A DNA stretch of 63,304 bases, filler included, from Craspedostauros australis (lineage: Eukaryota): NCBI GenBank assembly GCA_030167865.1. It is 13 parts of 13 records of this genome, joined end to end, with 100 filler letters (N's around TTAATTAATTAA, not from the genome) between each part and the next. Parts side by side here need not be neighbours in the genome. Positions count along the whole stretch, not along the records: positions 32,158 to 33,928 come from JALAGF010005523.1; positions 34,029 to 35,766 come from JALAGF010005525.1; positions 35,867 to 38,709 come from JALAGF010005528.1; 10 more parts are not named here. One strand, 5' to 3'. Positions 1 through 63,304 of this stretch are shown here, piece after piece. Position 1 is the first letter of the stretch, and every line of letters starts with the position of its first letter. The position numbers and the translations under genes are program-made. A model generated the notes under the pieces. That model did not search any database. It was not told the DNA's origin and saw nothing but the letters and a program-made list of their open reading frames with translations.

Positions 1-116
1 AATCGTGTATCAAGACTCACTCGACTATACTCTCAAAATCGAGTCGAATCAAAAAATAGTGAATCACGTTTCAGTCATGGGAGATGGGTACCTAATTTCG
101 ATCTAGATGTTGATAA
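1..116. repeat. Dispersed repeat end; near-identical reverse complement of 60702-60815
   Basis: 1-116 (aatcgtgtatcaagactc...gatctagatgttgataa) matches revcomp of 60702-60815 apart from small homopolymer indels. Confidence 0.9.
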
Positions 117-3100
117 TCTTGAAGAAACTACAGGAAGATCCCACCTTCATCTCGCAAGAAGTATTCGATGGACTACCCGAAAAGGTCCGCCGAGTTATCA
201 TGAAACTCCGCAACTCCCTCTGTTGGGCCCGCCGCAACAATGACCGGAACGGATCCGGATTCACCCGCGTCGAGAACAAGAAGGAGCAGGAAGAACCCCA
301 ACCACCTACCAGCGTGAAGCCCCCAGAGAAAGGGGAGGAAACCAAGCCACACAAGCAGTATGGAGGTATCACCCACGCGAACCTGGCCAGGTACACCACA
401 GGATCCACCGAGGGAGCTGATTCCCAGGACGAGAATGGCTCGGATCTATCCTCGATTGACGCTTCGGAGCTTGCCAAGTTCCTGGTCGATTATGGAGGAT
501 ACGAGGAGAACGGCAACGACCGGCTCGTGAAGATGATCACGATGAGTGATTCATCTGACGCCACAAGCCCCGTCGACCCGCCAGAATCCAAACAACGCCA
601 ATCAGTGCCCGAACAGCTGATCAACCTGGCGACCTTCTCTCCGCAAACATACACGGTATGCGACGGTGGCGCACAATGCTGCGTTATCGGGAACAAGGAC
701 CGGGTATGGAAGATTGACTACATCTACCCGCATCGGACGTACAACATCGTCGGTGCCGTGGCCAGCACGATGAGGAAGAACAACCTCGCGGTNGTAGACG
801 CAAGTATCAAGGCCAGGACCANNGAAGGCAACGAAGTGATCCTCCNGATCTACGAAGCCGCTCTGAACGTNGACAGTCGGGTGACGCTGCTNTCCGACCA
901 CCAAATTCGGGCCAGTGGAGCCGTCCTCGATACGGTTTCGTCGGAACACCGGGCATCGTTCTCGACACCAGGCACAGGCCGACAATGCCTAATGCCTGAC
1001 GAGGACACGACGATCAACTTGGAGATGCGAGACGCGCTGATGACGTTCGACGTCTTCCCCATCATGGAGGACGATGAGGATCTGCCCNNNNNNNNNNNNN
1101 NNNNNNNNNNNNNNNNNNNNNNNNNNNNNNNNNNNNNGATTCCCAGGACGAGAATGGCTCGGATCTATCCTCGATTGACGCTTCGGAGCTTGCCAAGTTC
1201 CTGGTCGATTATGGAGGATACGAGGAGAACGGCAACGACCGGCTCGTGAAGATGATCACGATGAGTGATTCATCTGNCNCCACAAGCCCCGTCGACCCGC
1301 CNGAATCCAAACAACGCCAATCAGTGCCCGAACAGCTGATCAACCTGGCGACCTTCTCTCCGCAAACATACNCGGTATGCGACGGTGGCGCACAATGCTG
1401 CGTTATCGGGAACAAGGACCGGGTNTGGAAGATTGACTACATCTACCCGCATCGGACGTACAACATCGTCGGTGCCGTGGCCAGCACGATGAGGAAGAAC
1501 AACCTCGCGGTGGTAGACGCAAGTATCAAGGCCAGGACCAAGGAAGGCAACGAAGTGATCCTCCAGATCTACGAAGCCGCTCTGAACGTTGACAGTCGGG
1601 TGACGCTGCTCTCCGACCACCAAATTCGGGCCAGTGGAGCCGTCCTCGATACGGTTTCGTCGGAACACCGGGCATCGTTCTCGACACCAGGCACAGGCCG
1701 ACAATGCCTAATGCCTGACGAGGACACGACGATCAACTTGGAGATGCGAGACGCGCTGATGACGTTCGACGTCTTCCCCATCATGGAGGACGATGAGGAT
1801 CTGCCCACCNNNGACATCACCCCAAAGCAAGGATGGAACCCTTCGGATCACCAAGGAGGACACGTATGCAACGTGCCCATGGGTTGCTACCTTACCAGGG
1901 ACCCAATCGGAGGAGACAAGGTAGTCGATTGGGATGGCCAACCTGATGCACCGCATGACGCTGGAGCAATGGATCCAAGCGCCCACAACGCATCGATGGA
2001 TCCCATGGAACCCGGGACACGCCAGGCCAAGGACGGTATACCGGATAATCCCATGGAGGGACGAGAACCCATGGACCCCAACGCCCGTCATCCAGATGAG
2101 CACGCCACAGGAGACCCCAACCGTGTACACCAGGAGTACCCCAAGGTGGACGCATTCCTTGACACTCTAAGTCTCGAGGAGCTCATCGGAATGTCACATG
2201 CAATTGACCCGGTAACGTTCGCGAAATCGGCTACCGACACGGCCATCTCGATCCAAGGCACCATCTTCGACATGGTGGACAATCTCTCTGCGGGAGACAT
2301 CGAACACCTATACAGGGAGCTAGGCATCGATCGCAAGGCTAACGCGGTAGGAACGGACCAGAAGGGATACACCGAGTCAACGAACGTACCGCCAACAAAG
2401 GTACCAGACCCGGATGACGAGGCAGACAGCGCCATCTCATCCTTACACTCGGTAGGATCCGAACCGGCGTTCCAGAGAAATCGGGAGACATTTCGCATCC
2501 CCAACGAAATCGGCGTGACCAAGGCAACACGTGCTGACACCCTCCGGGGAGACCCGCGAAGCGCACCTGAATACCATGGGCACACCAAAAGCGAGAACCC
2601 CGTTGGGATTGGTGATCCGGGAAAGGACAATCCCATGGACACCATGGACCGACACCCTGCGGAAGCTATGACCGAGTACAGCCACCAAGGGTTTCCTTTC
2701 TGAGCTAAATGGAAGTCCATCGATCTTCACAAGATCCGACCGTACCTCGGGTACCTGCCCACGCACGTGATCAAACAGACCCTTGCCAGAACCACACAAC
2801 TCATGCGGGCAGTGATCACNTACCCTATGCGAAGGCACAAGAAGTCCAGATTCGAGTGGATGCGACGACAACGAATCCGGGAGATCGTGGCGACGGACAC
2901 CATATTCTCCAACGTCAAGTCTTTCGGAGACGGATACTCCATGGCACAAATCTTCTACAGAACATCCTCCCACATGATCAACGCATACGGCCTGAAGAAG
3001 AAAGAAGGAGTTTTCGTCGCTTTCCAGGATTTCATCAGGACAGAGGGAGCACCACGGGCCTTCCACAGCGACAACGCGAAGGAACAGACCGGAGAGAAGG

Positions 3101-4162
3101 TCCTCAAGCTTCTTAGGGACCTCCACATCAAGTCAAGGCTGACAGAACCGCACAACCAGCAACAGAACCCGGCCGAGCACAACGCCATCCTGTACATGAA
3201 GCGATGTGTCATGACACTCATTGACCGGACAGGGGCACCACCAAAAGCATGGTTCCACGCTTTCCGATACATGTGCTACGTGCACAACCACACATCAGAC
3301 CCGTCCCTACGATACGCAATCCCATACACCGTACGACACGGAGAAACCGTCGACATCTCTGCTCTCTTGACCTTCCAATTCTACGAGAAGATCTTGTACC
3401 ATGACCCCAACGCTGCCTTCCCGAACTCGAAGGAGAAGTCAGGATACTGGCTCGGCGTGGCAGAGTCCCATGGGAACTTCCTCACCTACCACGTGCTGGA
3501 CGATGAATCCAGACGAGTACTGGTACGGAGCGTGGTCCGCCCCTTCCGGAAGGGTATAAACAACAACAGGTGCGTCACCTTCGACCAAGACATGGACCCC
3601 GAGGCGGATAACCCCAGCACACGGACCCCGCTGGAACTGTCCGGTACCCACAAGGGTGGAAGACCAAGACCCCACCGAAAAGAGGGTATGCAGCGACGGC
3701 CAAGACGACACACCCGCGGGCATGGGAGAACAAGACCGACAAACTGACGCGACCCACCGGGATCCCTGACTCAGGGGAGGCACGGAACACAGGACCCGTC
3801 ACCCGATCCCAAACGCTAACCAAGCGGATAGCGAAGGCACCCACGACGCGTGCCACCGAGAAGGACAATCCGCGAACAGACCGCGATACGCCCGACAGGC
3901 GAGACTCTGACCCAGGGTCTTCGTATCTTCCGTGTTCGTCGGGACCACCATCATACCAACGCATGGATGACGGCCCCGAAGAAAGGGGAGGGAATAAGAG
4001 GACCAAGCAAAACAAACGGTCTGTTTTGTCCACAGGAACCAAGAAAGGCATCCCATGGAAGAACATCGTCCATGGAATGATCAGATCCATAATCCAGACC
4101 ATCGCAGCGGATCCAGTCACGACAGGCGTGAACACCGCGCCACCGCAAAGAGTACCCACCCT
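117..4162 (+). mobile_element. Ty1/copia LTR retrotransposon fragment (diatom CoDi-like): Gag end, protease, integrase; truncated by contig end before RT
   Basis: Protease motif VCDGGAQCCVIG; integrase motifs ATDTIFS, HSDNAKEQ, TEPHNQQQNPAE, GYWLGVAESHG; protease-then-integrase order is copia-type. 1139-1807 duplicates 419-1087 across a gap. Confidence 0.88.
1246..3747 (+). pseudogene. Copia pol (protease-linker-integrase) interrupted by an in-frame TGA at 2701-2703
   Basis: ORFs 1246-2703 and 2767-3747 share a frame and read HQGFPF*AKWKSIDLHKIRPYLGYLPTHVIKQTL; a probable frameshift near 3700 leads into the 3963-4162 frame. Confidence 0.8.
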
Positions 4163-4206
4163 NNNNNNNNNNNNNNNNNNNNNNNNNNNNNNNNNNNNNN
4201 NNNNNN

Positions 4207-4218
4207 TTAATTAATTAA
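4207..4218. other. Artificial contig spacer TTAATTAATTAA in N runs (also 6138, 9217, 12250, 19033, 32102, 33973, 35811, 38754, 42651, 49942, 61118)
   Basis: Identical 12-mer with stops in all six frames, always embedded in N blocks of about 44 nt on each side. Confidence 0.97.
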
Positions 4219-5789
4219 NNNNNNNNNNNNNNNNNNNNNNNNNNNNNNNNNNNNNNNNNNNNCCCAATGGTTAAACAACAAGCATTTGTACAGAGGGTAT
4301 GTGTGGCTTCTGTTGATGTGATGCGGTGGCAATGCTGCTGGCTTTGTTGCCATTGGTATTCTCTCCATTTGGTGTGAAATTGCCAATATGTTTGGTGCAT
4401 TATGGTTGATCTTCCCTTCTTGAGAATTTGTCAACATCATCGCTGTGTTCTTGGTTGTGAGATTGATGCTGTTGCAATGTGCAAGCGTTGAGTCAAGAGA
4501 AAAGAAGTTTCAACATAGAAAGTCTGTGTCAGAAATATTCATTCTCGAGGGCAGTTTCCACAGGATTCCAATCATTGTCAGGCAGGCACTGTCATCATGA
4601 CAAGAAAGGGCAAGAACGAATGAAGTTTGATTTGTGAGCTTTCTCTTGCTGCATTCTGTTGTCCTCACTTTGGTTGTATCGCTGTCTTGTCATTGTGTTC
4701 TATGTTTGCTGCAGGTACTTGGCAACTNNNNNNNNNNNNNNNNNNNNNNNNNNNNNNNNNNNNNNNNNNNNNNNNNNTCCATTGTCATGTCAAGAAACAA
4801 AGGGCAAAGACCAGTTCAGCAATAAAGCCTTGTTCCAGGACACCCAATGGTTAAACAACAAACATTTGTACAGAGGGTATGTGTGGCTTCTGTTGATGTG
4901 ATGTGGTGGCAATGCTTCTGGCTTTGTTGTCATTGGTATTCTCTCCATTAGGTGTGAAATTGCCAATATGTTTGGTGCATTTTGGTTGATCTTCCCTACT
5001 TGAGGATTTGTCAANNNNNNNNNNNNNNNNNNNNNNNNNNNNNNNNNNNNNNNNNNNNNNNNNNNNNNNNNNNNNNNNNNNNNNNNNNNNNNNNNNNNNN
5101 NNNNNNNNNNNNNNNNNNNNNNNNNNNNNNNNATTTTCCACAGGACTCCAATCATTGTCATCCAATGCAAGGAAGACATCAGAGTATGTGGAGTGCAAGT
5201 CCTGTCATAGCCAAAGTGTTGTGGAATTTTGCAGCACAAGTGGGATAGATGGATCATGATTGTGGATCACCATAGTGAGAGAAGTCCAAGACATTGATGA
5301 TGCTGTTCCTGTGGTTGCGTACCTTGAGGCAGGCACTGTCATCATGACAAGAAAGGGCAAGAACAAATGAAGTTTGATTTGTGATCTTTCTCTTGCTGCA
5401 TTCTGTTGTCCTCACTTTGGTTGTATCACTGTTTTGTCATTGTGTTCTATGTTTGCTGCAGGTACTTGGCAACTTGGTCTGTTCTTTGTCTATTCTTGGC
5501 ACAACACATCAAGCAGTCCAATTGGAGAATGCTTCTTGCTGCTCCTGCATCCGTGGATGGACAAGCTTGAATTTTTGCAACAGTTCATTCTTCTTGAATG
5601 TTTGGGGCAAGCTCTCTCGTTTCATCTCTCAGGAACTCAGACAGCCAGGCATCATACCAAGCTTGAAGAATCGCACAGAAGCCAAATCCTGAGTGAAATC
5701 ATCATTGTTCCACAGAATCAACAAGAAAGGAGTGGTCAAGACATAGCACAAACACCACAGTATACTCCAAACATCCCCACCATGTCAAG

Positions 5790-6093
5790 AAGAGAGGGTT
5801 GTATCAAGTGAAAGGCTAGCAAAGCAAAATTCATCATTCTACAGGACTTGCTAGATGGTGTCTTGCCAATGACTGAAGAAGAGTTATCTGCTGCAGAAGT
5901 GTGGGACACATGCTGNTTCCACATGGCTGANTTTGTTGATGTTGTGCTCAGCCAGTTTGAAGCTCACCTTCGCGATCATTGGAAACAGTTGGGCAAGAAA
6001 GAGTTGCATCCCATGGTGGAATTGGCCTCATTGGAACATGATAGATGCATACACCCAAGAGAAGCAATGAATTCTTGTGGAGGCTTGGTGCTC
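5790..6093 (+). pseudogene. Decayed diatom-type W-x-x-S-x-A repeat protein, same family as 49487-49897
   Basis: Reads CIK*KASKAKFIILQDLLDGVLP...EVWD...QFEAHLRDH...LEHDR; the stop sits where W is expected (compare RWDGSEAQSMLRKD); region strongly CpG-depleted. Confidence 0.5.
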
Positions 6094-6193
6094 NNNNNNN
6101 NNNNNNNNNNNNNNNNNNNNNNNNNNNNNNNNNNNNNTTAATTAATTAANNNNNNNNNNNNNNNNNNNNNNNNNNNNNNNNNNNNNNNNNNNN

Positions 6194-9172
6194 TGTTTGC
6201 TGATTGGCGTGGAGCCACTTAAGCAACAGAATCATTTTTGTTCCAACCTCACTCTTCTCCTTCAGGAAATAGCTCCAACAGTAGCCACTGTAATCATCGA
6301 GGACTAGGAGCCAATACTTTCCTTGTCCGTAGCTGTGTGACTGGACACTTGATGTGTCAATGAACAATCGATCACCAACCCCCTTCGCTCGTGATTGGAG
6401 TTTCTTCGTCATGGCCTTCTGCCTTTGTTTGCCAATGGCACAGTCCACACATNNNNNNNNNNNNNNNNNNNNNNNNNNNNNNNNNNNNNNNNNNNNNNNN
6501 NNNNNNNNNNNNNNNNNNNNNNNNNNNNNNNNNNNNNNNNNNNNNNNNNNNNNNNNNNNNNNNNNNNNNNNNNNNNNNNNNNNNNNNNNNNNNNNNNNNN
6601 NNNNNNNNNNNNNNNNNNNNNNNNNNNNNNNNNNNNNNNNNNNNNNNNNNNNNNNNNNNNNNNNNNNNNNNCGTTGTCCGCGCTTCTCCAGGCTCATCAC
6701 AACGCCGTGGTTGCTGATGTTGAAGCCGCTCTCAAGCGCTTTGTTGATGCTGAGAAGGTTCACCCACAAATTGGGCACGAACTTCACGTGCTTGAGGAGG
6801 NNNNNNNNNNNNNNNNNNNNNNNNNNNNNNNNNNNNNNNNNNNNNNNNNNCGATCACCAACCCCCTTCGCTCGTGATTGGAGTTTCTTCGTCATGGCCTT
6901 CTGCCTTTGTTTGCCAATGGCACAGTCCACACATACATGCAATTTGCCTGTGACATTCCAACCGTATCGTCCCGCTGTGCGAGAGATCGTGTAAGTGTCA
7001 ACATGGCCTAACATTTTATGGATTTGGTTGACGTCCACCGCGGTCTGGGTGGACACGCCAACATTGGCTTGATCGNGNGGGTGAGGGGCGGTGATCATGT
7101 TAACACCGCTCACGAACCCACTGTGGGTAGCCATAAGCCGGTCAAACGTAATGCGTTGTCCGCGCTTCTCCAGGCTCATCACAACGCCGTGGTTGCTGAT
7201 GTTGAAGCCGCTCTCAAGCGCTTTGTTGATGCTGAGAAGGTTCACCCACAAATTGGGCACGAACTTCACGTGCTTGAGGAGGATGGTTGCGGTGGTACCG
7301 TTTTTCTGCATCACCATCATGGGCTTGTCGCCCACCTTTGTTGCCTTGATGTAGCGACCGCTGCCGATCTTGATGGAGTGGTCGGCCACCCGCACGTTGG
7401 TCATCCCCTCGTCGTTGTTGGGCAGGTGGCACGAGGCACCTGAGTCGCCCAACCAAGTGTTTGCCTCATGGCGGTCTGGGGCGAGCGTGATGCGGCGTTC
7501 TTCGACGCTGTCGATGTCACCGATCACCATCGCCATGTCTGGTTGCGGGTTCCTCTCGCTGTAGATGGGGAGTTCAGGGAACTCACCTGGGCCGCGGACT
7601 CCGTAGTGGCCTGGGTGGTATTTCCACATGACTTGGAGTGCTCCACGCGAGGCCAGGCTCCCGATGAGTCCGTGGTGGGTGGATGGCTGGCAGCTGCTCT
7701 TTCTCCAGCCTTTCGTTGATGAACGGCATGTTCTTCATCATGTTGAACGGAGTCATCATCCCGATTTCGCGTAGGAGGAAGTAGAGGGTGCGAGCATCCG
7801 CGCACGTGCGTCTGTCTCTCGAGTTGTACTCCTTCACTGTGTCGAGGCACAGCAGGGCAAGCTCGGAGCGCACACTGTCAGCCGGCATGGCGTTGCTCAA
7901 TGAGTATCGCACTGCGAGTGCGAGGGACTCCTCCTTTGCGAGCATTGCACGGCGTTGATCGCGCTCTTCGTGGGTTGTCGGTTTCACCACGTCCATTCCG
8001 TCTGGTAGATCGATGAGGAATGGCTGCGCTGGACAATCGACACAGTAAGAGTATAAGTACCCTTGTTTGAAGCACAGTGGGCACGATGCCCATCCTTGGT
8101 ACATAGCGCGCCCTGCTGCTTCGATCGTCTTCTCGATGGGAGACTTGTTGGTGGAGAGCGAGAAGACAGGCTCTCTGCAGATGTCTTCCGCTCCAATCAC
8201 CATCGCCACTTCGTTGGTACTCTCCTCTTCGGTGCTGACGAGGTCTTCATCGTAGATGACCTCGTCGAAGAACCCGTCGTCTTCAGTGGACTCGTCGTCG
8301 GACGGGAAGAGTTCGCGGTTGATGCGCTCGGCTGCGATCGCTGGTGGTCCGTAGTGACCATACACCCCTGGGTGGTGGGCCGCCCGCTCTTCAGCTGTCC
8401 ACTCAGAGCCTTGGTTTGGCTCTTCGTTGCCTTGGTCGCCCATCTCTTCGTCGGTGGACGTGAGGGCGAGGTCTTCGGGAGGCATCATGGCGTAGTCGTT
8501 GCTCATGTTTTTCTTGATGTTCGCAATTTCTTGGGTGGTTACGAGTCTTGGGTTGGTCACATTTTTGACCTCTGTCGAATCAAGTTCGAACTCGTTGGTG
8601 AGGAAGCACAGCATTTCCGTGCTATCCATGGACTTGTCGTCTTCGGGCAACCAGATGGGCTCCTCGATCATGGCCAGGGCAACGTCGTCGGCCTTCTTGT
8701 TGGAGGTCGACCACATCTCCTCGTCAACTTCAACGAAGGAGTCGTAGCCTGCCACATCGTCTTCTGCAGTCCGCCACATGTGTTCTTCGACCATNNNNNN
8801 NNNNNNNNNNNNNNNNNNNNNNNNNNNNNNNNNNNNNNNNNNNNNNNNNNNNNNNNNNNNNNNNNNNNNTTTCAACTTGAAGCAGTCGAGGATCTTGTGC
8901 CCCTTCTTACCGCAGTACTTGCAGTTTCCGTTGAACTTGTTCTTGGCGGGGGTGTCTCCTTTCTTGTTGTTCTTCTTCAAGCCCTTGTTGTTCTTGTTCT
9001 TCGGGGGAGAGCGGCAGTCCGCCTTCTTGTGCCCGTAGGCACCGCAGATGCGGCAGTACCCTTTGAAGCCGCCCGTGGCAGCGAGAGTCATTTCCTCTTT
9101 GGTGTCGCTCTCGCGGCGGTTGCTTCCTTGCTTGATGTGACGTGCGTCGTAGGTGGCACTCACTGCTTCACG
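6194..9172 (-). mobile_element. Ty1/copia retrotransposon fragment: Gag with two CCHC knuckles, extra domain, protease, HHCC, integrase start
   Basis: CRICGAYGHKKADC and CKYCGKKGHKILDC; WLGDSGASCH; HKMLGH...CVDCAIGK; LFIDTSS...LVLDDYSGYCWSYFLKEKSE; one frameshift near 7675. Confidence 0.92.
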
Positions 9173-9480
9173 NNNNNNNNNNNNNNNNNNNNNNNNNNNN
9201 NNNNNNNNNNNNNNNNTTAATTAATTAANNNNNNNNNNNNNNNNNNNNNNNNNNNNNNNNNNNNNNNNNNNNTTTGACCAAACCTTCATATGAAAGATCC
9301 AACATTGGCAATTCTACCAATGTCATCATAGCGACAGCGCTTCAATGGGTATGGGGGTGGCTTGTGAGAATCTGGATCCTTCTGGAAGAAGTGCCAGTAT
9401 CCAAATATATCAACCTCGTTATACTGAGCGCTACGCTTGACGCTGTACTGTATTTTGCACATCTATGCCTTTGGCGGGCC

Positions 9481-9890
9481 TGTCAGGAATCGGGTGTTCT
9501 GAAACACCGAATTGTTGCACCTCCCAATAATGTGGAGTCGAGCGTCGTGAAACGCTATAATACCGCACCTCTCACTTTGGATCTTTGTGACACCAAAATT
9601 GTGAGCTGCACGTGTTTTACGGTGAAGAATGCCACGTGCCGAATGCAAACCGGACCATGACGTTCGTGACCTCAATGCAGGAATGGGAGCCACACATGTA
9701 TGTCACAGGGGGCGGCGATGTTGGATTCGTGACCAGCATCACGATACACGTGACTACGGCCCCATGTCGCAATGAACAAGAAAAGAGTATTCGAGACAGG
9801 CCGGCGTCACGAAGCGTGAGATGGCTTGTGAACGAGTCCCTGACAATGAACCAGTGAATGATCGGAGAAGGATTGGAAAGGATTGGAGTT
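9481..9890 (+). repeat. LTR-like dispersed repeat family B (starts TGTCAGG); inverted copy at about 54790-55290
   Basis: tgtcaggaatcgggtgtt...gccacgtgccgaatgc...gacctcaatgcaggaatg...actacggcccatgtcgca matches revcomp of 54790-55290; distal end not defined. Confidence 0.75.
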
Positions 9891-10428
9891 TTCCCAAGAT
9901 GAGAAGCCAGAGGAGGAAACATCCAAGCTGTTCTTGTGAAACATGGAGATCGTGATCTGATCAAATGGTACAAGTCAGGTGATGCCTGTGATTCAGTGAT
10001 GCCTATGCCAATGAAACTATCGGAGGCAGGACAACGCAATGAGTGCATGGACATGGGGAAATTGGTAGGGCATGCATGTCCATGGTGAACTCGAGATGAA
10101 TGAAAGATGAATGTATGCTAGACCAATGGACGGACCCATGGAGGTCTCAGGAGGAGATTGAACTTTGGAAGTTGAGAGCAATGAAGAGCTCACAGTTCAG
10201 AGAAGTAGATTCTAACAAACGATTAGCTTTCTACTATCATCACCACCCTAGATTTCCAACACCGGCTGTCTTGAGAGATGCAATTAACTGCATCCCTCCA
10301 ATCATACGTCAAAGGCTATGGCCATGGAGTTTGAAGTCCTTGATCTGTTGGGAAGGAATCTGATTTTCCGGATGTTTGATATCAAGTGGCACTTAGGGGC
10401 GTCATGACATGAGGATCGCCTGAGCACA

Positions 10429-11070
10429 TGTTGATACACCTTGCTGACAGGTGTATGGCTTTGAACTCCACTGTCGGAATGTGCATATGTGTATGTGCAT
10501 CGCTCACCCATTATTCTCTTTTTCTCTACACGCAAGCAGCGCAAATATTCGTGTCATGAGTGAACTGTGATTGAAAGAAATCACATCACGAAATTGGACA
10601 CACAAAAAAGTTCAGAATTTTGGAAGGAAATTGTGAACAACCATTTCTGAGAGTATCAGGAATCCAGTCCATCCATCAACCAACAGAAACATATGACATT
10701 GAGCAAGGATCGATGTGCTTCACAACTAAGCCTCATATGACGATACCCTTGCCAGACCATTGCATCATCAGTGGAATGTGGAATCTGATACAGCATGGAA
10801 GATGACAACTGATGTCAACAGGATGCCATTGTGTCACCATGTCAACATCTGTCCCCACATCAGATCAAGAAAGTGAAGACTCGATGACCAAGTGACATCA
10901 AGGTTGTGGATATACAAGGAGAGGTTCAGATGAGACAGTGGCAAGTACTTGTGGAGTAGTAGGCCAGCAGAGGATGAAACAACTGAATACATATTGAATA
11001 CGGAGTATGTATCAAGTACGGAATATCGCATAGTACCAACACACAATGAAAGGAGAGAGGAAGAGGAAGA
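10429..11070 (-). repeat. Diverged, inverted copy of LTR family A
   Basis: Collinear blocks (tgtgcatcgctcaccc, gtccatccatcaa, actgatgtcaacaggatg, gtcaacatctgtc, GA-rich tract) match revcomp of 57762-58584; a further partial copy lies at about 11340-11450. Confidence 0.7.
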
Positions 11071-12659
11071 GAGGAAGAGAGAAAGGGCTGCAGTTCGAAA
11101 AGTGAATGGAGCGCAGACGCAATACGAGCTGTGGTCCTGTTGTTTTCGTATGCACCTTGGAGATTGGGCAACTTGCAAAGATGCAAAGTATTAGCACAAT
11201 GCTTTATTCACCTGATTCGTTTTCTGATTAGTCTGTCCTTGTATGTGCTGAAACGATGCTTTCCTCAGACACATGATTTTCGGCATGAGGGACACACTAG
11301 GGAACATCAGAGATTCGGTCTGGCCACCACCCGGAAAACATGTGATGTCCAATCCGACCTGATATATTTCCCAACTAAACCTGAAATGACAACACACTCG
11401 ACGACCTCAAGCATCATCAATGGAATGTGGAATCGACAGAGCCATGGAACGNNNNNNNNNNNNNNNNNNNNNNNNNNNNNNNNNNNNNNNNNNNNNNNNN
11501 NNNNNNNNNNNNNNNNNNNNNNNNNNNNNNNNNNNNNNNNNNNNNNNNNNNNNNNNNNNNNNNNNNNNNNNNNNNNNNNNNNNNNNNNNNNNNNNNNNNN
11601 NNNNNNCTCAACCCAAACAGTGTCTTCACTCACCAGCTTGTCACCCTCGTCCTGAAAGACTTGATCTCTCTTGAAGGACTCGTGTGATTTTGCTGTGTAC
11701 GATAACGAGATAACACAAAGGGAAGAGTGATGAGGATCGTTCCACATCCCACGATTCGGTTCGTTGGCTGGCATGAGAGGCATCACCCACTCTGATCAGA
11801 CGGCAATGAAACAAGAGACCAGGGTTGGAGCTTGAGCAGGACCGAACCTTGTATCGCATGAGGCAAGATCCGACAGCACAGGCAAAGAAACACCATCCAC
11901 CAGATGTCAATCTACCCATCATGAAGACACACCAGTTACCATGCACAGTATCAACAATCAGATCAAGATCAGCATTGGAATACGCTATTGCTAGATAGTT
12001 CGACATAGTCATAAGGATGAAGTGGAGATTGAATCCATCCTGCATCATTGTCATCTCGTCCGTTGGTAGTACCACCACCGCCTCATCACTCATCTTCGCT
12101 GTTGGAGAATTTCAACATCACTGCGTTGTCATCCAACTTCTGCTGCTGATTGCGAAGTTGATCAAGGGCCAACATCACATTTGGCAGCATCATGCCTTCA
12201 TCAGTNNNNNNNNNNNNNNNNNNNNNNNNNNNNNNNNNNNNNNNNNNNNTTAATTAATTAANNNNNNNNNNNNNNNNNNNNNNNNNNNNNNNNNNNNNNN
12301 NNNNNTTGTCCGCAGGGGAGGCATGTGCTGTCCTCTGAAGAAGGTGCGTCACCTGCCCATGGACATGCTGTTCTGATCGACGTCGTCGTTTGGATGGTTG
12401 CCATGGTTGGCGTGGTATCGGGACCTCCTGATCCGCCGTGGGTGTCTTCCTTACATTACCAGAGGACAGGCTATCCTCCTCGCGGTTATACAGGTATCAA
12501 TCGCGTCCGTATGCTTAGTCATAGTCATAATGACATGGTATNNNNNNNNNNNNNNNNNNNNNNNNNNNNNNNNNNNGAATAATATTCAAAGCTGTGACGA
12601 ACAATGTTGGGAGGTGCGGCAATTACGGGTATTCCGACAAAGTCGTACCCTCAATTCCT

Positions 12660-13450
12660 AACAAACGGATGACCATGATGGATCACAGATCTCACCAATG
12701 CAGTCACTGCCGGCCTCCCTCTCAGCATCATCAACAGCACCTATCACACATCCCACAATGCATAAGCACGTTGCATATCACCCCATGACATGATACATCC
12801 GCAACACCTATGGTTGGATATTCCATGATGCTCGTTGACACAATCGACAGATGACCATGATGGATCACGAAGCCTCACCAATGCAGTCCCTTCTGGTCCC
12901 TCTGTCAACACCGTCAACAGCATCTATCACACAACAAACAATAATCACACACTCTGCGGATTCCTCTGGACATGGTAGGCGAGTGGCACACTAGTTCAGC
13001 TACTCCATGATGATCTTTGACACAATCAATGAAGGACCATGATGGATCACAGATTTCACCAATGCAGCCACTACCAGTCCCCCTCTCAACACAATCAACT
13101 ACGATACTCGCACAACTAACAATACAAACACACTCCATCGACGTCTCTGGACATTATGCAAGCGTTTCACGTTGGATTGGCTGCTCCATGATGCTTGTTG
13201 GTACGCACAGATATTCACTACTGCACGCGCATTCTCACTGTCTTTCCACATGCAAAACAAAGGCCACAACGAGCATATCTCACACAACCAACAATGAACA
13301 CACTCTCCATGAATGTCTCTGTACATGGTACAAGCGTTGCACATCAGACTGGCTGATCCATGGTGCTGGTTGGTACGCACAAACATTCGCCATTTCACAG
13401 GCATTCTCACTGCCACTGACACATGCAAAACAAAGGCCACAACGAGCACC
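12660..13450. repeat. Degenerate tandem repeat, period about 172-184 bp, about 4 units
   Basis: gaccatgatggatcac recurs near 12671, 12853 and 13036; ctctg(g/t)acat near 12964, 13145 and 13317; catgcaaaacaaaggccacaacgagca near 13249 and 13422. Confidence 0.65.
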
Positions 13451-14698
13451 CCACTGATTCTTGGCCACTCGACTACGTTGGGGAGGGCCTATGTGACACC
13501 ACGCAAGCCTGGGACGCGAGATGGCCACTTCTCAACACTTGTTGATCAGGTGTGACACAAGAGCTAGCGCTATATCGCGAACGGACGTTATTTTACCGTT
13601 TAGATATTTGACTCAATCGACTCAATCCAGTCAGTCATGCGTAATTTAACGATCACCGTTATTGAATCACGGTCATCCCCGCACTCACGTGATCCAAAAG
13701 TCAGCCTCAAAGTCGATCGTGTCGAAAGTTCGACCAGTCTGACTGAATATAACGTCTATCATAACGGTAACCAGTAAGCTGTTGATTCAATTCGCCGTTT
13801 GTCGTCGCGACACAAAGAGGACTGTCGGAACTCGCCGACGATAAGTGTTGTGAGTCACGGTGTCCGTGCGACGAACAACGGCGTCACATCCGTACATAAC
13901 CATAGAGAACCGCGGAATCGAAAACGTTGTTGTCACACATCACCAAAGGAGAAATTGTGAGCACGCGAACTTAACGTTGGCGATCCTCAACGAATGTCAG
14001 TGTGAATCACAGGTCATTGTGAGTTCGTGCGTGACACGAAGGGGCTTCGTCTGAACGGTACTCACGCACGCTTGTTTTATAATTAATTTAATTGAAACGA
14101 CAATGGCTTGGGCTAATCCATAGACACATAGCTTTTGTCTGCGTTGGGTGGTAGTGCTACTAGCACCTTCAAGCTTGCCTTGAATCATCCGGCTCGTTCC
14201 CTCCAGGCCAATTTCGTTTCAAGTCTCTGCCTCGGCTGTTCGCGTTGGTGTTGACTGTTTCGATCTTGGTTGGAGGGAGAGCGCTGGAATCCCCCCTGGC
14301 AGAGGGAGAGTATCTCCCTCTCGGTACCCCCTGTTTCTGTCGNNNNNNNNNNNNNNNNNNNNNNNNNNNNNNNNNNNNNNNNNNNNNNNNNNATAGCTTT
14401 TGTCTGCGTTGGGTGGTAGTGCTACTAGCACCTTCAAGCTTGCCTTGAATCATCCGGCTCGTTCCCTCCAGGCCAATTTCGTTTCAAGTCTCTGCCTCGG
14501 CTGTTNGCGTTGGTGTTGACTGNTTCGATCTTGGTTGGAGGGAGAGCGCTGGAATCCCCCCTGGCAGAGGGAGAGTATCTCCCTCTCGGTACCCCCTGTT
14601 TCTGTCGCAGGCGGCCGAAAAAGAGGGTTCCCCCCCCCAAAAGAGAAAGAAGTGGAAGAAAAAGAGGAACAACAAGCGAAAAAGTGAGCGTCGTGCCA

Positions 14699-16339
14699 TC
14701 ACATGCAAAGCGCGGTGATTGCCAGTCGGTCAGCGAGTGGCCATTGAAGGTACGCCGTCGGCATATCCTCGTTGGCGCGTTGGCGCCGCCATCTGCCGTG
14801 TTCTGAGACCTCCAGCTTGGTGGCTGCGCGCATGCATCCTGGCCGCTGTCTGGAGACGTGTGTGCGTCCCCCTCGTCGGTACATGTGGAAGGAGTAAAAC
14901 CTGGTGGGAATGGGCGTGTCTTGTGCGCCGATTGCCGAGCGCAGGAAAGTGTCGCCGCGTTGTTGTTGCTCCAGCAAGGACGGGTACGCGAAGGTTGTGC
15001 GGTAGAAATGCGATGTCCAAGGTTGCCCCGAAGGATGATGCACCAAGAGGTCGGTCGGAATGCGATGGTCCCGTTCCGCGCGCGCTCGGAGCAGCCATTT
15101 TCCGAGACTGAGGCCTGACGAGGTGTGGAAGGCGACGACCACATCGGCTTGCCGGCTGCGGTCGGACTTCGTTTGCATGGCGAGACGCAGAAGGACTGCG
15201 CCAGTGTTTGGCGGGAGGTCGTTGTGGCTGGCGTCGCGTGGTTCGAGAATGGTGACGTCTGACCACGAGATGCCGAATGCTTCCGCGGCCCGTAGCCATC
15301 CCAGCCATCCCACAAGGTTGATGATACCTGCCATCGCCGCTGTTCGTCGTTGTTGTGTTGTGACTGCGTGTTGGTATTGATGCAGGAAGCATCGGTCCAT
15401 GAAGTGGACGTGGCGGGAGAGTAGGGCGACTGATGGTCGCGAATCTTCGCCGAGACGTGTTCGCATGCCTTGTGTCAGCATCGAGTATCCGAGGTGGTCT
15501 GTTGGAAGGCATTCATCGACGATAACAGGGCGTTGCTTGGCATCGAGCATGGCGCGCTCAGGATGCGCGATGCACATGTTCCATGTGCCGAACGCTGATG
15601 CGGCGCTGCGTAGGCCACGCACGGTGCTGAACTTGATGGTTTGGTCGCCGAGTGTGTTCCTGCGTGAGGGTACCTGTGTGGCGTAGTGTTCCTGCGCCCA
15701 CATGATCGGGATTGTCTCAGAGTAGGGTGGCGATTGGATGTCGGGTGGCTGCAGGGTAGGGACGCCATGTTGAAGACCGAACTTGCGTAGTACTCGAATC
15801 TTGCTGCTGTAGGTGGTGAGAGTACCCGACGCCCAATTGTGCGCTAGGTCGATGATGCGCATGCGTTCCAAACGGAGGAGATGGAGGTCCGTGTGGCTGG
15901 GGACCAACTCTCGCTGGAGGTGTACTCGGACCGTGCATGCCTCGCACACGAAGAGACCCAAAATACTGAGGTTGGGTGGCAGCGTGAGACCCTTTTGGTT
16001 GCGTAGGCGTGTTCGGAAGGGAGGTCCCACTCGGCAGCATAGCTTGTGATATCGGGCGTGGCATGGTTGGTAGAGGACACCATTGTGCGTGAACCCGGTG
16101 TCGGCGAAGTGGCATTGGTGTGCTGTTGTGTGTCGGTTGATGCTCTTAGCACAACCCGTGCAGACGCTCGGCGATCCGTTGGTGATGCCGTCGATTCCGG
16201 GAGCGGGGAGCAAAGTCCAGTCTGGGAGGAGTGAGAGAGCGAGTGTGGGGAGAGACGCGGAGGAGAAGATTAGGAATATTGAGAGGAGAAGAAGAAGAGA
16301 GATGCAGATCGTCGTTGGTGAACACTCCAACTCGGACAA
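14699..16339 (-). CDS. Tyrosine recombinase with N-terminal Cys/His cluster (true start uncertain)
   Basis: Catalytic set LRAAEAF (R), QTKSD (K), FHMYRRGG (HxxR), EHGRW, TAYL (Y); N-terminal CTGC...CHARYHKLCC...CEAC. Confidence 0.85.
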   Translation of the reverse strand: MSELECSPTTICISLLLLLSIFLIFSSASLPTLALSLLPDWTLLPAPGIDGITNGSPSVCTGCAKSINRHTTAHQCHFADTGFTHNGVLYQPCHARYHKLCCRVGPPFRTRLRNQKGLTLPPNLSILGLFVCEACTVRVHLQRELVPSHTDLHLLRLERMRIIDLAHNWASGTLTTYSSKIRVLRKFGLQHGVPTLQPPDIQSPPYSETIPIMWAQEHYATQVPSRRNTLGDQTIKFSTVRGLRSAASAFGTWNMCIAHPERAMLDAKQRPVIVDECLPTDHLGYSMLTQGMRTRLGEDSRPSVALLSRHVHFMDRCFLHQYQHAVTTQQRRTAAMAGIINLVGWLGWLRAAEAFGISWSDVTILEPRDASHNDLPPNTGAVLLRLAMQTKSDRSRQADVVVAFHTSSGLSLGKWLLRARAERDHRIPTDLLVHHPSGQPWTSHFYRTTFAYPSLLEQQQRGDTFLRSAIGAQDTPIPTRFYSFHMYRRGGRTHVSRQRPGCMRAATKLEVSEHGRWRRQRANEDMPTAYLQWPLADRLAITALCM

Positions 16340-18961
16340 GGTGACGTGAGAGTCTGACGAAAGTGCGTTGAAGCACTCGTGGGACGAGGATGACGAATCC
16401 AGTGTCCAGAGGTTGCTCTGCCCAGCACCCCAGTAGGAAGTAGATCAGCTGGTAGGCGAGCTCCGGTGGTGGTGCCCACAGGGTGATGCGGTTCATGCAG
16501 TCCTCGGGGATCCACGGACAGTCCCACCGACAGAGTAGTATGGTCGTGGGAGTGTCGGGGAAGGCGAGTGATGCAATCTGAGGGACATTCTGCTCCTGGA
16601 GTGGTGTTGGGGCCAGACAGGCGGACAGGATCTGTGATGATGTTGGCCGTTGGTGGGCGGCGTTGATCCATATGCCGCGGCTGAGTCCATCGGTTCCCTC
16701 TGTGATGATGGCAGTGCCGGGGATGTGGATGACCTGGAGGTGGCACGACAAGTGGAGCTCGAGCTGCTTGATCTTCCGGACCAGCTTGTGCAGTTCCGGT
16801 GAGGTGGAAGTGCCTCCGTCGACAACACAGTAGGTGCACATGTTGTCGGTGAAGTAGAAAAGGTGGCGCCGAAGACGTCGGCGGCGGTTGTTGGGTTGTT
16901 GGCTACCTGTTGCAAGGTGCTGAGCAGGGTGCGTAGCTCCTTCCAGTTGGAGGAGTGGCGTGTAGCCACAAGGGATGACCATGTACCCATCCACATGCAT
17001 GAGGGCCGGTTGGGGAAGAGGATGGTACCCCCGGTGCCTGTACCACTGCCATCACCAAAGCTGCTGACGAGGACGCCGGTCCGTGTTGCACGACCGCTCC
17101 GTGCCGTGTCGTTGATGAGTGCTGCTCGCCACCATTGGAGGTCTTGTGTGACCGCGGGTGTGATGGCCGTGTAGCTGAAGTAGGGGAGATCCGGTTGATC
17201 CCACTCATGCGGATGTACGAGGGCGTATAGAGCTCGTAGGTAGTTGCGACCGAGGTATGACGGTGTGGCCTCTGCCACGCTTTCTAGCATGCCTGCTAGA
17301 ACCGCGAGGGCGAGCCGGGAGACTCTTGCGGGTGTAGCCGAGATGTAGTCCATTACAGCGACGATCTTGTCTCGTTTGAGAGGCGGGGTGCGTAGGCGTG
17401 GGGTGGCCGTGGTGTCGAAGATCAATCCGGTGTACTTGACGACTTGACTGGGCGGTGTAAGCTTGCCGGGGTGGCAGAGCAGGCCGCAGTCCACTGATAG
17501 ATCAAGGAAAGCGGATAGCGCCGCCGCGGTCTTGCGCCGCGTGGGTCCATGGATGATGAAGTCATCACAGTGGGCCCACACGAGGGCGGCCGGCAGTCCA
17601 TCCGATCCGATGGCGACCAATCCTTGGCCTTTGGTATGATCGTAGGCCAGGTCTTGGCTGAATGTTGTCCACCACATGTTAGGGCGGTGAGTGCCTTGAT
17701 ATAGCCGAGAGCGTTCACGTAGTTGCCGAAGGAAGGCGGCTCCGAACCTGCATGCGATAGCCGGTGATTGGCTAGATCCCATCGGTAGTCCAGCATATTG
17801 GTACATTTCGCCTGAAATTGGGTGTTGGATGCCGAGAAATCGGCGTTCGTCGGGACGGGTTCGGAATTGGTAGAAATATTTCGAGGCGTCCACAACCGCC
17901 GACCAGCCGCCGTGGTACATTTGTTTCAAAATGTCGCGGCTTTTTGGGAAAATGGTCGGATCGGCCCCAATAAATTCGTTGGTGCGATTCTCTCGCATGT
18001 TGGCGATGATGCGCCATTGATCGGGTTGCATGGGTTTCGGCAGGGCGAATAGCGGAGCATTGACGACCACCGGGTGTAGGGGGTCTTGCGGTTCGACAAC
18101 TCCAAGGTTGAGGAGTTCATCGACGAAGTCCGCGGCCACTTGTTGTTGTTCTGGAGTCATGTCGGTGTTATCGTGGTGTCCGAATTCGGGAGTGTCCAAA
18201 AAGTTCATTGGGCTCCCTTCTCGTAGGTGGTCCCAGTGTTGCGGAGGAAATTCCCACCAGAGGACTCGTAGTTGTTTGGGATCGGGATGCGTGTCGGTGT
18301 AGTTGGTACGGTGAATACGCAAGTCGTTGAATCCGTCTTGGAGTAGGGCGGTGGATCGGTTTCCGTAGTGTGCACAAGCCTTCCGCAGGTTATGTACGCG
18401 GAGTCGGTGCCAGTCGCCATCAGGGGAGAGGTCCGGTAGAGTCCATCGATATTGGAGGTCGTCGTTGCTGTCGTCATGGAGGGGCGTCTGTTGTCGTCGT
18501 CGTCGTCGTCGTCGTCTCGTCGTCTGTGTCGTAGGTTGGGAGTGTTCAGAGTGCTGATGTACATGGCGAGCCAAGTCCATCAGCGGTGTGGAGAGGTACT
18601 CGAGTAAGTGTTGTGACGGAGTGTGGAAAAGCACTCGCCACTTCACATGCTTGAGCGCCTCTCCGGGGATCGAGCTGCCCAGGGCTTTCCCTAACTCGTC
18701 TGGGAAGAGGCGTCGGACGCCTCTNGCCGTCTGAATAAGGGCAANCCGGTCCATCGGCATCGCGGATGTGGCGCTGTCGATGACCGACTGGGCNTTGCTC
18801 TTCGTTATATAGCATCGTCGAGGAACTCCGCAATGACGAAGACAGTTCGCCATGCTTCGNTCAGATGCAGGTTGGAGGTCTGGCCAGTCGATGCCAGATG
18901 CCGTCCACGTTGTTGCCGACCTCATCACCACCGTGTAAGTCACTGATACCGCTCCACCCAT
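16146..18961 (-). CDS. RT-RNase H polyprotein with DIRS-type C-terminal extension; 1-nt frameshift near 16863
   Basis: RT: VVDASKYFYQF, GLPMGSSQSP, HCDDFII. RNase H: FGDGSGTGTGG, SSNWKEL, then FYFTDN and TDGLSRG in the 16146-17000 frame; TLWAPPP at the position of the DIRS MT-like motif. Confidence 0.85.
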
Positions 18962-19599
18962 TCGTTGGTTGGGGAGGGTCTTGAGCTGNNNNNNNNNNNN
19001 NNNNNNNNNNNNNNNNNNNNNNNNNNNNNNNNTTAATTAATTAANNNNNNNNNNNNNNNNNNNNNNNNNNNNNNNNNNNNNNNNNNNNAAGTACTACCAT
19101 TGCGTACTTTGCACGATTGGTACATTCTCTATTTGGCATTGTTGTGACACAGCACAACTGCAAAGCCAGAGCAAGAGCAAGAGAGACTGCGATCTATTAT
19201 ATTATATTACATTACATTATATTATATTATATCATGTTTGTGTGGTATGGCAGAGTAGCTCGCGCTAGTATGTACAAGTGCTCCACAACTATCAGTGCTG
19301 CATCAGCAGCAGTGCCATCGCTGAAGGTATGTAGAGATTTCCCATAAATAAGTACTGGCCATCACTTGTGTTCAGGCATGTCTGTCACCATCCCTCCAAA
19401 CTGCCACATCCCCACCACAAGAACTGCACCAGTCTACCTATACCTCCTGACAATCCATATAGGAGTTGATTGTTGCTTGAACCTGCGGCCACAGTGAACC
19501 CTTGTACATGCAAGCCACACAGATGAAGTGGAGCACACCATTGGTCTAATCACAATAACAGCTCAAGGATTATACTCAATTCACATGAGAATGCACCGA

Positions 19600-21830
19600 C
19601 TGCACTTTTCTCCTCCTCCTTTCTACTCTTCCACTCACAAAGAGGGGGTACGGAATCTGGTTGCTGCATTGGTGTGGCTGGTGATGTGGCCAGTGCTGTG
19701 GTACTGCAAGTTGTGCAGGATGCGGCAGCTGTTGTCATCCAGTTGGTCATCTGTTGGAGCTGACTTGAGTGCCAAAGTGCATGACCAACCATTTACATAG
19801 CCCATTTGATACTTCGACAGTATTGCCAAGGAAAGGGCGCAGCTGTTCCATCCAACATCCGCTTGCTGTCTGCGGATATTGTTATCAGAGGGAGAGTTCT
19901 GCCAACTGCTGAGCGGTGGCACGCCTCTGCTGATCTTTCTTGGCCTCCCCACGATACCGGCGGTGACCAAGGGGTGCGTTTTCCAGGCCTTCATTTTCTG
20001 TCACATCTCCGAAAGATCTTCACTCCATGTGGATTGCATGAGCAGGCCTTGGCACAACCACATGTGATTTATATACTTGGTCTTTCCGCATGTTGGGCAC
20101 CTGTTTCTGGTCCGCACATGCCACTGCTTCATCCGTTTCCTAGACATGATCTTGCTGTGGACTAGCTTGAAGGTGGCGCATTGTTTGGATTCACTCAACC
20201 TGGGCATTGCAGCCACCAATGCAACTTGGTCTTGGCCGACTTCACAAATAAACCGGCTCCAGAGGAACCTATCCATGAATTGGCAATTCCAGAGCTGCCC
20301 TGGCATGGCCTTATATGTGATGGGGGAGGGGGGGGATAGCTTTGTGTGGAGATGATAGCAGGCTATACTCTCTCCGTGCACCACTGATGTCCAGGCAATG
20401 CTTCCTTGTATCTCCATGCACCGCCAGTGCAAACCTGCCAACATGTCCACCAACATGTTCATGTGCGCCCAAGGGTCCTTGGCAGGAAGCCCCTTGTTGT
20501 CCTGGTGCCCTTTGACATGCCATCCAGTAGCTCAAGACTGCAGGTTGCAGGCAATGAAATGAGTAGTGCTTGCTAGATCGCTGTCCGCATCCTCCAGCCT
20601 GACGGTGCGCGCTGGATCGAGAACCACAAGCACTGATGCGTTGTCACAGGCGAGCTGCACGCGCCATTTGATCCCATGGACCAATTCGGCATGCTAGATC
20701 CACGCAAATATGCTGTAGATACCGGTGAGCTCTGCTTGATGCGGTTGCATCAGCTGGTTCCCGCATGGCACCTTGTTCACAAATGTGAATGTGGAGACAG
20801 GGGTCAGAAACGGTGGTTGAATTTCTGTGGCTGGAGTGCCGATTCCATTTTGGATGACCCGTCCCTGCAGGCCACGCATATTGTGTTGCCAACACTGGTG
20901 ATGAAGGCTTCCTCTTCACCAGTGGACACCATTTGTTTGACCGACCATCATTGACTGCACTCGGTGCTGCGGAGCAGCTGGCTGATGATTGCATTCATCC
21001 TCACTGTTGGATCGATGCAGTTCAATATGCAGCCTGGGACTAGCTAGTCCCCTTGCCAAGTGTTCATGAACTGGTAGCAATGGCTTCATGAGGGTGGTGC
21101 CTGTCTGGTGATGATACGTGCCTCCCCTGATCCCTCTGCTACATGCCCAATACAATGATCTTTGGCCCACTTCCTGGACTATCTGGCCGTCCTCCAACAA
21201 GAGGTAGCCTGGATGTCTCGAAAACAGACCGTATCAGGCCCTTGGCCTAGCTTAGATGTTGTTGATCACAATATTGGCTCCTGGCCAGGAGATGATGGCC
21301 GACCACCATAGTTTCCATTGGGATAGCTACCACAATCCAAGCGGCAGCCATTTCAGACTCAAGTGAGGTTTGGTGTGCTCTCTGGGATGTAGGACTTGCT
21401 GTCATATGGCCATCCCATTTGTGTTGAGCAGGTCTGACTTCCATATGGCTTACAGGTGCACCAGGCATTGATTGATCATAGCCTCTTGCTTCTAGGAGTA
21501 TTCTACTAGGAGGATTACATCCCTAGTGAGTTGGTTGTTCTGTCTTGGCAGTTGGAGAGGGGAAATGGAGACCTACATACGCATGTCAGCCTGCCACGTA
21601 TTTTCCTGCATCCGGGTAGACAATGTGGAAGTGCAGAGATGCTCCATTCCACTAGGGTAGCACAGCCACACCTCTGGCAGCCCTGTCTCAAGCACCATGG
21701 CTTCCACCATGAAGCGGAGACGCTTACCAGTGGTGGAGTAGTACTCCGTTGATCTAGTTGGCACATCAACCCACAGCCAAGCATCCGTCACCCAACTCCC
21801 ATCACATCNTTCTGCCTCAGCCAAATACTC
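19600..21830 (-). pseudogene. Heavily decayed retroelement, probably the RNase H/zinc-finger end of a non-LTR element
   Basis: Fragments RMKQWHVRTRNRCPTCGKTKYINHMWLC (CCHC), QQADVGW, AELTGIY; many stops and frameshifts; CpG-poor. Confidence 0.5.
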
Positions 21831-22170
21831 AAATGGGAGACTGACGCAATCGACCAAACGGCAAGGACGATCAACCAAATGAGTCTTTGTATCAGCAACA
21901 ACGCAAGAAAGACAAGCAGAAATCAAAATGGTAACAACACTACAGCAACAGTTGCACCATGGAAGATATAATATTATACATCTGGAACCCTACTTCTACT
22001 GCTTGTGGTAATGTTATAGATTGTGTTGCACAGTAAGGGCAAGCACTTGTTGTTGTGCGTGTGTTTGCATCATGCGCACGATTTTGTTTTTGTTCGAATG
22101 GCGGTCCAAACGTGGATTCGTCAAATCGTGAATCAAAGGACTCCCACAAACATTCGATGTCAGTCGTGAC

Positions 22171-22318
22171 GTTTCAATGAAAGTAATCACGATTCAATGA
22201 AAGTAATCAGGATTCAATGAAAGTAATCACGATTCAATGAAAGTAATCACGATTCAATGAAAGTAATCGCGTTTCAATGAAAGTAATAGCGTTTCAATGA
22301 AAGTAATGACGTTTCAAT
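22171..22318 (+). repeat. Tandem 20-bp repeat g(a/t)ttcaatgaaagtaat(c)nn; 7 full units and an 8th split by insertion
   Basis: Units at 22171, 22191, 22211, 22231, 22251, 22271, 22291; the 8th starts at 22311 and resumes at 26420. Confidence 0.95.
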
Positions 22319-22862
22319 AGAGAGTTATCGCATTGTTTGGATTTCCATCGAGAGAGTCCCGTGAGGGAGTCATGACCTGATAGAGACATTTTCCCGGGGG
22401 GTGGCGAGAAATCACCCCCTCGCTCGATGGAAATTATTTCCATTCGTGCTGCACGAAAGGAAATTATTTCCATCGAGAGAGTGGATCTCCTTCGGGAGAG
22501 TCCCGGAAAAATGTATCATTTCCACATGGAATATAGACTTTGGCCAATCATGTTGCGCCATTTCGTTCTAGTTTAGTCCTTCTTGTCCTCCACATCCATC
22601 TACATTGGCCACCATCGTAGACTTTTGCGTTCGTTTTGGAACAACAAAGAGAAAAACATCATCCATCACATCGCCATCACATCGCCATCACATCACCAGC
22701 GCTCGATTCTCTCATCTCAAGACAATCATCCATCACAACCCACCTCATGACTACACCTCGATGCTCTGCTTGGACCAACATCTTGCACGAGTTATTCTGA
22801 TCACCACCACAGACCACTGCACGTGTGGCTTCTGACACATAGTCTTCTTCCTGATATTCGTC

Positions 22863-24293
22863 ATGGACGGCTCTCCTCCTCCCGCTGATCCATCTATCGC
22901 CCCGTCGGAGACCAACAGCGACAGCGAGGTCACGACGAGTGGAAGGACTGGCGCACCAGCAACCTTTGTCTTTCCACCACCTGTGTTAGCCAAGAACGAG
23001 AAGCTCCCACCTGGCTTTGAACACTGCACTTTCAGGTTCACGCTGGCGCAGCCTCAAGCCAACGTTGGTGCTGCCTTCGACGCGCGCAATGGCGACGACA
23101 CCGATGCGATGGCTGACTCTGGGAAGCCTCGCGCTTCACCATCAGGCACCCATCAGCCTCCGGCGCAACCATCGCCACCAAGCAACAGCAACAGCAACAA
23201 CAGCAACAACAAGAAGCGTGCGTACCGACGCAAGAAGGCGCCTCCACCTTCTTCCGTATCCTCTGTGGTGGCGACAGCGAGCGATGGCAACTTGGAATCC
23301 TCCGCCAGCGATTCTGCCCCGGTCGCCCGCCAATCCAGACGAACATCCTTCCCTCCCATGTACTATGATCTGAAGGGGAAGGTTGACTATTTCCCATGGC
23401 TGGTGAGCCCCCAGCCATGCGACCGAATCCTCATCGACGTCGTCGCCAGGGCTCCAAAAAAGCCATGGATACGTCCATACGGAGTCGCGTGGAGTGCAAT
23501 CTGCCATGCAGTGCATGTTGAGAATTCGACGGTCTTTCCCACCGTCCCAACCAAGAAATCGCTCAAAGGGAGATTCGAAAATCTCATGAGCTTCACAGCT
23601 CAATACAACCATGCCCATCCTCACAGGAGCGGCATGCATGAGAGTATCAAACTGTGGCTGGACGACCTCACCGAAATTCAACGGGATCGCCAGGAGTACA
23701 TTGACGATGCAATCGCATCCTCCCGAGAAACTGTGGGGCGCAAGAGGATTTCCACAAGGCAGGAGCAATGTATGCTTGGACGTCGCCCTCCTCGAATGCA
23801 GTCGCAAGCTGGGGCAGCGAGAACAGCACAGAGACAGAATGCGGCGGCGAGCAACAGCGACGACGCGACCTCAAGTTCGTCTTCTGTGGAGGTGGTAGCT
23901 TCCCCTAAACGAAGCCCCAACGCACAACAGCAAATCCAGCAAACAGTCGGTCTCCTCGAGAAACTGGACGAAACTCAACGCCAGTTTCAAGCATGGCTCT
24001 CCACAGCCATGCCTCCACGCCGTGCAGAACGCACAGAAGATTCTCCGATTGCTGCATCGCTCGCTGCTTCTCCGACCCCTCCAACTGTGGGGACAGCAGC
24101 AGCTTCCAACAACAGCAACAGCGATCTCCTCCAGCTCGTGTTGAATCAGCATCAAATGATGATCAACATGAACCGCCATCTGGAGGAGGATAGGAAACAG
24201 GCGCAGCGCGAGACCTCACAGTTGCGCGAGTCGCAAATGAAGCTCTCGTCTGACGTCAGGTCTCTCGTCGACGCCCTATCTGGACCTCAACGC

Positions 24294-24329
<36 letters not shown>

Positions 24330-24392
24330 GACGACGACGACGACGAAGACAACAGCAGCAGCTGCAATGGCGACGACGGTGCGGGAAAATGA
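22863..24392 (+). CDS. Accessory protein of the PHIS element, putative Myb/SANT-like DNA-binding domain, 509 aa
   Basis: DRILIDVV...PW...AWSAIC...KKSLKGRFENLM resembles trihelix Myb/SANT; low-complexity flanks and a C-terminal coiled coil; lies inside the TIRs. Confidence 0.7.
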
Positions 24393-24822
24393 TACTCACC
24401 CATTCTTTCCTCTCTGCATTTTCACATTTCATACCTTCTTTCCCGCAACCCCTCACATTTCGCAACACATCAACCAACCCATTCGTCGTGACATGCGTCG
24501 ATCCAATTCGATGATCCATCCTTCAATGCATGCATGCATCCATTCATTCCATCCATTCATTCCTCTCTCCGCGCAAGAGACACTCCACCATGGCATACCA
24601 ATCAACACCAAGTAGAGAAGCCGACGCGCTGAAGCTCATGTGCGCACAGCCGCATGGTTCCTTCCGCGTCCACATGCATTCCATCAGAAAATCATTCCCA
24701 TCATTCGCTCACCGCACGCAGCACAACACACACAGCACAAGTGCCTGCGCGCCATGAGTACTACATAATAGTTAGTCGAATGCGTATTACATGTACCTCA
24801 TTAATTCTAACTGTTTGAATGC

Positions 24823-26037
24823 TCATGGGATCAGGTTGATGTATTCTTCGAATGTCAGCTTGTGCGATTGGTACCGTGAAGACTGCTGATTACCATTCAT
24901 GGTGCAATGAATGTTGGCGAGGAACGCAGCAACAAAATTAATGTGTGTGAGAGGATTCAGCAGTGTTTTGTTGGCACTGCGAACGCTGACGAGGGGAAAA
25001 TTTTTCGTGATCTCCTTGAATGCCCACTCAACACAGATGCGTCCCGACGACATGTCCTTGTTGCACTGCGCCTCGGAGGACCCTGGAACAGTGTCCTTGT
25101 ATGCAGCGAATATGTATGGATTAGTAGGATATGCTGCATCACCATAGAGACGATATGGAGGATTGTTCTCATCCAACGGCATGAGAGCCTCCAATCGCTG
25201 TTCGATTTTGCTTTGCTGGAACATGTACCCGTCACTGCGAGCACCCGCAATCGGCCCAAAGTAGTGGATCATCAACCCATCTGGTGCAACGATGCCTTGA
25301 TAGTGCAACCCATGAGCGCGTTTATAGCCAGAGTATAGGCCTTTTTGATTCTCCTTCGGGCGACACGTTTCCCACAACGTGCCGTCGACATAAGCAATCA
25401 CATCGTCCACCAAGCCGTGGGTGAGACGGTGGTTGTTGTTCGCATAGTCAGGGAATCGAGTATGAAACAAACCAATGTCGCTCAGGTACGGCTTGCCAAT
25501 GGCATAGAAGTAGGAGTAGAAAGTGGAGGCAATGCTGGAAATGCGGTTGCTGTCCATGCTGAATTTCTCTTCCATGTCACACAGCCGCCCGCGATGTGCC
25601 AGACGGAACAGCATGACGAGCAATCCCATTTCGTATGATACCGTGTATCGATTCTTCACCTGAATGCATGCAGGATCTAACTCACCAGACACTGCCTGGA
25701 ATTTGGGCCAGAGACGGTCAGCCAGACGTTGGAGATCACACGCACGGAAACGAAAGTGACGAACACTTTCGCGGTCGTCCAGTTCCGCGATGGCAATATT
25801 CCTGTTGGTGAACATGGGAGGAGGTCCCAATGGAGTGAGGTAGAGTTGCTGCATCTGTAGCACATGACGGCCCAATGCGACGATGTTGCTATAGTGCTGA
25901 ATCAAAATGACGACTCCTGCATAATCCAGACGTTGGACGTCGATGTCTGCAAGTTGAACGATGGCAGCCTCAAATCGAGCGCTGGCTTCTTGCAATGCCT
26001 GCCGCTCGGGAACGGTATTCCAGTTACGATTGACCAT
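24823..26037 (-). CDS. DDE transposase, Harbinger/HARBI1 (DDE_Tnp_4) type, 404 aa
   Basis: AYVDGT (D), YSGYKRAHGL, APDGL, LYGDAAYP (D), RICVEWAF (E); N-terminal HFRF and HTH region. Confidence 0.93.
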   Translation of the reverse strand: MVNRNWNTVPERQALQEASARFEAAIVQLADIDVQRLDYAGVVILIQHYSNIVALGRHVLQMQQLYLTPLGPPPMFTNRNIAIAELDDRESVRHFRFRACDLQRLADRLWPKFQAVSGELDPACIQVKNRYTVSYEMGLLVMLFRLAHRGRLCDMEEKFSMDSNRISSIASTFYSYFYAIGKPYLSDIGLFHTRFPDYANNNHRLTHGLVDDVIAYVDGTLWETCRPKENQKGLYSGYKRAHGLHYQGIVAPDGLMIHYFGPIAGARSDGYMFQQSKIEQRLEALMPLDENNPPYRLYGDAAYPTNPYIFAAYKDTVPGSSEAQCNKDMSSGRICVEWAFKEITKNFPLVSVRSANKTLLNPLTHINFVAAFLANIHCTMNGNQQSSRYQSHKLTFEEYINLIP

Positions 26038-26419
26038 GGCAACGATGGTAAGTAATAATCGAACGCGTGGAGGAGCTGCGTGTGCGAAGGTGCGATGAAC
26101 ACAGAAGAATTGAAGGAGCAGCGATTATAGCATGACATGTAGCATGGAGGGAATGCATCATGCAACATCAAAAAAGGAACCGATGATGTGTTGTGACACT
26201 CATGACCAAAATGTGACGCTCTTCGGGAGAAGTGAAAGCGAACATGTCTAAATTAGATACCCTAGAGATGGCGCGAACGGTTATTGACTCCACGTAATCC
26301 AAGCAGTATTCTGTCACGCAACAGTCCTGTGCAGTTTCCGTCACTCGAGACTCCATGTCACATGTGACATGGCGCCTGGGGGCCTCTCGATGGAAATCGC
26401 AACAATGCGATAACTCTCT

Positions 26420-26466
26420 AATGAAAGTAATAAAATCGACGTTACCGCCTATAACGTCTATTTAAC
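26420..26466 (-). mobile_element. Terminus of an unclassified element, GTTAAATAGACGTTA on the minus strand, belonging to the 20-bp array
   Basis: Same 15-mer at 48960-48974, followed at identical spacing (37 nt) by a related 20-bp array. Confidence 0.7.
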
Positions 26467-26790
26467 CTTCACATATTGGAACATCGGAGTTGGTCTTGGC
26501 TCGTCGGCGTCGAGGAGTGCCTCGAACACGGGATTGGTGTGGCGAAGGGCGTTTGTCCGTTCTCCGGACACACTTTCAACGAATTTCCCGTGCCTTGCCG
26601 ATGATGTGATCTGTTCGTGTGCTGGTTGCGTCTGGTGGTGGTCGTCATTGGAGGGGTTCGGGTGGCTATTTTCGTTGGCCTGGCTGGCGACCCCAGCCAA
26701 TCAAATGGCTTACTACTCCACTCGGGAGGATACGGAAAAGCACAGACCAGCGCGTCAAGTCTTGGGACGTATCTAAATTGTTAATCCTGC
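26467..26790 (-). pseudogene. Possible LTR end, leader and Gag N-terminus truncated by the element ending at 26466
   Basis: Minus strand reads ...ttaaca|atttagatacgtccc, then ORF MAGVASQ...MFQYVK that runs into the terminus; assignment by analogy only. Confidence 0.35.
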
Positions 26791-26813
26791 CTTTCGAAAA
26801 AGGTCTGAAAATA

Positions 26814-27437
26814 TCCCTAATGACGTTTTGCTTGCGTCCGGACGCAAATTGGGCCAATTTGCGTGGGGACGCAAATGGAAGGTCGCCGAAAATGCCACTT
26901 GTACTACTTAAGTCCCATGTTCCTCCACGATGTCCCGTGTTGCAGAAAAAAACGTGCTTTGCCTCCGAAACCCGAAAACGGTTTTCTTTTTCTGACTCCT
27001 TCGAGTAACGCATTTATTTGGCGATTTCACAAAAAAACCCACGATGCAGCACGGCGTCATTGGTCATGTCTCAGGGGTTCCTTTCCGTGCGCCTGACTTG
27101 CTTTTCTGACGTCATGGGATCTGAGGTAATAAAATTTTACTTTTTGATTTCGATGTCATCCACCACGATCCTGACAACAACACCAAAATCCTGGCAACGG
27201 TGTAACACAACAAGGAGGGAGGCGCACGAATCATGATTATTGTTTGTTCAATTCCCACAACTGCAACGATTATTATCAATTTAAGACATGAGGCATGTCG
27301 TGAGTCGAGCTGGCCAGCGCAAGAGGATTTGAAAAAAAACGGCTTCCCGTAAAGCGTATTTGAGCGAGTCCGTTGAGTCGCCGCTTGCGTCCGGACGCAA
27401 GCTACGTAGGCCAGTATCAGGCCAACATCATTAGGGG
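26814..27437. mobile_element. MITE-like element, 624 bp, TA TSD
   Basis: TA|tccctaatgacgtt ... aacatcattagggg|TA (12/14 inverted match); palindrome ttgcgtccggacgcaa just inside both ends; no credible ORF. Confidence 0.6.
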
Positions 27438-28122
27438 TATACGCAAGTGTTGCTGTTGCTGTTGCTGTTGCCGTGAACGTGGACGTGTCAGGAAGCCGCC
27501 ACCAACGCTGCGCTGCTTGACACAACACGCACAAACGTGGAAACACCCAAATGGGCCAAATGACCAACAACGCGAGGAATCAACGCAACACCGAATCTGC
27601 CGCAACATCACCATCCACACCGTTGGATACCATCGCCGTCTGATATCGACCGTCAAAGACGTCATCATTTTCGTCCGCGGTGAAGACAAGCCAGCCAGGT
27701 ATTTATGTCGTAGAAGCTAGCTAAATATATCTAACCCTACTGGACAACACGAAAAATCATGTTCTAAAAATATCATGTTTTACGATGTCAAATCCGCAAG
27801 AACGTACGTGCGAACCCTGAATGGGGTCGTATGAGGATGTGTGATGTGAATTGTATTACAGCGCGCCGCGCGTTGGGGGTGTCAGACACTTGTAAGATTG
27901 AGCGCTCCATGGCTTTCTTGTCCCAGCGACGCTCTCCCAAGCCCGCTGATACTGTCTACCGATGGATGGCGAGATCCTTTCGATACTACGGTTGTGCTGA
28001 AGACCGAATTATGAAGGTGATTTGTCATCATCCGTATGGTGGCTGGCCCAAACCCTTCAAGACTTGGATTTGGTGTGGAACCGGAGGAGGATTGTGCTCG
28101 TGCTCTTACTCCCACAGGGCGC

Positions 28123-30669
28123 TTAGGTGCAGGTGATTGGGCAAGAGCTGCCAGAGGCAATGGTCAAGACAGCAGTGAGAGGCGCGCAGGTGGAAGTCGG
28201 CCCAATACCGTGTTGGCATCGGCTGCATCCCCCTACAGGGGTATCGTTGCACACGCCGTCGGAGAGGGTGATGTCCGCGTTAAAGTCGTAGTCGTAGCCC
28301 AGGTAGTAGCAGGAGTCCTCCGGCACGCAAGTACCATCACCGATAAGTGTGTCTCCCTCGAACTGGTTATAGTTTATGCCGATGTAGGAGTGGTGAGCGT
28401 TGATGTTCGTGCACGAGCGGACGTTGGCACAGGACCCGGCTCCCACAATAGTATTGGACACACGCTTGTTATTGGTGGTGCCGTTGCCCTGGGTGGGTGT
28501 TGTGGTCGCGTAATTTTCTGCTCCAGCACCCATGTCAGCACAGGCTCTATCCATAGCACATGATCCTGCGCCAATAATGGCGTCGCCGTTGGACTGTTGC
28601 GCGAAGGCGTAGCATGCCCTGGTTCCAATGCACGATCCTGGCCCAATGATGGAGGCCTTGTCACTTCCAGAGTTGAAGTTGAAGTGGGAGCATGCATCAA
28701 AACCGGGAGAAGCGCCAGAGAGGCAGGATCCCTGGAAGATCATGGACTGAGTCTCGATGCTTTTGCAGGCCTTGTCCCCAATGCAACTGTTGGATGCGAT
28801 AGACGCGATCCCGGTCCAGGAGCAGGCCGAGGCTATGTTGCAGCACGTGCGCCCTGCCATACCACACCAAGCCATAGCCTCAGGAGCGGTTCCAGTGAAC
28901 ATCTCACCGGTGGTGGCGGCGGCGGCGGCCGCGCTGAAGATATCGAGGACACCGGTCTTTCCGCTGATGGTGTTGAAGAGAGCGACGCCGTCAGCAATGG
29001 TTGCCTGGTTTTCGAAGATCCTGAGGAGATCAGCTTCATTCTGGATAGTGGAGAGAAGGGTCCTTCCCTCTGCTGTGTCTGGTGTTCCGAGGGCAAACAG
29101 GAATGTCAAGGGAGTTGGAGCAGAAGTTGGAGCTGTGGGTGCTGATGTTGGAGCAGAAGTTGGAGCTGCTGTTGGACCAGTGGGGGCTGATGTGGGAGGT
29201 GACGTGGCAGGTGTTGGGAAAGGGGTGGGGGAAAAGGTTGGACAGTCTGTGGGCAAGGTGTCCTTGCCAATGCAATACTCATCCACTCTGTCACCAGTGG
29301 GATTCATGTTGCTGTCGCTGCCTCCCTTTGGACAGGCCCCATCAACATCGCTGATGATGTAGACTTCGTCGGAGTTGCACTCCGTCTTCGTCATGCATCC
29401 TCTGCAGCCTTCGACACTGCCGCATCCACCAGGAGGGACGACGAGGTCGGTTGTCATCCTGTCATTGAATCCCATCTTCTCGCATGACCCATCGGCGGCG
29501 CAACCACCAGCACCAATGGTGAGGCTGCCTGCATACTTGCCTGCAGTACCATGGTTGACAGTGGAATGGGCATCCTTGCAGGCATTGCTGCCAACACACG
29601 CATTCTCACCGATGTCGATGTGGCTGCGGATGCGGGTGGAGGCCTTCTGCACGACGCGGCGTCCAGCTGCATTGCATGCCTCTGATCCAATACATGCACC
29701 GGTCTGGATGGTGACATCACCATGAGAGCGGCGTCCCACTCCCTCACAAGATTGAGGGGTGGTGCATGACATCTCACCGACGAAGGTGACTCCTGTGATG
29801 GACGGGTTGATTTCATTTTCGTTCATCAACTCGCATGCACTCGCGCCTGTGCAGGAGGAATCAAGGACGAGGGGATTGGGACCCATATCCTTGCAGGCGC
29901 TGTCACCAGTGCAGGCAGTGATGGCGATGGTCATGAATGGAGGAGAGTTGGAGGCGGAACCGGTGACTGAGGTGCATCCTGAGGATCCTTGGCAGCATGG
30001 ATCTGCGACGGCAGGCGATTGCATCGCAGCGATGTCCGTGCATGCTGTGCTCATTTCATCTGGTCGTTCGGTGATGAGGAGCGGCTTGGTGGCAGCAACC
30101 AGGGTCAATTGGCCAGCAAGGATATCGCTGGATGCGTACTTGTTGAAGAGCTTGCGAGCGGCTCCTTCGCCAAGGTCTCCTGCGCATCCGAAGAAGTTTT
30201 GCAGTTGCTCGGATTCCTTGACGGCCCTGATGGCTTCGCGGCAGGATTGCTTGGCAGAGTTACAGATGATGGTTTTGGCGCTTTGCTCTTCTGTTGTGAG
30301 GGCGGTATTGCCATCTGGCTTGCAGACAACGGAGATGGTGGAATCGAAGACGGTTGGGGCAGCTGATGGTTTGGCAGTTGGCAGGAGGGTGGGCTGGGAG
30401 GTCGGCGAGGTAGTCAGCGACCCAGTAGGCAATGCGGTTGGCGGGGTCGTTTCTGGATCAGTTGGGTTTTCAGTGGGTGGCACTTGATTGTTCTTGTTGC
30501 TCTTGTTGGTGTCACCGCCGGCGCCCTTGAGGATGCGGGTCTTCATCATCATCATGTGGAGTTTCTCGGTTGGATCCACAGGAATCCTGTTGCCGCGGAG
30601 CACGGCGTCGACCGTTGCCGTGTCGGCGAGAGCGAGAAAGGTCGCGAAGGCTGTCTTGGTGTAGATCAT
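28123..30669 (-). CDS. Secreted Cys-rich repeat protein with Pro/Thr-rich linkers, 848 aa, probably cell-surface or adhesive
   Basis: Signal peptide MIYTKTAFATFLALA; PTxxPT tracts; many IGxGxCxGxxAC repeats in two blocks; RIL/RKL/RTL motifs; uninterrupted ORF. Confidence 0.85.
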   Translation of the reverse strand: MIYTKTAFATFLALADTATVDAVLRGNRIPVDPTEKLHMMMMKTRILKGAGGDTNKSNKNNQVPPTENPTDPETTPPTALPTGSLTTSPTSQPTLLPTAKPSAAPTVFDSTISVVCKPDGNTALTTEEQSAKTIICNSAKQSCREAIRAVKESEQLQNFFGCAGDLGEGAARKLFNKYASSDILAGQLTLVAATKPLLITERPDEMSTACTDIAAMQSPAVADPCCQGSSGCTSVTGSASNSPPFMTIAITACTGDSACKDMGPNPLVLDSSCTGASACELMNENEINPSITGVTFVGEMSCTTPQSCEGVGRRSHGDVTIQTGACIGSEACNAAGRRVVQKASTRIRSHIDIGENACVGSNACKDAHSTVNHGTAGKYAGSLTIGAGGCAADGSCEKMGFNDRMTTDLVVPPGGCGSVEGCRGCMTKTECNSDEVYIISDVDGACPKGGSDSNMNPTGDRVDEYCIGKDTLPTDCPTFSPTPFPTPATSPPTSAPTGPTAAPTSAPTSAPTAPTSAPTPLTFLFALGTPDTAEGRTLLSTIQNEADLLRIFENQATIADGVALFNTISGKTGVLDIFSAAAAAATTGEMFTGTAPEAMAWCGMAGRTCCNIASACSWTGIASIASNSCIGDKACKSIETQSMIFQGSCLSGASPGFDACSHFNFNSGSDKASIIGPGSCIGTRACYAFAQQSNGDAIIGAGSCAMDRACADMGAGAENYATTTPTQGNGTTNNKRVSNTIVGAGSCANVRSCTNINAHHSYIGINYNQFEGDTLIGDGTCVPEDSCYYLGYDYDFNADITLSDGVCNDTPVGGCSRCQHGIGPTSTCAPLTAVLTIASGSSCPITCT

Positions 30670-31169
30670 GGTTGCTCGGTACTTGGTGGTTGGTGATTGA
30701 TCGTTCGGGGTTGATAGTTGTTTGCTTGGTGTTGTCAGTTGACAACTTGGATGGATTTATGAGATGAAGAGTTTGATTGCTGCTTGTTTGGGCCATTTTG
30801 TGTGCGTCTTCGATGTTGTGCATGAGGCAACATGGTACGAGGATGGCATGACGCCAAGGAGGCCAAAGCTCCGCCACAACCAGAACCTTCACAACTGGTG
30901 ACATCACCGTTGGATAGAAAGACTCCGTGGATCGATGCCGATGACCAACACTTATGGTGCAGCATGACCCTCCCCAACGTCCATCACATGTTGGGCCTGA
31001 ACTATTTGACGTCCGAGCAAAGCGCATGCAAGCATGGTGGGACAAGTAGACATGGAACATGCCGCCCTTGCTCAACTCCACATGCCATCATCTGTCGTCC
31101 TTCTTGATCCGCTGTTCTCGTCTGTACCAGGACAGGACTTTGTCGCAGTCTGGTTTCCACAAGGGCACT

Positions 31170-31627
31170 CTCCATGTGTTTTGGCATGCAACACGCAACA
31201 CTCAACACGCAACCGCCACAACCCATTCGGTAAAACAACACTCTTGGAGTCGAGCAGCGGGAACAAGCATCAAGCTCTTGATCACTCCAACGCAAGAACG
31301 CAAACGATGAATCGGTATCTGGGTTTGCGCCTTCCCAGCAAAAAAGGAGAGAGAAAAAAGACTCGCCAACTGATGGGGTGGAAGGGTCTTTCGTGATCGT
31401 CGCCTCTGTGATGCAAGCACAATCAGGTTGTCGAAGCTCTTACGGAACGAGAGCTGAATGCACTTTGTAGGATCAAACACCGATTCGCATTTTGGTTGGC
31501 GTACGACTCGCCCTGGCATGAACACTCCAACACTAAAACATTTACAGTGCAGCTACACCACTCAACAGTTACGAACGTGCTGCCCTGTCTCTGAAGACGC
31601 AAGTGGGGGTTCCTGCTCTTCAGATTG
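31170..31627 (+). repeat. Dispersed repeat family C; second copy at 40448-41010 carries an extra internal segment
   Basis: Shared blocks atgtgttttggca, gatgaatcggt, gaagggtctt..gtgatcgtcgcctc, ggatcaaacac, ccctggcatgaacactccaaca, gggttcctg..cttcagat. Confidence 0.8.
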
Positions 31628-32426
31628 GGAACCGTTTCGCGTTGGTGTTGGGGTTTGTGGCTCTCCCACTTCACTCTCACGAGCATTCACGTGACGAATA
31701 CAACACAACTCTGCACAAGTTTCGTGACATGTTGCGAACGAATGTTCGTCCGCACGGCGAAGACTCTCTGTTGGGCAAAGACAAAGAGGCATTCGATGAC
31801 CCCTTGTGCCTCAAAGAGCCGGCTGTAGCCAAACAAATTGGCGATGTTTGGCGATGTTTGGATCACAGAAACTGCTCTGTAGAATGTAGTACATTTTCTA
31901 CGTAAGTCCCGAACAAAAAAGGCTAACAACAGCATCAACCAAAGTTAAGCTCTCCGGACTTAGCTCGTGTGCATGTTCCTGTACTCGTCTTTCTATTGTA
32001 GCATCGTATATAGTATATATATACAATCCTAAAGTTTGGTGTCTGTTGCTCTCCTGCNNNNNNNNNNNNNNNNNNNNNNNNNNNNNNNNNNNNNNNNNNN
32101 NTTAATTAATTAANNNNNNNNNNNNNNNNNNNNNNNNNNNNNNNNNNNNNNNNNNNNCCTGTTTCCTGTTCCCTGTTCCAGCAGTGCGCACATGAAGAAT
32201 GGAGTGTTGTAGAGAGATCTGACGACGACCATGTCGCACGACGAGTTCACGAGTATGGAGCTGCGAGTATAGTGCGAAGATAGTATGGTGCGATTATAGT
32301 ATGGATATGATACGAGAAGGGAGCAACTACGATGCGAGTAGAGCACACCACCAGAGTACATCGGGAGTACGTTTAGAAGCAGAATGCGATAGTCGAATGG
32401 TACATTCCTTGTTTCGGGACATTATT

Positions 32427-33928
32427 CTATTCTGTGGAGGACTCGGCGTTCTTCTCGCCACTTCTCAGAAACGATTTGAAGAAGGAGGCTTGGATCGACA
32501 CTCTCTGCTCCCAATCATATTTCATTACCCTTTCCATCAACCATTCAAACACAGCATACGACGTGATCCTGTCGGTCCTGTCTTTGCTTTCTTGGATTAC
32601 CTCGCACGCAGCTTTTCGGACCTTTTCAGATAGCTGTGGTGTCTTCTTCTTCTTTGTGGGCGACATCATCCTGATTTTTTGTTCGGATGCCCACAATGGT
32701 TTGGATTCCGAAGAGGACGACGCATTGGGATGTGTCACGGTTGATTTGGCAGGTGGCTTCGATGACAATTTCACAGTTGGCGATGCTGATCCAGATGATG
32801 CCGCCGATGATGACNNNNNNNNNNNNNNNNNNNNNNNNNNNNNNNNNNNNNNNNNNNNNNNNNNCTCGGCGTTCTTCTCGCCACTTCTCAGAAACGATTT
32901 GAAGAAGGAGGCTTGGATCGACACTCTCTGCTCCCAATCATATTTCATTACCCTTTCCATCAACCATTCAAACACAGCATACGACGTGATCCTGTCGGTC
33001 CTGTCTTTGCTTTCTTGGATTACCTCGCACGCAGCTTTTCGGACCTTTTCAGATAGCTGTGGNGTCTTCTTCTTCTTNGTGGGNGACATCATCCTGATTT
33101 TTTGTTCGGATGCCCACAATGGTTTGGATTCCGAAGAGGACGACGCATTGGGNTGTGTCACGGTTGATTTGGCAGGTGGCTTCGATGACAATTTCACAGT
33201 TGGCGATGCTGATCCAGATGATGCCGCCGATGATGACGCCAATGATGACGATGAATTTGCAGTTGCTTTCCTGGATGCTGTTGTCGTGGATGCTTTTGTA
33301 CTTGCCTTTTTGGTGTACGTGATTGCCCAACCCGACTCGACAAAGTCAGGAGCCTCGACCTTCTGCTCAACTGTGACGGTGTTGGCTTCGTCGCCAGGGC
33401 GTGGCTGTGAGATGAAATCGAAGACCCAATTTGTGACGAGATCGCGGAGAACGGCACTTTTTGGAGTATCAGGCTTGCCGCGAGCGCGTGACGTGCGTGT
33501 TGTGTATGTTGGCGGAGACTTGGCTTCGCCTGGCGTCTTCACAAAGGCAGGCTCGATCTCTTTGATTTCGTCGCTTTCGAAGTGTATTTGCAGATCTTGG
33601 ATGTCGTAGCTGTCCAGCTTTTCTTGATCGATGATCTCTGGCTCGGTGACACCAGAGGATGCTGTGAGTACAGCGCTGTCATCGCGAAAGTCCACCTGAT
33701 GCACATCTCGGCAGGGAATCTCTTCTGTTCGAAATGGCTTGTTTTCGAGTCCATCGGATTGCATGACAGTGGTGCCCTTCAACTTGCCGGCATGTGCAAG
33801 CACGGTGATCGTCCCCTTGATTTTGTGCTTTACGAGGTTGGTGAAGATACCTTTCTCTGTCAACCCCTTTGCGCCCTTTGTGCGGTTGATGGCTCGTCTC
33901 AGAACGTTGCCCACGATACCAAAGTGGC
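32427..33928 (-). CDS. C-terminal part of a Sola3-like transposase (divergent member)
   Basis: IKGTITVL...RDVHQVDF...ASSGVTEP aligns with IAGTTTVL...RQTHEVKF...AASGVTDD (35867 contig); GWA motif; 32442-32814 duplicated across a gap. Confidence 0.6.
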
Positions 33929-34028
33929 NNNNNNNNNNNNNNNNNNNNNNNNNNNNNNNNNNNNNNNNNNNNTTAATTAATTAANNNNNNNNNNNNNNNN
34001 NNNNNNNNNNNNNNNNNNNNNNNNNNNN

Positions 34029-35766
34029 AAGCAGTGACATTCCCTTCTTCCCCCAATATTCTTGTTGGGCTTCGCTTTGGCCTGTCGGTAGAATTTTTTG
34101 CTTATGGTCAAGTACCACATAGGCTCTTTCAGGCTTATCATTGAGTTCGGATTGATAAAANGCGATTTGTCGGAATTGAACTTTTGCACGCACTTTGTGA
34201 GCCATGTANTTAANNATTTCNTNGGNGAATCCNGGCGCCGCNGCAAGCATGGATTGNAATTCGTCNTTGTGTTCTNNGAGTTCGTTGTCCTTAAGCATTG
34301 TGACAAAAGGAACAAAACGATCATTCACAAATCGCATTGCTGATCCACAACGGTTGCATACTTTACGCGGTTGTTCGCTTGTTGTGACCACTGGAATGTC
34401 ATTTGTGATGGTTGGCATGTCGCTTTTGGGAGTGGTCTTCTTGCGCTTGTGCTTGTTGGTGCGTGGTTTGCGTTGATTGGTTGATGTGGTTGGTGCCTTC
34501 TTCTTCTCCTTTTTGGTGGTGAGAGCGAACNNNNNNNNNNNNNNNNNNNNNNNNNNNNNNNNNNNNNNNNNNNNNNNNNNNNNNNNNNNNNNNNNNNNNN
34601 NNNNNNNNNNNNNNNNNNNNNNNNNNNNNNNNNNNNNNNNNNNNNNNNNNNNNNNNNNNNNNNNNNNNNNNNNNNNNNNNNNNNNNNNNNNNNNGTCATT
34701 GGCATCGTTTTGTTCCTCCTCGTCTGCTTCATACTTAGCCTTCAGGAGGTCTACTAGGCGCGAAATTGCCTGTTTGAGTTTCTCCGTCGCCATCCAGAAG
34801 TAGCTCTCGAAGGAAGAAAGGCCGGTCTTGATCTTACTTTTGCGTGTGAGCAGGTTAGTCATGAGGGTGAATGCAGGCATTCCAACTGGGTTGTTAGTCG
34901 TTGACGCGNNNNNNNNNNNNNNNNNNNNNNNNNNNNNNNNNNNNNNNNNNNNNNNNNNATGGTCAAGTACCACATAGGCTCTTTCAGGCTTATCATTGAG
35001 TTCGGATTGATAAAAAGCGATTTGTCGGAATTGAACTTTTGCACGCACTTTGTGAGCCATGTAATTAATGATTTCATCGGAGAATCCTGGCGCCGCTGCA
35101 AGCATGGATTGCAATTCGTCATTGTGTTCTTTGAGTTCGTTGTCCTTAAGCATTGTGACAAAAGGAACAAAACGATCATTCACAAATCGCATTGCTGATC
35201 CACAACGGTTGCATACTTTACGNGGTTGTTCGNTTGTNGTGNNNNNNGGAATGTCANTTGTGATGGTTGGNNTGTCGNTTNTGATAGNAGTNNTCTTCTT
35301 GCNCTTGNGCTTGTTGGTGCGTGGTTTGCGTTGATTGGTTGATGTGGTTGGTGCCTTCTTCTTCTCCTTTTTGGTGGTGAGAGCGAACGCGGCCGAATGC
35401 ATTGGATCGTCACACTGAAGCTGCATGTGAGAGGCGGTGAATTCCCATTTGAGGAACACAACAAGCAGTTCGAGTGCATGCAAGAGAGAATCGGCTGTGC
35501 GCACATGTGGTGCGATGACGTCATCTGGCTCGTCATTGTCGCTGTCGCTCTCGTCATTGGCATCGTTTTGTTCCTCCTCGTCTGCTTCATACTTAGCCTT
35601 CAGGAGGTCTACTAGGCGCGAAATTGCCTGTTTGAGTTTCTCCGTCGCCATCCAGAAGTAGCTCTCGAAGGAAGAAAGGCCGGTCTTGATCTTACTTTTG
35701 CGTGTGAGCAGGTTAGTCATGAGGGTGAATGCAGGCATTCCAACTGGGTTGTTAGTCGTTGACGCG
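34029..35766 (-). CDS. Central part of a Sola3-like transposase (two overlapping contig copies)
   Basis: KTGLSSF, HMQLQCDDPMH...CNRC, YMAHKVR, YVVLDHKQKILP...EYWGKKGMSLL. Confidence 0.7.
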
Positions 35767-35866
35767 NNNNNNNNNNNNNNNNNNNNNNNNNNNNNNNNNN
35801 NNNNNNNNNNTTAATTAATTAANNNNNNNNNNNNNNNNNNNNNNNNNNNNNNNNNNNNNNNNNNNN

Positions 35867-38709
35867 TCAGTGCGTCGCGAAAGACGAGCGCTTTGCTCTC
35901 CACCGCGGTAGCACCCCACTTTCGCGTCTTTTTCTTCTTCTTTGGCGATTCGGCGGTGAACGGTTCCGTTCCTGACGTGTGCGTTGCGATGGTGCGGAAG
36001 CCCAGCGGGTTAATTTCCCAGTCTTCCCATTCGGCACACGGGACAAGAACGTCGTCTGTGACACCGGATGCCGCCACCAAATTGGCCTCGTCGTTTCCGA
36101 ACTTCACCTCGTGCGTTTGGCGTACCTTTTGGCCTTTCGCGCAGAAACGCTTCTTCGGCATGCCAGGGAAACTCACAACGCGCCCCTCGAGGCATTCTGC
36201 ATCCACCAAAACCGTGGTTGTTCCTGCAATGTTGCCAGCTTCCAATGCGTCAAAAAGTTGGTGTTCCGTCTTGATGTCGTTGTCCTCCAGCACGTAGGAT
36301 CGCAGTACAACAGTGATGTACGCAAAGTGCGTGTCAAGGCGGCCTTTTCCGGTTTGGGCTTCGGTGTAGATCCAGGCCGCGATCTTGGGGACATTTCGCN
36401 TTCCAAGGTTCTTGTTNAGCACNGANGTGATCAGNGGGATGTGCTCNTGGCTCGCNAAACAANACGCGTTNTCGGANTGGATGACNATTTCNGTGACNGA
36501 TGGAAGNANTTTTCTCACCTGTTGTTGCACAATTTCGAGAAGCCCGCCAACTTGGAGGGTGTCTTGAGTTGGCCTCCCCTTCACAATGATATCGATGAAG
36601 CGATAAGTGAATGTGCCATTGTGACATGTGATCACCATCGCACCCAACAGAGACATGCCCTTCTTGCCCCAGTATTCTTGTTGAGCTTCGCCCTGGCCAG
36701 NNNNNNNNNNNNNNNNNNNNNNNNNNNNNNNNNNNNNNNNNNNNNNNNNNGTTCTTGTTCAGCACTGATGTGATCAGTGGGATGTGCTCATGGCTCGCGA
36801 AACAAGACGCGTTATCGGATTGGATGACAATTTCAGTGACCGATGGAAGAATTTTTCTCACCTGTTGTTGCACAATTTCGAGAAGCCCGCCAACTTGGAG
36901 GGTGTCTTGAGTTGGCCTCCCCTTCACAATGATATCGATGAAGCGATAAGTGAATGTGTCATTGTGACATGTGATCACCATCGCACCCAACAGAGACATG
37001 CCCTTCTTGCCCCAGTATTCTTGTTGNNNNNNNNNNNNNNNNNNNNNNNNNNNNNNNNNNNNNNNNNNNNNNNNNNNNNNNNNNNNNNNNNNNNNNTTGT
37101 TGATATTTTTGAGGTACTGCTCAATTTGTCCGAATTGAACCTTGCTGCGCACTTTGTGTGCCATGTACCACAGTATTTCGTTGTTGAACCCCGGTGCGGC
37201 ATTGATCATTGACTCCAATTCTGTCGCGTGTTCTGCAAGATGATCCTCCATAAGCAACGTGACGAAAGGGACATATCGGTCATCCACAAAACGCATCACC
37301 CCTGCACAACGGTTACATACTCCAGTGTGCTGTTTGTCTGTGGGGGCGCAAGGCTGTTCGTTGTTGGCAGTGGTGGTGTCATTGGCAGCAGTATCTGTCA
37401 CAAAAGTGATGTCTGGAATATCAATTGTGATGGCTGGGGTGTCATTGGTGGCAGAAGCAATGTCGCTTGTTCGAGTGCTCTTCTTCCTGAGCTTGTGCTT
37501 GTTTGTACGTGTTCTGGTTGATTGGGATTGTTTCGTCGTTGTCTTCTTCTTCTGGTTGGGCGTGAGCGCGAATTGAGCCGAGTGCAGTGGGTCATCACAC
37601 TCCATCTGCATGTGTGATGCTGTGAATTCCCATTTGACGAAGACAACAAGAAGTTCCAATGAGTACAAAAGAGACTTGGCTGTGCGCAGATGCCGGGAAA
37701 TCACNTCATTCTCGTCCTCAGCGCCGTTTGTTGTGGGATACTTAGCCTTCAAAAGTGTGACNAGGCGCGAGATCGTGCGTTTGAGAGTNAGCATNGCCAG
37801 CAAGAAGTGGCTTTCGAAGGAAGACAGCCCTGTGTTCACTTTGCCACGTCGTGTTAGTAGCTGCGTCATCTCTTTGAATGCTGGTTCGCCCACTGGGTTA
37901 GTAGTCGTCGTCTTGTACATGTCGAATAGCGCCATGATGCTTTTTCCTCCACGATCGAAGACAGGAACGTTGTCGAATACGACTCCTTCCCACTCCACTG
38001 CGTGGCACAAGCCAGCCTTGTACGTGGTCGTAGTGCAGAGAAACGACACCACACCAGACAAAGCACATGCAGTCACACGGTATTGAAGAACTTTGGGAGG
38101 AATGGTTTCCCCATCGCTCAACATGTCATGGTACCGATGCAATGTGTTATGTTGGCTTTTAGTGATGGTTTGTCGATTGCTATGTACACGCACGCGTTCT
38201 TCCTCCGGCAATCCATTGACGTATCCAGTGAGAATGTCTGTGCATGTTGTTGGAGACGCAGACTGCGCGAGAACGGCTCTCGCGCAGAGGTGCATGAGCT
38301 TGCTCCCTCCAACACATATGCGGTACAGATTTGGTGCAAGTGTCGTTGGTGGCAGTGGCTGACCAGCTCGGACAAATTGCACCACCTCATGCATCTGGCA
38401 AGTCGGTGTTGGTTGCTTTGGGAGCAACACATCCCAGAGCGCAGAAGCAATTGGTGCCCACAGCCGTTTGATGTTGCTCCAGACTTGCCGATCGTGTTTT
38501 CCGCCGAGTACGAAGCCCGTCTTCGGCATAGAGTCGAACACTTTTGGAGATAGGCCCGACTTGACCAACCCCGCGACGCCGGCCAACGCATCGCGACGCC
38601 ATCCTCTCACCGTTTTCTTGATGATTCTGTTGCGGCCTGTTCGCTTCTTCCTGCGATCACGGCCATCCACGTAGTCGTCGTCGCTGTCAACATCAACTTG
38701 CTCGGAAGC
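35867..38709 (-). CDS. Nearly complete Sola3-like DDD transposase (composite of ORFs 36334-38670 and 35811-36656, gap-duplicated)
   Basis: EYWGKKGMSLLG, QSDNASCF, YTEAQTGKGRLDTHF match the pattern FGKRG.S / SDNAGCY / EPQ.GKG.CD that I associate with Sola3. Confidence 0.72.
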
Positions 38710-38809
38710 NNNNNNNNNNNNNNNNNNNNNNNNNNNNNNNNNNNNNNNNNNNNTTAATTAATTAANNNNNNNNNNNNNNNNNNNNNNNNNNNNNNNNNNN
38801 NNNNNNNNN

Positions 38810-39167
38810 CCACAACCACTGCTTCATGACTATCACCAACATGCGTCATGGCCTACACCACAGTGTATCTACATGTGCGGAGAGCAAGGCACTACTATGA
38901 TCATCAACCCTGAGCACTGAACCAAGTACATCAGTGCAGGGTCTCGCCAAGTTGTGTGACATCGTTTCTTCACCCTATTAACACCACAAGCTAACTCATA
39001 ATANNNNNNNNNNNNNNNNNNNNNNNNNNNNNNNNNNNNNNNNNNNNNNNNNNNNNNNNNNNNNNNNNNNNNNNNNNNCTCTTGAACTGCATCACACGGC
39101 TATCCCGAAGCTGGCAGATCCAAGAGACATCCTCCACCGATTCGCGCCAACTACGCCCGAATCCTAA
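38810..39167 (+). repeat. Partial copy of LTR-like family E
   Basis: Identical to 41620-41977, ending cgcccgaatcctaact. Confidence 0.85.
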
Positions 39168-41353
39168 CTGCACGTTTGATCCTTCTGAGTTGCTTGTTGA
39201 TGAACTCCATTTCTTTGTCATCGAGGTCAGCAAGTTCCTTGGTTACAGCTGTCAAAGCTCGGTTGTTGATCGGCCTCGCCATGGTGGCTGATGTTGTAAA
39301 GGTGATATGCTTGAAGGTAAACCACGACTCTTAATCTGTCAAAGTGCACAAGTAGCTACTGGAGACGTATTGGCCCATTGTTGCATGCCCTGGTCAGAGC
39401 TCTTGTTCTTTTATTGTGAGTTGTCCGAGGACAATCCCCAACCAGTACTTTGACTCATATGATTTGTAAAGAGGTAAACAGTACAGAGAAAGCTGTCACC
39501 TGCCATCATCACCATTGTTTCTCTCGCCAACACCACCTTCATTGCCATCACCATTGCCTTCCATGGCAGAATCATTCAGGTTGCTTTCCCCATAACCATC
39601 TTTGTTGCCATCACCACCATCATCCTTGACAACAGCATCGCTGTGGGTAGCACCACCACCTTCGTTGCCATGGCGGCGACCATAGCCACTGGCAATGCTA
39701 TCCTGGGCGTCATCATGGCTGTCTATGTCAATGCTGCCCCAATCAACACCACCGTCGCTGTCAGCATCATTGTGGCCATCGAATGCATGACGGATAACGC
39801 CATGTCCGTCATGAAAAAGGAGTAGTACCTTTGTGTGCAGTCTGGGGTGGCCATCGTCAAAAACGGAATGGTTGATGTAGATCTTCATCAACAAGTTGAA
39901 AACGCAGATGATAGTTGGATTGGATAGATTGCCCTGATTATTTTTGTCGATGGCATGGATGATACCAATGGAGGGGTTGTTGACAAACAGGATGGCGACG
40001 AGGAGCACGTAGCCTGTGACGAACAAGGCAATTCGCATGCACAAGAAGCTATAGGAGAAGCGAGACAACCAAGCGCAGAAACCAGAGAATAGCGCAATGA
40101 AATGCCCATCATGAAAACATCAAGATAGTGACGTTGCGATAGGAAGAAACGCTGACGAGGTGCATATCGCCAAAATATAACCGTAATTAACCGAAAAGAC
40201 ACCATCGAAAATATTAAGTCACGAACAACCAAGACCCATTTCCGAAATTTGAGGAGGAAAAATAACACGGCGTTGTGCGTGGTAGATAAGGGTGTATAAC
40301 TCTTGAAGCAAAGGTCGGATGAAGACCATTTTTATATGGATAAGATCGCACGGTGGTCTAGATTATGTTTTTATATGTCATGTTAAATTTTACGAAAATC
40401 TGAGTCACGACTAGGCGCGACTGCACCTTCGTTCACTCAAGTGGGTCCTATGTGTTTTGGCACACAACACGCAACATGTAGCCACCACAACTCATTCGGT
40501 GAAACAACAACACTCCTTGAAGTAGAGCACTGGAACATACACGGGGATCTTGATCGCTTCAACGCAATAACGCAAGCGATGAATCGGTGTCTGGGTCTGC
40601 ACCTTCCCAGCGAAAAGGAGAGAGAAAAAGCCTCACCAACTACTGGGGCGGAAGGGTCTTCAGTGATCGTCGCCTCCGTGATGCAAACACAATCAGGTCA
40701 CAGAAGCTCGGACAGAACGAGAGTTGAATGCGCTTTGCAGGATCAAACACGTTTCCGAATTCTGGCTGGGGCCTGCGTGGGCGGGAATGCGGTTTAGTGC
40801 TGAGAAATGTATCCTGGAGTAGAGTATCGCTTCTTGCGACTTGCTATACGTGATAGTTGAATTGGGTCTGTGCCTGTGCGAGCGTGGCCCTGGCATGAAC
40901 ACTCCAACATTGATACATTTTATAGCACAGTGCAGCTACACCGCTCAACAATCATGAACGTGCTGTCCTGGCTCTGCCGCCGCGAGCGAAGGGTTCCTGT
41001 TCTTCAGATCAGGAGAAATCTCACTGGGGATGTCCCGAGCGAGATTTTGGGCCTTCTTGCGACAAATTTGACAGTCAACATCGACGTGACACAGTTGTAG
41101 CGGCCCCAGAACTTGGGTACTGGGACACGCCGGGCTGACTGAATGCCAGGGGGAGCCCCGCAATAGAGACTCGTCTGGGCACAATAGAGACAACCACTTT
41201 CGTGAGGATTAGGGTCTTTGCAATGCCCATGTGTCGTAACTATTCGCTTTCTTCCTTTCCTGTTTCCCGCGCTGTTTCATCAAACTGAGTTGAGATTCAA
41301 TAAGGGACAGACTATCACCGGACACGGTATCCACCTCCCATGGTAGCAATCCT

Positions 41354-41977
41354 TGTTTTGGCGCGAAATCTTCCGACTTGATTGACCACCAAATCTTTCT
41401 CTCCTCCTTTCTCTCTTCCACTCACGAATCCATCATGACTCATGACATGACCGACCTGACTCACATCTCACCTTGGGAACTATATGCTCTTCAGATCCTT
41501 TCACTACAACATACTTCGATTCCCTCCATGCCAATGACTACTACATCACTGTCGTAGTCCTGGTGCGTATATCCAACCTGCTTCAACTCAAGCAAAGGAA
41601 TCCGAGTGCGAACTCCAACCACAACCACTGCTTCATGACTATCACCAACATGCGTCATGGCCTACACCACAGTGTATCTACATGTGCGGAGAGCAAGGCA
41701 CTNNNNNNNNNNNNNNNNNNNAGCACTGAACCAAGTACATCAGTGCAGGGTCTCGCCAAGTTGTGTGACATCGTTTCTTCACCCTATTAACACCACAAGC
41801 TAACTCATAATAAACACAGACAAGGATTAGCTACAAAGCACTCATCTATTCATCGTTACAGTAACAACTCTTCAATCAATACATCCCTCTTGAACTGCAT
41901 CACACGGCTATCCCGAAGCTGGCAGATCCAAGAGACATCCTCCACCGATTCGCGCCAACTACGCCCGAATCCTAACT
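41354..41977. repeat. LTR-like family E (TGTT...AACT), about 620 bp
   Basis: Starts tgttttggcgcgaaa; collinear with 45952-46633 (gggaactat.tgctct, agcactgaacc, cactcatcta, ctggcag); no TSD seen. Confidence 0.65.
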
Positions 41978-42706
41978 TGAAACATACAAATCAGCTGTTT
42001 AACCTCACCCGAACGATGGGGATCATCCAAGAGATGGATGATTGGTTGGATTCCCTGGTGGAACCGTAGGAANNNNNNNNNNNNNNNNNNNNNNNNNNNN
42101 NNNNNNNNNNNNNNNNNNNNNNTGGGGATCATCCAAGAGATGGATGATTGGTTGGATTCCCTGGTGGAACCGTAGGAATAAACAATAACCACATGCAAGA
42201 AACTACAATGCTTTAGAATAGCAACAACAACAAGCACTGTTCAATCTATTTGTCACTGTAATTGCTGGAAACAAACTGCAGTTGGCTGCACCAACCGAGA
42301 ACGTATCCCAGGACGAACCAAGGTGATAATCAGCAATTCAATACAGGACAGGCACCAAACACTGCACTTACTCCTCCGCCAGGGTGATCAATCCGTCAGG
42401 TGAAGCCGGTGTGTTTGGTGATAGTTGTTGCTAAGTTATGGTTGTATCAATTGATGATTGTGTTTGGATAATGAGATGATGATCTCCTATTTCTAATGAT
42501 GGTGCCTATTGCACGGTTGCTAACGTGCTGCTTGATTACCTCGTGTTGTATCTCGCAGTCTTTCCTAAAACATTGCCCAAGATGGCATGTTGATTTACAC
42601 GATATCNNNNNNNNNNNNNNNNNNNNNNNNNNNNNNNNNNNNNNNNNNNNTTAATTAATTAANNNNNNNNNNNNNNNNNNNNNNNNNNNNNNNNNNNNNN
42701 NNNNNN

Positions 42707-45291
42707 GTCGATCACAAGAAGCCAGTATTTGCCCCTTCCCAGGCTGTGTGTCTGAACACTCGATGTATCCATGAACAATCGATCCCCGACTCCTTTCGCT
42801 CGTTGTTGAGTCGCTTTCGACATCGGTCTCTGCCGCGATTTCCCAATCGCGCAGTCAACACACACGTTCAGTTTTCCTGTCACGTTCCAGCCGTACCTCC
42901 CTGCTGTTCGAGAGATGGTGTACGCGTCAACGTGACCTAACTTTTTATGAATTGTGTTGATGTCGACTGGTGCNNNNNNNNNNNNNCCAACATGAGCTTG
43001 GTCGTCGGCCTTGGCGTTGCTCACCATGTTCACTCCGCACACGAAACCGCTCTGGGTTGCCATGATGCGGTCGAAGCTGATGCGCACGCTGCCTTTCTTC
43101 AGGTTCATCACGATGCCGCGGTTGCTAATATCGAAACCATTCTCGAGAGCTTTGTTAATGCTCAGTAAGTTCACCCACAGCTTCGGCACGTACTTCACTG
43201 ACTTGAGCACAACGATGGATGTCTTTCCATGCTTCTGCATGACGGTCATGCGCTTGTCCCCGACCTTGGTTGCCTTGAGGAAGCGTCCGCTTCCGATCTT
43301 CACGTCCTGATCGGAGACGCGAACGTTGGTCATTCCTTCGTCGCTGTTGGTGAGGTGGCATGATGCGCCCGAATCCCCCAACCAGGTGTTGGTCTCGTAG
43401 TTGTCCGGTGCGACGGAGGTGCGCCTTGCGCTGACGTTGTCAGTGTTGCCGACCATCATGGCTATCTCGTGTTGGTCTGTGCGTTCAGAGTAGATTGGTA
43501 GCACCCAGTGCTCCGGCTTTGGGAGTCTGACTCCGCAGTCACTTTGGTGATGGGTCCAACTGATGGAGTTCGCGGCATGATGGGTCATGCGCGTAATCAG
43601 ATCGCTGGGGAGGGGGTCGAAGCGGCGAGACTCCAAACTGTTGTTGATGTTGCACGGGTTGCGACACACACTCAATGTGGTGATCATCCCGATCTCGTGT
43701 AGCTTGAAGTACACCGTGCGCGCCTCGATCAGTGGAATGCGATCCCCACTGTGAGTAGCTACAGCGTCGTAGCACAACAGGGCGAGTTCGTTTCGCACCT
43801 CATTGGCTTGGAGAACGTTGCTCAACGATGCTCGCACTGCATTGCGGAGGGAGCCAGCTCTTTCGAGTCTGGTGCGTCGCTCCGCGCGCTCTTCATCGTT
43901 GGTCGGCACATGGCCACTCGGCTCATTGTGGAGCTGGATGAAGAAAGGAACTTGGGGGCGTTCCACGCACCATGCGTAGAGTGGTCCTCTCTTGAGGCAC
44001 AAAGGGCACCAAGCCGTGTTGGTGATGAGCCCTGTCGAGTTCCCGATCATTCGGTCCACACGAGAGAGCTCTGGGGCGAAGTTGAAGATAGGGCGACGTG
44101 CCGCTTCTTCTCGGTTGGCATCGCCCATGTCGTCATCCACGTCTTCGGTGTCGGTGGCCCCTTCGTTGGTGAGGCTTGCGTCGTAGTAGGATTCTTGTCC
44201 TTGGTTGGAGTTGCTCATCTTGTTGTTGACGTTGTGTGGTCTCAAGGAAACAATGGGAGATGTGTCAGTCTGTTCGACGATGGCTGCAAAGGCGACGTCC
44301 TCCATTACGTTGGAGTCGGATTGATTGTTGCTTCCGATGTCGCGTGTTTTCGCCTCGCCTGTGTTCACAGATAAGTTGGTCACATTTTCCAATTCGTTCG
44401 TGTTTCCCAAGGTGGGCACACAAATTAACTCATCTGTCATCATAAGAGCCACGTCGTTATTTCCCTCCATCCCATCAGTCGCCACATTAGCCGAGTCTGC
44501 CTCTTTCATGGCTGCCTTCAGCTTGAAGCACTGTAGGATCTTGTGTCCCTTCTTACCGCAGTACTTANNNNNNNNNNNNNNNNNNNNNNNNNNNNNNNNN
44601 NNNNNNNNNNNNNNNNNNNNNNNNNNNNNNNNNNCTTTCTTGGGGGCGGAGCGGCAGTCTGCCTTCTTGTGGCCGTAGGCGCCACAGTTGCGGCAGTGAC
44701 CTTTGAAGCCTCCTACTGCAGCGAATGCAGTCTCTTCCTTGTTACTGTTGCTTTCACCTCTGTTGCCGCCGAGCTTGAGGTGTCGGCCGTCGTAGGTGGC
44801 ACTGACAGCCTCGCGGATGTCCTCGAGGGTCATGGTATCTTCCATACCGTCGAACTTGAGCTCCAAGAGCTTGACGTCCGTCTCGTATTCCCTTCCGAGG
44901 GCGTTGAGTACGAGCATGTGGTACTGTTGCATATCCATCTTGATGCCGGTACTACCGAGGCGATTACGCAGCACTTCCATCTCAGTTAGGAACGTGTCTG
45001 GGTGCTCACCTTTCTTCAACCGCATTCCATTGAGTTGAGCCAGCAACTTTGCCTTGATAGGCGCGGTACGTTGCTCGTAGATGCGCTCAAGGGCCTTCCA
45101 CGCCTTGCGTGGGTCTCCACTCTCAGTGGGCCCGCCCTTGGTTCCCACCACAGCCATGAAGGCGACATTGCCTTCCGTAGTTTCATGGTTGATCGCCATG
45201 GCCAGTTCTTCAAACGTGCACTTAGCCAGCCCATTCTTGTATGCCTCCTTCTCCTCAGCGATCATCAAGGCTATCTTCTTTGCGATAGACT
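42707..45291 (-). mobile_element. Ty1/copia gag-pol fragment in a single frame (ORF 42659-45268), related to 6194-9172
   Basis: Copia Gag (AWKAL...PDTFLTEME.LR), CRNCGAYGHKKADC, WLGDSGASCHLT, HKKLGH...CVDCAIGK, LFMDTSS. Confidence 0.93.
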
Positions 45292-45951
45292 CGAATGATT
45301 CTGGCCTGCTTGCGTGCTCAGGACCCGAAGTGAAGCACTCTCAGGCACACAGATGACAGTCTTCTATTGCTTATCTGTTGTTGGTGTATTGCTGATACAC
45401 TCCTTGTTGNNNNNNNNNNNNNNNNNNNNNNNNNNNNNNNNNNNNNNNNNNNNNNNNNNGTCAAACCCCAACCAGGTGAAGATCTGGGTCAGTGTGATCG
45501 CCATGCTGTGTGGTGGTCAGCCGGTACTGCCGCTGCTGGACACTCTCACTTGGATGATCAATCCGTGAGTCCGTTGAGCTCCCAAGTGACCTGACTTCTG
45601 CGAGCCGTCGCTCCTGCCGTCACTGGTTCCAAATNNNNNNNNNNNNNNNNNNNNNNNNNNNNNNNNNNNNNNNNNNNNNNNNNNNNNNNNNNNNNNNNNN
45701 NNNNNNNNNNNNNNNNNNNNNNNNNNNNNNNNNNNNNNNNNNNNNTGTTGGTGTATTGCTGATACACTCCTTGTTGTGAACCAGATTGTGACCGCATGCC
45801 ATGAATCCAACAAAGACACATGCTCTGTTCGTTTTTTTCCCTTTGTGTTGTTTCAGCCACAAACACTCCGCCTCGGTTGCTTATGACTGTACGGTCACAG
45901 AATCATTGACCAATACGAGCTACGCGACTCGTTTGACCCTATAACTTGCTC
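45292..45951 (-). repeat. Rearranged pieces of the leader and gag start of the element at 49998-50997
   Basis: Near-identical to parts of 50478-50997; ends gaccct.aaacttgctc-like in both. Confidence 0.85.
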
Positions 45952-46633
45952 TGTTTTGGCGCGAAATTTTGGCGCGAAACCTCCCACCAACAAATACGGA
46001 ACAATCACTCTTTTCCCTCCTCCCACACTCAATCATGAATCACCACTGACTCAAACACTATCCGAAGTCAATGGGATCAAGACACCCTGGGAACTATGTG
46101 CTCTCCTGAACTATTGTAATGCAGCCAACCTGAATTCCATTGTCAGCTATACAAGCTGACAACCCTGCACGACAATAGCCAAGAGATCCTCCCTGCTTCA
46201 ACACATGCAGGGAATCTTACATCAATTCCCTTGGCCTGACAACCTGTGTTCTCGATCTCAACCTCAATCAAGGTGTCAAGGCTTGTACTCAAACGTAGAA
46301 CGACTACGATGAGATACTGGAGAAAGAGAGGAAGAGAGGACCCGTCCGCCCTCAGCACTGAACCTCTGAAGGTCAGTGCAGAGCCGCACCATTCAGACTG
46401 ACTATAGTTTCTTCATCCTGCATCTCAAACTGATCAACTCACAATGCAGACTATTCAAATAACAAATAGAACAACTCAAGATCAGCAATACAACACTCAT
46501 CTACTTCATTGTCACATACTACTAATCTCCAGACGGTCGCCCCAAGTTGACTTCATCATCAGATTCCTCGAATCTGGCAGTCAGCTAGGCCATCCCTTCC
46601 GGATCGTGTCACAACAGCACATGAAATCCAACT
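45952..46633. repeat. LTR-like family E, diverged copy with tandem TTTGGCGCGAAA
   Basis: Starts tgttttggcgcgaaattttggcgcgaaa and ends gaaatccaact. Confidence 0.65.
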
Positions 46634-47174
46634 CTCTCTCTCAACATCGTGTGCTCGTACTACACGATACTCCGTGTTCAATGCGTACTCCGCATTCGAC
46701 ACTCTGTTCATTCAGTACTGGCTCCTACTCCATGAGTACTTACCATTTGAAGTTCACCTTCAGTATCCATGATCTTCATGGGTCATCGGATCTTTGCCTC
46801 CTGCTCTGACTTGGAGACAGATGTCAACGTGGTGACATGATGACATCCTGTCAACATCAGTAGGCGTCCTTCTGCTCTCCAGATGTCATGTTCCATTGGT
46901 GATGCAGCAGCCTGTCAGATGATATCATCATCTGAGGTTTAGTTGGGAAGTACCTTGAGATTCTCTTGGTACCATTGATGGATGGACGGACGATCTTCCA
47001 ATTCTCTCAGAAATCGTCATTTGCAAATTTCCTCCAGAAATCTTGCTCCTTTTCGTGTGTTCCATTTCCCCTGTAATTCTGAGGAATCATAGCATACTAT
47101 CGACACGAATGTAGTTATACCGTCCAAGTGCGTATGAGAGAATAGCGGGTGAACGATGCACATATACACGTACA
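46634..47174 (+). repeat. Partial LTR family A, from the (CT)n tract onward
   Basis: High similarity to about 56075-56618. Confidence 0.9.
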
Positions 47175-47224
47175 NNNNNNNNNNNNNNNNNNNNNNNNNN
47201 NNNNNNNNNNNNNNNNNNNNNNNN

Positions 47225-48351
47225 TCTACACAGAAGCCCAAACAGGCAAAGGGCGAATCGACACTCACTTTGCCTACATCACTATCGTACTACGATCCTA
47301 CGTACAAAGCGGCGGCAAAATTCAAACCGAACGCGAAATCTTCGACGCGATGCGAATGGGAAATATCAGAGGTACTACCACTGTCTTGGTTGATGCATCA
47401 GGTTTGGAAGGTCGCTGTGTGACGCACAAGACAAATGCACGCATCAGGTTCCGCGCGAAGGGCATGACTGTACGATCAACGCACGAGGTGCAACACGGAA
47501 ACGGCTACGCAGACTTGCTTGTGGCATCAAATGTCACTGATCCAGTGCGTGTGGAAGAAGCGGAATGGGAAGACTATGACATCATGAATTTCGAGGTTCC
47601 CATCATCAACGAACACCAATCGACGCAACAACCACTCACAGCAATATCACCGCGGAAGCAGAAAAAGACCCTCAGGTTCGCGAAGAGTGCCACCGAAAGC
47701 AAGGCGCTGACGTACCTCGAAGCGATCAACATGGCAGCCTTGGAGACGCCTGACATAAGTAGTGTGCTGCAGGACACCACAGCAGCAACAGAACACCCAC
47801 GATTGGCTGAGCCTGGTTGGGCTGCGAAAGCCCTGCGACGCAACGAGCCCATTCGCCCATACCTGGTGGAAGTGTTGGAGGAGGTGTGCAGAGTGGCACG
47901 CGCGGACCCGAAGAACAGACCAACCGAGTACGAGGCATACAGGCGGTGCATGCAGACGACCGAAATGAAGACTGACTGGTATGCACGGGTGCACGTGAAC
48001 CCAATGCGAGTGAAGCAGTACATGTCCGCGTCCTACCAACGCACGAAACCGAAGGCCGCGAACACTAGTACCCCGGAAACCACGATCAACAAAAACGCGA
48101 CAAACAAAACAATCACCCCACCACCGACGAACGCGAACAGCACCCACACAGAGATCGTGCCTGCACAGCACACAACAGCAGATGAGGAGGAAATCGCGCT
48201 GCAACAAGAAGAAAACGAAGCATCGGAGCAAATTGTGTGCGAGACACAAACAATGAAGGAGAATACGGAATCTCCGGAGTTGGTGGAACAAAATGTGAGG
48301 ACACAATTGCTTCAGCGAGTCAGAACCGCAATGGAGGGACTAAAAAAATAG
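47225..48351 (+). CDS. C-terminal part of a Sola3-like transposase
   Basis: YTEAQTGKGRIDTHFAYITIVLRSYV, IRGTTTVLVDA, ESKAL, PGWAAK, KTDWY...NPMRVK; open to the stop at 48351. Confidence 0.72.
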
Positions 48352-48596
48352 AGTTAGCCCCAAATTGACATCGACAATCCTTCTTTTGGCAATCCAAATG
48401 AAGGCACCAAGACACTGAATCTGGCTGTTGTGCGCTAGTCGTGTCTAGATGAGCGCGAAATCGATGGGTCCATAAAACTTAAAATAAGACATTAAAGCAA
48501 AATCGGCGTCCACAGTGCATCTTATATTTTTATCTAGTTTATGAATATGTGGGTGGCTTGGTCGAAAGCCCCATATGTTGCCACCATCCCAGGACG

Positions 48597-48625
48597 GACT
48601 GCAGGTCCCGTCACTCAAGTGGGTC
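48597..48625 (+). mobile_element. Candidate terminal motif GACTGCA-N8-CACTCAAGTGGGTC; second copy at 40419-40447
   Basis: Same two blocks at the same spacing at both sites; this copy ends 274 bp after the transposase stop. Confidence 0.55.
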
Positions 48626-48959
48626 ACAAGCGCCAATAACCTGTTCGCGCCTGTCCGTCGATACGAAAGAATGAGCGCTGGCCACGAACGTGTCGAACAC
48701 CAGCAAGACACGGGAATTTCGCCGAAAGTGCATTGAAACCACGTACCCAAGACTTCCACCAGTCCGGTCCCGTTCGCAACGATGTCGAAACTCCAAAGAG
48801 TCGGACGAGGACACCANNNNNNNNNNNNNNNNNNNNNNNNNNNNNNNNNNNNNNNNNNNNNNNNNNACGTACCCAAGACTTCCACCAGTCCGGTCCCGTT
48901 CGCAACGATGTCGAAACTCCAAAGAGTCGGACGAGGACACCAGGTGAGTGGGATAGGAC

Positions 48960-49150
48960 GTTAAATAGACGTTACAAACGTTATTTGCGATATTGCTACT
49001 TTCATCGAAGTGGTATTACTTTCATCGAAGTCCTGTTACTTTCATCGAAGTGGTATTACTTTCATCGAAGTGCTATTACTTTCATCGAAGTGCTATTACT
49101 TTCATCGAATGGTTGCGACCATCATTGGCACGTGCGTACTTTCATCGAAA
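48960..49150 (+). repeat. Element terminus GTTAAATAGACGTTA plus 20-bp array (core tactttcatcgaa): 6 tandem units and 1 in-phase unit
   Basis: Cores at 48997, 49017, 49037, 49057, 49077, 49097 and 49137; revcomp ttcgatgaaagta versus ttcaatgaaagta at 22171. Confidence 0.9.
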
Positions 49151-49486
49151 TACTGTTGGTGACGGTCGGATGACAGACGGAGACGCAGCAATTTCCCGTC
49201 TCCACAGCGTCTGCAGAGACGACCAGAGCATCCACAAAAATCTCACATCTCGCACATCTCGCACACACACACAACAACACGCATCCGTATCCTCTCCTGA
49301 TTGTCACAAGTTCACTGTAATCCCATGCTGCAGGCCAAGCTCTCTTTTCAGCTGTGCTACAATTATGTATGCAACTCTCTAAGATACTACAGTTAGAATG
49401 TCCACCGTCAATCAGTACAATCAGTACAAGGAAGCTGCTGAATCTTTGGATTGGAGATACTATTTGATGCAGCTATTGTCATTACT

Positions 49487-49897
49487 CTATCGCTGTGTTT
49501 CACGGAGATCATTTTTACGTTGTTGCCAATACAGCGACTCGTATTTTGACCGCTTTGCTGCATGGAAATGTTGTCTGAATTGCTTCATCGGAAACTCCTG
49601 ATAGCATTGTCTCTTTTGATACAACTCCAATGGTTTGAGAGAATTCAAGGATGAATCCTTGAAGTCCTTTCGAAGCATGCTTTGTGCCTCAGAGCCATCC
49701 CATCTGAGTTTTGCAGCTGGCTTTGTGGAAATTGTCATCTTTCGGAAAGCAGCCAGACAATCCTCTGCCTCTGCAGCGTCATCCTTGTGCTGTTTCCACT
49801 TTTTGCGAAGGCGGTTCAGATTGCTGCGGAAGTTGGTGTAGTTCACCTCTGAGAATTCTGCATGGCTTTCGTAGATGGCCTTTGGCTTCATCTCCTC
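49487..49897 (-). CDS. C-terminal part of a diatom-type helical repeat protein (W-x-x-S-x-A...KP..LY...Y..F....FR), possibly transposon-associated
   Basis: Two internal repeats: KPKAIYESHAEFSEVNYTNFRSNL and KPLELYQKRQCYQEFPMKQFRQHF; RWDGSEAQSML. Confidence 0.6.
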   Translation of the reverse strand, partial: EEMKPKAIYESHAEFSEVNYTNFRSNLNRLRKKWKQHKDDAAEAEDCLAAFRKMTISTKPAAKLRWDGSEAQSMLRKDFKDSSLNSLKPLELYQKRQCYQEFPMKQFRQHFHAAKRSKYESLYWQQRKNDLRETQR

Positions 49898-49997
49898 NNN
49901 NNNNNNNNNNNNNNNNNNNNNNNNNNNNNNNNNNNNNNNNNTTAATTAATTAANNNNNNNNNNNNNNNNNNNNNNNNNNNNNNNNNNNNNNNNNNNN

Positions 49998-50997
49998 GAG
50001 ATCGGGTTCGTCGGATGGTTCCGCCTGCTCTCTGATGACATAGCTGAGTGGGATGCCTTTGGCACCAATGATGGCCTCAAGAGTGCTCACCAGTTCATCC
50101 ACCCAGCGTCGCCATTGCGCGCCTGACTTGAGCTGGACACAGAAGGTGTGCGTCAACAGCTTGTCGCCCTTCTTCGTCTGTGTGANNCGCCGGTCGTGCC
50201 GTGCCTTCGCTTCCAGTATCTCGGAAAAGAATTCCTGACGCGTGGTGTCATCGTCGAACTCAACCTCGAGATCCAACCGCACTTGGTCTTGCACCCAATA
50301 CATGAGGGCGATGAGCAGGCGCCTCGTCGCTCTGGAGACATGGAAGGCGTCTTGACCTCTGCGAGAGTACTGGTTGCAAGCGGTGTCAATGGCTTCCGCT
50401 GTCTCATGTTGCAACCCTTCGAGTCCAACGTTCTGCGGCACGAAGTCGTCGCGGACGATGTTGCGGTGGGGAATCGAGTCAAACCCCAACCAGGTGAAGA
50501 TCTGGGTCAGTGTGNNNNNNNNNNNNNNNNNNNNNNNNNNNNNNNNNNNNNNNNNNNNNNNNNNNNNNNNNNNNNNNNNNNNNNNNNNNNNNNTGGATGA
50601 TCAATCCGTGAGTCCGTTGAGCTCCCAAGTGACCTGACTTCTGCGAGCCGTCGCTCCTGCCGTCACTGGTTCCAAATTGCAGAGCGAAGCAACTGATAAA
50701 CCGAATGATTCTGGCTTGCTTGCGTGCTCAGGACGCGAAATGAAGCACTCGCAGGCACACAGATGACAGTCTTCTATTGCTTATTTGTTGTTGGTGTATT
50801 GCTGATACACTCCTTGTTGTGAACCAGATTGTGACCGCACGCCATGAATCCAACAAAGACACATGCTCTGTTTGTTTGTTTTTCCCTTGTGTTGTTTCAG
50901 CCACAAACATTCCGCCTCGGTTGCTTGTGACTGTACGGTCATAGAATCTTTGACCAATACGAGCTACGCGACTCGTTTGACCCTAAAACTTGCTCTT
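49998..50997 (-). mobile_element. CoDi-like copia leader and Gag N-terminal fragment
   Basis: LIALMYWVQD and IIGAKGIPLSYVIRE resemble diatom copia Gag. Confidence 0.65.
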
Positions 50998-51855
50998 CTG
51001 GAGAGTTTCAACTCCCCCAAGCCAACAGAACACATCCACAAGTGATACTGCACTCATTCCAAAGGTGATGTACTTTTTCACAAGTGCAACAACTCAACAC
51101 AAGACAACTGCGAAGGGAATGAAGCACCACGCGAAGCGATCCTCGGTGAGACAGGCACAGCACACGTATTGAAACATAGACCATAAATCAATGCGCTTTG
51201 GACGACAGATTCTGGATTGTCATCCGCTCCTTACTTCAACACGACGACGGAAGCTGGTCACGAAACATCAATTTCCATGATTGTTCTGGAGCTTCCTGCC
51301 TGGCTTTTGGTGGACGACGATGAGAACTGCTTCGTGATGACGAAATCGTGGCGGAAATTGGAACCAAGCCCGTCACAAAATGCCGCATCGGAGAGCAGAA
51401 GCGGACGGGACGGAGTGGCAAAACGCGGATCTGCGTGTGGAGCTGGCTGGGCACATCCTAAAGGCCCAAGCCAGGCAACGCGACGCAAAGTTAGACAAAG
51501 TGAAGTACCGAGAGAGGAGAGGACAGAACAGCAGACAGGGCAACGAAGAGGCATTCGAGACGGCCACAACGAAAGCTCTCTCCCAATAGAGCCGCGCAAT
51601 TGATTTCGTCTTCCGCTCTGTTGCCAAACACTTTCACAAGTTGTCATAATTCGTCACAAGGCACCACATACCATCACAGCCAACACAAGCAGCCGCCCTG
51701 TCGGTTCCTCCATTCATCATTGCGTCCACAATATCGCAGATCTGCTCATCCATCACAAAAGACAGCCAGATCCACCCTTTCCGGCTCAAACAAGGCTACG
51801 ACGACACGCATACAACATACTTCAGACGACGGACAAGCTCATCACGCCACCCACC

Positions 51856-53794
51856 ATGCCATCAGCCATGCTATCACCAGTCTCGCAACAGCAGCCATCG
51901 CAAAGCACTGCATTCTCCACAAACACAACAACAAGCGCAGCCCCGGTGAATGCGACATCCAGCAGCAGCAGCAAAGATGACGATGTCGCAATCCCACGCT
52001 CGGTTGTCGCGGCAGTGAGCAAGTCTTGGGATCAGATCAGGAAGATCCCAAACCACGAGAAGGTGGCAGGTGAACTGCTCTTCCGCAGGTACGTCCTTCA
52101 TGCATCGCGCTGTGTTGTCGATGATGACCGAAATGACCATGGCGGATACTTATCTCGGAGTCATGATACGTACCGTACTTTGCTTCATCTGTTCTGTGCC
52201 TGCGATGTGACCAACGGGACAGGAGGCAACTAAAGGTCATTGAATGGAACGGGAGAAACAACGAATTTCGGCGCCATCAGGTCGACGGCCTTTCGATTCG
52301 GGACATGTCCAGCAGCGACGAGCTTTGGTACCGCCAGCCTCCTTGACTTCATTGTGTAGCGTGAAAAATCTCGCGTTTTCGATCCATTCGTCTATCCATT
52401 CTAACCCCACAGCTATCGGTATATTGCTCTTCGAAATGGTTTGATACTCCTCCATCTGCTATATGATGTGATGCAGACTCTTTGCCGTCGCGCCGGATGC
52501 AGTGCAGATGTTTGGCTTTGGCGGCGGGCTCTTCATGTACCCCTCCTCTTCTTCCAGCACGTACGAGCACTCCATCCCGGATGCCATGTACCGTCATTCC
52601 AAGGCCTTCATCAAGCACTCCACGGGCGTCGTTTCGACCTTGGGCGCGGCGATTGATCTGCTGGCAACGGACCTGGACCTACTCACGGCCACGCTGAAGC
52701 AGCTGGGGGGTCGTCATGCGGCGTACGATCTCCAACCGGCTCATTTCGATATCTTCGGTCAGGCATTGCTGGAGACGCTGGAGGGGGCGTTGGGAGTGGA
52801 GGAATGGACCGCGGAGATGGAGCACGCATGGAAGGCAGTTTTTGCGGTCGTTTCGACGACCATGATGGAAGGCGCGCAAGAAGTCCAGCAAAGAAATCGA
52901 CGGCGGCAGCAGGAACGCAAAAGTCAGACGCGTCCATCGCGATCGTCCAAGCCCAATGTACATGGCGGGCATAGCAGCTCCAGCATAGGTAGCAACAGCA
53001 GCCGGCAGAGCCGCTCCCGTCTGTCTGGAGAGTCGTCGGCGATGTCATCGAAGTCGCAGCCGTACCATCACCGATCATCGACCCGCGACTCCATCCATCA
53101 CGAAAGCTTCGCTAGCGCTGCCACGCACGATTCTCAGAACAAGCAGTTCGGCAGACGATCCAGCATGGCATCGTACCACAGCGTCAGCTCGACCTCCGCA
53201 TGCACGTACCTGTCAACATCGGAGGAGGAGCTGGCCTTCCATGCTGCCGGTCCGGAGGCCGGGGCCCTGCTCGCCTCGTCCAATATCCTCCAAGATATCC
53301 ACGCAACCTGGAGTCAGGTCAAGAAGATCCCCGACTACGAGAACCTCATTGGCCAGAACCTCTTCCAGAACATCTTCGATCTCGCCCCTGGCATCGAGCA
53401 GATGTTCCCGGGTGCTCACCACACCAGCGGCCAGGAAGCTGATCATGCCGCCATCTTTGTGGATCCCGCCTTCATGGTGCACACACGCAACGTGGTCCGG
53501 ATGGTGGATGCTGTCACCAATATCATCGGCCTCGATCTGGAGCCCGCCGTTGAGCTTTTGCTCGATCTCGGCAAGCGACACGCCCAGTACGACGTCAAGC
53601 CGCAGCATGTACCCATCGTCGGACAGGCGATGCTGAAGACGTTGGAAATGGGGCTTGGTGATGCTTGGACGCCGCCCGTCCAGCAGAGCTGGACGACGTT
53701 GTTTGTCTTCCTTGCGTCCACCATGATCAAGGGGATACAACGGCACGAAGATGAGCAAAAGGCATCGACCAGTGATGACGACTGGGCAGCTTGA
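51856..53794 (+). CDS. Two-domain globin, 516 aa; exons 51856-52088 and 52477-53794
   Basis: GT at 52089 and AG at 52475-76; splicing gives SWDQI...GELLFRRLFAVAPDAVQMF; both domains have CD1 Phe, E7 His (FIKHS, FMVHT) and F8 His (LGGRH, LGKRH); ccaccATG start. Confidence 0.92.
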
Positions 53795-54789
53795 GTCTTC
53801 CGGGTAACTCGCGGGGTCACTTCCGAAGTTGCTGCTGGAGGGGAACGGCACCCGCGATTTTTGAACTTGGTCGAACTCGTCAGCCAGCGAGTCGACCTGC
53901 GCTTTATTTTTGACCTCCAGAAATTTTATCCCGTACATCCAAACCAAGTGCATATTCGTAATCCTCGTAGTCTCTTCATACAAAGCCCTAACATTTTTTA
54001 GTTTCATCTGTTTTTAAGTTTTATGGATATTCAAAGAAATTCTGAAGTCATATGGGTCGAACCCCACCAAATTCCTAGTTGTTTCGCTGAAGTTCTATGA
54101 TGTTCGCGTAAATTCATCGAAAGGTACCCCGAAGATGTCGTTCGTTTGGTACGGGATGAGCACAAGAACGAGTTCCGAGATCATACGGGTCGGAACGTCT
54201 GTCAGTCGACCGTTGCGGTCATCTGGTCTTGTGCAATGACTCCTACGTGCCAACGGTGTAGCGGTTACGTCCGTGAGCATGTGTCAGCAACAGAATCCTC
54301 TCAGAGCAGGAGAGAACACACAATTTCGAGGACCGCAGCTCGAAGCAGCAGCAACAACAACAACAGTTGGAAATCCGGGGTACCCCAGTCTCTAGTAGTA
54401 GTATCTGGTTACCTATTCATGTTATTGCATTGTTGGAACTGTGAGTACAACATCTTCATCACTTTCAATTCCATTTGCCAAAGCATACATATTCCACAGT
54501 AGCACACAGTCTTGCCCTTGCTCATGCAGTGCTGTCCTCCTGCTTCATCATGTCATGCAGCATGCACTCCATGTACATCTCATCTTGCAGTATTGGTTCA
54601 TCTCATCATGCATCTCATCATGCATCTCAGATATTCCATCCCCTGCCATCTACCAATAGTTTTGTTAGCATAGACATTGCCGAGTCGTAGGCGTCACACA
54701 GCTTGGTCCATTCGATCGGATCAGGGTCTCCCATTCGTCACAGGAGCACCCTGGATGGGGCTCTCTCAGCTCCTCATCGTCACACATCT

Positions 54790-55290
54790 CCGATCATCTC
54801 CGATGCTTCTCCGATCGTTTCTCCCATTACTTTGCCCATCACTTCACTGGCTTCCTGGAGGTTCCTCATCAACAGGTTCGTTCACAGGCCATCTCACACT
54901 TCGTGACATCGGCCTTCCTCCAGTACTCTTTTTCATTGGTTGCGACATGGGGGCCGTAGTCGCGTGTATCATGATGTTGGTCACGATTCCAACATCCCTG
55001 CCCCCTGCGACATACACATGTGATTGGCATTCCTGCATTGAGGTCACGGACACCATAGTCCGGTTCGCATTCGGCACGTGGCGTTCTCCATCATCAGAAC
55101 ACGTGCAGCTCACATTTTCTGTCACAAAGATCCACAGGTGGGGCGTTGCGGTAATGCAGCGTATCATGACATTCGACTCCTGACTCTTGACTTCTTGGGA
55201 GGTGCGGTAATGTAGAATTACACAGTGCTCAACTCCCACATTCTTGGGAGGTGCGGCAATTTGGTGTTTCACAACACCCGATTCCTGACA
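54790..55290 (-). repeat. LTR-like family B, inverted relative to 9481
   Basis: Ends cacccgattcctgaca, the revcomp of the 9481 start. Confidence 0.75.
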
Positions 55291-55859
55291 TATCCCACAT
55301 TCAAGGAGGACAAGTACTTCTCATCATTCATCCGACAATTGAAGGCATTGACCTCCACTCATGGTGTGCTTGAGGTATTGGACTTTGCATAAAAGCCCAC
55401 TACTCTTGCAGAGACTGGCAAGTTCACCAAGCAGAACACATTCATGTGGACTGTATTTGTGACATGTCTCAAGACCACCAAGAGCCGCTGTTGCATTGAA
55501 CCCTTCGAAGAGAACATGGATGCGCAGGCTGCATATGCCATGTTACTTGAAGAGCATACCACAGGAGCAACTGCAATCACCGCCTCTAAGGACCGCAGGG
55601 AAGAGATCCTTGCATTCAAGCTTGACCGAGAATGGCGCAAGAGCCAAGAGAAGTTTCTCGACGTCTGGGAACAAAAGGTCAATGAACTTGACAAGATCCA
55701 GACAGACCGTATCCCTGATGACCGGAAGAAAGAATTGCTCAAGTCAGCCATCGAACCAGATGAAGGATTATATCTGGCCCTCTTTCAGTCGGGATTCCTT
55801 GAAACATCTATCCTCATGATGTCCAAGGGCAGAGCACCCATCGATCCACACATCAAGTT

Positions 55860-56650
55860 TGTTGGCAAGTTCCGCTCACGGTAACCTACGATCGTGGAAG
55901 ATGGTGTTGGTTGATAGTCGTCTGTTTGCTATTTCATTACGTTGGCACTCCGATACTCTTGGTGTCCGTTCGTTCTCTTGCCCGATGCTCTCGGTGCTTC
56001 AATCTGTTTCGTAGATTCAGTCTCCGACTACGAGTCGGTACGCGAGATCCTCTCTCGCTCCTCTCTGTATTCTCTCTCTCTCTCTCAACATCGTGTGCTC
56101 GTGCTACACGATACTCCGTGTTCGATGCATACTCCGCATTCGACACTCCGTTCGTTCAGTACTGGTTCCTACTCCATGAGTACTTACCATTTGAAGTTCA
56201 CTTTCAGTATCCATGATCTTCATGGGTCATTGCATCTTCACCTCCTGCTCTGACTTGGAGACAGCTGTCGACGTGGTAACATGTTGACATCCTGTCGACG
56301 TCAGTAGGCGTCCTTCTGCTCTCCAGATGTCACGTTCCATTGGTGATGCAGCAGNNNNNNNNNNNATATCGTCATCTGAGGTTTAGTTGGGAAGTACCTC
56401 GAGATTCTCTTGGTACCATTGATGCATGGACGGACGATCTTCTGATTCTCCCAGAAATCGTTATTTGCGAATTTTCTCCAGAAATCTTGCCCCTTTTCGT
56501 GTGTTCCATTTCCATTGTAATTCTGAGGAATCACAGCATATTATCGACACGAGTGTAGTTATACCGTCCAAGTGCGTATGAGAGAATAGCGGGTGAACGA
56601 TGCACATATACACGTACATCTTGACATATACTCACATGTACATCTCGACA
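55860..56650. mobile_element. Solo LTR family A with 6-bp TSD CAAGTT
   Basis: TGTTGG...TCGACA; caagtt at 55854-59 and 56651-56. Confidence 0.9.
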
Positions 56651-56851
56651 CAAGTTCACCAACTTGTTGGAACTCATCCGGAGCTATGCTAAACGTCTTG
56701 ATCATGCGAGCCCTCGCCGCAAGCCACGACGTAACGTCGACAACTCTCACAAGACCTACACCTCCGGCAATGACAAGGGATGGGACAGGGACATGGATCA
56801 CGCAAAGGAGAGCCGCGCCCACATTCCCAATGATGAGTGGACCAAGATGTG

Positions 56852-57641
56852 CGTTGGCAAGTTCCGCTCACGGTAACCTATGATCGTGGAAGATAGTGTT
56901 GGTTGATAGTCGTCTGTTTGCTATTTCATTAGTTGGCTACTCCGATCCTCTTGGTGTACGCCGTTCTCTTGTCCGATGCTCTCGGCGCTTCAATCTGTTT
57001 TGTAGATTCAGTCTCCGACTATGAGTCGGTACGCGAGATCCTCTCTCGCTCCTCTCTGTATTCTCTCTCTCTCTCTCAACATCGTGTGCTCGTGCTACAC
57101 GATACTCCGTGTTCGATGCATACTCCGCATTCGACACTCCGTTCGTTCAGTACTGGTTCCTACTCCATGAGTACTTACCATTTGAAGTTCACCTTCAGTA
57201 TCCATGATCTTCATGGGTCATTGCATCTTCACCTCCTGCTCTGACTTGGAGACAGCTGTCGACGTGGTAACATGTTGACATCCTGTCGACGTCAGTAGGC
57301 GTCCTTCTGCTCTCCAGATGTCACGTTCCATTGGTGATGCAGCAGTCCGTCAGATCATATCGTCATCTGAGGTTTAGTTGGGAAGTACCTCGAGATTCTC
57401 TTGGTACCATTGATGCATGGACGGACGATCTTCTGATTCTCCCAGAAATCGTTATGTGCGAATTTTCTCCAGAAATCTTGCCCCTTTTCGTGTGTTCCAT
57501 TTCCGTTGTAATTCTGAGGAATCACAGCATATTATCGACACGAGTGTAGTTATACCGTCCAAGTGCGTATGAGAGAATAGCGGGTGAACGATGCACATAT
57601 ACACGTACATCTTGACGTATACTCACATGTACATCTCGACA
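56852..57641. mobile_element. Solo LTR family A with 6-bp TSD GATGTG
   Basis: CGTTGG...TCGACA; gatgtg at 56846-51 and 57642-47; very similar to the 55860 copy. Confidence 0.9.
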
Positions 57642-57761
57642 GATGTGATTTGAGCAGCGCCAGGCATTCCTCATCGGCAAGGGAAGATGGGACGAGAACT
57701 GGGAGAAGGGAAGGAACCATTGTTCTGCCAACAAGGTGGGATCCAAGGGACCATCTAAGAG

Positions 57762-57971
57762 TTTTGGCAAGTTCCAGACCTCAGATGCCTACAATTGTGG
57801 AAGATGGTGCTGGTTGATAGTTGTTTGTTTGCTATTTCATTAGTTGAGCACACGGATACTCTTGGTGTCTCCGTTCTCTTGCCCAATGCTCTTGGCGCGT
57901 TTGTCTATCTTGTAGATTGGATCGTCCGCCTATGAGCCGGCATGCGAGATGCTCTCTCGCTAAACTTTGTA

Positions 57972-58002
<31 letters not shown>

Positions 58003-58584
58003 AATATCGTGTACTCGTGCTACACAATACCTTGCGTTCGATGCATACTCCGCATTCAACACTCCGTTCATTCACTACTGGTTCCTACTCCATGAGTGCT
58101 TACCATTTGAACTTCACCTCTTGTATCCGTGATCTTGATGCCCTTTGGTCATCCGATCTTTACCTTCTGCTTCTGACATGGAGACAGATGTCGACGTGGT
58201 GACACGATGACATCCTGTCGATGTCAGTAGGCGTCCTTCTGCTCTCCAGATGTCACGTTCCGTTGATGATGCAATGGTCTCTCACATGATATTGTCATCT
58301 GGGGTTTAGTTGGGAGGTACCTCAAGATTCGCTTGGTACCATACGTTTCCATTGATGGATGGACGGACGATGTTCCTGATTCTCTCAGAAATCGTCGATT
58401 GCAAATTTCCTCCAGAAATTCTGCTCATTTTCGTGTGTTCCATTTCCACTGTAATTCTGACGAATCACAGCATACTATTGACACGAATGTAGTTGTACCG
58501 TCCAAGTGCTTATGAGAGAATAACGGGTGAACGATGCACATATACATGTACATATCGACATATACTCACATGTACATCTCAACA
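57762..58584. mobile_element. Third, more diverged LTR family A copy, no TSD
   Basis: TTTTGGCAAGTTCC...CTCAACA, collinear with the two copies upstream. Confidence 0.85.
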
Positions 58585-58869
58585 AAGGTAGGTACATGCC
58601 AATGGATGATGTAAGTATGCAATATAGCTGGTTCGACCCTCTACTTAAAAGGACTCATCAACAACATTATTAACTGGAGTACTCTACACTGTTGTACAGG
58701 GACACGGTTGATGTGTTCACTTCGTGGCTAAACTAATATTTTTGATGTTGTCGCAGTGATACGCCGGCCATTTCAGTCATCCAATCATCGTGCAAGGCAC
58801 CAAAACGACCTGGTGAGTGAATTTCCTCAAAACATCCTCCTACGCATTGGCGCGCCACTGTGTGACAAC

Positions 58870-58952
58870 AGAGAGTTATCGCATGTAACTTTAATGAGTC
58901 CCGGGGTACAAAATAACCTGATAGAGATATTTTTCGGGGGGTACGGGCGAGC
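58870..58952 (+). mobile_element. Left end of a second Pangu-like element
   Basis: agagagttatcgcat...gagtccc...acctgatagaga.atttt..ggggg mirrors 22319-22408; no partner end in this contig. Confidence 0.65.
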
Positions 58953-59804
58953 CAGCCACTCCTTGGATTTACATGCCATGCGTTTTGAAGCTTTTATTTT
59001 ACATGCCATGTAACTTCAACAGTCCCGCCAAATGAGAACTCCACGCGGAAGTAACGTGAATTGACAATTTGTTACCCAATCATAGTCGTACACTTCTGCT
59101 CTATTCGCATCTTCATCGTTCTTGAGTTTGCCTTGTTTCTTTTTTAGATTTGCGTCGATGCGAACGGTTCGACCCAATTTTCGTGGTCGAAAGGATTGTG
59201 TTTCTCCGCGCGTCCTTCGTTGCGTCTGTTGGTACGGCTGCCACAAAATCGCGGGCAGATGGCGCGAAAACGAACAAAACAACAACAAGCCGGTTGCGAC
59301 GTCTTCTCTGCCCATGTTCAGCCTGAACATCCAATCGCATCCTTCGTGCACACATACGATGGTATCCGCAGCGCGAACTGTTCATGTGCAATTGTAATCC
59401 ATCGTCGTCATCCTCATCATCCTCGCCGCCATGCCTGTGAACGTCCGGTTCATGCTTTCCAAGATGCACGGAGGAGGGCACGCGCATTCCTCCAACCAGT
59501 CCATGGTACTCCCCATCGTCACTAGCAGCAGCATCCGCGCGCAACACGCCAACTTATTCTCTTGATGGCCATGGTCACGGCCACCACTATTGCCACCACT
59601 GCCATCAACATCGTCACAACATCGGCTGCTTGTGCAATCGATGGCTGGCGGAATGCAAAAATTATGCGCGGATTTGACGCTGGAATCCTCTGTCCTTTGC
59701 TGTCCATGAAATGATCATCATCCCTGTTGCAACACAAAATGACAGCCTGCGCCGATCAAGTGCGGATTGAAACACGCGCGCCCCTCTTTGCATACCATCA
59801 TCAT

Positions 59805-60701
59805 AATTTGCAACGCCATCATCAGCGACGCCATCATCAGCGACTCCATCATTTGCGACGTTATTATCAGCAACGCCATCAATTGCAACGCCATCATCAG
59901 CGATGCCATCAACAGTGACGCCATAATTTGCGACGCCATCATCAGCAACGCCATCATCAGCGATGCCATAATTTGCGACGCCATCATCTGTGATGCCATC
60001 ATTTGCGACGCCATCAATTGCAACGCCATCATCAGTGACGCCATAATTTGCGACGCCATCATCAGCGATGCCATAATTTGCGACACTATCATTTGTGACG
60101 ATATCATCAGCGACGCCATCATTTGCGACGTTATTATCAGCAACGCCATCATCAGCGACGCCATCATTTGCGACGTTATTATCAGCAACGCCATCATCAG
60201 CAACGCCATCATCAGCAACGCCATCATCAGCGACTCCATCATCAGCGATGCCATCATCAGCAACGCCATCATCAGCAACGCCATCATCAGCAACGCCACC
60301 ATTTGCGACGTTGTTATCAGCAACGCCATCAGCAGCAACGCCATCAGCAGCGACTCCATCATCCGCAACGCCATCAACAGTGACGCCATCATCAGCGATG
60401 CCATCATCCGCAACGCCATCAACAGTGACGCCATCATCAGCGATGCCATCATCAGCAACGCTATCATCAGCGACTCCATCATTTGCGACGCCATCATCAG
60501 CGATGCCATCATTTGCGAAACTATCATTTGCGACGTTATTATCAGCGACGCCATCATCAGCAAAGCCATCATCAGCAACGCCATCAGCAGCGACGCCATC
60601 ATCAGCAACGCCATCATCTGCGACGTTATTATCAGAGACGCCATCATTTGCAACGCCATCATCAGCGACGCCATCATCAGCAACGCCATCATTTGCGACG
60701 T
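59805..60701. repeat. 15-bp minisatellite (gccatcatcagcRac variants), about 59 units
   Basis: Strict 15-bp phase; translates as (DDGVA)n, (DAIIS)n, (ATPSS)n or (MMASL)n depending on frame. Confidence 0.95.
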
Positions 60702-62230
60702 TTATCAACATCTAGATCGAAATTAGGTACCCATCTCCCATGACTGAAACGTGATTCACTATTTTTGATTCGACTCGATTTGAGAGTATAGTCGAGTGAG
60801 TCTTGATACACGATTGATATTCGGTCACTACGGTCATCGAACATGACGTAGGCACTGACATCATCATATGACGTCAGAGGATCGGTCATTGTGATCCTCG
60901 GAATCGAGATTATATTTTAGTCATGGTATGCTGACCTGTCTAGCCTAGCTGAGTGCATCATCAAGCACGTGGCAACAACATTTAGGATTCAGAACAACAT
61001 CGTCAGAGGTGATGCATGCACCTTGTCGACGTAGACGGATCAATCCATATGTGATCAAACAGAGATCAAGATTNNNNNNNNNNNNNNNNNNNNNNNNNNN
61101 NNNNNNNNNNNNNNNNNTTAATTAATTAANNNNNNNNNNNNNNNNNNNNNNNNNNNNNNNNNNNNNNNNNNNNTTGGTTTTGGCCTGTGTGTGGCACACA
61201 CAGGCCATATCAGCACCTATGGATGCACAAGATGCCTCAAGGAGGCCAAGACAAAGGCACCCTCGAAGTTTGAGGCTCGCGGAGCACCGGGAAGGTGTCC
61301 GCGCGGAGGCAAAGGTGGTTTTGAGGAGTTTTGGTTGGGGCTCGCCTGGCACCGGTCGCGTGGCTTTGGCGGTGAGGGGCGATGGGACGACGCCCCTCAA
61401 TCGCCAAGCCACCCATACAAGGTGCGTGCGACATCAATTGAAGATGCACGTCGTGAAGTGTGCGCCATGGATATGGTCTACAAGAGGCTGCAGCTGACCA
61501 TATCTGCAGAATGGTCGTTGCTGGTGGGAGCAAAAAATACACCACCACATCATCATCTGGAGGTGTACCACGTCGGCCATGCACTCCCATCCCATTCTGG
61601 ATGCATCCGCGTGTCGCCATGGAGTGTGGGAATGCACGAGGAGCGCTTGGAGGTGCTGAAAGGATCGTATGGACGAGATACGGATCCAAATCTGCATCAC
61701 AAGCTGATTGAAACCGTTTTTTGGAAATCACTCTGTTTCAGTGCGTGGATGCATTGCTGCATGCAGAGCCGATGTCTGTGGCCATCCTTCATGGAGCGGA
61801 TAGCTGGGGGGTATGCAGAGCGAATGGTATGCACAGTTTTCTGAAATACAAGGATGATGATGATGATCATGTGTGCTCATTGGAGGGCAACATTGTGGCA
61901 TCAGCATTTTTTCCGAATCCGCCACACAAAACACAGCAAACCAACATGACTTCCAAAATATTTTCTATACTCATTTAACTTCGATATTCTGATTAAACAA
62001 TAGTCAGGCGTCAGAATGCAATGTTTAGATTTAATTTTAAGCGATGTCTTGTTGAGATATAGCATGACAAGCAGATATTGGATGTGTTTTTTGGATGGCC
62101 TCTAGACTCGTTGTAGTAGCATGGCCTGCCNNNNNNNNNNNNNNNNNNNNNNNNNNNNNNNNNNNNNNNNNNNNNNNNNNNNNNNNNNNNNNNNNNNNNN
62201 NNNNNNNNNNNNNNNNNNNNNNNNNNNNNN

Positions 62231-63304
62231 CCTTCAGTGTGTCAGCATCACACCACATCTGATGATCCAGCTCCTCCTCCTCTCTCTGCAACTCCTTCTC
62301 TCTTCGTTCCTCCTGTGTTTCAGCTGGCGCATCGTAGGTCGCCACAATTGCAGATGCTGTTGCTTTGCTTGTTGGGTTGGTGTTGGTGTCGGTGTTGGCT
62401 TCCGCCTTGATGAGAGCGGCCTCCTTCTTGTCCTTGCGTTGTTTGGCGTTGTACGCTGCAGACAGCGACGCTTTCACGCGCATGGGNNNNNNNNNNNNNN
62501 NNNNNNNNNNNNNNNNNNNNNNNNNNNNNNNNNNNNNNNNNNNNNNNNNNNNNNNNNNNNNNNNNNNNNNNNNNNNNNNNNNNNNNNNNNNNNCTTCACT
62601 GATGTCCTTCAACTTGTCCGCGATGTAGTCTGGTAGTTCCGCTGGTTTGCGCGTTGTTTTGCTCGCCCAGCCTGGCACTGCGAGTGGAGGGTGTTCGGTT
62701 TCAGCGGTCTGGTCTTGTAGCGCTGTGGTGTGATCGGATGGTAGATGTTGTTGTCCGTCCGCGATGGCTTTGCCGAACGCCAGCCCCTTGCTCTCTGCCG
62801 CTGTGCGCCCGAGTTTTCGCGTCTTGTCCGTCTTCCTGAACGATNNNNNNNNNNNNNNNNNNNNNNNNNNNNNNNNNNNNNNNNNNNNNNNNNNCAGCTG
62901 GCGCATAGTGGGTCGCCACGATTGCAGATGCTGTTGCTTTGCTTGTTGGGTTGGTGTTGGTGTTGGTGTTGGTGTTGGCTTCCGCCTTGATGAGAGCAGC
63001 CTCCTTCTTGCCCTTGCGTTGTTTGGCATTGTACGCTGCAGACAGCGACGCTTTCACGCGCATGGGATTTGCGTGCAGTTGTACGTACCAGTCAGTTTTG
63101 GTTCTTTNNNNNNNNNNNNNNNNNNNNNNNNNNNNNNNNNNNNNNNNNNNNNNNNNNNNNNNNNNNNNNNNNNCTTCACTGATGTCCTTCAACTTGTCCG
63201 CGATGTAGTCTGGTAGTTCCGCTGGTTTGCGCGTTGTTTTGCTCGCCCAGCCTGGCACTGCGAGTGGAGGGTGTTCGGTTTCGGCGGTCTGGTCTTGTAG
63301 CGCT
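62231..63304 (-). CDS. C-terminal fragments of a Sola3-like transposase (overlapping contig copies)
   Basis: AAESKGL, LQDQTAETEHPPLAVPGWASK, KTDWYVQLHANPMRVK align with 47225-48351. Confidence 0.65.

Follow-up and report, generated by a model that had tools for sequence, protein, structure and literature searches.

The window, the whole 63,304-nt stretch of Craspedostauros australis DNA analysed here, is a chain of scaffolds whose parts are separated by the spacer N44-TTAATTAATTAA-N44, and five of these scaffolds carry stop-free pieces of one protein family (Table 1; the pieces of subfamily A fall within 35867–38709, minus strand). The pieces represent four subfamilies (A, B, C and D) of one DNA transposon family, and the three Asp motifs of its transposase are all present across them, with no single piece holding all three together; the 1,436-codon subfamily D frame on G000:C6028 has the full set. 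A preliminary description of this DNA had reported the same five scaffolds, correctly, but had taken positions 47225 and 62231 for contig starts, whereas both lie inside scaffolds, behind N gaps. In four scaffolds one stretch is present twice, at 92–100% identity with an N gap between; these doublings are not tandem genes but copies or alleles collapsed in assembly. The window also holds an isolated subfamily D right end that the preliminary description did not mention.

Table 1. Parts of the transposon family located in the window (positions along the whole stretch)
Feature	Position	Strand	Basis
Subfamily D, lone right end, ending ...GGGGTC, then GTAT	27498..27828	+	87-88% nt identity to D right end
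Subfamily D, 3' non-coding sequence	32165..32426	-	94% nt identity to C6028 3' of ORF
Subfamily D transposase, C-terminal third from just past third Asp, including stop	32427..33926	-	91-92% aa identity to the C6028 frame; assembled twice across N gap, versions 99% identical
Subfamily B transposase, internal piece bearing LDHKQK (first Asp motif) and His/Cys cluster	34029..35766	-	80-83% aa identity to subfamily B ORFs L033, L049; two overlapping copies, 92-100% identical
Subfamily A transposase aa 711-987, second copy; third Asp = EAQTGKGRLDTHF	35868..36698	-	91% aa identity to P0037
Subfamily A transposase, roughly P0037 aa 157-807; carries SDNASC (second Asp motif), first Asp missing through an N gap	36751..38709	-	88% aa identity to P0037
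Subfamily C transposase, third Asp through stop (C-terminal part)	47227..48351	+	89% aa identity to P0040
Subfamily C, right TIR, ending ...GGGTC, outer flank ACAA	48467..48625	+	98% identical to TIR of complete element L041
Subfamily B-type TIR remnant, decayed, without tip	53876..54027	+	73-77% nt identity to L049 TIR
Subfamily B, 3' internal non-coding region	61174..62104	-	73% nt identity to L049:2147-3079; copies with frame-breaking indels, no conserved ORF
Subfamily B transposase, C-terminus with GWA and helical end, present as two copies that overlap	62232..63303	-	64-68% aa identity to L049 ORF; 85-93% to P0041 over shorter stretches

Element structure

The 66-Mb genome contains at least 145 matches to the family. 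The complete copy L031 (G000:C66) spans 4,566 bp, with terminal inverted repeats (TIRs) of about 158 bp that agree at 153 of 158 positions (97%), ATAC at both flanks and one intronless open reading frame of 1,210 amino acids (P0037). The proposed triad LDHKQK / SDNASC / GKGRLD stands together in this frame (D702/D786/D832), and its length agrees with the earlier estimate of a protein probably above 1,000 residues. Elements with both ends intact measure 4.6–6.0 kb. Among 95 subfamily A, B and C ends, picked for a GA start, 53 begin with GAC and 42 with GAG; D ends begin with GAC in 13 of 20 cases and GGC in 7, and a search for a left end of subfamily D found none. Two further subfamilies, E and F (L045, L046, L175–L179), showed no TIR pair in the stretches examined, their ends lying beyond these stretches or the contigs being short. 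Full-length representatives of the six subfamilies are 27–57% identical over the best BLASTP segment, in keeping with the strong divergence noted at the outset. Lineage-specific basic inserts are present, of about 60 residues before CxxC in A and about 165 between the second and third Asp in D. We considered and rejected a second, cargo frame in the 3' region (1.8 kb) of subfamily B, since indels break the frames in 10 of 10 copies aligned to L049.

Within subfamilies, dS has a median of about 0.3 and a minimum of 0.05, so most sampled copies are not brand new. Median dN/dS is 0.12 for A–A (120 pairs), 0.24 for B–B (66), 0.22 for C–C (6) and 0.13 for A–B (190); the transposase is under purifying selection, and the family has apparently been mobile recently in this diatom. 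The sequencing reads compared covered only flanks and TIR pieces of other copies and are uninformative on expression.

Target sites

The sites used for insertion are four bases long, with TA at the centre and otherwise loosely defined. Their duplication, 4 bp of the form NTAN, is exact in four of seven two-ended copies (L031, L041, L049 and L181), six copies with one damaged end (L034, L037, L042, L044, L182 and L183) being left out of this scoring; the flanks are unequal in L188 (TTAT/TTAA, on an N-gapped scaffold) and in L128 and L122, both 1.4-kb deletion derivatives. Empty sites with a single 4-mer were found for two of four elements tested, L031 (one locus, reading ACAC where the filled site has ATAC) and L049 (nine loci); among the loci compared for L041 there was none. 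Neither an excision footprint nor a transposition event was seen. Beside intact A, B and C ends, flank positions −3/−2 read TA (T in 94 of 95, A in 92 of 95), as they do at 18 of 20 D ends, against a TA background of 2.9% in the window, and TTAA flanks 7 of the 95 A/B/C ends and 1 of the 20 D ends. The ACAA beside the subfamily C right TIR of the window is among the few flanks without TA. Five metagenomic loci of relatives were checked for TIRs: only L152 has a clear element-enclosing pair, with TTAA outside both GAC and GTC termini (TTAA–GAC...GTC–TTAA), L149 has TTAA–GAG at one end, and the repeats at L150 and L153 could not be tied to this element.

The nearly invariant TA, together with Mos1 and Sleeping Beauty among the structural matches to the transposase, would suit an element of Tc1/mariner type whose duplication is TA alone (2 bp) and whose ends include one extra variable base. 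We regard this as very improbable: four bases, NTAN, are duplicated here and not two, the outer bases recur as direct and not inverted repeats (ATAC, CTAT, TTAT), empty sites are short, besides the element, by exactly four bases, and the window pieces have no Tc1/mariner Pfam match. The empty-site comparison largely refutes such an element. On the same comparison, a TA-only duplication was rejected.

Strong purifying selection, and the artefactual doubling of stretches in the window scaffolds, could also point to a domesticated host multigene family or to an assembly artefact, but this is scarcely credible given TIRs, target duplications, unrelated flanks at more than 100 element ends, empty sites, deletion derivatives and copies with stops, and the insertion polymorphisms refute it.

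The transposase core

The RNase H fold expected of the protein is borne out by structure prediction (pLDDT 87, pTM 0.80), in which the core folds like integrase and mariner enzymes at Z of about 10. The best structural matches to the model are HIV integrase (Z 10.3, rmsd 3.3, 140 aligned) and Mos1 (Z 9.7); the core alone matches SIV integrase (Z 10.2, rmsd 2.9, 136 aligned) and gives 25 Foldseek matches at E<=0.001, a threshold at which Foldseek with the 836-residue model found nothing. The catalytic fold is shared with HIV and SIV integrases, Mos1, Sleeping Beauty and IstA (Z 8.4–10.3), and subfamilies A–C resemble retroviral integrases and Tc1/mariner transposases in having no insertion domain between the second and third acid, though identity to these enzymes is 8–16% and the protein here is much larger. 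A PDB sequence search with the core profile returned no match, and Pfam gave none at cut-off for six window pieces.

In P0037, Asp702 lies at the end of strand 1, Asp786 at the end of strand 4 and Asp832 at the start of the last core helix; the three are conserved in 102–103 of 103 aligned rows, 80 of which had been pre-filtered on motifs one and three. A fourth acid, with an active-site or structural role, is probably provided by invariant Glu823. Ahead of the core, the H-C-H...CxxC cluster of the preliminary description survives in its outer members, with H520, H530, C619 and C622 conserved in 79, 84, 95 and 90 of 103 rows, but not in its middle Cys; in its place, relatives show a Cys directly following H530 (84 of 103 rows), a position taken by Ser in this genome's copy. 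This cluster probably binds zinc. The basic insert said to split it is real and disordered in the model (P0037 548–608, pLDDT<50), and the C-terminal GWA and helical domain folds confidently.

Relation to Sola3

Sola3, reportedly a subgroup of the Sola superfamily going back to Bao et al. 2009, is said to duplicate a TTAA target and to have the termini 5'-GAG...CTC-3'. The accessible part of the published Sola3 HMM (RNase_H_Sola3, PMC5751038), compared by eye and not scored, up to its end before the third Asp and outside about positions 43–68, is identical to this family at 14 of 27 consensus letters, gap-free, at the first Asp, at 6 of 9 at the second, and at the five strong columns E-A-Q-G-K at its end, and the spacing from first to second Asp is 84 positions in profile and family alike. 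Because the motifs are in register with this profile, the family nests in or beside a described group. It shares with Sola3, as far as the accessible profile extends, the DDD motifs (DxxQKxLP...ExQxxYxGKKG; SDNAxC; EAQxGK), as well as a 4-bp duplication and ends starting G-A, and its element size and TIR length lie within the ranges that the available text gives for the superfamily (4-bp duplications, TIRs of 11–1124 bp, elements mostly of 2–9 kb; PMC10741241). The proposal of a DNA transposon related to Sola3 is therefore upheld, by its mobility hallmarks (TIRs, 4-bp duplications and empty sites), by its RNase H-like DDD core and by its register with the profile.

Very probably, then, this is a Sola3-type family within the Sola superfamily, made up of autonomous cut-and-paste DNA transposons, that has expanded in this diatom into at least six subfamilies. 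An element has TIRs of about 160 bp starting GAC or GAG and one intronless transposase of 1,050–1,400 residues. By analogy with integrase and mariner enzymes, the transposase would bind the TIRs, its three Asp would hold two metal ions, and after excision of the element its 3' ends would be joined, with a stagger of 4 nt, to a target with TA at its centre; host repair would turn the stagger into the target duplication. The mechanism is not new; what is distinctive is the relaxed NTAN target in place of the reported TTAA, His after the first and third Asp, the absence of a C-terminal C2H2 finger and hundreds of unnamed relatives. Further departures from Sola3 are GAC ends besides GAG, Leu in place of His at the close of the first-Asp motif, a third Asp set in L-D-T-H-F, a Ser in this genome where the His/Cys cluster has Cys, and the lineage-specific basic inserts. 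The motif variants DHKQK and RLDTHF, earlier called unusual, do depart from Sola3, but the accessible profile has DWAQKVLP around the first Asp, which leaves DHKQKILP with its main difference at a single strong position (Trp to His), and the intermediates DWKMK, DYKMK and DFAHK exist (P0157, P0167 and P0182).

These features could instead mark a separate Sola subgroup ('Sola4'), sister to Sola3 and not a branch inside it, which we think rather unlikely. In 82 of 103 rows the residue after the first Asp is His, and in 99 a His stands two past the third, where the accessible Sola3 profile is aromatic after the first Asp (Trp, Phe or Tyr); a C2H2 finger follows the core in only 5 of 89 rows, 4 of them animal and nucleariid proteins; P0037 and the rotifer protein P0209 are 24% identical over 375 residues; homologues at E<=1e-30 form at least 510 clusters at 50% identity; and the target is NTAN. 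Against a sister position stand the gap-free register and equal Asp spacing, the intermediate motifs, the TTAA flanks of L149 and L152, and homology that extends from the His/Cys cluster through the GWA end in proteins of Hydra vulgaris (P0221), Adineta steineri (P0209), Rotaria socialis (P0210) and Pompholyxophrys (P0167), at 121–145 bits for the Hydra and rotifer proteins against 2.1 for the best control. We treat these four as Sola3 because their motifs fit the accessible part of the published consensus, their sources giving no such name; unlike this family, P0209, P0221 and P0167 have Trp or Phe after the first Asp and a C2H2 finger. A quick unrooted tree, with 3 of 94 rows dropped for a missing motif, subfamily D left out and three animal proxies, did not separate His-type proteins from animal Sola3-like ones: the animal rows sit on a long branch amid His-type rows, at an unresolved fork.

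It is also conceivable, though we lean against it, that this is an ordinary catalogued Sola3, with diatom entries sharing these features already in Repbase or Dfam. Sola is listed among the DNA transposons of the diatom Cyclotella cryptica, its subgroup not stated in the text available (PMC7466962), and the accessible text of another source reports Sola3 in the oomycete Phytophthora sojae (PMC11139960). The claim that the family is undescribed in diatoms is weakened by the Cyclotella listing; the literature searched, which lay outside Repbase and most subscription papers, yielded no diatom Sola3, NTAN target or these motifs, and the searchable part of the Majorek 2014 supplement no Sola3 entry. 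No close homologue carries a transposase name, the unnamed relatives include a diatom transcript, just 4 matches came from a search for proteins named as Sola3, and the best ESM Atlas match (0.90) led to hypothetical proteins without a usable name. In viral contigs, none of 47 pattern matches was confirmed.

Annotations of diatoms and metagenomes list the Sola3-type family as 'hypothetical protein' because Sola transposases have no Pfam model, according to the accessible part of PMC5751038, and the window pieces match none; the family is abundant though unannotated, with thousands of clusters beyond this genome. Our results add diatoms to the hosts of Sola3-type elements, the ends and target site being curated, and the TTAA-flanked and NTAN-flanked relatives offer a natural contrast for the study of target choice. 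Since no sequence-related solved structure was found, the confident predicted model is a starting point, and the complete, intronless L031 is open to direct test. Doubtful as we hold it, the His-type proteins may be a large, unrecognised fourth Sola subgroup, widespread in diatoms and other aquatic protists, whose target relaxed from TTAA to any TA-centred 4-mer in this lineage and whose intronless copies such as L031 are still competent; if so, L031 could be a native insertional-mutagenesis and gene-delivery system for diatoms.

Complete elements, copies and target site

The window is made up of scaffolds linked by a constant spacer. Stop-free pieces of one protein family were confirmed at the five positions, on five window scaffolds, where the preliminary description had placed them; they represent subfamilies A, B, C and D (see table), and none of six window pieces searched matched Pfam at cut-off. 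In four of the five scaffolds, part of the sequence recurs on the other side of an N gap, 92-100% identical, which indicates collapsed repeat copies. A 277-aa piece used as query gave at least 145 matches in the 65.9-Mb genome, a lower bound that is not a copy count because alleles may have been assembled separately. The strong divergence noted among members was borne out, the representatives of six subfamilies (A-F) being 27-57% identical to each other. With 92 matches to the silicon transporter family (best 825 bits), the genome is that of a diatom; this transporter family looks expanded, eight of the matches spanning 500 or more of the 513 profile positions, with a count possibly inflated by allele splitting.

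A complete subfamily A element, L031 (contig G000:C66), carries a single intronless ORF encoding P0037 (1,210 aa), so that the putative triad and the length above 1000 aa proposed from fragments occur together on one intact protein (D702 in DHKQK, D786 in SDNASC, D832 in GKGRLDTHF). The element measures 4,566 bp, with terminal inverted repeats (TIRs) of ~158 bp (153/158 identical) and ATAC flanking each side. Of 109 collected A-C ends, 95 start with GA (53 GAC, 42 GAG). In the outer flanks of these 95, position -3 is T in 94 cases and position -2 is A in 92, positions -4 and -1 being variable. Exact 4-bp target-site duplications (TSDs) flank four of seven two-ended copies (L031, L041, L049, L181), six more copies with a damaged end being excluded; since two unrelated NTAN flanks agree only about 1 time in 10 at the observed flank frequencies, this is unlikely by chance (~0.002, hand calculation). 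Empty sites settle the TSD length at 4 bp: one locus corresponding to L031 has a single 4-mer reading ACAC, with flanks 95% identical, and nine corresponding to L049 have a single 4-mer, TTAA in eight and with a substitution in one. No empty site for L041 was found among the loci compared, and the L181 comparison was limited to loci already collected. That the TIRs are almost identical and that empty sites exist suggests that the family moved fairly recently. At L138 (G000:C1644) and L124 (G000:C6087), ends of two different subfamilies meet across one 4-mer (CTAT and TTAT, respectively), as if one copy had inserted into another's target duplication.

Subfamily D has a ~165-aa basic insert between the second and third Asp, inside the catalytic core (seen on a scaffold that contains a short N gap). 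Its ends begin GAC (13/20) or GGC (7/20), with flanking TA in 18/20. A variable minisatellite lies upstream and more than 2 kb of sequence downstream (L170, L230 and L231; G000:C6028, C6487 and C1714), and these elements look much larger than those of A-C. A search for their left end found none; the D end sequence as query gave 40 scored matches among 137 candidates.

Window features and element copies
Location	Strand	Feature	Flanks
35867		Subfamily A piece	
34029; 62231		Subfamily B pieces	
61174-62104; L049:1303-3155		Subfamily B, ~1.8 kb additional 3' sequence, 73-88% conserved, frame-breaking indels	
47227		Subfamily C piece	
48467-48625		Right TIR of that piece	
32427		Subfamily D piece	
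27498-27828		Isolated subfamily D right end	
28123-30756	-	877-codon ORF rich in Cys/Ser/Thr, signal-peptide-like start, directly outside that right end	
L041		4,602 bp, two intact ends	CTAT/CTAT
L049		Subfamily B, 6,023 bp, two intact ends	TTAA/TTAA
L181		4,718 bp, two intact ends	TTAT/TTAT
L188		Two intact ends, N-gapped scaffold	TTAT/TTAA, mismatched
L128, L122		Deletion derivatives, 1.4 kb each	mismatched
L042:7714-7747		Short palindrome, possibly a hairpin-repair scar, replacing right end of subfamily C copy	
14434-19036	-	ORFs resembling RT/RNase H and tyrosine recombinase, overlapping each other, DIRS/Ngaro retrotransposon-like (by eye)	
22836-24392; 24823-26124	+; -	DDE transposase and partner ORF, tail-to-tail, PIF/Harbinger-like (by eye)	
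107-3747; 6146-9220; 42659-45340		gag-pol fragments, Copia-like (by eye)	
52472-53794	+	ORF, apparently two globin domains with Ser-rich linker (by eye)	
59662-60726		Tandem repeat, 15-bp unit, several frames open (DDGVA-type repeats)	

Predicted fold, constraint and probable transposition mechanism

Structure prediction bore out an RNase H-like fold. The AlphaFold2 model of P0037 270-1105, built on an alignment of 103 sequences (pLDDT 87, pTM 0.80; basic insert disordered), shows residues ~680-960 in the RNase H arrangement, three strands followed by a helix, a strand, helices, a strand and a helix. D702 lies where strand 1 ends, D786 where strand 4 ends and D832 where the last core helix begins. 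The top matches of a wide structural search were integrases and mariner transposases (HIV integrase Z 10.3, rmsd 3.3, 140 aligned; Mos1 Z 9.7; IstA Z 8.9), and the core alone matched SIV integrase (Z 10.2, rmsd 2.9, 136 aligned). The predicted core has its RNase H-like fold in common with these proteins. Foldseek gave 25 matches at E<=0.001 for the core and none for the long model; the region before the core matched helical bundles, generically only.

Median dN/dS over the core is low within (A-A 0.12, B-B 0.24, C-C 0.22) and between subfamilies (A-B 0.13, A-C 0.14), which shows that the transposase was constrained throughout the expansion; within-subfamily dS has a median of ~0.3 and a minimum of 0.05. 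The family is presumably expressed in this genome, and its transposase probably binds zinc. Ordinary cut-and-paste transposition is the most likely mechanism: the transposase would bind the TIRs, excise the element through DDD catalysis with two metal ions and join it to a target centred on TA with a 4-nt stagger, and repair of that joint would yield the 4-bp duplication.

Relation to Sola3 and a wider clade

Sola3, originally described by Bao et al. in 2009, reportedly has a TTAA target duplication and GAG...CTC termini. Here, by contrast, the target is NTAN (TTAA at 7/95 A-C ends). A metagenome scan yielded 19 loci; of these, L152 is a complete element flanked by TTAA (TTAA|GAC...GTC|TTAA), and one end of L149 begins TTAA|GAG. 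A profile search of 1.84 billion representatives returned 4,399 clusters at E<=0.001, of which 510 reached E<=1e-30; among the 144 new ones within the best 150, His lies two residues after the third Asp in 94 of the 98 with a readable third motif. Named homologues include a transcriptome protein of the diatom Dactyliosolen fragilissimus and proteins of Hydra vulgaris, bdelloid rotifers and Pompholyxophrys, the animal ones aligning from the His/Cys cluster through the C-terminal GWA end at 121-145 bits (shuffled or reversed controls <=2.1). A search for viral copies confirmed none. A quick tree of 91 rows (aligned transposases) united the six own-genome rows tested (support 98) and gave the three animal rows a long branch that leaves an open fork within the rows that have His directly after the first Asp, and thus does not establish a separate subgroup.

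Sola1-3 are subgroups within one superfamily (PMC4455052), with DDD transposases, 4-bp TSDs, elements 2-9 kb long and TIRs spanning 11-1124 bp (PMC10741241). In the Sola3 HMM (PMC5751038) the first Asp stands in DWAQKVLP, which is followed by EKQSDYFGKKG; the second stands in SDNAGCYHS, and FSEAQNGK closes the profile. Aligned by eye with profile parts 69, 70, 72, 73 and 74, Sola3 alone among the Sola profiles, P0037 is identical without gaps at 14/27 letters of the first motif and at 6/9 of the second, and has E-A-Q-G-K at the profile end; in both, 84 positions separate the first Asp from the second. This register, the TIRs, the 4-bp TSD and the RNase H-like core uphold the proposed relationship to Sola3. 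The motif variants described as unusual stood in part: where the Sola3 profile has Trp after the first Asp, 82/103 aligned rows have His (80 of the 103 having been pre-filtered for the first and third motifs), the third Asp lies in LDTHF, and only 5/89 rows carry a C2H2 finger, four of those animal or nucleariid, but sequences with intermediate motifs exist.

The suggested novelty in diatoms held insofar as our literature search, with Repbase and Dfam outside it, found no description of the lineage in the available portions of the papers covered (also PMC3985635, PMC10294476, PMC12973397, PMC5199201, PMC8634313, PMC9297572, 10.1101/2023.11.06.565293) or in the passages and section 6 covered of 10.1101/2021.09.26.461848, whose supplements, outside the search, may list stramenopile Sola3; but Sola is among 12 DNA superfamilies listed for Cyclotella cryptica (PMC7466962). 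Within the portions available, Sola3 is reported from Phytophthora sojae (PMC11139960), and an Ectocarpus table has Sola-1 and Sola-2 present and Sola-3 absent (PMC12477816). We conclude that these transposons form a real, well-defined family of Sola3 type, whose NTAN target is relaxed and whose motif states are distinct, and that the family belongs to a large protist clade that has not been named.
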